Source: Tubiluchus corallicola (lineage: Eukaryota > Animalia > Priapulida). From it: a DNA stretch of 64,000 bases. A model generated the notes under the pieces. That model made no database searches, had not been told where the DNA came from, and was given only the letters and a program-made list of their open reading frames with translations. Positions 1-64,000 of the stretch are shown piece by piece. Location: the NCBI GenBank assembly GCA_030141605.1, contig JAQGDQ010000463.1, positions 117,141 to 181,140 on the forward strand, in the 5' to 3' direction. The position numbers and the translations under genes were made by a program. The number at the start of each line of letters is the position of its first letter. Positions within the stretch are counted from its first letter, which is position 1.

Positions 1-1489
1 CAGGATCACCACCTTCCTCTAGAACTTGCCTTTCAGCAAGAACTTCTGCCACACGTAAGTCTGGTATTGATGTTGCACGTGGCTATTGCCTACGCTTCTT
101 TTCATAGGATCATGCAACACTAGTAGCATAGAAGTTTAGTCAAGGTAGAGATGGTAGTTTGGGACTCTAAAAACACACAACGTACTACCTTTTTAGATGT
201 AAGACAAAATGACAATAATAATAATAAGAAGAATAGTGTTACGAGCGGTGTTATGTCACCTCCGCAGTTGATTACATCTCTTGATGTGGTACCTATCTGA
301 AATTTTGCTACCCTTCCCTTTAAATAATGCAGTGTTAGAAATTTTCCTGCAACTTGCAATTTTCTTACGCAAGAGGTAAATTGGCTTTAAATTTGATAAA
401 TTTGTTTAAAGGCACTGTAATTTAATTTTCTTGTGTTTTTTCTCAAAAATAAGCTGAATCAATTAATAGTGCTTAATAGGCAATATTTTCTGCTAAGATT
501 AAATTTTTTGTTATAATCACGAAATGTAAACGTCACTTTGCTTTTCTATTTTTTATTAATAAACAAAATAAGGAGAATACACCAAGCAAATGTGTATTTT
601 TTCCTTCAAATACTGGGTTCTTGCAATAATTAAAAAAATTGTATGAGCTTTTTGAATGCCAGTTAGACTAGTTATAAGGAAAGCCAGTTAGTTGAAATGC
701 TTAAATAGAATAGTAATGTGACTCTGCATATTAGTATAACTACTAGTGTCGTAATTTCACTGGCTTACCACAATGCCAAGCAGAAACCCGAGTGCATGCT
801 GTACAAAACTCTAATACACTTTTTAACATGCTATAAAAACGCTCCTATTATGTCAGAATCACTTAAAAGAAGGGAACAGGTACCTATAACAATCATGTAA
901 ATAGAGTGCAGTTTGTGTCCCCATGCTTCATCAGCCAGCAGAGGCTCAATGTCAAATCGCACTGCTCAGTGATTGGTACACTAGCACTCAATTTCAGGTG
1001 CTCAAATTCATATGCTGCTTGGTGATTGGTCAATGAGTGCTCAGTTTGCTCACATATTGAGAGTCTTACAGCTTGGCACCAGTGCTACCAGTCAACATGC
1101 AGAGTAAGCTTGAGATTTCCTCCTTGTAGCTCAATATCCAACAGCGCCACCTGTACCCAAGACAGAAGGGCGACCCTTACGGTATCAATATATTCCCAAA
1201 TTAGCTGGCAACTAATGATATCATTAATTAATTCTTACTGCAATTGACAGAATTGCAGTTTATCTCTTTTGGATTTTTCTTTTTTGTGCATCTGATTGTC
1301 GCTTACTGAAATTGCAGTGTATTGAAAATTCCTCAGACAAAAAAAATTGATCGCATAACTTCAGTTTGACTTGGTGACACTGACTGTTGCCTGTGCACTT
1401 CTGCATGGAATCTAAGCTTTGGTTGCTTTTGTACAAAATGCATGAATGGTGCTGCCCCAAAGTTCACTCGAAAACAGTTCAAACGTAAT

Positions 1490-2330
1490 CTTATTCAAAC
1501 TCTAGCACATAGAGTATATTGAATTTCATCAATCTATCACAAATGTCATGAAGAAATCAATACCATAAAAACCTTTTTAATTTCTAATAGGTTTCCAACG
1601 TGGCTAACTGACTTAACAATCAAAAAATATCTTGATAAAGTTTTTTCCAAAAAAATCGGCATACATTCTGTTTCCATAAAATAGTATATTTACCCATACA
1701 GTTTATTGGGCCTCAGTCTTCGCAAGTGAAAAACAAAATCTGTCACATTGTGAAACAACTGTTCCCACATATTCAGCTACGTATTGTGTTAAACCTGGCA
1801 ATAATTTAGGCTCTTTCTTCCCATTTAAAGACAAAATACCCACAGTATTACAGTCTGGTATTATTTATAGATTTCAGTGCAGCAGCTGCAATGCTGCTTA
1901 TCATGGCAAAACATCCAGACACATTAAAGTAAACGTTTATGAACATTTGGTTATTTCACTTAGAACTGGCAAAAATTAAAAAAATCTCCTCAATCCAGCA
2001 TTAATGACCATGTTTGTGCCTCCGGCCACAAAGATGATTTTAATAATTTCAGCTTTGTCACCAGAGCTACAAGTAACTGGGACCCCAATAAACTTTCTCT
2101 TAATGTACAAAGCAGTTCAATTCCTTTAACTTTATTTTCAAACACTTAGTTATTTGTTACTGCATCAGTTTCTTTTTCTTCAGGTCTGGTTAATCATTAC
2201 TTATTTGGCTTTTGGAAATACAAAATTAGTGCATAATAGGCTCTGCCTATATAAACTGGTTGTATGTTTGTAAAATTTACCTCCGATGATGACAGCAGTA
2301 ATCTGTTGAAATGTTTGGCATGATTTTTCA
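1490..2330 (+). mobile_element. Penelope-like retroelement 3' fragment (GIY-YIG endonuclease remnant plus terminal repeat region)
   Basis: From about 1853 reads SGIIYRFQCSSCNAAYHGKTSRHIKVNVYEHL, a GIY-YIG pattern with the CxxC typical of Penelope elements; frameshifted. The downstream segment 2090-2320 matches 37180-37490 in reverse complement. Confidence 0.8.
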
Positions 2331-2639
2331 CTATGTAAAGTAAAAATTATTTAATAAACTTATGTTGTTTTAAATAGACTTGTTTTAATTTTTGATTTGT
2401 GCCTGTAATTTTATTGTATTTCTTTAACTATGTAAAATATTGGCCGATGAGCCATTACGGGAAGTGAAGCTAAGATAATAATAATAATAATAATAATATA
2501 ATAATAATAATATAATGAATATTATTATTATTATTATTATTATTATTGTTATATTGCATCACAAAGCATGCTCACTGTGGGTTAACACTAACTAAGTGCA
2601 ATTTTCATTTCTTTGAGAAAAACAATGATTCTGAGTTTA

Positions 2640-3080
2640 CAGTCGGGTCAATCCTTCATTAAGCAAACTTGGTATGAGACCCGTCAAGACAATATTCTAT
2701 CTGCACAGTAGAGAAACTTCAATGAAGAACGACCAAGCAGATTTCATTTGTGAGTAAACTGACTTATTCACAAAAGATCCAAGAACTCAGTCTTAGGACA
2801 CTTAAGTATAGGCACATGAGGCGGGACATTATACAAAGGATATATTTCAGGATTCTGCACAGTATTGACAAAATGCATATGGGCGATTATGTTACAAATA
2901 TCAACAGACAAGAAGCCTACATATCAACTAATTAAGCATTGTATCCAGGCAGTGGTACAAAATGTTGGCACGTATTTTCATTCAGCGTTGTCGATCTATG
3001 GAACAAGCTCTCAGCCAATGTTGTTGAGGTAACAAGCACCGACAAATTTTAGGCATGTCTTGATAAGCACTTTAAAATCC
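2640..3080 (+). mobile_element. CR1-like LINE ORF2 C-terminal remnant
   Basis: LSLRTLKYRHMRRDII and FSVVDLWNKLSANVVEVTSTDKF..LDKH motifs typical of CR1 ORF2 ends; contains stops and frameshifts. Confidence 0.65.
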
Positions 3081-3549
3081 ACTTAAATTCATAGATGCCA
3101 TGTTAGCTGAATGGGAACGAAATGTTCTAAAGGCATGACCTTGCATACCACTATACAATTTCTCAGTTACAGCAATTTTAGTAAAGTGGAATGGCAAGTA
3201 GCACAAGTGGAATAGCAGTAGATTAATAACTCATCTTTGGATTACTGATTATGAAATATGATTAATTCATTCATCTTCACAAGTCCCTTTCAGCGCGGAG
3301 CTACCCACTTGGGAGTGCATAGTTACACCACTGATATGTTGTTTCATTTACCCTATATGACCCTCGTTTAAGCAGTCACTGATTTTGATTAAGTAAGGAA
3401 ATTTAATAATAGAATAATTAACAAAGTCCTACATTTATTAGGGATTGATTTATATAACATTTTTAGTTCATGATGATATTTTTACAATTGCTAAATTGTA
3501 CAAATATAATTAATTTATGTAATTATTACGTTATGTGCATGCAAAATAA

Positions 3550-4170
3550 AACCGTACCAAGTGTTACCATACTCTGCTGTGATGAAGTCAAACTTCTAAG
3601 TGTTGAGATTGATTATCTTTTAAATTTTGATAAACATATTTCTAGCATATGCATTTCAGCCTCAAACCAAATAAATACTCTAAAACGTATTGGAAAATAC
3701 ATAAATCTAAATTGCATAAAAGCAATATTGCATTCATTAATAATGTCGATTTTTAATTTTTGTACACTTGTGTAGAAATATTACAGTGCGAGAAATCAGG
3801 ATAAACTTGAAAGTGGTCATTATAGGGTGCTTACATTTGTTTATAGCAATTTTAACAGTTTGTACGAGGACCTACAAAAGACGTGACACTAGTTCATTAA
3901 ATATACAATTACATACTTGGAAACTTTTAAAATACTTAATGGTGACTGTCCATCGCATATGTTACAACTCATTAAAAGCAAAGAATAGGTATATAGTTAT
4001 AGATACACAAGTATGTTAGACATGCCAAAAGTAAGAACTAAAAATATGGTTAAAATAGGTTTTGAAGTTCTAGTGTAAAAATGTGGAATCAATTACTTGA
4101 GCACGAGAGAGTTGGTTCAAATGATCATTTTAATGTTTTTAAGAAACTTTGCTGATGTGGAATGGATAGT
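3550..4170 (+). mobile_element. L2/CR1-group LINE ORF2 C-terminal remnant
   Basis: EVKLLSVEIDYLLNFDKHISSICISASNQINTLKRI...SIFNFCTLV, then SSVKMWNQL; degraded. Confidence 0.7.
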
Positions 4171-5399
4171 CTTGCAGATGTTGTCGTTCTAATAATGTGT
4201 AATGCTCTGCTAAATTTTTGTCTGCATTGCTTACCTGTATAATACCTGTGTATGCTGGGCAGTTTACACTTACGTAATTTTAGTTAGGCTTTATTTTGAA
4301 CGTCAAATTAACTTTTTTTTATTTTTTCATTTACAGAGATAAATATTTTTAATGGTATATCTTCATATTGTATTTCTTATGCATTCTTTAAGTCGGTTGT
4401 AAAGGCTTCGTAGCTTATGTTTATTATTGTGCGAACCAACTTAAAATATACTCTGCTGTACTCTGATTACATATATATTATATAATTATGAAGTAGGTGG
4501 AGTAAGTACGACACATTGGCAATTTTAAATATAAATTTTTTACACCAAATGCACCGTCACACCATCCTGCGTATACTAATATTAGCCACAGGGGTATCAT
4601 TATAATCTAGGACAAAAATTATTAAAAGTTTACAGTCGTGCACCCACGCGCTGACAAAATGGAAATCTAGGCACAGAAATAATACTGTCCACTAAAAAAC
4701 GTTCTGTTTGATATTTTTTCTATAATTAATATGAACTTTATGATTATCCACTATAGTGTAGTTGTGTTGTCAGTAGTCACGAGTCCTGACAGTAGACGTT
4801 TACGCAATTACCAGGCATATCTAATTCAATGGCTAACGCACGTGATTGCTGCTTGGGGAACCGCTCTCAGACGTTGCTAGTTCCTCGAATAATTATTGTC
4901 GTCTCATGGTAACTAATATAAAAAGTTATACACACTTGAGCACGCTATGTGTTCAAATGCGCAAACAAAAACTACGCATATCAAGGACATAATCATTGAA
5001 ACAGACTTTATTGATTATACTGTACTACTGGTATACACGAAATTTTCCCTTCATGTTTGTAGGTTCCTTGTCCATTGCTCTTGAAAATGTACACCATATT
5101 TTGAAACACCATATCATCTTCATTGGTTAACATTTTTATGAAATACTGTTGGGTGGCAACTAGTAAATATCTGAAAGGAAGCAAGTCCAAGTCAGTTATA
5201 CTGCTGGCCTCAGACATAGCACAATACCCACCTTATGCACTGTTACATAAAAGCTTTGAGATCGAGCTTTTTTTAACGAATCAACGGTACAGCACAACAA
5301 GATGCATAGCCATAAAATGACCAGCATAAAGACTGTAGACTTCAAAACTTACAAAGCCAGTTGCTTGTCAGCACCACTTCTGATATCAAGGCAGAGGAA

Positions 5400-5990
5400 T
5401 GGACAATTAAAATCAAAAGAAGATTAAGATAGATAGGACAAACAGAAACCAACAGGCAATGCATACTTTTCCCCAGAACAAGAATGTGTTAACTAGCAAG
5501 AAATTAGGTTTTGAAGTAAGACTTCGATTATCTAATGTTTACGTTACCAGCATACAGTATTTATGTACAACAGTGAAACTTGGGGTTTAACGATTACTCA
5601 ACAAAAGCAGATTGACACATTTCTTAGAAGCCTTCTTAGGAAAGTTTTAAAGATAAGATGGCCATATATAATCAAAAATGAAGATTTATATGCTAGAACT
5701 AAAGAAATTCCTTGGAGTTCAAAAGTCAAGTTCCGAAGATTAAGATGGCTACGACACCTTCTCAGATTACCAAGTGAAACCCCAATAAGAACTGCCTTAA
5801 AGGAAGCCCTAAAACCTTGCAAAAAACCACCTGGTAAACCTAAAACAGCTTGGATAGCTAAGATAAATAAAGATGTTCAACAACTTCAACCAAATCTATC
5901 TTTAGCAGTAGAAGAACTTATGCTGTTAGATGCAGATAAAAGTGGGTGAAATGCTCTAATAAATGTTGGTATCTCAATGCCTCAGAAGGT
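5400..5990 (+). mobile_element. RTE-clade LINE C-terminal remnant
   Basis: ORF 5563-5949 contains YNSETWGLT..LRKVLKIRWP..RRLRWLRHLLRL, the characteristic RTE post-RT region. Confidence 0.8.
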
Positions 5991-6699
5991 GTAATGAGAT
6001 TTTGAAGAATAAACAGAAGAACTCTGCACGTGGCGATACATGTTAAAAATGCCACATTTTAATTATTTTCATGAATGAAAAGTTTTTTTGTGTTAAAATG
6101 TGATTTCTTGTAATTCAGTTTAATGCCATATGTGTGTTTTAATACCACGTAGAAACACGACACCAAAACTTACATTCTTTCACATATGGTACTGAAATAG
6201 TGTAACGGACGAGGTAAGCTAAGCATGCGACAACTTGTTGGTGAAACATGCTGTCTGCTTTATTAGATTTATTGAGCCAGTTTAGTCAATGTATATATTA
6301 TTATTGTGTTTTATTGTGTATTGTATTGACGATTATACCCTATGTGCGGGATTTTGTCTGTGTAGTTTTTTCTTCATTGTAATGTATTGTATTGTTTATG
6401 TAATGTTTTGTAGCTTGTAATTGCACCTGTAATTGTATGGCTTGTAAATCATTATATAAACAGAGACAGCAATTCAAATTTGACATACAGAAAAATAATT
6501 ACCAAATTAAACAAGTACATTAAAGTCAAAGCCCTTGACACCTCATAGAGATTGCAAAGACAAAATCCTTGAGTCTAAGCGAGAATTATATTGAAGACTC
6601 TGTACTATGAATGGGGACAAGGCAGGTAATCTACTCAAAGTAAAACACAGAACATTTAAAACACATCAACAGTCAAACGGAAACATTTAAGAAGCTTAC

Positions 6700-7290
6700 A
6701 ACTAAGAAAAAGATGAATCTTTTGGTCCATCCCAGGAAAAATCTTCTGGGAAACCCACATGGCCTTGCCCCTTTTACAGGATACCTGATCACTGGCCGAC
6801 AAATCCAACAGAGTTACCACTTTAGATGATAGACTACAAAAATTAAGTGCATCGTTAAAGTGTTACAAATGTTTATATGGCAGCCATCCTGCTGAAACTT
6901 GTATTCATGTTTGCAAATGTTTTTACTGTAAACGTGGTGCTCACAACTCTGCACCTTGTTCCCATCAAATTTAAAGCAAACAGAAATTCGTTAAATCCGA
7001 AAGATAACTACAAAGGCCAAAAACATAAGGACAAAGATCAAAACACACCAAAACAAAACACACCCCGCATGTTTCTCGTGATGAACAAATATTAGGTTGT
7101 TTTGAATCTGAAGGTCCAGTTATTCTACAAACTGCACTGGCAACTCTCTCTGCCAGTGATGGCACACATTCTATATGCAAACAGAAATGTATTATATTTG
7201 GTTGCGGAAGTTAACGCACGTTTTGTACCAGAGAACTTGCTAGCAAACTCAATTTAAAGTTGTCCTTATCAGGATCATTTTACATACGAT
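6700..7290 (+). mobile_element. BEL/Pao LTR retrotransposon fragment (gag zinc knuckles, protease start)
   Basis: About 6862-6958 reads CYKCLYGSHPAETCIHVCKCFYCKRGAHNSAPC; about 7120 reads VILQTALATL, then RTFCTRELASKLNL, matching the BEL/Pao gag-protease junction. Confidence 0.65.
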
Positions 7291-7899
7291 CACTTTAGGG
7301 AGCCAGCACTCAGTTTGTTGATGCACTCTGCTTCCGCCTCTGCCTCTGGTTACATTATTATAGGTGAAGTCTCACTTTCCCAGCCAAGTTATAAGGAGTT
7401 GGCGCTGCAATCGCGAAGTGATATGTTGACTTTTTTGAGTTCACTAAAGTTTTGCAAATTTTTGCAAAAGTAAAAGGACACTCTGTTTTATAGAAATAAG
7501 TGAAAAGCGTTCGGAAAGTAAAATCTATAATTAGACATTGAAATATTCATCAAAAATTTAGTGCGACATGACAGTTACTCGACGTCGAAAAATTTTCCGC
7601 CATTAATGCCTGTTTATTATTGTGATTCCTAACCAGCTCTGAGATTTCAGCATTTCAAATACGTTTATTTAGTGCCAACGAACTCTATTTCGAGCTGACG
7701 TAGTTGAGTTCCATTCAAGTTGCAATTAGTGGCACAACGAGTATTCGTGATTTTTGAATAATCAGTGCCTGGTTTAACAGACCGAAGTTTCTGGTCAGTT
7801 CATTCCATATTGTTTATGCTTCGAAATTGCTAGGTTAAACAGAAACTAAAATCAGCTCAGTTTCTGCACATGCCAGCAAATTCAAATCCAACACTAAAC

Positions 7900-9163
7900 C
7901 TATGAAAAAAAAACAACACAGAACAAAATCTAGTACTGAAGTAGATCACGTAGCCGAAGTTGTCCCAAACAATAGATCAATAACCCGACACATCAGCTAA
8001 ACGTGTCACATGCCCCAAATGTAAAACCGCAGTTAAAGATGATGACAAAGGTGTATCGTGTGAAATATGCGAAAGATGGTTCCACACTTCATGTGTTAGT
8101 GTGAGCGATACATTGTGTGATGTACTGATGAATGGTGAGAATGAAATCCATTGGTACTGTACTTACTGCAACAGTGCAGCCCTACAATTGAAATAGGATA
8201 TCATAAATTTGCAGTCTGAGTTTGGGAAAATTGAAACTGACCAGAACAAGGTAACAGATAAGGTTACAGCAATTGATGAAAAGCTGGAGGCTTTTAGTAA
8301 AAATGGTAACTCAAAAATAAATGCTATAGAAAAGAAAATCTACCATAGAGGTAACCTGAGTGGCAGTGAAGTCGATAACCTATTTGAAGATTTTAATGAA
8401 CGAATGCAAAAAAGGCAGAAAAAGAGTAGCATCATAATACATGGCTTACATCAGTTGCAGACAGTCAGTGGTATGAGCAATGAGTTCAAAATACATTGAA
8501 CATAAATGTCAAAATCATGGAATCAATGCCTCTAAAGGTAGCGCCTATGGTGACATCTGCATCTACAGGACCAGTTAGGATCCGTCTTTCACATCCTGGC
8601 CAAAAATGGCAAGTGTTAAAGGCTGCTAAAGATTTACATAAAAAGCCGGGGTGTAAGAATGTTTATGTAAATCCTGATCTCACTTGGCGTGAACCGAGGA
8701 AAACAAAAAGCTAGTCAGTGAACTAAAGTCAAGAAGGGCCAAAGGAGAAATTGTTAAAATACATAAAAATCAAATAGTCAGCATCGATGAAGACAATAGT
8801 ACGCACTCTCCTAAAGTATATTCTTCTGACCAGCATTCTGCAGTCATACAGCAACAAAATAGTAATCCAACGGCAGCTTTTGCAGAAGGCAACTGTGTAC
8901 CGATTTCTATGTCAGATATAAATGACACAGAATCTGTCATATGTGAACTTGAAGCTCCTGAACAATTACGTGAAGATGATAGTGATGCAGGATCAAATAA
9001 AAAGACGTCACCTAAAATCCGCTTGCTATCTGAACTAAATCAACAGCTACAACAAACTATTACCTGTCCTAGGAATAAAACTTCAACTATCACAGGAATG
9101 ACAGACCAGTATTTAACACCACCGCTAACTCGCTTAAAATCGATAGTTACCAAGAAAAAGTGA
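7900..9163 (+). mobile_element. LINE (CR1/L2 type) ORF1 pseudogene with PHD finger
   Basis: About 8010-8170 reads CPKCKTAVKDDDKGVSCEICERWFHTSCV...HWYCTYC (PHD finger), then a coiled-coil, then PVRIRL..VLKAAKDL..NVYVNPDLT. No ORF2 follows; an (TTAC)n-like tail lies near 9285-9300. Confidence 0.8.
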
Positions 9164-9479
9164 CATGTGAAACACTAGTCACTAGACCCTTGGTCTTTTC
9201 GCCACCCCGTCTCTTTTCCATCTTTATTTTAAATTTTTTGCATTTGTTTATGTTTATTTTGTAACATTCAGAGACAAATAAATTACTTTACTTACTTACG
9301 CATGGGAGAGTGCTCTACAGGGAGTTGTGCAGGGACAAGAACCGTTAAGTCTGCCTGTAAAAGAGACCATGAATCATGATCTAGGAGACAGAAGTCTATC
9401 ACTGTATAACTGTTAGTCAGATCTCAAGATCAGACATATGACGACTTTGTGAGCTTGAATCTTTGGGTATTAGAGACAA

Positions 9480-9930
9480 TCAATCAAAACGAGTTACTCT
9501 CAACCAGTTCTCTACTGCCTTAACAGAGGTCAAGACTCTTGGTTAATGTAGGAGAGGATATAAATTCCAGCCACCTTTTGATATCTGCAGATTTTTTGCT
9601 TGTAGGTGGCTCTAAAACATTTCCTCTAACTGGAACACAGCATCTTGATACAGAATTCAATGCAAATCAGCCAGTTGACTCAGCTTGCAAAATTCATGAA
9701 GGAATTGGAAGGCATGAGCATTTGGATGAGTATTAGAAATCTCTGAGAGAGCAACACAAAGCTACTCATAAGCAGAATCGCACTGCTGTGAATGAGGTGC
9801 CAAGCACTGATGAAGTTGTTTTAGTCAAGGATCCACAAGTACCCAGAGGTCAGTGGAAATTGGCTGCATTATTGAGTTGATAGCTGACAAAGATGAAGTC
9901 ACAAGAGGTGCTAAATCACAGATGCCTAAT
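9480..9930 (+). mobile_element. BEL/Pao pol C-terminal (DUF5641-like) fragment
   Basis: LREQHK...VPSTDEVVLVKDPQVPRGQWKLA...DKDEVTRGA. Probably continues the 6.7-7.3 kb element after the LINE insertion. Confidence 0.7.
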
Positions 9931-11159
9931 GTTACACGCTACAAAATATTAGCAACCAGACGAATGCGTGCATAATAAAGTAGTATTTATTAAACTAATT
10001 AGGAACGTAAACAAAAAAGATCAGGACAGCAAGACAGTTTATCATTATCCAATGAATCATACTTCCAGAGACATGATTCTGCTCACCTCCCTATGCCAGG
10101 ACTCCCTGCTTGCCGCAATGCGCCAAGTGCATTTATTTTTAACTTCTAAGGATCAATGCTGAAGTGTTTAAATCTTTCTGTGCAAAATCTACATATATCA
10201 ATTATATTTAGCCCAACTTCACAGAAAGCTTTGCTTATCTTTCAAGGTCAGGTGTCCCATAATGCAACTGTGTTTCGTCAGTACTATGGCTGTCTGTGGG
10301 TCAATGTGTACTAGTCTGTTGTCGGATGTATACAGTGTCGGACTGCTGTACTGCTTTTCTTCAGCCCATAAAAGATGTCATTACTGGAGGAATTGTTGTT
10401 CACAATGGGAGTACTCAAATGTTAAGTGATCACAAGTGAATTTACCAATTACACTCGGCACGTGTAACACATATTACTAAATTCATTTTCACGGATATTT
10501 AAGCAAGTATTTAATATAATTTATAATAAATCTAAAAGACAGTCTACTTCTTCTTCTGCTTCACTGAATCAAACGTCCAGGGACATGATTCTGCTCACTT
10601 CACGCTGCAATGTCCCAAGTGGATTTGTTTCTAAGGAAGGATCAATGCTGCTAAGCAATAACCGAGATCTTTGATCTACATAAACCATATCTATGGCAAA
10701 GTGTATAAAGAGGAAGTGATGAAAGTTATTGTTTTGCGATAATTTTTGCGATTAGCGGCTATGCTGGCGGCATCAAACGGCGTATCAGTAAAAAATTTTG
10801 AGCGGTGCATTGACAAGAATAATAATAATATTCTTAAGTTCACCAGTAGTGTTGGCATACGTGCAATTTCGATAAGCCAAAAACACTTTTGCGCTTTTAA
10901 TAAAAGAAGAATATTTCAAATAAAAGCAATTATTAGTTTTATAAAACTAAAAACACATCATGAAAACGGAAAAAATTGTAACAATAAAGTTTGTATTATG
11001 TACTTGCAAATGCTTCTTCAGTTTTCTTGTAAGTAAAATTTTGTTGTTTTCCTGAGGAAAGAGGCTAGCTAACTGCGTGATGGGCTGCCTACTATGTAAA
11101 AAAGTAATGCATTTTTTATTGATTTGTTGATTTTTCTCTCCCTCCCTCTCTTAGAGAGG

Positions 11160-11275
11160 AAAGGAGAGAGAGAGAGAGAGAGAAAGAGCGAGGGAGAGGA
11201 AGAGAAACAGAAACAGTGAAAGGGAGGGAAAAAGAAAGAAAGAGAGGGGGAGGGAGAGACACACGCCCGCACACA

Positions 11276-11306
<31 letters not shown>

Positions 11307-11307
11307 G

Positions 11308-11347
<40 letters not shown>
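11160..11347. repeat. Compound (GA)n/(GCAC)n/(CG)n/(CA)n microsatellite inside P1
   Basis: Directly visible; related GA tracts occur in the other P copies (14230-14380, 16680-16790, 19690-19755). Confidence 0.95.
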
Positions 11348-11349
<2 letters not shown>

Positions 11350-12929
11350 TCTTTCTCTTCCTTTTGTTGAAGGTTCTGCCATTTGTTTTTTGGTCATTTT
11401 ACTCCAATGCAAGGTAGCGAATTTGGCACATTAAAAATTGCACCCATTTACGTGCCCTGCAATTAATCTATATAATTACACATATATTATATTGTAGGTT
11501 TGTATATAAATAATTCGCACACGCACGCAAGCACACAACAAGTAATTGCATGATACAGTGCTTCATATATTCAATTCAATTCAATTCAAAACGTGCATTT
11601 ATTTCCATATTCATGATATCACTGAGGCAAGTAAATGTATTTAATTTTGACAATGGAAATACGATGGTGAAAGACCAAGAAGGTCAACTAGTCAAGCCAT
11701 CCTAAAATGGATGTATGTGATTATTGGGATGACACTGTAACTATTTCACTCATGAATAGTAGTGAAATTACATTATTACTATTTTACTTAGCAACTTGAT
11801 CTGTTTAAAATTCTGTAATCAACTTTAAATAACTGAAGGATAAAAATGCAATCAAAGATATCTAAACATACAGGAAAATGATAAACAAAAAGCAATGGTA
11901 AGCAAAAGCCGAATAATGTGGTACAAATGAATAAAAAATGATCAAAATTCAAGTTGTAATATCGTCCATGCATAACTCAATATCAGAAAAACATGCAAAA
12001 TAATAACAATAATACTAAATAAAAAATAATAAAACAAATTAAATAAAATGAAAAGCAAGCTAGCCAAACAGAAATTTAAATAAACTTTCAAATAGGGAAC
12101 TGAATCAAGCTGCAAAATACATGCATTAAAACAATAACTAAACAGTCTGATTAATAAGCAAAACAAAAGAAAAACAAATAAGATCAGCTAAGTTTGAGTC
12201 AAATACCGAAAATTAGATTCTATGAAGCTGAGCCTATATATTTAACTATATAAAATGATTGCCCTCGGCACCTAGGCCTGTATAGAATCAGTTAATTTAA
12301 GCCCATCAATAAATGATATTTATCAAGACTTGTCAGTGGATTTAGCCACAGGTGTTTTATTAGTACGCTTATACAAGTACATTTTTTACACGTAAGCAAA
12401 CTGTATTTAATAAACATTTATTTTGATGTAAGCCTAATTGAATCTTAAAAAATTAGGCTAAATATAAGTAATGTCTGCACATGATATATAAAGGTGGTAT
12501 GACACGCGCGCAGATTCTAATTTATGCGCCAGGTTGGCTTCTCGCCTGAACTCTGTAACTAGATTTTGACCTAGTTAGTTGGTTGTTATAGAGGTGGAAG
12601 TAATGTCGGCTGCTTAGGATGACAGCTCTGATGCTTCGTTCAGTTATTTTTTGTTCACTGATAATAAAAAAGAGGAGTAATGTCATAAATGCATCTCTGC
12701 TTGTTCAACGTAATTTTATAACTAACTCCAACTCATAACAAAGGCCAATGTATGATTACATGCTTTTTAAACATTTTAAAACTTGGAATTAACAAAACAT
12801 GCAGATGCTTAGATTAAGTTTTGTTCTGGAAAATTATTTGCTTTTCTGAAAAAATAGATTTTTTTCTATGAAAAGTATTACACATGAAAGTCAGACCTAA
12901 TATTTCTTCAAGTTATATTTCCTGATAAG

Positions 12930-13179
12930 TGTTATATTAGTACGTATTATGTATTAATGCGTCAGAACGCATTGTAATAAAGTAGTTCGGTAACACGCAT
13001 AATGGTGTACTATGTTTCGTTATTTCTACTAGATAGAAATCCAGGTACACCAAGTAGTGTTTTATGTTGATGTACCTGGATTTCTATCTACATAGTAGAA
13101 ATAACGAAACACAGTACACCATTATGCGTGTTACCGAACTACTTTATTACAATGCGTTCTGACGCATTAATACATAACA
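12930..13179. mobile_element. 250-bp fold-back insertion with TG...CA ends
   Basis: Absent from the homologous site in P2 (15621-15635). Arms of about 105 bp (12947-13051 / 13066-13177); flanked by ATAAG/ACAAG. Confidence 0.8.
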
Positions 13180-13785
13180 ACAAGAACATATTAAATAGGA
13201 ATGTTTTTTAGAAAAAATATTTCTCCAGAAATCGAATACTACATGAGCCAGGTATTTGCAAACTTTCTTTTTGATCAACTTTCTTAACTTCTTTTGTAAA
13301 TAAGCCTATTAATTTTTGTAAGATATGATTATAATAATTTTTATTTTAACTACTAATTATTCTTAATGCCTTATGCTTGCTTTAAATAATATTCAAAAAT
13401 ATAACAGCTGCTATAAATCGCCAAAGAAAGATATAGGCCTTGCTGTCTTTGCTTAGTGTACAAAATATTTAACTTGTAACAAAAGTTACAAAACTGTGTT
13501 ATAATTAACATTTTATTATAATTACCTGGCTGCATCCTTGCGAAATTTAAAAAGATATTTTTATTTGCATTTTTGCAACTCACTGCTGAGCAATTTATGA
13601 GCGCCTGTTAACCGGCCTGGTTTGATGGTCTCATCAATTCATCTGCTACAATACCCACAGCTTGCTCTGTTGCGTACCTGACAACAACAGTCCGTACTGA
13701 ACTGCCGCTAGGGCGACACTAACTGCGTGAACTACTGCGCAGTAGGATTTCCCTACTTTCTGTGGTTTGTATTCTTTGTCTATGG

Positions 13786-16219
13786 CAAAGTGTACAAAGA
13801 AGAAGTGACGAAAATTATTGCTAAGTATTTCATTTTTGCGATTAGTGGCTATGCTGGCGGCATCAGACGGCGAGTCATTAAAATATTTTGAGCGGCTCAT
13901 TGACTGTAATAATAATATTCTTAAGTTCACCAATAATGTTGGCATACGCGCAATTTCGATAAGCCAAAATCACTTTTACGTTTTTAATAAAAGAAGAATA
14001 TCTCAATTAAAAGCAATTATTAGTTAAAAAACTGAAAACATTTAATGAAAAGGAAAAACATTGTAGCAATAAGTTTGTATTATATGTACTTGCAAATACT
14101 TCTTCAGTTTTCTTGTAAGTAAAATTTTATTATTCTTCTTGAAGAAAGAGGCTAGCTGACTGCATGATGGGCTGCCTACTATGTAAAATTGTAATGTTGA
14201 TTTATTGATTTTTCTCTCCCTCCCTCTCTTAGAGAGATAGAGAGGAAGGAAGAGAGAGAGAAAGAGAGAGGAAGAGGAAGAGAGACAGTGAAAGGGGGAA
14301 AGAGAAAGAAAGAGAGAGAGAGAGACAGAGAGATGGGGAGGGAGAGAGACAGAGACAGACAGAGACAGAGAGAGAGAGAGATCCTTCTTTTCCTTTTGTT
14401 GAAGGTTGTGCCATTTGTTTCTTGGTCATTTTACTCCAATGCGAGGTAGCGAATTTGGCACATTAAAAATTGCACCCATTTACCTGCCCTGCAATTAATC
14501 TATATATTGTAGGATTTTAAATAATTTTGATCTGTTTAAAATTCTCTAATCAACTTTAAATAACTGAAGGATGAAAATGCAATCAAAGCTATCTAAACAT
14601 ACAGGAAAATGATAAACAAAAAGCAATGGTAAGCACAAGCCAAATAATGTGGTACAGATGAGTAAAAAATGATCAAAATTCAAGCTGTCATATAGTCCAT
14701 GCATAACTCAATATGAGAAAAACATGCAAAATAATAACAATAATACTAAATAAGAAATAATAAAAAAACAAATTAAATAAAATGAAAAGCAAGCTAGCCA
14801 AACAGAAATTTAAATAAACTTTCAAATAGGGAACTGAATCAAGCTGCAAAATACATGCATTAAAATAATAACTAAAGAGTCTGATTAATAAACGAAACAA
14901 AGTTTGAGTCAAATACCGAAAATTCAATTCTATGAAGCTGAGCCTATACATTTAACTATATAAAATGATTGCCCTTGGCACCTAGGCCTGTATAAAATCA
15001 GTTAATTTTAAGCCTATCAATAAATAATATTATCAAGACTTGTCAGTGGATTTAGCCACAGGTGTTTTATTAGTACGCTTATACAAGTGCATTTTTTACA
15101 CGTAAGCAAACAGTAGTTAATGAACATTTATTTTGATGTAAGCCTAACTAAATCTTAAAAAAATTAGGCTAAATATAAGTAATGTCTGCACATGATATAT
15201 AAAGTGCAGATTCTAATTTATGCGCCAGGTTGGCTTCTCGCCTGAATTCTGTAACTAGATTTTGACCTAGTTAGTTGGTTGTTATAGAGATGGAAGTAGT
15301 GTCGGCTGCTTAGGATGACAGCTCTGATTTTTCGTTCGGTTATTTTTTTTCACTGATAATAAAAAAGAGGTGTAATGTCGTAAATGCATCTCTGCTTGTT
15401 CAACGTAATTTTATAACTAACTCCAACTCATAACAAAGGCCAATGTATGATTATATGCTTTTTAAACATTTTTTAACTTGGAATTAACAAAACATGCAGA
15501 TGCTTAGATTAAGTTTCGTTCTGGAAAATTATTTGCTCTTCTGAAAAAATCGATTATTTTTCTATGAAAGGTATTACACATGAAAGTCAGGCCTAATATT
15601 TCTTCAAGTTAAATTTCCTGATAAGAACATATTAAATAGGAATGTTTTTTTAGAAAAAATATTTCTCCAGAAATCGAATACTACATGAGCCAGGTATTTG
15701 CAAACTTTCTTTTTGATCAACTTTCTTAACTTTTTTTGTAAATAAGCCCATTAATTTTTATGAGATATGATTATAATAATTTTTATTTTAACTACTAATT
15801 GTTCTTAATGCCTTATGCTTGCTTTAAATAATATACAAGAATATAACAGCTGCTATAAATCGTCAAAGAGAGATAGGCCTTGCAGTCTTTGCTTAGTGTA
15901 AAAAATATTTAACTTGTAACAAAAGTTACAAAACTGTGTTATAATTAACATTTTATTATAATTACCTGGCTGCATCCTTGCGAAATCTAAAAAGATATTT
16001 TTATTTGTGTTTTTGCAACTCACTGCTGGGCAATTTATGAACGCCTGTTAACCCGCCTGGTTTTGGTGGTCACATCAATTCATCTGCTACAGTACATACA
16101 GCTTGCGCTCTAGCGTACCTGACAACAACAGTCCCTACTGAACTGCCGCTAGGGCTACACTAGCTGCGCGAACTACTGCGCAGTAGGATTTCCCTACTTT
16201 CTGTGGTTTATATTCTTTG
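13786..16219 (-). mobile_element. Non-autonomous P-superfamily element, copy P2
   Basis: Same termini (CAAAGTGTACAAAG...TATATTCTTTG) and collinear with P1. Confidence 0.8.
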
Positions 16220-16731
16220 CATCAAAGTGTACAAAGAGGAAGTGACGAAAAGCCTATTGTTACGTATTTCGTTTTTGCGATTAGCGGCTATGCTGGCGGC
16301 ATCAGACGGCGAATCAGTAAAAAATTTGGAGCGCCGCATTGACTGTAATAATAATATTATTAAGTTCACCAGTAGTGTTGGCATACGTGCAATTTTGATA
16401 AGCCAAAATCACTTTTGCGTTTTTAATAAAAGAAGTATATCTCAATTAAAAGCAATTATTAGTTTAAAAAAACTGAAAACATTTCATGAAAAGGAACAAA
16501 GATTGTAGCAATAAGTTTGTATTATGTACCTGCAAATGCCTCTTCAGTTTTCTTGTAAGTAAAATTTTATTGTTTTTCCTGAGGATAGAGGCTGGCTGAC
16601 TGCGTGATGGGCTGCCTACTATGTAAAAAAGTAATGCATTTTTCATTGATTTATTGATTTTTCTCTCCCTCCCTCTCTTAGAGAGAAAGAGAAGGATAGA
16701 GTGAGAGAGGGAGAGAAAGAGAGACAGTGAA

Positions 16732-16790
<59 letters not shown>

Positions 16791-17282
16791 TCACGTTAAC
16801 TAATGATTAGTATAAGCCTCTTACCTATTTTGTGCCTATGCATAATAAGGAAAAGCAAATCCTCTTTATCTTGTTCAGCGATTACTGCAAGTCCAAATTG
16901 CAGACCGCTTCAAAAAATCAGCCATTCTTCATCTTTCTCCAAGTAACTTAAAGCATGTCACAAGCTAGACTTGTGCAAAAAATCCGAGCTCTCGGGTCTC
17001 TCCACACCAATAATTTTTTTGTCCATTGTTGACTATTATTTCACTACCTCGTGCATCCAGCAATTTAATGTTATTAAAAGTAAGAGTCGCGGACTGTCTA
17101 AACGTCTCGTCTATTTAAACCCACAAAAATAACCAATTTCTGTTATAGCATTAAATTTCACTGCACCTCAAACTGGTCGGGTAAGTATTAAACAGGTGGG
17201 TAACTTAAAAATGAAAAGGGTTTCTAGTCGAAAATTAGAAGATTGTAGAAGCAAAACAACAGCAGATGAAACAATTAAAAAA

Positions 17283-17816
17283 TTAATGATTTGACAGTTT
17301 AAGGTACTTCCTTGATTTTCGAGGCATACTTTTAAATTCTTGATTGACAAATTTTAAGGTGTAGTAGATACGAACTTTGATGAAGAGTTCCACAAGGTGG
17401 CGCACACTATCGTTGCAGAGTTTCATGTTTTGACACGTGACATTGGACATTATTTTTTCCCTAATAACATGAGACACATTCTGTACAGTACAGTATTGGT
17501 CAAATGTCGCTCTAAATTGATGTTCTGCCTGACTAAACCACGTTATGAAGTGGTCAGTCGGCACACGCAATCGCGTGTCATCACCGTGAAAAGACTTCAG
17601 TGAGATGTATAAGTTTTCATTTTCACGTATCTTGGACTCGTCTTGTATATCCCGCAGAGAGCATAAATCACAGCCACGGATATGTTTTTTATCTAATGCG
17701 TGTATTATATACCCAGCTACATAATGTCTGCCATTACTGTCAAGGAGGCCTAAATTATTTTCGCCTGGTAATGGGTCTACTGATTCAATTTCAAAATCAC
17801 AGTTGTCAAATGTCAC
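17283..17816 (-). pseudogene. P-element/THAP9-like transposase C-terminal fragment
   Basis: YVAGYI...CDLC...LRVPTD...LFIKVRIYYTLKFVN...RKYLKLSNH*, typical of a P-type transposase C-terminus; the catalytic core is deleted. Confidence 0.8.
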
Positions 17817-18056
17817 ATTAGTAAGAGGAGTTGCGGCCTATTAATAAGCCTATTAATTTTCATGAGTTATGAATATAATAATTTTTATTTTAACTAATAA
17901 TTCTAAATAATATTGAAAAATATCACAGCTGCTATAAATTGGCAAAGACAGATGTAGGCCTTGCAGTCTTTGCTTAGTGTACAAAAAATTAATAATATTT
18001 TAATTTGTAACAAAAGTTACAAAACTGTGTTGAAATTAACATTTTAATATAATCAC

Positions 18057-18169
18057 CTGGCGGCATCCTTGGGAAATTTAAAAAAAGATATTCTAGTGTG
18101 TATGTCTGTATTTTTACAATTCACTGCGGCGCAGTAATGAGCCGACCGGCCTGGCTTTGGTGAAGGCAT
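18057..18169 (-). pseudogene. THAP-domain first exon of P3 transposase
   Basis: MPSPKPGRSAHYCAAVNCKNTDIHTRISFFKFPKDAAR (CxxxxC...FFxFP THAP start), followed by a GT donor. Confidence 0.8.
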
Positions 18170-18278
18170 CTCATAAATTCGTCTGCTAAATACCGGTGCG
18201 TGAACAGCTGTGCTGTAGCGTACCTGACAACAACAGAACTGCTGTGCAGTAGGACTTTCCCTACTTTGCTTTGTATAC

Positions 18279-19690
18279 CAAAGTATACACAATAAAGTAG
18301 GGAAAGTCTTTCTGCGCAGTAGTTCGCGCAGTTAGTGTCGCCCTAACGGCTATTCAGTACGGCCTGTTGTTGTCAGGTACGCAACAGCGCAGGCTGTGGG
18401 TACTGTAGCAGATGAATTGATGAGACCATCAAAACCAGCCCGGTTAACAGGTGCTCATAAATTGCTCAGCAGTGAGTTGCAAAAACACAAAAAGATATCT
18501 TTTTAAATTTCGCAAGGATGCAGCCAGGTAATTATAATAAAATGTTAATTATAACACAGTTTTGAAACTTTTGTTACTAGTTAAATATTTTGTACGCTAA
18601 GCAAAGACTGCAAGGCCTACATCTCTCTTTGGCGATTTATAGCAGCTGTTATCTTTTTGAATATTATTTAAAGCAAGCATAAGGCGTTAAGAATAATTTG
18701 TAGTTAAAATAAAAATTATTATAATCATATCTCGTAAAAATTAATAGGCTTATTTACAAAAGAAGTTAAGAAAGTTGATCAAAAGAAAGAATACCTGGCT
18801 CATGTAGTATTCGATTTCTGGAGAAATATTTTTTCTAAAAAACATTTCTATTTCATATGTTCTTATGAGGAAATATAACTTGAAGAAATATTAGGCCTGA
18901 CTTTCATGTGTAATACCTTTCATAGAAAAAAATCGATTTTTTCAGAAGAGCAAATAATTTTCTAGAACATAACTTAATCTAAGCATCTGCATGTTTTGTT
19001 AATTCCAAGTTAAAAAATGTTTAAAAAGCATATAATCATACATTGGCCTTTGTTATAAGTTGGAGTTAGTTATAAAATTACGTTGAACAAGCAGAGATGC
19101 ATTTACGACATTACTCCTCTTTTTTATTATCAGTGAACAAAAAATAACTGAAGGAAACATCAGAGCTGTCATCCTAAGCAGCCGACATAACTTCCACCTC
19201 TATAACAACCAACTAACTATGTCAAAACCTAGTTAAAGAATTCAGGCCAGAAGCATAAATTAGAATCTTCAAGTATAAATCAATTTAAATGAAATTATTC
19301 ATTCATCGCTGCCTATATCAAAATCGTAATTACATATTAAATTTTCCTCATGTTTCCTTGCTGTTCATTACATCTTTTACTTTATTTCAAAATTATTTCA
19401 ATATTTATATCAAAATCGTAATTCCATATTGTGTGTTTCTTATGTTTCCTTGCTATTATTACATCATTTACTTTATTACATCAATTTCATTGAGTCATCT
19501 ACAAAAGCACGCATATCTTTAATAATTTTTTCATTTTCATTTAAGTAAGGTGAGTGTGTTAGTGACCGTATGGTCGTACACTCACCTCACACTACTCAAA
19601 TCATTTTATTTATTGTTTATTTATGTGTACAATATTGTATTTTGATGTGTGAAATAAAATTCATAGTTCATAGTTCCGTCTTTCTTTTAA

Positions 19691-19721
<31 letters not shown>

Positions 19722-20194
19722 CCTCTCTTTCTCTCTAAGAGAGGGAGGGAGAGAGAAATCAATAAATCAATGAAAAATGCATTACTTCTTTACATAGCAG
19801 GCAGCCCGTCACACAGTCAGCTAGCCTCTTTCCTCAGGAAAAACAATAAAAATTTTACTTACAAGAAAACTGAACAGGCATTTGCAAGTACATAATACAA
19901 ACTTATTGCTACAATTTTTTTCCTTTTCATGAAATGTTTTCAGTTTTTTTAAACTAATAATTGCTTTTAATTGAGATATACTTCTTTTATTAAAAACGCA
20001 AAAGTGATTTTGGCTTATCAAAATTGCACGTATGCCAACACTACTGGTGAACTTAATAATATTATTATTACAGTCAATGCGGCGCTCCAAATTTTTTACT
20101 GAATGGCCGTTTGATGCCGCCAGCATAGCCGCTAATAGCAAAAAGGAAATACGTAACAATAGGCCGTTTCGTCACTTCCTCTTTGTACATTTTG
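18279..20194 (+). mobile_element. Non-autonomous P-superfamily element, copy P4 (inverted)
   Basis: CAAAGTATACAC...CTTTGTACATTTTG; perfect 8-bp TSD TTGTATAC at 18271-18278 and 20195-20202; reverse complement of the P1/P2 ends. Confidence 0.85.
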
Positions 20195-20214
20195 TTGTAT
20201 ACTTTGCCTTGCAT

Positions 20215-21225
20215 GCGTGTTGCTAGTGTTATCAACTTTACCCCTTTGCAAAGTTACCCTTTTATTTTCAACTTCTTCGTTTTTCCTTTTTGCGCTCATC
20301 TTTCTAGTTAGAACCTCGTTGCTTTGTGAGTTACAATAAAGTTGTTACCGTAAATTTATTCTTGTCGTCTTGGTGTTTGGGACAGAGCTGGTACATTCTT
20401 TAATTAATGGCGTGGTGGCTGCCGGTGTGACTACGTACTCAGAAAAGCCAGTGGACCTTATAAATGGTTTGTCGAGAGTATACATGCAATCGTCTAAATC
20501 TAACTAAAACCAGTCAGCTTATTCCATAGCTGTAAAGACGTAAGAATTCAAATTTATCAGCGCAATTTTCGAAAGAACTAGTACTAATAATTACCCACGT
20601 GACTGATTAATAAACACCCTCAATTTGTGTTAGAATATGGCCACTACTTGTGCTCCAAAACAGTGGTGTCGGACAAAGCAAGAGACTATTACGTCATTTG
20701 AAGCATGGCGCTAAAACTCTATCGCTAGATCAGAATTTTGCAGATTTTTTAGTTGAAGGTGCGACTAATGCAGACTAAAACAAATGCAGCACCTTTACGA
20801 GGTCTGCAAGATGATGACGAAAATGTTCCCATTGCAAACCGCCGAACAGACGCACAAAAGACCACTCATCTAGATTTAATGCTGGGACAGATTGCCAACT
20901 ATTGTCCGATTATTTCCAGAAATTCCATTGTCAAAAACTCAACGTCATTGACTAGTATTTGGCAAACAGTTAGACAGCATTTCGGATTCCAAACAACAGG
21001 TGGTCATTTTTTGGATTTTAATAATATTCATATGCAGCCAGATGAACGTCCAGAAGATCTTTTCCAGCGTTTAAATAGTTTCATTGAGGATAACCTCTTA
21101 TGCGCTGCCGGTGGTATACAGCACCATGGTGAGAATCCAACTAGTGATGAGGAAATTACACCCACCTTAGAGAACCTAATCATTCTGACTTGGCTTCGAC
21201 TTTTACATCGTGGGCTACCCAGCTT
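20215..21225 (+). mobile_element. LTR retrotransposon 5' end (partial LTR, PBS-like site, gag pseudogene; probably Gypsy)
   Basis: AATAAA at 20335; PBS-like TGGTGGCTGCCGGTG at about 20413; ATG at 20637 gives [44 protein letters not shown]..; cut by the MULE at 21226. Confidence 0.7.
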
Positions 21226-24200
21226 GCGAAATTTTTTTTGCAACTGAGTTCCGGACAGATTATGTCCCTCATTTGCATTAAGCGTCGTCCACGTTGTTCA
21301 GGGGTGCTTCAGAGCAAGATGGCGATCCATGTGTGTGAGTTCTGTGTGAAGTAACCTGACAAATACTCTGAAATTTCATCGTTTGCGGTAAGATTATATT
21401 GCTAACTAATGGCTAAATGTGGTGGCGGTGTAAGACTATAGATCACTCACTTGTCTCTCGAAAATCATACATAAAGTTTGTTTACAAAGAACTTTTGTGC
21501 ACCTCAAAACCGATTTTTTTCGTACAGCGATAAAAGATATGTGTCTACTACTTTTCTCCTGTGTGCGCTTTTCGCCTGTAATTGCATGTATACCTTATCA
21601 TATGTAGCAAACGTAGACGTACATTTGTGTTCTTAAAAATATACAAGGTGTGCCATATAGTGTGTTGTGTGTATAGGCCTAGTAATTTTAATGTTATCAT
21701 TTGTCTTCAAAAAGCATTTAGATCTATGGTCCACCACTTTGAGAAAGTTGGACAAATTTGGTCAACAAAACTATGTAAAAGAGCCTGTTAACAAGTGTGG
21801 CAACAGAATATTTAGTCGTCTTACACCAGACTTTAGAGTAGCCTTATGACTGAGCTATGAGACACAGTACTTTCCAGCTTCTGCCTTTGTAGCCTTGTGA
21901 AACTTTGTATAGCTTGCGCAGTAGAGATGCGCACGTGTGTACCTGTGAGAGATTCTGGATGTGTTGTAACTCGAGAGGATATGTAAATTGTGATTATAGT
22001 CAGGTTCGGCCTGTGTGAGATGCTAGTTATGGAATTTAAAGCTCTTTCTTCAGATCTTTTAAGATTTTTCCTATCACTTTCAGGAAGTTCTACCTGATGA
22101 CTACAGCCATTGTTTGTGTGAGTTAGTGCATAATCCTGACTCGGGCATGGGTTTGATATCATACTTCACCTTCCCATATCAGCAGCAGAAGAGGCAAAAT
22201 TATAGTTAAAGTCATTCCAAGAGAAAAGCTATACTACATATCGAGTTCTGAAGATAGAAAAGTGTTCAGGAGAGAAAATCAAGTTCAAAGTAAGTTTTTA
22301 TATGGTCACGGTCAAAATCAAAGTTTAATCATAAATGCGTGTAAGTAAAAGTTGTCACTCGCCCATCTGTGATTTTATTTGAATTTAGTGCATGAAAGGT
22401 GGCCCTAACCCTGTAGTGTAATGTCATGTGCCGCCATATACCCACACCATACTGCTTATCCTACATTTTCCAGTCTACAACTTCTGCAGACTAAATCTGA
22501 TGCAGGCGCTGATGCTAAACTTCTTTTCTTTGTCTGGCCTTAACCATTGTCAAGATGTACCTTTTCTGAAGAATAGGCAGCAAGTGTTGTTGAAGGGTTA
22601 AAGGGATGCGTCATTTACATGTGTCTTAAACATTCATTTGCCAGGTTGATTACTTCTGCCATCACAGGACCAGAAAGACCAAAGGGCAAGGGCCACATGC
22701 TGGAAAGAAGAATACTAATTGCCCAGCTGGGTTGTAGATTAAAGTCAAGAATACAAGTTTCTTCAACACCGATGGACATAAAAGGAAATGCTGGTAAGTA
22801 ATTCAGGTTTCCTCTACAGCTAGGCAAAGTACATGTATTTACTGAAGAAAATAAATCGAGGTGTGTCCTTGAAAATGGAATGCTCATCTTTTCTTAATAT
22901 TTGCCTATTTTGAAATGTTTGTTGAAGTGAATGTGCCATTCTAATTTTCTCAACAACATTTAGGGAATGATGTTGTATGCATAGAAAGAATATTTTACTC
23001 CTCTTTTTGTAGTTCAACAGGTTTAGCACAGATGGTATTTGGAATTACATTGTAGAATTACATTGTTCTTTATGAATTTCAGTTCAGAGGACCCACATCT
23101 GCCCAATTATCCAATGACAGTCAAGATCAAGTTCCGGCATAACCATCCTATCATGGCATCTGCTGTACTCAAACACCGAGATGTTGCAGAACCAACCAAA
23201 CAAAAGATCTTGCAATTGTTTGAGAATGGCTACACCCCATCGAAGGCACTTGAGTTGCACAAGTTTGACCTTCAAATGCAGGATCCAGAAGAGTATGTGG
23301 TGAAAAGTGGAGACCGCGCCATATGTCCTGATGTACAGTATTGCTATAGGTAAGTAATGTTTTACACTGGGAACACTACTCACCACTGGTATGCCACAAC
23401 CTCGTCCCCAGAGTCGCCAAGTGGGCAAGATATATTGACGGGACTCACTCATCAGACCCTGGAAATAGGATTACCTCATCTCAGGATTCCTGAGATAAGA
23501 CTCTTAAAGTATCCTATTGATAAATACCCTGCTGAAAGTTATACGTAAAAACCTCATTAAAGCTGAACTGATTATAATGAATATTTGATACGTGGTCAAA
23601 AGACTCCTCTGGAGGTCCTAGAGCTGAATCAAGAAATGTGGTGTACCTCAGGGGACTTCACCCGCTACCAGTTCTTATTTTGACAACAGACATTTTTCAA
23701 CTGAAAGTAGGAATTGGACACGATTGCAGCTTGTTCAGTAATGAATGTATCAAAAAAATGTCGCCTTAGGCACTCATGTTTTCAAAGTTCTTTTGTCGTG
23801 TTTCTGACACTTCTTTAGGTTCTGACCTTTTATGTTTTCTGCTTTTTTTAGGTTGTACTATGCTACTTTCAAGAAGGAATATGATGAAGCAAGTGGGGGA
23901 ATGGTTTTCTCGCAGCTTGAAAACAAACTCGCTGAATTAAACGGAAGATTTAGCGAAAGATGTTTCGACATGACTACTACACAAGAAAACCAAGCTGCCA
24001 TTGCCATTGTTACGCCGCTTATGAAGCGTGTACATGACTCCATCAAATCCGCCGCTGAAATCATATTCATAGATTCATCCGGAAATATGGACAGGCAAGG
24101 ATGCCGTGTGTTCCTAATACTTACACATAGCGTAGAAGGGTTAGTACCACTAGGAGTACTGATTACAAAATCTGAAAGTAAGGCAACAATCACAGCGGGC

Positions 24201-25876
24201 CTTCGCTGTTACAATGCCCTACTCAGTCAGGCATCATACTTTGGTTGAGGGTGCCAGGGAGCAGAAGTGATAATGACTGATGACAGTCAAGCAGAACAGC
24301 AGGCAGTGCAGGAGGTTTATCCTAGTTCAACACTCCTGCTATGTGTTTTTCACATTTTACAAGCATTCTGGCGCTTCTTATGGGAGTCCAAGAACGGTGT
24401 AAAAAAAGAGGACCGTCCTAAACTTCTTTGGTTCCTTAAGAAACTGGTCTACTGTGACACAGTTGAGCAACTGGATGTGGCTTATGAGTAAGCTCAGGGA
24501 GACCAGACACTTCAGCGATATGAAAAGGTTCAAAAGCACTTGGATAGTATTATGAGCCGGAAAAAATCATGGGCTTTGTGCTATCGCTCAAACCTTCCTA
24601 TCAGTAGGAACAACACGAATAATTATGCTGAAGCAAGAATGAGAATTTTGAAAGATCAGATCCTACAGCGTACAAAGGCCTACAATGTTGTTCAGTTGGT
24701 TGATTTTGTCATCTCACGGCTTTAGGCATACTACGAGCGAAGATTGCTTGACATTGCCAACAACCGGTTGGACCGTGCTCTTCATTCTCGCTTCCTGGTG
24801 AATGTGAACTCTTGCTCAAAAATTGACCACAGTCTCATCAGAAATGTTGCTATTAGTGTGTATGAAGTGCCCAGTGAGAAGGACCCAAGTGTGATGTGCT
24901 CAGTCGATATGGATGTTGGAATGTGCTCTTGCAAGATTGGAAATACAGGTAAATACTTTTTGTAAATACAGGGTGGTCCAAAAAGATGTTAACACTTTTA
25001 TCTTGGTAGCAATTGAAGAAAATAACAGATATGGAAATTCTTTTCTTGTCAACTTAAAGTTTTATGTGCAAGTGCAATTTTGTGATGATTCACTTTAATG
25101 ATATTCACATTACTCTTTTCGTTACAGGAGGTCCCTGCAAGCACCAATTTCTGGTGGTCAAGAAGTTTGGTTTGTCGACCTGGAACTTCATACCAGTACA
25201 CGATCCAGCGACGCATTGCTTGTTGTACAAGGTCGCCACAGGAGGAGATGCGACCAAATCTCCCAGACAGTTGGTTTCAGTCTCTGCAGCCTTCTACCAC
25301 CACTTCCCCAACCATGCTCACTCCCACATTCCAGGTTCATGATGCAGCAGGTCATGACATGGCAGTGCAGCAAGACAAGCAAGATGAGGGGAATAGCAGT
25401 GCAGAACAGTCATGTGCACAGGGAAGCAATCAAGTGGTTGACAAGGAAAAGGTTGATCCTGTCATCAAGGAACTTGATGGTGCATTTGAAATCCTGAAAG
25501 GAAGGTACATTTCGAACAAAGAGTTTCTGGCCAAACCAATACGAACATTTGTCAAGCAATCACAGAAATTGTCCTCAGACTCTGCCTTGGCATCTGCCCT
25601 TCATTGCTTTGGGAAGTATGCTGGAGTTGCTGAAGCTGTTGGAAACAAGAAAAAAAGAGAGTGCTTGTTGGTGCAAAGTCCATTGGTGTCCAACCTACTG
25701 CAAGGGCACGCATGAAAATGGTTGGTGGAGGCCGCAATAGGATTGGATCTGGGCGACCATGCCATACAAATGTCCAGTCATCTTCTGTCACCCCATTTTC
25801 GTCGCAGGTAATGCCAAAATATAAAGCACCACACAGACTCTCTGCATGTGTAGAATGTAACCAAACACTTGGCAAG
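21226..25876 (+). mobile_element. Mutator-like element copy M1, defective and 3'-truncated
   Basis: Left TIR GCGAAATTTTTTTTGCAACTGAGTTCCGGACAG; same exons as M2 from ATG 21319 but with stops (21352, 24246, 24489, 24723) and frameshifts. No right TIR or second copy of ACCCAGCTT was found. Confidence 0.9.
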
Positions 25877-27541
25877 AAATTTTTTTTCTGCCATATATAA
25901 AAGTATTATCTCTAAGTCGATCGCATGATACTTCAGTGCTGTAGTATACGTTATATTAATATTAATTTGGTAGTATACATCATGTTCATTGAAATATATG
26001 CTAGCCAATTTTTTGATCTGTATAGTGGTTAGTCAGTAATTTACCGGTGGTAGCGTGAAAGTTGGAGAATCTTTCCTGTTTGTTCAATGTGGTGCAATTC
26101 TGTTTATTTTATGTGGTTAAATACTTAGGAACCTGTGGTTTAACAAAGTCATGTCAAATCATTGCTATTTATGAATCTCATTACATTACAGTTTCACGTG
26201 TAAATAGCACATTCCAGTTTATTGTATTAATCCCATTTTCAGTTTTTCTGAACCTTCTATTAAAGAAACTGACATTATTCACCACCAGATGGTGCTTAGA
26301 TATGGTAGTGATGCTTTTTTAGCATTCTCACTATTTATGCTTGATAATTTATGCAAATTCAAACAGTTGTTTTAATCGGCACTTGTATAATATTTACATA
26401 CCACTGAACAAAAAAGTATGTAGTTTTGTATGTAACATGTATTCCACTTGAAGTAACGTTGTTTATTTCAAGGTTTAACTATAATTATGCTTAATAATGA
26501 AGATTTCTTGCTGTTATTAAATATATGTGATCATATCATAGCATCTCAGTTTTAAACCCAAACAACCAGGCTATTAAAAAAATGTGTGACAGAATGTAAA
26601 GATGTATATGATAGGACAGTAGTGTAACTATTCTTTTGGGGCCCACTTTTCAAAATAATCTAGTAGACCCCTATCATTTAAGGGTAAAAATTTTATGGCC
26701 TATGGCTTTTATGCACTACAGTTTTTAGAATCAATTGTAAAACTGTCACAGCTTACTTTTAAATTGTTTTTCTTCATGATTTTATGCTGGCAGAAGTGTC
26801 GTAAAATGATTAAACGAAATTATGTTGGTTCTTCGTGACCGACGTCCTCTGCATAGTCCAGGGCCTTAGGTCATCCTGTGTGCATTTATCGAAAAATTTT
26901 GCCTACATACATTTTTATGTTATTTGGAGGTCACATTATGTCATTTAAAATATGTGTTCGGAATTTTTCCACTATATTTAGTATATCTACACAAAATTGT
27001 GATTTTGTCAGAAAAGGGAGCACATTGTGAATAACACCTTAGAATACACATGGTTGAATACAATACAGGGGCCTTATTTACTGGCAATCAGCAATGCATT
27101 GCATTTATTACGAGTATCAGTAGCAACAAACAGATGAATTAGTAACAATAGTGTTTGTTTGTATGTTACGTCAACCTATTGTTTGCTTAACCTGCTATAT
27201 ATCTTAACACTTACTCTTAATTTTGTATTTTTTTGAACTATTACCTGTTACTATGAACCATGATTTGAAACAAAATTCTTTTTGTTTGTCGTTATCAGTA
27301 AACTATTAAAGCTTCCTTAGAGTTTGATAATTTTAAGTTTTTTGATAGTGCAAAGGAAACAGGTATGTTATTCACGACAAGTTTGCATGATTATTATCTC
27401 TGCAAACTTATTGTCTTGTAGCATTCTTAATTTAAAGGAAAACATTGATGAGTTTACATTGTACCCCTCTTTTTGTTGATATATATGAGGGGGACTTGAA
27501 CGTTTCATCTGACTCACAACAAATGTAACTGTTTGTTTTGT

Positions 27542-27755
27542 TGGATCCTTTAGTGTCGTCAACATCACAAGGCATAGACAGCTAGTAGTTTTCTATGTTT
27601 TTTTTGTACACATTGCCAATCCACACTTGTGCATTTCTGTACAATACAGCTTTTACTGTTTACATAACTACAAATACCTCATTTTACACTGACATTGGCT
27701 GCAGCGACGTCTGATCAGATCCACTATAGGCTGGCTGACAGCAAAAATTAATAAA
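27542..27755 (-). repeat. Dispersed segment shared with the MULE 3' region (49652-49858; 60183-60390), degenerate Cys-rich reading
   Basis: Close sequence match. The minus strand reads VDLIRRRCSQCQCKMRY..CKQ*..YCTEMHKC, resembling CXC-type tails of some DNA-transposon proteins. Confidence 0.55.
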
Positions 27756-28279
27756 TCTAGATTTCCCAAGTTGGCATCTATGTCTACCAGTTCATGTTTT
27801 GTAGTTACGTTTACGCACGTTATCTTGCAACCAGACCATTGTTTAAAATCACAACGTTGATCTGTGACTTTGCAATAATCGTCTGACAGGCAACCGAAAC
27901 ACACAACGAAAACGACATCTTACTGTTCAAATAAAATTCTAAAATTCGTTTAAAATAATCATTGTGATTATGATGTCTGAACTAAACTTTTTGTATCAAC
28001 ATTTTCGAATAATACAACGTAAAAAATTTCAGCTTAAGTTCTGATCGGCTTGCGCAGGGTCTAAACAATACATTCTATACACTAGGATCGACATTGTGAC
28101 GTAAGCATGTTTTTCAACTAGACCTGTATCATATGACTATCTTTTTAGATTAGTGGAACCTATATTACGCTTGTTCTGAGAAAATTGCTTTGTTTTATAA
28201 CTTTGTTAAAAATTTCTAAATAGTCAAACTCTCATTCTCATGACTGGCCTAACTCCGCAAAAAAATTGTGCAACGACAA

Positions 28280-29465
28280 CTGTCACCAAAATGGTACAGG
28301 TAAAATGGCACAGGCAAAATGGCACAGGCAAGAATGGCAGAAAAAATGCTGCAGGAGGAAATGGCACAGTGAACACTGCACAGCAAAAATGGCACAGTAA
28401 ACATGGCACAGCAAAAAATGGCACAAATGGAAAGTAGGTAAAAATGGCGCACTTAGTAAAATATGTGTTTATGGCTAGAGTTATAGCGGAGGATAATTAT
28501 TTTAGTTATTTCGACCACTGCCAAGGAAGTTATGCTTCAACACTTTGTTTTTTGTTTCCATTTGCGCAGGAAGAGCATGAAATTCAATTTAAAATACGGG
28601 GTGCGCGGTGAAAATGGCACAAATGGAAAAGTAGGTAAAAAAGACACGGTAAAAAAGGCACAGAAAAAATAAATGGAAAACCAGGTAAAAAGGACACAGG
28701 AAAAATTCCACGAATGCAAACCCGGTAAAAATGACACAGAAAAAATTTCACAAATGGAAAAGTAGGTAAAAATGGCACACTTAGTAAAATATGTGTATAT
28801 GGTTAGGGTTATAGCGGAGGACAATTATTTTAGATATTTCGACCACGGACCACTGCCATGGAAGTTATGCTTCAACACTTTATTTGTTTGTTTGTTTGTT
28901 TTTTGGTTGTTTTGGAAGTAAGCCTATTTTGCCATAACTGACTACCTAACAGATTTCCAAGCAACTTTGTGAAAAAGGCGGGTGCCAAAATGGGAATTTT
29001 TTCGCCGGTTCTTTTTTCGCAAAATTTGACCGAACAAAACGAAAAAAAAACATTGGCAAAGCACTTCGTGGAGGTCTCGGAGAGAGTGTTTAATACTTCT
29101 TTTTTGTTATTTTCACGTGGACAAACAACTACGAATTAGTTCCAGAACCATTTTGAGAAATTCTGGCTTGTAAATTAAAACTGTGTAATGCAACCTAACT
29201 TTCCCCGTGCAATTTTTACCGCGCATCTTTGCACCACGTCACCCACACCAATCCCACCACACCCACCTGACCGTGCCACTGTCAGGGAAAAATGGCACGG
29301 TCAAAATGCCACAGGAAAAAATGGCAGAAATGGAAAAGTAGGTAAACACAGCACAGAAAAAGGAATTCAGGAAATATAGTCACAGGGAAAAAAGCCAGAA
29401 GAAAAAGTCAGAAAAAAGAAACAATCCTACCCCTAGCGCTAATCCTAACCCTAACTCTAACCCTA
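28280..29465. repeat. Cluster of AAAATGGCAC-type short repeats with a ~130-bp direct duplication (MITE-like subterminal repeats)
   Basis: Many AAAATGGCAC(A) units; 28418-28545 is repeated at 28748-28882; CCTAACCCTAA near 29445. Confidence 0.65.
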
Positions 29466-29923
29466 AGATATTAAACAAAACGTATTTTTTCACATGTATG
29501 TAATGCCATCATAAATAAATTGCAGTGTCAATATATACAAATCGTGTATTGTCAGTTAGGAACTGATCTAAAATATTTTCTGTTTTATTATTTTAATTGC
29601 TGAAGGTACTTAAATAAATTCTGACCGACTTGAATATTTCTGTTGATTATCTGATTTTCCAAATATCTGACTTTTTTCTTGTGGCTTTATTACCAGTCAT
29701 CCAGAAAAAAATGGAAAAGTGGGTAAAATGGTAAACCTGCTTTGATACAAATAACTTTAATAATAAGAAAACAATTAAAATAGTTACGATGCAACATCTA
29801 ATATACAGTACATGCGGCTTAATGGGATCACTGTCCAATGAGATGTTTTGAAAGTCTGTTAAACGTTTTCTGCAAAGCAGAGAGAGCTTCAAAGGGAGAC
29901 AACTATTCAAGCAATAAAGTATG

Positions 29924-30475
29924 CCCATAGTTTTTAGTCTATAACAGAAACTAGTGGCTGTACTTTTTTAAGTGCTTACCCATAAGCCTGTTTCAGCTAA
30001 AGTCGATTTTGATTACCCATAGTTTTTTAGTCTATAATAGAAAATAATGGCTGTACTTTTTCAAGTACTTACCCGTAAGCATGTTTCAGCTAAAGGCGAT
30101 TTTGATTACCCATAGTTTTTTAGTCTACAGCAGAAACTAATGGCGTACTTTTTTAAGTGCTTACCCGTAAGTCTGTTTCAGCTAAAGGCGATTTTGATTA
30201 CCCATAGTTTTTTAGTCTATAACAGAAACTAGTGGCTGTACTTTTTTAAGTGCTTACCCATAAGCCTGTTTCAGCTAAAGTCGATTTTGATTACCCATAG
30301 TTTTTTTAGTCTATAACAGAAACTAGTAGCTGTACTTTTTTAAGTGCTTACCCGTAAGCATGTTTCAGCTAAAGGCGATTTTGATTACCCATAGTTTTTT
30401 AGTCTATAACAGAAACTAGTGCTGTACTTTTTTAAGTTCTTACCCATAAGCCTGTTTCAGCAAAGCGCGATTTTC
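29924..30475. repeat. Tandem repeat, 6 units of about 93 bp, each containing an exon end and splice donor
   Basis: Units start at 29924, 30016, 30109, 30201, 30294 and 30388; the last unit is continuous with the peroxidase exon. Confidence 0.95.
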
Positions 30476-30640
30476 AGAACTGATTTCCTGCCAAAAATCA
30501 TCTATGGATGTCCCAATTGATAAGCCAACAAGTTTTCTCATGTCATTATAGGTTGGCACACCATGATCCCGACCTCTCTGAATATTTAAGGCTGCTAAAT
30601 CCAGGCCAAAAGTTTCACCGTACAGTACAAATAGGTGATC
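30444..30640 (-). pseudogene. Isolated animal heme-peroxidase exon
   Basis: DHLFVLYGETFGLDLAALNIQRGRDHGVPTYNDMRKLVGL...LLKQAYG then GTAAG. No clear acceptor and no other peroxidase exons recognised in the window. Confidence 0.8.
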
Positions 30641-31520
30641 ACAGGCAACAAATGTGAAAAATTTAATTTGACGCATGCGTAGAGTGCCTGCTATATTCGA
30701 GCAAATTGTGAGGTACACAATGGAAGCCATGTTCTAATTAATACAAAATCATTGCTTAGAATTATGTACTGGCAATTGGTAAATAAACCGCAATGGCTTA
30801 AAGTTTGGCAATCACAGTTTGCTGGAGTCTAGCAGAAAGAAAAAGAGAGTGAGAGCAAAATAGAGAGAGAGACAGAGTGGGAGATGAAAGGGGGACTGGA
30901 GAAGGGCACGTGTATGTACTTAACATAGACACATAAACAACAGAGATAGGTGGAACAGATTGGCACGTAAATAAGCAATTAAACAAACAAAAACATCACC
31001 CTTAACAATTGAAATTTGCAAGGAAATTTTATTTACTAAAACAAGGACAACAAACCGCAATTTTAACAAGATTTTAGGTAAACAATTTCTACTCCTTCAG
31101 CAGAAAACATCTTACATACAATGCAACTACCTCTATATTAATTTGTAAGTAAAAGGGTAGTTTATGTATATTTTATATATGTAGTTTAAGTATATAATAA
31201 ATATAAGTAAAAATCAATGCCCAATGTTCTCACATATGGGAAACTACATATAAGATACATGTGAGTAATATATGTGATAACACTTTTAAAAAAGTTTGCT
31301 AAAATTGTATTAATTCAAACACTATAAAGATGGGTCTTCAACTACGTAAACAAATAACCTATGCTCGTCACACCCACATAAACAATAAGTTAGTAATTTA
31401 TAACAATTATAAAGATATTATAGCGACATTTTATTTTTATATAATAGGTTTTATTATATATAATGTTAAAATTTACCACTGTTTAATACAGTTTAGAAAA
31501 AGACATTCAGCTTTCAACAC

Positions 31521-32061
31521 TTAGTATGGGCGGTGGGGGCGGTGGGTGCGGTGGGGGCGATGGCGGCGATGTCGGCGGGGTCGAGGTTTAATTTGTTTGT
31601 CTATTAATTTCTTGAGGTTGAAAGTGAAATCGACTAAAGCTTTGAAGGCGTCCAGAATCTTGCGAGAAGAGACTGGTTGACACTTCTCCGGGTCATCTCC
31701 AGTGAATGGACAAGTGGACGGGAGATCGAAACTGACACCGCTCTCGATTTCGATGTTGTTCCTATCCCAAGCAATGATGTCTCCAGGGCGGTTGAAGCAC
31801 GTCATGCTTATACTTTCTAAACGAAAAAAGAAGACAAACTGTTATCACATGAATTACAACGACAAATTCAAAATAATCAAACTCTAATTCGTTATAACCG
31901 ATGAGATTCTCAGAATAAACAATTTCAAATTCAAGTTTCCAATGTGCTTCTTCTCCTTCCCCCTCTTTCTTACTCTTTCTCTTTCTCGTTCTTTGTCACC
32001 CTCTCTCATTCACTCTCTCTCTTTTTCCTTCTCTATGTCTCTCTCTCTCTCTCTCCGTGTG

Positions 32062-32095
<34 letters not shown>

Positions 32096-35000
32096 CATGT
32101 GTGCATGTGTGCGTGTGCACATGTGCGTGTGCGCACGTGTGTGTAACACACACAAATACAACTACGTACACAAATGTATGTACATTTTAATCGTAAATCA
32201 TTATTGAGTTATAGCAAAAATAATTTGATTTTATAAAAAACAATAAAATTTTATAATCAAATAATCAAAACAAAACGTTGCAAAAAGGCGTCTTGAAAAA
32301 ACTATAAACGAAGATTTTGGTTTGAAATCTAAACTCTCCAGCCTAGGTTATCTTAATTTTGTATCTTACCTGTTTTTATGCATATATGAATGTCGAATGT
32401 CTTAAAAGTCTATAATACGTAGCATTCTGTGCTAGAGAGCACAAGCATTACACCCCATTTTAGACGGTATACTTATAAATTATGTGGTTAGATCACATAG
32501 ATGATTGGTATTTGTTTGTTTGTTTGTATTGTTGTCAGTGTTGTTTGTTTACTATCTGATAATTACGTAAAAAGCAATTGACGGCATAGTTAATAATTGT
32601 TTCTCAATTTATCACAGTTTAAAACACGAGTAGGTACAATGACCCTTCATATAATGATGTATCGCTTTTGGCTTTTCGTACTCGCTTTTTCTGGTTTTGT
32701 TTAATCAAGAAAATCAAGAAAAAAGTTTATATAAAACAGAAGAACAAAGAAATAAAGAATGTTATTTCAATATTAATTCATTATTAAGATGTTGTTTATT
32801 AGCATAGACGATCATATCATTTTCAATGCTATAAATAAATAAAAATATTAATAAAAAAGCCAGAACAAATAATAACAATCTTTACAATTTTCTTTACAAA
32901 AGACAATTTTAATTTTCACTCTTGTGCTTGTGTAATGACATAATTTATTTTGTCTTGATTAGTAGTGACATAATTGTACCATTGTTTGTTTTGATTGATT
33001 GATTGCCCGATCTATAGCGTACCTTCTTGTCATTGAGAAAACTGGCTGGTATGAACGCCCATAACAAAGATGACAAAATTGTACAGGTAAATTCAATTTA
33101 ATGTTTTATTACCTATCAAATCAGTGGTTGCTTCTGTTGAAGATATGAACAAGTCGGTCATCCGTCCGGCGTAATGAAGGATTGTTAGACCATCGATAAT
33201 AAAGTCACGTGTTAAACCAGACCCGGTACCTACAAACCAGTAGGACCCATTAGTACAATTCAATTCAGTTTATTTACCCAAATACCGTCGTAGTACATGG
33301 GCAATATACATGATAGTAACATAATAGTAACGTAATGAAATTCTATATTGTTAAAAAAACTTGCACATCATTGAACGGTAAACTACACATTCAAAAATTG
33401 ATAATATAATCAGTGTTTCCACAACTGTGAGCAATAGTGCTGTACAATAAAATGAATTTACAATTAAAAATACAAGAGAGGCTGTAATTAATTACATAAG
33501 TACATGGATTTAAAACTTTTCATTTCATTTCTAACATTTAACACATTTACATTATTTAAAAGATAGTTTTTGTAAAATACTAAACATATGAAATTGAAAT
33601 TGGCACTTTATGTGTGTTTTGTGTTGGTGACTTGAGTTTTTTGTATGCAGTGGGTTTTAGTTTGTTGATATGATGTAAATGTACGAGAGGTTTTCATCTG
33701 CCACTATGACGTAAATGTACGAGAGGTTTTCATCTTCCACTATGATGTAAATGTACGAGAGGTTTTCATCTGCCACTATGATGTAAACGTACGAGAGGTT
33801 TTCACCTGCCGTTATGATGTAAATGTACGAGAGGTTTTCATCTGCCATTATGATGTAAATGTACGAGAGGTTTTCATCTGCCACTATGATGTAAATGTAC
33901 GAGAGGTTTTCATCTGCCACTATGATGTAAATGTACGAGAGGTTTTCATCTGCCACTATGATGTAAATGTACGAGAGGTTTTCATCTGCCACTATGATGT
34001 AAATGTACGAGAGGTTTCATCTGCCATTATGATGTAAATGTACGAGAGGTTTCATCTGCCATTATGATGTAAATGTACGAGAGGTTTTCATCTGCCACTA
34101 TGATGTAAATGTACGAGAGGTTTTCATCTGCCACTATGATGTAAATGTACGAGAGGTTTTCATCTGCCACTATGATGTAAATGTACGAGAGGTTTTCATC
34201 TGCCACTAACGACAGACTACTGAGTGAACGTTGATGACAACAATAAGGTGTGATTTCACATTATTTAATTTGAAGGCTAGTTCAGTATTTTTCAGTTCAT
34301 TTTTGAATTTTTTATGTGACTGCAGATTTTACGTTAACATTTTTTAGATTTTAAAAAATACTAAAATACAAATACGGAAATACATAGGAAATACAACTTA
34401 CAATTATACAAAAATATAAATTTGGTCAAAATACAACAAGATATTCTAGTGGGATGGTACATTATTTGCAAAAGTTTGCACTAAATTACTGCAATGCAAA
34501 ACTGGTATCACCATAAATACATAAATACCAACATATATTTCATTTATATAAAACTCATTGCATAAATTTATATTGTCTTTACTTGATGTGTCTTCATATG
34601 CTGATGATTAATAGATATATTATTATTCTGTATGTACATACGTATTGGCATTGTATATAATATTCTAATCTAATCTAATCTAGTCTAGTCTAGTCTAGTC
34701 TAGTCTAGTCTAGTCTAGTCTGGTCTAGTCTAGTCTAGTCTAGTCTAGTCTAGTCTAGTCTAGCCTAGTCTAATCTAATCTAATCTAATCTAAACTTACT
34801 TTTCAAAAGATCTTTTGGACAAATTTGCAATAGGACCAACATGAAGCTCACGCAGGTATTGTCTATTGTCATAACTAGGTATGGTATGTTGTCAAAACTA
34901 GGTATTGTCTTATGTCATTATTAGGTATGGTCTATTGTCATAACAGGGTATGGTCTATTGTCATAACTGGACATTGTCTATTGTCATAACTGGGCATTGT

Positions 35001-38000
35001 CTATTGTCATAACTGGACATTGCTATTGTCATAACTGGGCATTGTCTATTGTCATAACTAGGTATGGTCTATTGCCATAACTGGGCATTGTCTATTGTCA
35101 TAAATAGGTATTATCTATTGTCGTAACTAGGTATTGTCTATTGTCATAACTAGGTATTGTCTATTGTCATAATTAGATAAGGTCTATTGTCATAACTAGG
35201 TATGATCCATTGCCATGACTGGGCATTGTCTATTGTCATAACTAGGTATGGTCTATTGTCATAATCGTGTATGGTCTATTGTCATAATTATGTATTGTCT
35301 ATTGTCATAATTAGGCATGGTCTGTTGTCATAACTAGGTATTGTCTATTGCCATAACTGGGCATTGTCTATTGTCATAACTGGGCATTGTCTATTGTCAT
35401 AACTGGGTTTTGTCTATTGTCATAACCAGGTATTGTCTATTGTCATAACTAGGTATTGTCTATGGTCATAACTAGGTATTGTCTATTTTCGTTACTTGGC
35501 ATTGTCTATTGTCATAGCTGGGCATTGTCTATTATCATAACTAGATATGGTCTATTGTCATAATTAGGTATTGCCTATTGTCATAACTAGGTATTGTCTA
35601 TTGTCATAACCACGTTGTGTTCAAACGTCTAATCTATAACGTAGTTTCTAGTCTGTACGTTTGTCATATCGTTATTAATAATGACCATGTTGAAACTAGG
35701 TTAATAGTCTTTCTAATACACCACAAATAATTGTTTAATCTCCCCATTATATAAGCAACCATAAATTCACATTAGAGATGGGCGGGACAGAACCATAAGC
35801 CTAGAGCATCGTAAAGTGTTGAAACACCCCCTGTATGCAGTTAACCAAAAACTGTTATTGTGTTATAATCTGTTTAAGCATTGCTGTCTTGCACTTTTGA
35901 TGAAATCAATTTCAAAAATGAGCAAGCAGTCGTTAAGGACAACCGCCATATTGTCTAAACTGTGTTGTTTACTCATGCTCAAACATGTTGAAGAAATTGC
36001 ATGTTGTTCACTTGTTTTTTCATCACTTACCAAACAAGTCCCCATCTAAATACACTTTCAGGACTCCCCCGGAATTATAAGTTAAGCACAGATGGTGCCA
36101 GGTGTCCTCACTCAGAACTATACTTGTAAATCCATGTATTGTTCTGTAAATCATATAAATAATTATAAAACAACTAGCCAATCCCCACAAAAGCATTTTA
36201 TGCATGAATATTCCGCATGATTTTTGCTTATAGGAATAATAACAACGACAACAACAACAACAATAATAATAATAATAATAATAGTAATAATAATAATAAT
36301 AATAATATTAATTCAGTTAGTCAGTCAATAAGACAGTCAGTCTGGTGGCCAATCAGTCAGTCAGGTGGTCAGTTGGCTAGTCAGTCAGTCAGGTGGTCAA
36401 TGAGTAAGTCAGTCAGTCGGTTAGTTGGTCAGTCAATCACCCTCCTGAAGTCACGAGAAGCTCGATCTACGCATGCGCGCGTATTTACTCAGCTACAATT
36501 TAAATTTACTTACAAGGAAAAAACAGGTGTAACGATGAATAAAGCACTGTCCTCGATAGAAAAAGTTAAAGAAAGTGTCCCAGCATCAGCTACATCGACG
36601 GATAAATCACCGTTATTCATAACAAGAAATGGAAATGAGGAATTTGTCGAAGCAACCATCGCCAGGTCAGCTGGATCGGTGGCAGGATCAGGCTTCAACC
36701 ACTACGAAAACCAACAAAAACTAGTGTACGTTTCTGACTGTATCAAAAATTGTGGTAAGATTATGATTCAGTGACTTTAAATACTATAATAATAATAATA
36801 ATATAAGTAATAAATACATAAATAATGTGCAGACGTGGATTAATTATATACATGCAGAAATATTATATTTGTTTGTTGATTAATCTTCACTTTATCTTCA
36901 CTTTATCTTATCTTATCTAACCCTAACGTCGGAATAAAGACATTTATAAACGTAGAAATACTTCTTCTTCTTCATTTACAAAACGAAAATAATGCGCTGT
37001 TGCAGACGCAATCTCACTTTTGACAGCTGATTTTAGCTTGATTGATATCTGGATCGCTGATCGACTTTTTTTCCGATTTCAAACCTTGTAATCGATTAAA
37101 CTGTTTCTGTATTTTTAATACAGGAAATTAAAAACATTTATAGTCAAAACCAAAATTTCACATTAAAAAATTAAAATTACGCCAAAAGTTTCGACAATCT
37201 GCTGTCATCATCAGTGGTATATTTACAAGCATACAACCAGTTCATATATGCAGAGCCTATTATGCACTAATTAAGTAGTTGATAGAAATCAAATAGGTTA
37301 TGAATAAACAGACCAGTAAAGAAATTGATACAGTAAATTATGCACTTATTATGTATTTACAAAAGTCAAAAAGGTAATGAATAAGCAGACCTGAACAGGA
37401 GAAATTGATACAGTAACAAATAACTAGGTGCTTGAAAATGAACATATAGGAAATGAACTCCTTTGAAAATTAAGAGAAGGCTTATTAGGGTATATAGATA
37501 AACTTTCTTTTGTTAATAAGTTCCAGTTATTTCTATGTCTGTATTTGATAATCGTGTATTTGATGAAAACGTCTAGCACGTTTTCATCTCGAGAAATGAG
37601 ATGCACCAAAAGCTAAAACATTGTTGGCTGTTCATACTCACCATACACCACGTCAACTCGCTTACAGGAAATGCAAAATTTGAAGGAAAATTTACTGGGG
37701 CGATCTGTTCAGCCGATGACCAGCTGAGGTCAAAACCTTCCAAGCTGTCACAAGGTACAAGCTCTGTAAAAAATATCAATAAATAAATATGGGAGAATCT
37801 GTTGTGATGAAATAATAATTAATAAAATAATCATCTTGATGGTGTTGGTAATAATCACAGTTTATATTTTTCAGTATTATTTAATCACATTATGCTTATT
37901 AATTAATATTTGAACCTATCCATATAATGTTTACATATCCGGATCAATGTACATTATATTTCCTATATATTAGAAAAATCTGTAAAAATTTAAAAATAGG

Positions 38001-41000
38001 ACAGCTTTTGCAAAACCTTGATCAGTGAACTCTCAAACTTAGCATAGAAAAACCTATGTCTAAGCTACTTTGCTTACAAAAAAACCGGACCCAGTCTTAA
38101 ACTGCAGGTCAAAACAAACTACTCTTTAAAATATTGAAATGAAACGTACTATTTTTTCAAGAATGACATACGCGAAAGAGTTGTTAACATAAAAACACAA
38201 TTTCACGTTCATTGCCACTAGTTCTTCACGGGTACATGTATTTCGTCATTCGTTAGTTAGATGGGTACTAGCGCCTGCATGTCGGAAATGCATAGCACAA
38301 AAAACGGGTGCTGTACCTTCAAGTTCAGATGTGTTAGTTTGTGACGAACTACACACGTTCGACAGCTCATGCGTGAGCACAGCCGTAAATATGGAAATTG
38401 AATTTTTATCTTAACTGCTAGTTTTAGTGCACCACACTGAAGATCTTACAGTAACACTGTACTTCAATTTTCGTAGGTTATAGGGTGCTTTTGTACAACA
38501 GACAGCCCTTTGACCAATGGCTCGCCCGAATTGGAGTCATTAGAATTGTTATACCATTGTTTAGCAGAAGTGTGCAATACAAGTCGTTTACTACTATTAT
38601 ACTGTGAAAGCACATCTTCTATATTAGTCAGTTAGCACATAAATTTCATTCTAATATTGGAGGAAACGCTTCATGGGGTGAGGGGGAGTAGGTCCCTCCC
38701 TCTCTCTGTCTCTCTAGTTGTCTGCAAAAAAAAAACAAAGTGGTAACTGTAATCAATTAGGGCCTGTCTCATTAAGATATTTTTTCTTACCGTTTTCTAA
38801 AGCCTTTTCTGCTTCTCGAACTTTCGAAGCAAGATTTCCTAAATTCACCGAGTATTGACCATCAGTGACAGTGTTTAATGTCACCAAAACAGTCAGAACC
38901 TGAAAAATAAACAATTTTGTAGGAAGCGAAAATTAACTAAAATAAATAAATTGAAATCGAAATAAATTATGATGTGATTATGATATTACAAGAATTTCAC
39001 TTACTTCAACAAAGAAGCATAAAGATATCTATTTTATTTTATTTTTATTTTTTTATTTATAATGCATCTGTGAACAGAAGTCATGAGACTTGTATGTCCA
39101 TTAAAAACATCGTAAAATATATCGGCAGTGTACAGAAAGTAAAATTACAGCTAAAAGTACAAAATTCATGGTACATAGTTAGTACAATAAAAAACACACA
39201 AGCACATGCAAATCAATTAAAAGTACAGATTTCATGGCACATGGTTAGTACAATATAAATACACAAGTACGTGCAAATAAATTAAAAGTACAGAATTCAT
39301 GGCACATGGTTAGTACAATATAAAACACACAAGTACATGCAAATAAATTAAAAGTACAGAATACATAGTACATGGTTAGTACAGTATAAAACACACAAGT
39401 ACATGCAAATAAATTAAAAGTACAGAATACATAGTACATGGTTAGTAAAATATAAAACACACAAGTACATGCAAATAAATTAAAAGTACAGAATACTTAG
39501 TACATGGTTAGTACAATATAAAACACACAAGTACATGCAAATAAAATTAAAAATGCAGGTAAAATGGTTGTAAAACTAATTATTTTGATAAAATTGTATA
39601 ATTACAGTTAAAAATTTACATTATACATCAAATCGCGCATTTTCTTGTAAATATTTTTTAAATGTTGCATTTATTTTAAATACTGGCTTGTTTTATTTTA
39701 CTGGGTAAATTTTTTCAAATTTTAGCACAATTGTACATGACAGAATGTTTCATAACGTTGGTTCTGCACTTAACGTTGGAAATGGAATCGAATTTGATAT
39801 GAATTCATACTGCTATTATAATTGAAAAAATTGTGATAAACATTTAGCAAAAAGATTATCAACATATTTGAACAAATTCGTGGCTGCTCGTGTATAAGTA
39901 CTGTGGTACTGCAGCACCCCCTGTTTTCACTCATTATTATCGAAAATATTTAGTATAATAAGTCTTTTTTCTTTAGTTATTTTTTTATACTTGTGGTGAA
40001 CCGGAGCACGTGAGGGAAGAAAAGTTTGCTTCACAGTCCTAACAGGGTTGTGAATGGCTGTTCTGCGCATGTGTTTGAGATAACACGCTACTGTGTCTGC
40101 CAAAGTACTGTGTCTACCAAAGTAACAGTTGCCATTTGCTTACCGTGCACCGTAACATTCTGGCTTATGATAAAGTGTAAACTTAGCGTGTGAGCTTAGA
40201 ACAAAAATTATTTAATAATGGACGCCTTGCATCCCCAAGAAATAAGTTCTGTGACTGTAAGTGAACTACAACAGCTTAATTTTTCACAGTTGTCTCTCCA
40301 TGAGAAAGTTGCAGTTAAGAAAAGAAGCAGTTCAACACCCGATATACAAATATAAGTACAACATTAAAATTACACGTTTGTTACGTTTTACACAGTATCA
40401 AAACAACAAGGACTAAGAATTTTTTAAAGCAGAACCAGCACTAATTTTAGCTACGAGTCGCCATTGGGTATCTACATCCCGTATCTTAAAATCTTAAACA
40501 ATTAATGAATACGTACATTTAATGATTGTTTTATAGTACATGATTTTTATATGAACACTTGTTTTTGATTATTGTCTGCGTGTGATGGAAAATAAATTTG
40601 TTTAGAAATGAAATTTATTTACTTGGCCTATTTATGTGTGATCTCAAGTGTGAGAATGTATTACGGCGCGTTCAGACTAGCAAGTTTTCTTTCTGACAGC
40701 AAACTCGCAAGCGTGTGAACTACTTTGCGAGTTACCTTCGGCAGTTATTGCAAACTCTCCGACAGTTACTGTAAGTACACGCTTGTGAGTTACTTGACGA
40801 GTTACTTGGCATGAAAACTCACTAGCCTGAACCCTCTGTATCCTGAATAATGACTTTTTCATTTATGAAAGTACAAGACAAGTTAAGTACACAAAATAAA
40901 TACAAACTATTTCAGCGTGAAAGTATAAAGAAACTTTACAAAAACCAAGCAACACGTTCTGCATGTTTTGCATTTAATTATAATATTGATTTACATTATG

Positions 41001-41627
41001 ATATAAACGAATTTGTTTAATCATCCTGGAACGAGGTTTGTTTAATCATCCTGGAACGGGGTTTGTTTAATCATTCTGGAACGAGAGGTTTCATTTGACT
41101 AATCAAAATTCAATAGGACAAAAATTGTAAGTTGTGCATGACGAAAGCAAAATGAAAATTCAACGTCCAAAATTAACTTCATGTTTCACATCATTTAATC
41201 TGAGAAATTTAATTAAGAACAAATCTGCGAATTAATAACGAATCAACCTGTCGAACACCCACGAAATTTGCCTAGTATATGTTATAACAAAATGGTCAGA
41301 CTCCTTCATACAAACTCTAAATTGACTTTAAAGTGGCCGAGATATTAGTCCAAATATAGAAATAAACAGTTTAAAATGACTGAAAATGAAAAGAGAAGAG
41401 AAGAAAAAAGGGAAAAAGACAGCAAAAGACGAAAGAATGAGTGCACGATGAATGAAATACATGATTGAGTGAGCGATTAATTGTAAGAAACAACAAATTC
41501 ACTGCGCAAGATGCAAAAGAAGTGCTTTTTACACAAAGAATTTTTTTACTTATTGTACTATTTTTACTTAAAATAGATTGTATATTATACTTACTAATAT
41601 GGCTGGCATTATTAGACCGTTTTCCAT
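31521..41627 (-). CDS. Secreted pentraxin/LamG-like protein, 7 coding exons, about 325 aa
   Basis: Exons 41627-41595 (tentative), 38899-38791, 37763-37642, 36701-36514, 36143-36031, 33229-33113 and 31816-31521; all GT-AG and phase-compatible. Signal-like MENGLIMPAILVLTVLVTLNTVTDG; motifs ELTWCMWLK, WHHLCLTYNS, VYLDG, MTC..GDIIAW. Confidence 0.8.
31950..32152. repeat. (CT)n/(GT)n microsatellite in an intron
   Basis: Directly visible. Confidence 0.95.
33668..34207. repeat. 36-bp minisatellite, about 15 copies
   Basis: Unit ATGATGTAAATGTACGAGAGGTTTTCATCTGCCACT. Confidence 0.97.
34665..34793. repeat. (TCTAG)n/(TCTAA)n pentanucleotide repeat
   Basis: Directly visible. Confidence 0.97.
34854..35610. 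repeat. 23-bp minisatellite, about 33 copies
   Basis: Unit AGGTATTGTCTATTGTCATAACT with variants. Confidence 0.97.
36235..36435. repeat. (AAC/AAT)n and (AGTC)n-like simple repeats
   Basis: Directly visible; intronic. Confidence 0.9.
37180..37572 (-). mobile_element. Penelope-like 3' end in a pentraxin intron
   Basis: Reverse-complement match to 2090-2320, for example GTGCATAATAGGCTCTGC.TATAT.AACTGGTTGTATG. Confidence 0.75.
37182..37217 (-). ncRNA. Minimal hammerhead-ribozyme-like motif (Penelope-associated, degenerate)
   Basis: Minus strand reads CCA-CTGATGA-T-GACA(GCAGAT)TGTC-GAAA-CTTT-TGG: CUGAUGA and GAAA core, stem II and stem I are present; stem III is mutated. Confidence 0.6.
38085..38420 (+). 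repeat. Dispersed repeat, inverted partner of 42670-42982
   Basis: For example CAGGTCAAAACAAACTACTCTTTAAAATATTGAAA versus TTTCAATATTTTGAAGAGTAGATTGTTTTGACCT. Confidence 0.75.
39150..39550. repeat. 66-bp tandem repeat, about 6 copies
   Basis: Unit AAAGTACAGAATACATAGTACATGGTTAGTACAATATAAAACACACAAGTACATGCAAATAAATTA. Confidence 0.95.
39879..40466 (+). mobile_element. hAT-like deletion derivative
   Basis: Imperfect TIR GTGGCTGCTCGT / ACGAGTCGCCAT; internal LNFSQLSLHEKVAVKKR..TPDIQI resembles the N-terminus of ZMYM1-type hAT transposases. Confidence 0.5.
40664..40836. mobile_element. Small MITE (possibly Harbinger-type)
   Basis: Imperfect TIR CGGCGCGTTCAGACTAGCAAGTTTTC / GAAAACTCACTAGCCTGAACCCTCTG. 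Confidence 0.5.
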
Positions 41628-42669
41628 TGTAAACTTTAATTTAAACAATTAATGAAAACACTATATTAATATATTATATAATGTATATATATTGTATATT
41701 AATATACACTACTATTGCTGAATATTCAAATACACACGTGTACGAGGCTGAAATAGTAACTAAATAATACAGCAGCAGGGTTTAAATAGACAATTTCAGT
41801 GCTTAGTGACCCAGATGATCGTCCTACTGCGTCCGTAGACCAAAGGCGACACATTGGAAAACTAGACTTAATTACGCATTGCGGAACTGTTATAGAGGGA
41901 TTTGCTTAGTGTGTGACAGGCGTGGAATGTGTTATTGGACGTAAGACAGTTAACACGTAAGACAGAAAACACGATTTTTTTCCCCCAGGGCAAAGCTGTT
42001 TGACGTGTATAGAAAACAAATCTATTTCTGTTCTACTTAAAAAACTGGTCATCTGTCTATCACACAAATTAGTCTGCGTTTTCACTTTTCATTATCTGCT
42101 AAAAGTAATTAATTAAAACATCTTTTGTTCTAGTAAAATGTGAGCAAATGCAGCCAGTAGCAGCAGTAGTAGTAACTGTTTGTTAAATTTATTTCTGATC
42201 TTTCTTATTTATTATTGTTCGGTTTTCAGAGCTTATTGTTGTTTATTATTGAAATATTAAGTTACGTGATAGTCATTTATTTGTTACAATGCCACTTACA
42301 TGCAAATCAGACCTGCTTGTGATGAAAAACAATCACGAAAATAATGCGATTAAAATCTTTATTTCTTTTACATTCAGTTTGTGGGCTGAGCTTTTCAACT
42401 GTCACCGTCTCACCTATTGAATCATCTTGCAGGATGATTTTTCATCAGCTTCCCCATTTTCAAGTCTGATACATTTTAACACCAATAATACCGGAAAAGC
42501 GTTTCTAATAGATTAAAATCAGAATTTACGGCGGGTGAGCCCAACTTTTTATCACATCACAAATTGACAAAAATTTTCAAGAGCAAAAATATTGCACGAG
42601 TGTGTTGCACGTGTTTTCAAAAGTTGAATTTACTGTAAGATATTCAGTGTGTTGTACCAAAACTAGACA

Positions 42670-42982
42670 AGTTTTAAGATCAAAATTTAAGTTTCAAATT
42701 TATCGCTGTGTTCACGTATGAGCTGTCCAACGTGTGCAGTACGTCTCAAACTAACACATCTGAATTGAGAGGTACTCTTTTGCAATGCGTTTCCGAAATG
42801 CAGGCGTTAGTGCCCGTCTAACTATAGTAAATGGGAAAATGCATGTAACAGTGGCGTGAACGTGAAATTGTGTTTGTGTGGTGATAATTCTTTCACGTAA
42901 GTCATTTTTGAAAAAATGGCTTATTTCCTTTCAATATTTTGAAGAGTAGATTGTTTTGACCTACAGTTTGAGACTGGCTCCA
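42670..42982 (-). repeat. Dispersed repeat, inverted partner of 38085-38420
   Basis: Diverged reverse-complement match over about 300 bp. Confidence 0.75.
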
Positions 42983-43617
42983 AGTTTCAGACTTTAAACA
43001 TTATAATTACAGCAATAACCCCCCCCCCCCACAAACGTGGTGTCGAAAGAGTTTAATTTTTTTATTATGACATTAGTCCGATTTGCTTGAAAATTGTTCA
43101 AGATAACCGTGTCTTGAATGCATTACCGTATTAGTAAGTTTATTTTTACCTTTCTGAATTTCCCGCTGAATAGAGTAGTGTATTCATAAGTTGACGTACT
43201 ATACTTTCTTCTCTTGAGCGGGGATACCTTCATTTTTTCACGCGTTTACAAGCCTGTAGGCATTAGCGGTATTTAGTCATTTACTCTTGTAAAAGCGTTC
43301 AACGAAAATAAGGCTACAGAAACTTGTATATAATTTGACATAGTAAAATACTGGCACGGTTTCAACATTGTTGTCAATAACGGTATTTAGTAATGGAGTT
43401 CATACAAAACTTTTACTCTAATATATACGGTGTTTCTGCTTCGCCAAACTACCTGTCAGTTGGTCTAAATATTTAAAGCAAAAGTCAAAACTTCGGAATG
43501 TTGAACTTATCTTCATATGTTAGAAAGTTTCAGCAATAAAATATAATTCGCGAGAGGGCCACGGCGTCCCGTAAGCGAAATTTTTTTTCGCAACCGAGTT
43601 CCGGACAGATTACGTTC

Positions 43618-43708
43618 CTCATTTGCATTAACCAATCAGCAGATGATGCCCCTCATTTGCATTAACCAATCAGCAGATTACATTCGTCATTTGCATTAAC
43701 CAATCAGC
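43618..43708 (+). promoter_or_regulatory. Three 34-bp-spaced octamer+CCAAT modules upstream of the transposase ATG
   Basis: ATTTGCATTAACCAATCAGC at 43621, 43655 and 43689; ATG at 43744. Confidence 0.6.
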
Positions 43709-43743
43709 GTCGTTCACGTTGTTCAGGAGCGCTTCAGAGCAAG

Positions 43744-46700
43744 ATGGCGATCCACGTGTGTGAGTTCTGTCTGAAGGAACCAGACAAATACTCTGAAATT
43801 TCTTCATTTGCGGTAAGATTATATTGCTAACTAATGGCTAAAGAAATAGGTGTAAGACTATAGATCACTCACTTGTCTCTCGAAATTCATACATAAAGTT
43901 TGTTTACAAAGAACTTTTGTGCACCTCAAAACCGATTTTATTTCGTACAGCGATAAAAGATGTGTCTACTACTTTTCTCCTGTGTGCGCTTTTCGCCTGT
44001 AATTGCATGTATACCTTATCGTATGTAGGAAAGGTAGACGTACATTTGTGTTCTTAAAAATATACAGGGTGTGCCATATAGTGTGTTGTGTGTGTATAGG
44101 CCTAGTAATTTTAATGTTATCATTTGTCTTCAAAAAGCATTTAGATCTATGGTCCACCACTTTGAGAAAGTTGGACAAATTTGTAAATAGTCAGCGAAAC
44201 TATGTAAAAGAGCCTGTTATCAAGTGTGGCAACAGAATATTTAGTCGTCTTACACCAGACTTTAGAGTAGCCTTATGAGACACAGTACTTTCCAACCTCT
44301 GCCTTTGTAGCCTTGTGAGACTTTGTATAGCTTGAGCAGTAGAGATGCGCACGTGTGTACCTGTGAGAGATTCTGGATGTGTTGTAACTCGAGAGGATAT
44401 ATAAATTGTGGTTATAGTCAGGTTCGCCCTGTGTGAGATGCTAGTTATGGAATTTAAAGCTCTTTCCTCAGATCTTTTAAGTTTTTTCCTATCACTTTCA
44501 GGAAATTCTACCTGATGACTACAGCCATTGTTTGTGTGTATTAGTGCATAATCCTGACTCAGGGCATGGGTTTGATATCATACTTCACCTTCCCATATCA
44601 GCAGCAGAAGAGGCAGAATTATGGTTAAAGTCATTCCAAGAGAAAAGCTATACTACATATCGAGTTCTGAAGACAGAAAAGTGTTCAGGAGAGAAAGTCA
44701 AGTTCAAAGTAAGTTTTTATATGGTCACAGTCAAAATCATAGTTTGTATCTGTGTAAATACGTGTAAGTAAAAGTTGTCACTCGCTCATCTGTGATTTTA
44801 TTTGAATTTAGTGCATGAAAAAAGTGGCCCTAACCCTGTAGTGTAATGTCATGTGCCGCCATATACTCACACCATACTGCTTATCCTGCATCTTTCAGTC
44901 TACAACTTCTGCAGCCTAAATCTGATGCAGGCATTGATGCTAAACTTGTATTATCTTTGTCTGGCCTTAACCATTGTCAAGATGTACCTTTTCTGAAGAA
45001 TAGGCAGCAAGTGTTGTTGAAGGGTTAAAGGGATGCATCGTTTACATGTGTCTTAAACATACATTTGACAGGTTGATTACTTCTGCCATCACAGGACCAG
45101 AAAAACCAAAGGGCAAGGGCCACATGCTGGAAAGAAGAATACTAATTGCCCAGCTGGGTTGCAGATTAAAGTCAAGAATACAAGTTTCTTTAACACCGAT
45201 GGTCATAAAAGGAAATGCCGGTAAGTAATTCAGGTTTCCTCTGCAGCTAGGCAAAGTATATGTATTTACTGAAGAAAATAAATCGAGGTGTGTCCTTTAA
45301 AATGGAATGCTCATCTTTTCTTAATGTTTGCCTATTTTGAAATGTTTGTTGAAGTGAATGTGCCATTCTAATTTTCCCAACAACTTTTAAGGAATGATGT
45401 TGTATGCATAGAAAGAATATTTTACTCCTCTTTTTGTAGTTCAATAGGTTCAGCACAGATGGTATTTGGAATTACATTATATTATGTTCTTTATGAATTT
45501 CAGTTCCGAGGACCCACATCTGCCCAATTATCCAATGACAGTCAAGATCAAGTTCCGGCATAACCATCCTATCATGGCATCTGCTGTACTCAAACACCGA
45601 GATGTTGCAGAACCAACCAAACGAAAGATCTTGCAATTGTTTGAGAATGGCTACACCCCATCGAAGGCACTTGAGTTGCACAAGTTTGACCTTCAAATGG
45701 AGGATCCAGAAGAGTATGTGGTCAAAAGTGGAGACCGAGCCATATGTCCTGATGTACAGTATTGCTATAGGTAAGTAATGTTTTACACTGGGAACACTAC
45801 TGTCCACTGGTATGCCACAACCTCGTCCCCAGAGTCGCCGAGTGGGCAAGATATATTGACGCGACTCACTCGTCAGACCCTGGAAACAGGATTACCTCAT
45901 CTCAGGATTCCTGAGATAAGACTCTTAAAGTAGCCTATTGATAAATACCCCGCTGAAAGTAATACGTAAAAACCTCATTAAAGCTGAACTGATTATAATG
46001 AATATTTGGTACGTGGTCAAAAGACTTCTCTGGAGGTCCTAGAGCTGAATCAAGAAATGTGTTGTACCTCATGTGACTTCACTCCGCTACCAGTTCTTAT
46101 TTTGACAACAGACATTTTTCAACTGAAAGTAGGAATTGGACATGATTGCAGCTTGCTCAGTAATGAATGTATCAAAAAAATGTCGCCTCAATTTTCAAAG
46201 TTCTTTTGTCATGTTTCTGACACTTCTTCAGGTTCTGACCTTTTGTGTTTTCTGCTTTTTTAGGTTGTACTATGCTAGTTTCAAGAAGGAATATGGTGAG
46301 CCAAGTGGGGGAATGGTTTTCTCGCAGCTTGAAAACAAACTCGCTGAATTAAACGGAAGATTTAGCGAAAGATGTTTGGACATGACTACTACACAAGAAA
46401 ACCAAGCAGCCATTGCCATTGTTACGCCGCTTATGAAGCGTGTACATGACTCCATCAAATCCGCCGCTGAAATTATGTTCATAGATTCATCCGGAAATAT
46501 GGACAGGCAAGGATGCCGTGTGTTCCTAATACTTACACATAGCGTAGCAGGGGGAGTACCACTAGGAGTGCTGATTACAACCTCTGAAAGTAAGGCAACA
46601 ATCACAGCGGGCCTTCGCTGTTACAATGCCCTACTCAGTCAGGCATCATACTTTGGTCGGGGGTGCCAGGGCCCAGAAGTGATAATGACTGATGACAGTC

Positions 46701-48301
46701 TAGCAGAACAGCAGGCACTGCAGGAGGTTTATCCTAGTTCAACACTCCTGCTATGTGTTTTTCACATTTTACAAGCATTCTGGCGCTTCTTATGGGAGTC
46801 CAAGAACGGTGTAAAAAAAGAGGACCGTCCTAAACTTCTTCGGATCCTTAAGAAACTGGTCTACTGTGACACAGTTGAGCAACTGGATGTGGCTTATGAG
46901 GAAGCTCAGGGAGACCAGACACTTCAGCGATATGAAAAGGTTCAAAAGCACTTGGATAGTATTATGGGCCGGAAAAAATCATGGGCTCTGTGCTATCGCT
47001 CAAACCTTCCTATCCGTAGGAACAACACGAATAATTATGCTGAAGCGGGAATGAGAATTTTGAAAGATCAGATCCTACAGCGTACAAAGGCCTACAATGT
47101 TGTTCAATTGGTTGATTTTGTCATCTCACGGCTTGAGGCATACTACGAGCGACGATTGCTTGACATTGCCAACAACCGGTTGGACCGTGCTCTTCGTTCT
47201 CGCTTCCTGGTGAATGTGAACTCTTGCTCAAAAATTGACCACAGTCTCATCAGAAATGTTGCTGTTAGTGTCTATGAAGTGCCCAGTGAGAAGGACCCAA
47301 GTGTGATGTACTCAGTCGATATGGATGTTGGAATGTGCTCTTGTAAGATGGGAAATACAGGTAAATACTTTTTGTAAATACAGGGTGGTCCACAGTTAAC
47401 ACTTTTATCTTGCTAGCAATTGAAGAAAATAACAGATATGGAAATTCTTTTCTTGTCAACTTAAAGGTTTATGTGCAAGTGCAATTTTGTGATGATTCAC
47501 ATTAATGATATTCACATTACTCTTTTCGTTACAGGAGGTCCCTGCAAGCACCAATTTCTGGTTGTCAAGAAGTTTGGTTTGTCGACCTGGAACTTCATAC
47601 CAGTACACGATGCAGCGATGCGTTGCTTGTTGTACAAGGTCGCCACAGGAGGAGATGCTACCAATCTCCCAGACAGTTGGTTTCAGTCTCTGCAGCCGTC
47701 TACCACCACTTCCCCAACCATGCCCACTCCCACATTCCAGGTTCATGATGCAGCAGGTCATGACATGGCAGTGCAGCAAGACACGCATGATGAGGGGAAC
47801 AGCAGTGCAGAACAGTCATGTGCACAGGGAAGCAATCAAGTGGTTGACAAGGAAAAGGTTGATCCTGTCATCAAGGAGCTTGATGGTGCATTTGAAATCC
47901 TGAAAGGAAGGTACCTTTCGAACAAAGAGTTTCTGGCCAAACCATTACGAACATTTGTCAAGCAATCACAGAAATTGTCCACAGACTCTGCCTTGGCATC
48001 TGCTCTTCATTGCTTTGGGAAGTATGCTGGAGTTGCTGAAGCTGTTGGAAACAAGAAAAAAAAGAGAGTGCTTGTTGGTGCAAAGTCCATTGGTGTCCAA
48101 CCTACTGCAAGGGCACGCAGGAAAATGGTTGGTGGAGGCCGCAATAGGATTGGATCTGGGCGACCATGCCATACAAATGTCCAGTCATCTTCTGTCACCC
48201 CATTTTCCTCGCAGGTAATGCCAAAATATAAAGCACCACACAGACTCTCTGCATGTGTAGAATGTAACCAAACACTTGGCAAGACGCATTCTGCTAAGTA
48301 G
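43744..48301 (+). CDS. Intact MULE DDE transposase with SWIM zinc finger, 6 exons, 851 aa
   Basis: Exons 43744-43812, 44502-44708, 45072-45220, 45504-45770, 46264-47360 and 47535-48301 (2556 nt, GT-AG, in phase). Motifs: CHH..NCPA..HNH, FIDSS, MTDDS, CVFH, NNYAE, CSC..GGPCKH. Confidence 0.92.
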
Positions 48302-48388
48302 AACAAGACTGATTGCAGCATTCTATTTTGGCTGCTACTTACAAGAAGCTTTTTTTGTGATTTATATTTTGTGCATAACGGGCAGCGT

Positions 48389-48495
48389 ACGAAAAAAAAT
48401 CGGTTTTGAGGTTCCTTCACACAGAACTCACACACGTGGATCGCCATCTTGCTCTGATATTGTACTGCAAATGAGGGACATAATTTGTCCGGAAC
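48389..48495 (-). repeat. Internal inverted copy of the MULE left end (clipped TIR plus start of exon 1)
   Basis: Reverse complement reads GTTCCGGACAAATTATGTCCCTCATTTGCA..CAGAGCAAGATGGCGATCCACGTGTGTGAGTTCTG..CCTCAAAACCGATTTTTTTTCGTAC. Confidence 0.9.
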
Positions 48496-51400
48496 TTGTG
48501 TATTAAAGGACAAGAAACGTGAAACTTTATGCAACTTTCAAAAAACGCACATTATGAAACAGATGTACACTTTTTTTTGTAATTTTATGCAAATGAAGAA
48601 CTCATATTTGCATATTTTAAATTTTCAACACTGTGCCAAACTTTGGCAGTTTGCAGATTTCTTTAAGATAGACGTGCGCAATTTTGTTTTGCGCTATGAT
48701 TTGTTATAGTAACATGTTAGTAGATCGTTTGGATAGCAGATGCTACACTTTACCTGGCTTTACATACAAACTGAAATTTTCTCGAAGCTCAGGCATCCAA
48801 TAAGTAACGGATTTTTTAGTATTTGCTGTGTTAAACGTTTTACTTATACATCCATGCAGTGTACCACACTGATCAGTTGCAACATGTTCTATTGCTTTAT
48901 ACATTAGCTTCAAGTAAGTGAAGTTCATTTGAAATGTCATACTTATCCAGTGATATTCTTCGGGCTAGGATAACTCAGCAGATGAATTTAAAATGTAAAC
49001 ATGGAATTTCTTTTAGTGCGAGCATCAGAATTATACTGTATAACGTCATTATAGCGATCCTGCTAGGAACCCAGAAAAAAGTACTCTATAACCGTACATG
49101 GCTGAAGTGTATATGACTACTAGATTGACAACCGTATTATTTTTAAAAGTGTATTAATAATATACACTGTTTGGCTTCACAGAGGCTATAAAGTACTTTT
49201 AGAAGATGCTATCGAGTATCAAGCACTTTGCAATGTATTCCAATTCAATGAAAAGTATTTTATGTTTCTTCAATAAACTAAAGTTAATGAATGTTTCATA
49301 TTAAATTACGTGTACACATTCAGTTGTAAATGTACGTGAAGTAAAGTTAATGAAATTCAAAAAAGCCAGTCAGTTTTGTTTGCACAAAATTTCTGTGTGT
49401 CCCTTGATGAAACATCTCAAGAATGAGCTGCCTTGGTACGTTACTTTAAACTGGGTGCCAAACCGCTGAGTGACTCATTGTTTTTATACTGCTAATAATG
49501 ACTTTTTGTTCTGCATGCTGCATGCCCAACAACTTTTTTTGTAACACCAAGAAATATGGGTTAAATTTAACTGTAAAATTAATTTACAAAGGCTAGCAAA
49601 TGTGAAGTGTGCAATAAAAACGCATTTATAAATACATAGTAATGCAATTTGTTGGATCCTTTAGTGTCATCAACATCACAAGGCATAGACAGCTAGTAGT
49701 TTTCGTACACATTGCCATACTAACTCACACTTGTGCATTTCTGTACAATACAGGTTTTACTGTTTACATAACCACCAATACCGCATTTTACACTGACATT
49801 GGCTGCAGCGACGTCTGATCAGATCCACTGTAGGCTGACTGACAGCAAAAATTAATAAGTTGTGGACATGCTTTTGATGCTTCCACAAAGAATTATCCTG
49901 AGCTTTTAGTTAAGCTAAGTGAAGGCAGATCCATGTTTAATTTAGTTAATGGGGGTAGCCCAAGCCTTTATTTTCCTTTGTACCAAGTAACTTCCTGTTA
50001 GTGATTGAATTACAGAATGGATGATAATCATGGATGAATATTCAATACGTTAAAACCAAGATATATGTTTCCTCGTATAAACTTCACTTGTTTTGCACAT
50101 CTGCGTGGAGATGTAGTTTTAGATATGCCATACAGATACACCTTGACAGTGTACATGTATAGTGAGTGGAAGCCAGAACAGTGACCTAGAAAAGTTAGTT
50201 CAGGTAGAGAGCTGCTTACGTTTGGATGTTAAAAGCAGCCATGTTAATAAAAAGCAGTGAATAAACGTTGGTAACAACATGAAAGTGATTGTGGAGCCGA
50301 CAATGGTTAGCTTGGTGTAGCTGTAGCTGGTGATGTTGGTAGACTAGACCCTCTGTTGTCAAAGTCAACTATCCTATATACGTCAGTCTGAGGTGCAAAG
50401 CGTTTGAACACTTACTGTAGTCCCATAGGAGAGATTGACTTTTCAAATGCCATCTTGAGAGTCGCGATCTCTCCTCAGGGACTTTACAGCAGTACTGCAT
50501 TTAAGGGTTAATACCATAGTCTTACCAGGCGAGTCTGACTGTATTATTTCCCTGATGTATGCCCCTCACTAACAGTATACTGTGGCCTCTTAGTCTTATT
50601 GGACCTTGGAACATTGCGAAAGGCAGTGAACTACGGTTTGGTGCAGTATATCCTGAAAAAGAGCACCCCAAAATTACCCAAGGACTAGTTTCTATTAGTT
50701 CCAAATAAATCTACATTTTCTAGCCTTCTTTTCCAACCGCGCGCAAGGGCTAACAGCATGGCCTACCCTGTTCAATTAGCAGGCAACAGTGCACTGAAGT
50801 GAGTGCCCGATGTTATGTAAACATGTGCACGTGGTTGACGAATGCCTGACATTGTTTACATGTGTGTAGTCATGGCTGTTTGAGGAATCTGATTGGTTAA
50901 TGCTAATGAGGGAAATAATCTGTCCGGAACTCAGTTGCAAAAAAAAATTTCGCGTCCCGTAACGGGCGTTTTCCCGGACCCAACTCGCGATTTTTTCGAA
51001 ATTTTGGCCAAAGAGCCTGCAGAAAAAATGTTCTAGCGGCGCCTGGTGGGACTCTCGGAAGGAGGTATATAGCTCTTTAGAAAGAGGAAGAACGGGGCTA
51101 CACGATGATGTGGGTTATATTTTAGGACAGGTCCACCAAGAGGAGTGTTGACGAGTTAATTACATGTTCTATTTTTAGCAATGCCATTGTTCTGACGTCA
51201 TCCATTGTACTCTGTCTATAAGCTTATTGCTTTAATTCAGCAAAAAGCTGCTACAGGCTTTGCGTTAGATAAACAGACAAACAGTAGGCAGGATGTTACG
51301 GGCTTTGTGTTATAAATGAGGCTTGGTAGGATGTTCGCGTATTATTGATTATACGTGGATTTATACGCAAAATTTTTTGCGGGGCCTTTGCCAGTTATAA

Positions 51401-52494
51401 TTATTATTATAGAAAGGGTGAGTGAGAGAGAGAAAGGGGGAGAAAGAAAGAAAAGACAGAATGAAAAACGAACCCCGTGACAAAGTAGAAAACACATGAT
51501 ACTGTATTATTATAGCTGTGTAATTACAGCTGGTTGTTGCTTAATACTTTAGGTACTGAATGACTGTACTACTACAGGCTTACTATACAGGTATACGGAG
51601 CATAAGAAACTGCATGGAATACTCTTGTACACAAATTTTACAAGGAACCTGAACGTGGACAACGACGCCAAGTTTTTGTTTGTTTGAAATGGACCGGTCC
51701 GAAGCCATTCCCACTATAAAAGCCTATAGCACGCGAATGTTATCTTCAATTTACTACCATTATCACAACGTTATCAGTTCATGACCAAATGCCAACACAT
51801 TTGAGTAAACAAGTGCAACCTGAGTAAACGTGAGTACACTTTATATCTTATTACTTACAGCGAAGAAAATAATTTTGGTAGGTGCAATGTGGCAGACGCA
51901 AGCGCTTAATTCTGATATGCAGCTTTGGGTTATTGAGTTTATATTATACGTTGGAAAAAAAGATAAATATACTTTATATCATTGTTATCTTGGTTTATCC
52001 TTTGATTTTGGTGATTTTTCCAACTTTTTTTGCTTTGAAGCTTTCAGCGTTTTGATGATATTTTAAGTTTAACACATGTATATTTAAAACAAGGTGCTGA
52101 AGTTCAATAGCGTGGGTTATACTGCTAATGCAGGTAACTATTTTTCTTTACTCTGTGTCTAAGCGTTCACATTGAATCAGTTGGCCAAAATAGATGCCGC
52201 AGTTTTGATAACGATAGTACAAAAAGAAAAAAACGAAATCGCTTGAAATCACCATGCTGATGTTGCGAACGATTATGTGTAAACATAAGAAATTTTAGGT
52301 CGTTCTCTTAGAATTTTTCACAGAAGTTTTAAATTAGCAATTCAAAAATGTAAATGCCAAAAAGTATTTCGTTTGTCGCTATTGTTAAAATTTACAGCAC
52401 GTCCTATACCTGTCCGCTATGTTCAAAACAAGCTAGACAAAAAAGCTTTCTCGGTTTCTTTTGATACTGAAGCTACAGTGCCCTTTCATCAACA

Positions 52495-52541
<47 letters not shown>

Positions 52542-52739
52542 ATATATAATAATAATCTTTATTTGCCATTAAAACATTGATAATCACTGATAAAAACTTT
52601 ACAGAGATAATCAATCAGTGTTAGTTAATAAAAACTTACACTGCTGAAGGCAAATGCGTCAGTGCAATCTAAACTACTGTGCAGTAATGACGAATAAAAT
52701 CAAACATATTTACAACCATACACAAAAAAATTAAAAAAA

Positions 52740-52975
52740 CTATGATTTAATTAATATGGCCGTGTGTATATGAATTCTGAAAAAGTACTGGTGTGATGGT
52801 ATTTCATATCTGGTTAATATTAGTGATTTTAATTTTGTTTTAAATGCTGATAGGGACTTGATTTGTTTAACCTGTAATGGTAGAGAATTCCAAAGTTAAA
52901 TTGGTTGTTTGATTACAGAGTTCGTTCCATAGTGGGTATTTGTCCTAATTTGTTTTAGATTGCTTGTTCTGTAAT
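52740..52975 (-). mobile_element. LINE 3'-end remnant (mirrored at about 57060-57300 on +), next to an (AT)n tract
   Basis: LWNSLPLQVKQIKSLSAFKTKLKSL. Confidence 0.6.
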
Positions 52976-55527
52976 TAACGATAGGATTCTACCGTTAATA
53001 ACCTTAACGTTATTATTAACGATTATTAACGATTCTATCGTTAATAATCTTAACTAGCTGATAAGTTTCTTACTTCTTTAAGGGTACTTGGCAATTTTGG
53101 TCCCAGTACTCAATAAGTTTTATATTCGTTCCTCCGCATCAAACAGCTCTGTCAACACCTTCATCAGAAATGCTTTTGCAGCATTCATTGTGTTAAAATG
53201 TGTATTAATTGTGTATACTTATCGGATTTGAAAATGGGGTTGTATATGAAAAATCATCCTGTCTTCTTTAAGAAATTCCAGATACTGTAGTCACAAGAAT
53301 TAAGTCCCACTTTTCTTGACAATGAATTTTTACCAATGATTTATTTTATGAGGTGAAGACTGTGATGTAAATTGGTTGATTTCTTATTGTTTTGCTATTA
53401 TGTATTGTATGTCAACGCGAAAATGATTTTTCACTTGATGATTAACTGACATTATTCCGGCATTTAAATTTTTAAAATGCGGAATCTTTTAGGCTATAAC
53501 TTAATTTTTTATTTATTTTTTATTTATATTTTTATTAATCCATTTAGCATTACAATACATAATTTTTGTATTGCACATTATTATTACAGCACTTTGTCAA
53601 TAATTTAACAAAAATACTGCAGCATTTTTAAGGAAATATAACTTATATACTAATAATGGGTTTTCGATACGTGTTTTCGTTTTTTTAATTTAGTGTTTTA
53701 GTTTTCAGGCAATTTCTAATACATTGTAATACCATGTACACTGTGAAATTTTCACTTGCTTCTAGTATTATTGTAGTCTAAATTTCGCTACATTTCTTCT
53801 GCATCCCCCTTTATACATGCTCATTTACTGCTTAACATTTCTTGAAACTACGAAGCTTTTAATAGTTAAATAATTTCGTTTTGCCTGATGTTTTCGATTC
53901 AACTACTTTTAAAGTGCGTCTACTGCCTGTTGATAAAACAAAATTAAATTTTAGTTTCAATTTATAGTATAATTTGGCATGTTTGGAATATATAGAATAC
54001 GTACGTCAGTAATTTATAGGTCTATGTATGCATTACAAAGATGTCGTGCTCAAAGAGTTGTAAAGACACAGTTTCAATAAATGCATCAAAACTGGAAAAA
54101 AATCTGTTCAGATCTCTCGAGAATCTTGCTGTTTTGACAAAACATTAGCTGAAATTTTGTCAAAAGAAAGTCTACAATGAATTCAATGAATAGTTGAATT
54201 TGGTAATATCAAAATGAAATCTGTAATTTCTAATTCGTATGACATATTTTGTGCACTTGGTGAGAATCAACTGTGTATAACCATATTTATTTGGCTTTTT
54301 TCACATAAAAACCATTTCACAGAAAAATAACCGCAGAAAAAACATTTCCCAGAAAGATTTTTTGACAGAAAAGTCTCTACCAGTTTTCAATTGTTAGGAA
54401 AACATCTTCGATTTCTCTTTCTTTGTTTGCTCCTCCCTCTTTACCTCCCTACCTTCCTTCACTCTCTTATCCCTTACTCCTCCCCCTCTCTCTCTTTCTC
54501 TCTCTTATTCTCTCTCCTTCCCCTTCTTTCCTCCCACCCTATCCTCTTTCCCTATCCTCTTTCTTTTTTCCCATTCTTTCTCTCTCTCGCCCCTCTATAC
54601 ATTTCGTTCTTTCTCTTTTGCTTTCCTTCATTATCTACAGCGCTTTGACTACTGACTACAAAAATCAGAATACTTTAAAATGACACGATGTTTTAGGTGT
54701 CAACCTTGCTTTCTTAATTTTGTTTTGGAAAAATATTTGCTTTGAAACTTCGTTGCTACAATTTAAAATTGTTTCTAGGATGAAATTACTTTCCGTCATA
54801 TAATCACTTCAAATTCAATTGATTTTCATAGGTTTTGAAATACATTTTAATAAATAATAATGATAAAAAATGAAAACACCAAGGCTTTGCGGACCACAGA
54901 GATTTGTTAATATATTGGGTAAACATTTGGCCAATAAATTAAGCTCCTTCGGAAGATTTTTTACAGGTTTTTTTTATGGCAGGACCGAATTCTAGTTCAT
55001 TATCAAGATCCTCTGAGATGAAACAGTGAACAGGCAGCGATATTACATTCACATTCGGATGCATGCACATCTTCTCTAAGCATCAAGAAATAAACGAAAT
55101 AAAACGGAATCACAGTAAAAGTAACTGCATGCTCAAAAGTAATTCCTAAGCGGTCTCCCAACAAATCATTTGCCAGGCTTGGCATTGCTTAATTTTAGGA
55201 GCAGATAACACGTCATGATTATTCAGTATTGCGTATATGCAAAGATCAACATGATTCGCTACCTAATCGTACTGATGTTACAAATCTACTTTCTTGCTTT
55301 AACGAGTTGAACTTTTTTGATTACATGATTTATGTTAATCAATACGCGTAGTTAAAATACTTTTTTCTGCATTATCTAAGAGGATTTATTACATTTTCCG
55401 TGAATTTTATTTTCCATGAAATGACGGTTCGGGTAAAAACTTTTCTGGCAAATATATTTTCTGGGAATTTTTTCCTGGGATTTAAATTTTTCCGGTAAAG
55501 ACGTTTTTTGTGAAGTTTTTGTCGGGG

Positions 55528-57483
55528 GAAGGGAAGGAGAGAGAATAAGAGAGATAAAGAGAGAGAGGGGGGAGGAGTAAGGGATAAGAGAGTGAAGGAA
55601 GGTAGGGAGGTAAAGAGGGAGGAGCAAACAAAGAAAAAGAAATCGAAGGTGTTTTCCTAACAATTGAAGACTGGTCGAGACTTTGCTGTCAAAAAATCTT
55701 TCTGGGAAATGTTTTTTCTGCGGTTATTTTTCTGTGAAATGGTTTTTATGTGAAAAAAGCCAAATAAATATGGTTATACACAGTTGATTCTCACCAAGTG
55801 CACAAAATATGTCATACGAATTAGAAATTACAGATTTCATTTTGATATTACCAAATTCAACTATTCATTAAATTCATTGTAGACTTTCTTTTGACAAAAT
55901 TTCAGCTAATGTCAGCAAGATTCTCGAGAGATTTGAACAGATTTTTTTCCAGTTTTGATGCATTTATAGAAACTGTGTCTTTACAACTCTTTGAGCACGA
56001 CATCTTTGTAATGCATACATAGGGCTATAAATTACTGACGTACGTATTCTATATATTCCAAACATGCCAAATTATACTATAAATTGAAACTAAAATTTGA
56101 TTTTGTTTTATCAACAGGCAGTAGACGCACATTAAAAGTAGTTAAATCGAAAACATCAGGCAAAACGAAATTATTTAACTATTAAAAGCTTCGTAGCTTC
56201 GTAGAAATGTTAAGCAGTAAATGAGCATGTATAAAGGGGGATGTAGAAGAAATGTAGCGAAATTTAGACTACAATAATACTAGAAGCAAGTGAAAATTTC
56301 ACAGTGTACATGGTATTACAATGTATTAGAAATTGCCTGAAAACTAAAACACTAAATTAAAAAACGAAAACACGTATCGAAAACCCATTATTAGTATATA
56401 AGTTATATTTCCTTAAAAATGCTGCAGTATTTTTGTTAAATTATTGACAAAGTGCTGTAATAATAATGTGCAATACAAAAATTATGTATTGTAATGCTAA
56501 ATGGATTAATAAAAATATAAATAAAAAATAAATAAAAAATTAAGTTATCGCCTAAAAGATTCCGCATTTTAAAAATTTAAATGCCGGAATAATGTCAGTT
56601 AATCATCAAGTGAAAAATCATTTTCGCGTTGACATACAATACATAATAGCAAAACAATAAGAAATCAACCAATTTACATCAGTCTTCACATCATAAAATA
56701 AATCATTGGTAAAAATGCATTGTCAAGAAAAATGGGACTTAATTCTTGTGACTACAGTATCTGGAATTTCTTGGACAGGATGATTTTTCATATACAACCC
56801 CATTTTCAAATCCGATAAAAAGTATACACAATTAATACACATTTTAACACAATGAATGCTGCAAAAGCATTTCTGATGAAAGTGTTGACAGAGCTGTTTG
56901 AGGCGGAGGAACGAATATAAAACTTATTGAGTACTGGGACCAAAATTGCCAAGTACCCTTAAAGAAGTAAGAAACTTATCAGCTAGTTAAGATTATTAAC
57001 GATAGAATCGTTAATAATCGTTAATAATAACGTTAAGGTTATTAACGGTAGAATCCTATCGTTAATTACAGAACAAGCAATCTAAAACAAATTAGGACAA
57101 ATACCCACTATGGAACGAACTCTGTAATCAAACAACCAATTTAACTTTGGAATTCTCTACCATTACAGGTTAAACAAATCAAGTCCCTATCAGCATTTAA
57201 AACAAAATTAAAATCACTAATATTAACCAGATATGAAATACCATCACACCAGTACTTTTTCAGAATTCATATACACACGGCCATATTAATTAAATCATAG
57301 TTTTTTTAATTTTTTTGTGTATGGTTGTAAATATGTTTGATTTTATTCGTCATTACTGCACAGTAGTTTAGATTGCACTGACGCATTTGCCTTCAGCAGT
57401 GTAAGTTTTTATTAACTAACACTGATTGATTATCTCTGTAAAGTTTTTATCAGTGATTATCAATGTTTTAATGGCAAATAAAG

Positions 57484-57545
<62 letters not shown>

Positions 57546-60500
57546 CTGTTGATGAAAGGGCACTGTAGCTTCAGTATCAAAAGAAACCGAGAAAGCTTTT
57601 TTGTCTAGCTTGTTTTGAACATAGCGGACAGGTATAGGACGTGCTGTAAATTTTAACAATAGCGACAAACGAAATACTTTTTGGCATTTACATTTTTGAA
57701 TTGCTAATTTAAAACTTCTGTATCTTTGAAAAATTCTAAGAGAACGACCTAAAATTTCTGATGTTTACACATAATCGTTCGCAACATCAGCATGGTGATT
57801 TCAAGCGATTTCGTTTTTTTCTTTTTGTACTATCGTTATCAAAACTGCGGCATCTATTTTGGCCAACTGATTCAATGTGAACGCTTAGACACAGAGTAAA
57901 GAAAAATAGTTACCTGCATTAGCAGTATAACCCACGCTATTGAACTTCAGCACCTTGTTTTAAATATACATGTGTTAAACTTAAATATCATCAAAACGCT
58001 GAAAGCTTCAAAGCAAAAAAAGTTTGAAAAATCACCAAAATGAAAAGACAAACCAAGATAACAATGATATAAAGTATATTTATCTTTTTTTCCAACGTAT
58101 AATATAAACTCAATAACCCAAAGCTGCATATCAGAATTAAGCGCTTGCGTCTGCCACATTGCACCTACCAAAATTATTTTCTTCGCTGTAAGTAATAAGA
58201 TATAAAGTGTACTCACGTTTACTCAGGTTGCACTTGTTTACTCAAATGTTGGCATTTGGTCACGAACTGCTAACGTTGTGATAATGGTAGTAAATTGAAG
58301 ATAACATTCGCGTGCTATAGGCTTTTATAGTGGGAATGGCTTCGGACCGGTCCATTTCAAACAAACAAAAACTTGGCGTCGTTGTCCACGTTCAGGTTCC
58401 TTGTAAAATTTGTGTACAAGAGTATTCCATGCAGTTTCTTATGCTCCGTATACCTGTATAGTAAGCCTGTAGTAGTACAGTCATTCAGTACCTAAAGTAT
58501 TAAGCAACAACCAGCTGTAATTACACAGCTATAATAATACAGTATCGTGTGTTTTCTACTTTGTCACGGGGTTCGTTTTTCATTCTGTCTTTTCTTTCTT
58601 TCTCCCCCTTTCTCTCTCTCACTCACCCTTTCTATAATAATAATTATAACTGGCAAAGGCCCCGCAAAAAATTTTGCGTATAAATCCACGTATAATCAAT
58701 AATACGCGAACATCCTACCAAGCCTCATTTATAACACAAAGCCCGTAACATCCTGCCTACTGTTTGTCTGTTTATCTAACGCAAAGCCTGTAGCAGCTTT
58801 TTGCTGAATTAAAGCAATAAGCTTATAGACAGAGTACAATGGATGACGTCAGAACAATGGCATTGCTAAAAATAGAACATGTAATTAACTCGTCAACACT
58901 CCTCTTGGTGGACCTGTCCTAAAATATAACCCACATCATCGTGTAGCCCCGTTCTTCCTCTTTCTAAAGAGCTATATACCTCCTTCCGAGAGTCCCACCA
59001 GGCGCCGCTAGAACATTTTTTCTGCAGGCTCTTTGGCCAAAATTTCGAAAAAATCGCGAGTTGGGTCCGGGAAAACGCCCGTTACGGGACGCGAAATTTT
59101 TTTTTGCAACCGAGTTCCGGACAGAATATTTCCCTCATTAGCATTAACCAATCAGATTCCTCAAACAGCCATGACTACACACATGTAAACAATATCAGGC
59201 GTTCGTCAACCACGTGCACATGTTTACGTAACATCGGGCACTCACTTCTGTGCACTGTTGCCTGTTAATTGAACAGGGTAAGCCATGCTGTCAGTCCTTG
59301 TGCGCGGTTGGAAAAGAAGGCTAGAAAATGTAGATTTATTTGGAACTAATACAAACTAGTCCTTGGGTAATTTTGGGGTGCTCTTTTTCAGGATATACTG
59401 CACCAAACCGCAGTTCATTGCCTTTCGCAATGTTCCATGGTCCAATAAGACTAAGAGGCCACAGTATACTGTTAGTGAGGGATCAGGGAAATAATACAGT
59501 CAGATTCGCCTGGTTAGACTAATGGTACTAACCCTTAAATGCAGTACTGCTGTAAAGTCCCTCAGGAGAGATCACGACTCTCAAGATGGCATTTGAAAAG
59601 TCACAATCTCTCCTATGGGACTATAGTAAGTGTTCAAACGCTTGCACCTCTGACTGACGTATATAGGATAGTTGACTTTGTGACAGAGGGTCTAGTCTAC
59701 CAACATCACCAGCTACAGCTACACCAAGCTAACCATTGTCGGCTCCACAAGCACTTTCATGTTGTTACCAACATTTATTCACTGCTTTTTATTAACATGG
59801 CTGCTTTTAACATCCAAACGTAAGCAGCTCTCTACCTGAAATAACTTTTCTAGGTCACTGTTCTGGCTTCCACTCACTATACATGTAGACTATCAAGGTG
59901 TATCTGTATGGCATATCTAAAACTACATCTCCACGCAGGTGTGCAAAACAAGTGAAGTTTATACGAGGAAACATATTTCTTGGTTTTAACGTATTGAATA
60001 TTCATCCATAATTATCATCCATTCTGTAATTCAATCACTAACAGGAAGTTACTTGGTACAAAGGAAAATAAAGGCTTGGGCTACCCCCATTAACTAAATT
60101 AAACATGGATCTGCCTTCACTTAGCTTAACTAAAAGCTCAGAGGATAATTCTTTGTGGAAGCATCAAAAGCATGTCCACAACTTATTAATTTTTGCTGTC
60201 AGTCAGCCTACAGTGGATCTGATCAGACGTCGCTGCAGCCAATGTCAGTGTAAAATGCGGTATTGGTGGTTATGTAAACAGTAAAGCCTGTATTGTACAG
60301 AAATGCACAAGTGTGAGTTAGTATGGCAATGTGTACGAAAACTACTAGCTGTCTATGCCTTGTGATGTTGATGACACTAAAGGATCCAACAAATTGCATT
60401 ACTATGTATTTATAAATGCGTTTTTATTGCACACTTCACATTTGCTAGCCTTTGTAAATTAATTTTACAGTTAAATTTAACCCATATTTCTTGGTGTTAC

Positions 60501-63500
60501 AAAAAAAGTTGTTGGGCATGCAGCATGCAGAACAAAAAGTCATTATTAGCTGTATAAAAACAATGAGTCACTCAGCGGTTTAGCACCCAGTTTAAAAAGT
60601 AACGTACAATGGCAGCTGATTCTTGAGATGTTTCATCAAGGGAGACACACAGAAATTTTGTGCAAACAAAACTGACTGGCTTTTTTGAATTTCATTAACT
60701 TTACTTCACGTACATTTACAACTGAATGTGTACACGTAATTTAATATGAAACATTCATTAACTTTAGTTTATTGAAGAAACATAAAATACTTTTCATTGA
60801 ATTGGAATACATTGCAAAGTGCTTGATACTCGATAGCATCTTCTAAAAGTACTTTATAGCCTCTGTGAAGCCAAACAGTGTATATTATTAATACACTTTT
60901 AAAAATAATACGGTTGTCAATCTAGTAGTCATATACACTTCAGCCATGTACAGTACTTTTTTCTGGGTTCCTAGCAGGATCGCTATAATGACGTTATACA
61001 GTATAATTCTGATGCTCGCACTAAAAGAAATTCCATGTTTACATTTTAAATTCATCTGCTGAGTTATCCTAGCCCGAAGAATATCACTGGATAAGTATGA
61101 CATTTCAGATGAACTTCACTTACTTGAAGCTAATGTATAAAGCAATAGAACATGTTGCAACTGATCAGTGTGGTACACTGCATGGATGTATAAGTAAAAC
61201 GTTTAACACAGCAAATACTAAAAAATCCGTTACTTATTGGATGCCTGAGCTTCGAGAAAATTTCAGTTTGTATGTAAAGCCAGGTAAAGTGTAGCATCTG
61301 CTATCCAAACGATCTACTAACATGTTACTATAACAAATCATAGCGCAAAAAAAATTGCGCACGTCTATCTTAAAGAAATCTGCAAACTGCCAAAGTTTGG
61401 CACAGTATTGAAAATTTAAAATATGCAAATATGAGTTCTTCATTTGCATAAAATTACGACAAAACAGTGTACATCCGTTTCATAATGTGCGTTTTTTTGA
61501 AAGTTGCATTAAGTTTCACTTTTCTTGTCCTTTAACACACAAGGGTATTAAAGTATAATGTCACTCATGCTCGCAAAAAACTGGAAGACACTTTAACAAT
61601 ATCGTTTTCCTGTAGTAGAGCTACACTCAAAGACAGCATAGTGTTTTCTGACGCTTGCCCGTTATGCACAAAATATAAATCACAAAAAAAGCTTCTTGTA
61701 AGTTGCAGCCAAAATAGAATGCTGCAATCAGTCTTGTTCTACTTAGTAGAATGCGTCTTGCCAAGTGTTTGGTTACATTCTACACATGCAGAGAGTCTGT
61801 GTGGTGCTTTATATTTTGGCATTACCTGCAAGGAAAATGGGGTGACAGAAGATGACTAGACATTTGTATGGCATGGTCGCCCAGATCCAATCCTATTGCG
61901 GCCTCCACCAACCATTTTCCTGCGTGCCCTTGCAGTAGGTTGGACACCAATGGACTTTGCACCAACAAGCACTCTCTTTTTTTCTTGTTTCCAACAGCTT
62001 CAGCAACTCTAGCACACTTCCCAAAGCAATGAAGGGCAGATGCCAAGGCAGAGTATGTGGACAATTTCTGTGATTGCTTGACAAATGTTCGTATTGGTTT
62101 GACCAGAAACTCTTTGTTCGAAATGTACCTTCCTTTCAGGATTTCAAATGCACCATCAAGCTCCTCAATGACAGGATCAACCTTTTCCTTGTCAACCACT
62201 TGATTGCTTCCCTGTGCACATGACTGTTCTGCACTGCTGTTCCCCTCATCTTGCTTGTCTTGCTGCACTGCCATGTCATGATCTGCTGCATCATGAACCT
62301 GGAATGTGGGAGTGAGCATGGTTGGGGAAGTGGTGGTAGAAGGCTGCAGAGACTGAAACCAACTGTCTGGGAGATTGGTAGCATCTCCTCCTGTGGCGAC
62401 CTTGTACAACAAGCAATGCATCGCTGGATCGTGTACTGGTATGAAGTTCCAGGTCGACAAACCAAACTTCTTGACCACCAGAAATTGGTGCTTGCAGGGA
62501 CCTCCTGTAACGAAAAGAGTAATGTGAATATCATAAATGTGAATCATCACAAAATTGCACTTGCACATAAAAAGTTGACATGAAAAGAATTTCCTTATCT
62601 GTTATTTTCTTCAATTGCTAGCAAGATAAAAGTGTTAACATCTTTTTGGACCACCCTGTATTTACAAAAAGTATTTACCTGTATTTCCCATCTTGCAAGA
62701 GCACATTCCAACATCCATATCGACTGAGTACATCACACTTGGGTCCTTCTCACTGGGCACTTCATACACACTAACAGCAACATTTCTGATGAGACTGTGG
62801 TCAATTTTTGAGCAAGAGTTCACATTCACCAGGAAGCGAGAATGAAGAGCACGGTCCAACCGGTTGTTGGCAATGTCAAGCAATCTTCGCTCGTAGTATG
62901 CCTAAAGCCGTGAGATGACAAAATCAACCAACTGAACAACATTGTAGGCCTTTGTACGCTGTAGGATCTGATCTTTCAAAATTCTCATTCCCGCTTCAGC
63001 ATAATTATTCGTGTTGTTCCTACGGATAGGAAGGTTTGAGCGATAGCACAGAGCCCATGATTTTTTCCGGCCCATAATACTATCCAAGTGCTTTTGAACC
63101 TTTTCATATCGCTGAAGTGTCTGGTCTCCCTGAGCTTCCTCATAAGCCACATCCAGTTGCTCAACTGTGTCACAGTAGACCAGTTTCTTAAGGAACCAAA
63201 GAAGTTTAGGACGGTCCTCTTTTTTTACACCGTTCTTGGACTCCCATAAGAAGCGCCAGAATGCTTGTAAAATGTGAAAAACACATAGCAGGAGTGTTGA
63301 ACTAGGATAAACCTCCTGCAGTGCCTGCTGTTCTGCTTGACTGTCATCAGTCATTATCACTTCTGCTCCCTGGCACCCCCAACCAAAGTATGATGCCTGA
63401 CTGAGTAGGGCATTGTAACAGCGAAGGCCCGCTGTGATTGTTGCCTTACTTTCAGATTTTGTAATCAGCACTCCTAGTGGTACTAACCCTTCTACGCTAT

Positions 63501-64000
63501 GTGTAAGTATTAGGAACACACGGCATCCTTGCCTGTCCATATTTCCGGATGAATCTATGAACATAATTTCAGCGGCGGATTTGATGGAGTCATGTACACG
63601 CTTCATAAGCGGCGTAACAATGGCAATGGCTGCTTGGTTTTCTTGTGTAGTAGTCATGTCCAAACATCTTTCGCTAAATCTTCCGTTTAATTCAGCGAGT
63701 TTGTTTTCAAGCTGCGAGAAAACCATTCCCCCACTTGGCTCACCATATTCCTTCTTGAAACTAGCATAGTACAACCTAAAAAAGCAGAAAACACAAAAGG
63801 TCAGAACCTGAAGAAGTGTCAGAAACATGACAAAAGAACTTTGAAAATTGAGGCGACATTTTTTTGATACATTCATTACTGAGCAAGCTGCAATCATGTC
63901 CAATTCCTACTTTCAGTTGAAAAATGTCTGTTGTCAAAATAAGAACTGGTAGCGGAGTGAAGTCACATGAGGTACAACACATTTCTTGATTCAGCTCTAG
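55528..64000 (-). repeat. Right arm of large inverted repeat (runs off the window)
   Basis: Reverse complement of 46036-54525 with scattered substitutions and small indels; spacer 54526-55527. Confidence 0.95.
59091..64000 (-). mobile_element. Mutator-like element copy M3 (inverted, defective, 5' part outside the window)
   Basis: TIR at 59091 preceded by TTACGGGAC, the reverse complement of the M2 TSD. Transposase exons 5-6 at 63775-61739 carry a TAG at 62902-62904 and a frameshift in the KKKR A-run. Confidence 0.92.

What the first reader, a model, noticed from the sequence alone, without database searches (positions are those of the whole stretch)
10690..20214. Self-targeting P/THAP transposon stack: copies insert at or inside another copy's terminal repeat
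Seen: four elements share CAAAG(T/A).TA(C/T)A termini with almost no host DNA between them. P4 sits inside P3's TIR with a perfect 8-bp TSD (TTGTATAC), leaving P3's last TTTG at 20203-20206. P3's TSD (CTTTGCAT/CCTTGCAT) overlaps the last 5 nt of P2. P1's 7-bp TSD (TCTATGG) directly abuts P2's other end. Known: P-superfamily elements make 7-8 bp TSDs, and Drosophila P can insert near P ends. Inference: three of three readable insertions hit an element terminus, suggesting end-homing (transposase bound at existing TIRs, or the TIR mimicking the target), which would build arrays in harmless sites.
Basis: partly seen in the sequence, partly recalled or inferred. Interest (0 to 1): 0.85.

Follow-up and report, generated by a model that had tools for sequence, protein, structure and literature searches.

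The report
Four P transposons stacked end-to-end
Four different, non-coding copies of one cut-and-paste transposon family sit end to end in an animal genome, likely because an existing copy's end is an occasional landing hotspot as already known for the fruit-fly P element, while most other copies whose ends could be seen have unrelated neighbours.

Summary
The stack is real: four non-autonomous P-superfamily elements, 4-11% apart at their A-ends, meet with 7, 3 and 0 bp between them. P3 keeps a THAP start and a P-transposase C-terminus. The P1/P2 junction is matched by contigs of public runs. P4's 8-bp and P1's 7-bp TSDs are perfect. Genome-wide, end-homing is not the rule. In run X1, 31 contigs in the rows shown end at a family terminus and run into unrelated DNA. 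The only head-to-tail bridge listed is this locus, and one other end-into-end joint appears (run X2). Both mechanisms are published for Drosophila P: double insertion leaving a TSD between tandem copies (PMC5932611), and a target-like TIR with a self-insertion hotspot, 'safe-haven' idea included (PMC2577343). The scan holds no look-alike of this DNA but has analogous end-nesting notes for other families. A tidy non-insect example of a known habit.

The parts
10690..10696 (.). Left copy of P1's 7-bp TSD (TCTATGG)
10697..13778 (-). P1, non-autonomous P-superfamily element, 3082 bp; TIR about 14 bp, imperfect; strand inferred from homology to P3's THAP end
13779..13785 (.). Right copy of the 7-bp TSD, the only DNA between P1 and P2 (double-insertion signature); junction matched by run contigs
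   Evidence: (X1 record 2, X3 record 18)
13786..16219 (-). P2, non-autonomous, 2434 bp; has no matching TSD on its right
16215..16222 (.). CTTTGCAT: last 5 bp of P2 plus CAT; putative left copy of P3's TSD (7 of 8 match)
16223..18278 (-). P3 main part, internally deleted element with transposase remnants
17283..17837 (-). 184-aa frame homologous to the C-terminus of P-element transposases
18053..18166 (-). Start of a THAP domain (first 28 of 87 profile positions; E 4e-4, 21.5 bits, below the curated cut-off of 23.9)
18271..18278 (.). Left copy of P4's 8-bp TSD (TTGTATAC) = positions 5-12 of P3's TIR
18279..20194 (+). P4, non-autonomous, 1916 bp, inverted relative to P1-P3, nested in P3's TIR
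20195..20202 (.). Right copy of P4's 8-bp TSD
20203..20206 (-). Displaced last 4 bp (TTTG) of P3
20207..20214 (.). CCTTGCAT, right copy of P3's putative TSD

Best explanation
This is a stack of four different non-autonomous P-superfamily transposon copies that likely built up at one insertion hotspot by the known side habits of P transposases: re-insertion at an already occupied target and occasional insertion into a terminal repeat. Step by step: P1 and P2 share one 7-bp target, a double insertion (layout shown, mechanism inferred). P4 inserted, inverted, into positions 5-12 of P3's TIR with a perfect 8-bp TSD (shown). That TIR tip reads CAAAGT, which fits the AANGT half-site of the Galileo target motif in register (shown; that this drew the insertion is inferred). 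The P2/P3 junction needs an extra event because P2 lost its right flank. Either P2's flank was first replaced by deletion or ectopic recombination and P3 then inserted across P2's last 5 bp, or P3 sat in host DNA and a break at P2's end was rejoined in P3's left TSD through the TTG microhomology (unresolved). All copies would have been moved in trans by an autonomous element elsewhere (inferred). Family-wide, such end-landings are a small minority.
For: Junction sequences and TSDs. Copies are 88.7-96.2% identical at A-ends and 81-94% at B-ends with different interiors. P identity: the 184-aa frame has 215 relatives at E<=0.001. 12 of 12 long relatives that I scanned carry the TNP-like RNaseH and GTP-binding domains, and 9 of 12 also carry Tnp_P_element. 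A profile of 20 relatives plus the frame hits only the Drosophila P transposase 6p5a/6pe2, E 4.6e-85 and 1.6e-5. The P1/P2 junction laid on the P2/P3 junction should give 7 mismatches and 6 gaps, as X1 record 2 and X3 record 18 do, at depth 16 and 7, close to other single contigs. Solitary ends, in the rows shown at exact termini: X1 18+5 A-end and 5+3 B-end contigs, X2 13 and 6+3, X4 (second study) 3 and 3, median loose length 119-255. Their agreement of 0.43-0.62 is near that of random host DNA. No 'other letter' row at 16211-16237 in any run; a further head-to-tail dimer would hide without such a row with p 0.26-0.33, so 3 or more are unlikely (p<=0.04). Precedent: PMC5932611 (passages), PMC2577343 (section 12), PMC4168063 (passages).
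Against: Three end contacts at one locus are more than a rare side reaction easily gives, unless the site is a strong hotspot, which I could not show. One further end-into-end joint exists elsewhere (an A-end joined, inverted, to bp 33 of another A-end; X2 only, side 31), so end-proximal events are far above random. Only 1 of the 3 targets fits the AANGT half-site, so target mimicry explains P4 alone. The census is from short-read contigs with cut tables (one search showed 24 of 115 loose-end rows, 12 of 47 indel rows and 32 of 748 pieces). It would miss short bridging contigs, P4-type B-ends and 12-bp TIR remnants. The depth split allows from below 0 to about 18 single-copy units of bridging. 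X2's flank agreement (0.47) is slightly above the random range (0.39-0.45).
Confidence: 0.62

Rival explanations
1. True end-homing: the transposase, bound to resident ends through its THAP domain, tethers incoming copies so that the family preferentially builds arrays at its own termini.
For: Three end contacts at one locus, two of them not explained by the AANGT half-site; one more end-proximal joint elsewhere; random expectation 1e-5 to 1e-4 per insertion.
Against: 31 (X1), 22 (X2) and 6 (X4) terminus contigs in the rows shown run into unrelated DNA, against 1 own bridge and 1 other joint. A 30% share of P4-like TIR nesting among 18 flanks would give 4 or fewer of 12 matches with p 0.007; 2 of 12 were seen. 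P2 has no TSD.
Confidence: 0.14
2. No end effect at the P2/P3 junction and only site preference at the others: a neutral, transposon-filled region gathered copies, and a deletion from a break at P2's end, repaired by microhomology in P3's left TSD, fused two separate insertions.
For: P2 lacks a TSD, the flanks do not join, and the one TSD mismatch lies in the P2-derived bases. A 4-of-5 match by chance has p 0.017, which microhomology repair would select for. The right flank leads into a Gypsy-type gag remnant cut by a MULE copy.
Against: It needs the repair to end 3 bp from P3's terminus, itself an end-associated event, and P4 sits squarely in a TIR. It overlaps the best explanation and differs only in denying any attraction to ends.
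Confidence: 0.19
3. Tandem duplication or assembly artefact.
For: Three copies lie head to tail; the window holds other long, near-identical duplications.
Against: Units differ in length, interior and by 4-11% at A-ends; all three junctions differ; two perfect TSDs; the P1/P2 junction is matched by run contigs, although that sample may be the source of the assembly.
Confidence: 0.05

Closest known systems
Drosophila P element: tandem dimers by double insertion (McGurk and Barbash 2018, PMC5932611; passages read)
   Same: Head-to-tail copies with intact ends separated by exactly one TSD, as at P1/P2; head-to-tail P tandems were seen in 55 of 85 fly strains.
   Different: 7-bp rather than 8-bp spacer; copies here are diverged deletion derivatives; P2's outer TSD is lost; a stack of four with a nested inverted copy.
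Drosophila P element: TIR holds a target motif and a self-insertion hotspot at bp 19-26 (Linheiro and Bergman 2008, PMC2577343, section 12 read; it cites Eggleston's 1990 thesis, not seen)
   Same: Insertion into the element's own TIR; the paper also states the 'safe-haven' regeneration idea.
   Different: The hit here is at TIR positions 5-12 of a roughly 14-bp TIR; the termini are CAAAG, not CATGA; non-insect host.
Galileo of Drosophila willistoni (Goncalves et al. 2014, PMC4168063; passages read)
   Same: P superfamily; 7-bp TSDs with some of 8 bp (3 copies); many non-autonomous copies; target motif with AANGT/ACNTT halves, the left half matching this family's TIR tip; 28 of 191 copies have other elements at their termini.
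   Different: Galileo has long foldback TIRs; the elements at its termini are not stated to be Galileo in the passages read; this family's own target motif was not determined.
Zebrafish Pdre2 (PMC10983969; passages read)
   Same: Short 13-bp TIRs starting CA, 8-bp TSD, internally deleted copies.
   Different: No stacking described in the passages read.

Membership tests
P superfamily DNA transposon | P-type transposase (THAP, RNase H fold with GTP-binding insertion, C-terminal domain) | tested here: met
   Only remnants in P3: THAP start E 4e-4, under the cut-off; the C-terminal frame's relatives are P transposases and their profile hits 6p5a. The frame alone has no Pfam or PDB hit.
P superfamily DNA transposon | Short TIRs beginning CA | tested here: met
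   All 8 ends begin CAAA; imperfect TIR of about 14 bp.
P superfamily DNA transposon | 7-8 bp TSD | tested here: met
   P1 7/7, P4 8/8, P3 7/8 (ambiguous), P2 none.
P superfamily DNA transposon | Catalytic DDE core / autonomous copy | not testable with these tools
   Deleted in P3; no genome held.
Double-insertion tandem dimer (McGurk and Barbash) | One TSD between intact head-to-tail ends | tested here: met
   P1/P2 junction.
Double-insertion tandem dimer (McGurk and Barbash) | The same TSD on both outer sides of the dimer | tested here: not met
   Present left of P1, absent right of P2.
Dedicated self- or end-targeting element | Most insertions lie at family ends | tested here: not met
   Visible termini mostly have unrelated flanks; the census is partial.
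Dedicated self- or end-targeting element | Fixed position relative to the resident end | tested here: not met
   Positions differ: directly outside (P1), overlapping the last 5 bp (P3), TIR 5-12 (P4), about bp 33 (X2 joint).
TIR mimics the target (Linheiro and Bergman) | The family's genomic target motif resembles the TIR | tested here: inconclusive
   Only flank consensus lines were available: 6, 7, 8 and 9 of 11 matches for n = 18, 13, 6 and 3; post-hoc p 0.40, 0.14, 0.04 and 0.007; weakest where n is largest, and the sets overlap.

The most novel reading that the evidence does not exclude
This CAAAG-ended P family has TIR tips that carry its own target half-site, and its transposase is drawn to resident ends, so once a site holds a dimer it snowballs into multi-copy stacks of unlike copies: a sequence-plus-tethering homing route to transposon arrays in a non-insect animal, active at a minority of loci.
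Probability: 0.17. Interest if true: 0.5.

Novelty: new member of a known kind. Interest (0 to 1): 0.22.

Why it matters
Modestly. It shows that the tandem and self-insertion habits described for Drosophila P also occur in a distant animal's P family, with four unlike copies at one site. A family of roughly a hundred or more copies would let someone measure end-landing rates from one long-read assembly. If end-tethering were shown, it would offer a route from dispersed DNA transposons to arrays and a handle on targeting THAP transposases; the present data do not show that.

Tried and rejected
No whole genome was held, so no direct census was possible. A 28-letter terminus pattern found 0 matches in metagenome contigs. 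The P3 C-terminal frame found nothing in the word-indexed search of longer proteins (0 of 125 candidates), in Pfam or in PDB by itself; only the full HMMER search placed it. 80 loci of distant P relatives (the best 80 of 406): 0 of 80 gave a TIR pair with a TSD, 6 of 80 gave candidate pairs only at contig edges, and none resembled the stack's DNA, so stacking in other species was not testable. The likeness of the flank consensus to the TIR start was not accepted as evidence. The depth split at the junction was not decisive. X1 record 3 / X2 record 11, an A-end preceded by TGCAT, was considered as an allele of P3 before the join to P2. It was rejected because it differs from P3 by 5 letters and 2 gaps in 83 and does not extend to the preceding T. 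Paper searches listed no report of this family or of an obligate end-homing P element, but most subscription papers are outside the library; 'CANRG' as the P terminus consensus is recalled and was not found in a transposon paper. No supplements were opened.
Full report
Observation. Reading the region and scanning both strands for the terminus gave eight ends, all between 10697 and 20206 and none elsewhere in the window. They define P1 10697-13778, P2 13786-16219, P3 16223-18278 plus 20203-20206, and P4 18279-20194 in the opposite orientation. I call the end with the GAGGAAGTGACG motif the A-end and the other the B-end. The spacers are TCTATGG (P1/P2) and CAT (P2/P3), with none between P3 and P4. 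TCTATGG also precedes P1, and TTGTATAC flanks P4 on both sides, leaving P3's last four bases outside. CTTTGCAT/CCTTGCAT flank P3 with one mismatch. With P3 and P4 removed, P2 is flanked by TCTATGG and CATGCGTG. The host DNA left of P1 has a degenerate upstream paralogue, and the DNA right of the stack does not match that paralogue's continuation (score 22, random median 24).

Identity. P3's B-end carries the start of a THAP domain on the minus strand (E 4e-4, below the curated cut-off). Its interior carries a 184-aa frame with no Pfam or PDB hit of its own. A full HMMER search gave 215 relatives at E<=0.001. I scanned 12 of the long ones: 12 of 12 have the TNP-like RNaseH and GTP-binding domains and 9 of 12 have Tnp_P_element. 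A profile of 20 relatives plus the frame matched only the Drosophila P transposase (6p5a chains A and B). P3 is thus an internally deleted P element, and P1, P2 and P4 are non-coding relatives that share about 500 bp at each end. The copies are 88.7-96.2% identical at the A-end and 81-94% at the B-end, with different lengths and interiors. That excludes simple tandem duplication.

Is the junction real? Four public runs from at most two samples hold 33-41% of the stretch's words; all are contigs. On 16140-16300, X1 record 2 and X3 record 18 bridge a B-end to an A-end with 7 other letters and 6 gaps. That is the count expected if the P1/P2 junction is laid on the P2/P3 junction. Their depth (16 and 7) is close to that of other single contigs, so this junction is not amplified. 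The sample may be the source of the assembly, so this guards against mis-assembly but is not independent biology.

Genome-wide test. 745 contigs were laid. Summed depth at the termini equals about 90-110 single-copy units of A-end and 35-46 of P1/P2-type B-end in X1 and X2. This is a rough figure: the tool warns that summed depth is no copy number, and the single-copy depth was my assumption from the pieces listed. In the loose-end rows shown (24 of 115), contigs that stop at the exact terminus, or one base beyond, and run on into other DNA number 31 in X1, 22 in X2 and 6 in X4, with median loose lengths of 119-255. Their consensus agreement (0.43-0.62) is within or just above the range for random host DNA; X2's 0.47 exceeds 0.45. 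Against these stand one bridge, this locus itself, and one joint: an A-end joined in inverted orientation to about bp 33 of another A-end, in X2 only. The joint table and the other-letter table were printed whole, and the latter has no row at 16211-16237. A further head-to-tail dimer with a random 7-8 bp spacer would escape that table with p 0.26-0.33, so three or more are unlikely (p<=0.04). P4-like nesting in the TIR would pull the flank consensus towards the TIR: at a 30% share of 18 flanks, 4 or fewer of 12 matches has p 0.007, and 2 of 12 were seen. One search, on a longer stretch, gave the same picture. The limits are real: short bridging contigs, P4-type B-ends and small-gap junctions could sit in rows not shown (35 of 47 indel rows, 716 of 748 pieces), and the depth split allows up to about 18 units of bridging. 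I conclude that end contact is far above random but is a minority of insertions.

Mechanism. P1/P2 has the form that McGurk and Barbash attribute to double insertion at one target; they found head-to-tail P tandems in 55 of 85 fly strains, mostly with an 8-nt spacer (PMC5932611, passages). P4 in P3's TIR parallels the P-element hotspot at its own bp 19-26. Linheiro and Bergman explain that hotspot by a target motif inside the TIR, and they also propose that insertions regenerate a 'safe-haven' (PMC2577343, section 12). Read outward-in, P3's TIR starts CAAA followed by the duplicated bases, which places AANGT at the same register as the left half of the Galileo target motif (PMC4168063, passages). 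That half-site occurs at 0.7% of host positions per strand, and only 1 of the 3 targets here has it. Whether this family uses that motif is unknown: the flank consensus resembles the TIR start at 6-9 of 11 positions, but least where most flanks are pooled. The P2/P3 junction needs a loss of P2's right flank on any reading. P3 may then have inserted across P2's tip. Alternatively, a break at P2's end was rejoined in P3's left TSD by microhomology, which would explain both the missing TSD and the position of the mismatch. Bacterial IS911/IS30 join ends across 2-3 bp spacers (recalled; also named in scan note e1-9967537), but nothing here shows that chemistry for a P element.

Context. The stack lies among transposon remains: a Gypsy-type gag begins about 430 bp to the right (593 relatives) and is cut at 21256 by a MULE copy duplicated at 43674. 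A neutral neighbourhood would let such a stack persist (inference). Earlier scan notes call the host a priapulid-like marine animal; I did not test that.

Verdict. Real, well-formed, and explained by published P-element behaviour. It is a new example in a distant animal, with one junction unresolved. Family-level end-homing is not supported by the ends that could be seen. Interest 0.22.

Noticed in passing
window 12930-13181: About 250-bp palindromic insert inside P1 (absent from P2 and P4), ends TGT...ACA with a short imperfect flanking repeat; looks like a MITE, possibly Ginger-type (label recalled).
   Followed up: partly
window 46039-54522 and 55531-64000: 8.5-kb inverted repeat, 97% identical, with a 1-kb spacer; it runs off the window's end. 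Could be a foldback rearrangement or an alternative-transposition product.
   Followed up: no
window 21256-25877 and 43674-48284: 4.6-kb direct duplication (95%) carrying a MULE/SWIM transposase (Pfam MULE E 7e-8 for 46133-47374); a third partial copy lies inverted at 61756-64000; the first copy cuts the gag remnant.
   Followed up: partly
window 20637-21247: Gag remnant of a Gypsy-type LTR retrotransposon, in several frames, 62-74% identical to mollusc and cnidarian relatives; the stack's right flank is probably its 5' region.
   Followed up: partly
window 18279-20194: P4 looks mosaic: its A-end is closest to P3 (96%), its B-end body is closest to P1/P2 (91-93%), but its terminal 25 bp are P3-like; P4-type B termini recur in run contigs.
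   Followed up: partly
window 29924-30474, 33581-34262, 34631-34800, 34808-35724, 39126-39586: Minisatellite arrays with periods of about 93, 36, 5, 23 and 66 bp.
   Followed up: no
window 10030-10205 and 10535-10695: Degenerate direct repeat in the host DNA just left of the stack; P1's target lies at the end of the second copy.
   Followed up: partly
window 7990-9160: Decayed frames that by eye resemble a PHD-finger LINE ORF1 (recalled label; no Pfam hit for 8693-9160).
   Followed up: no
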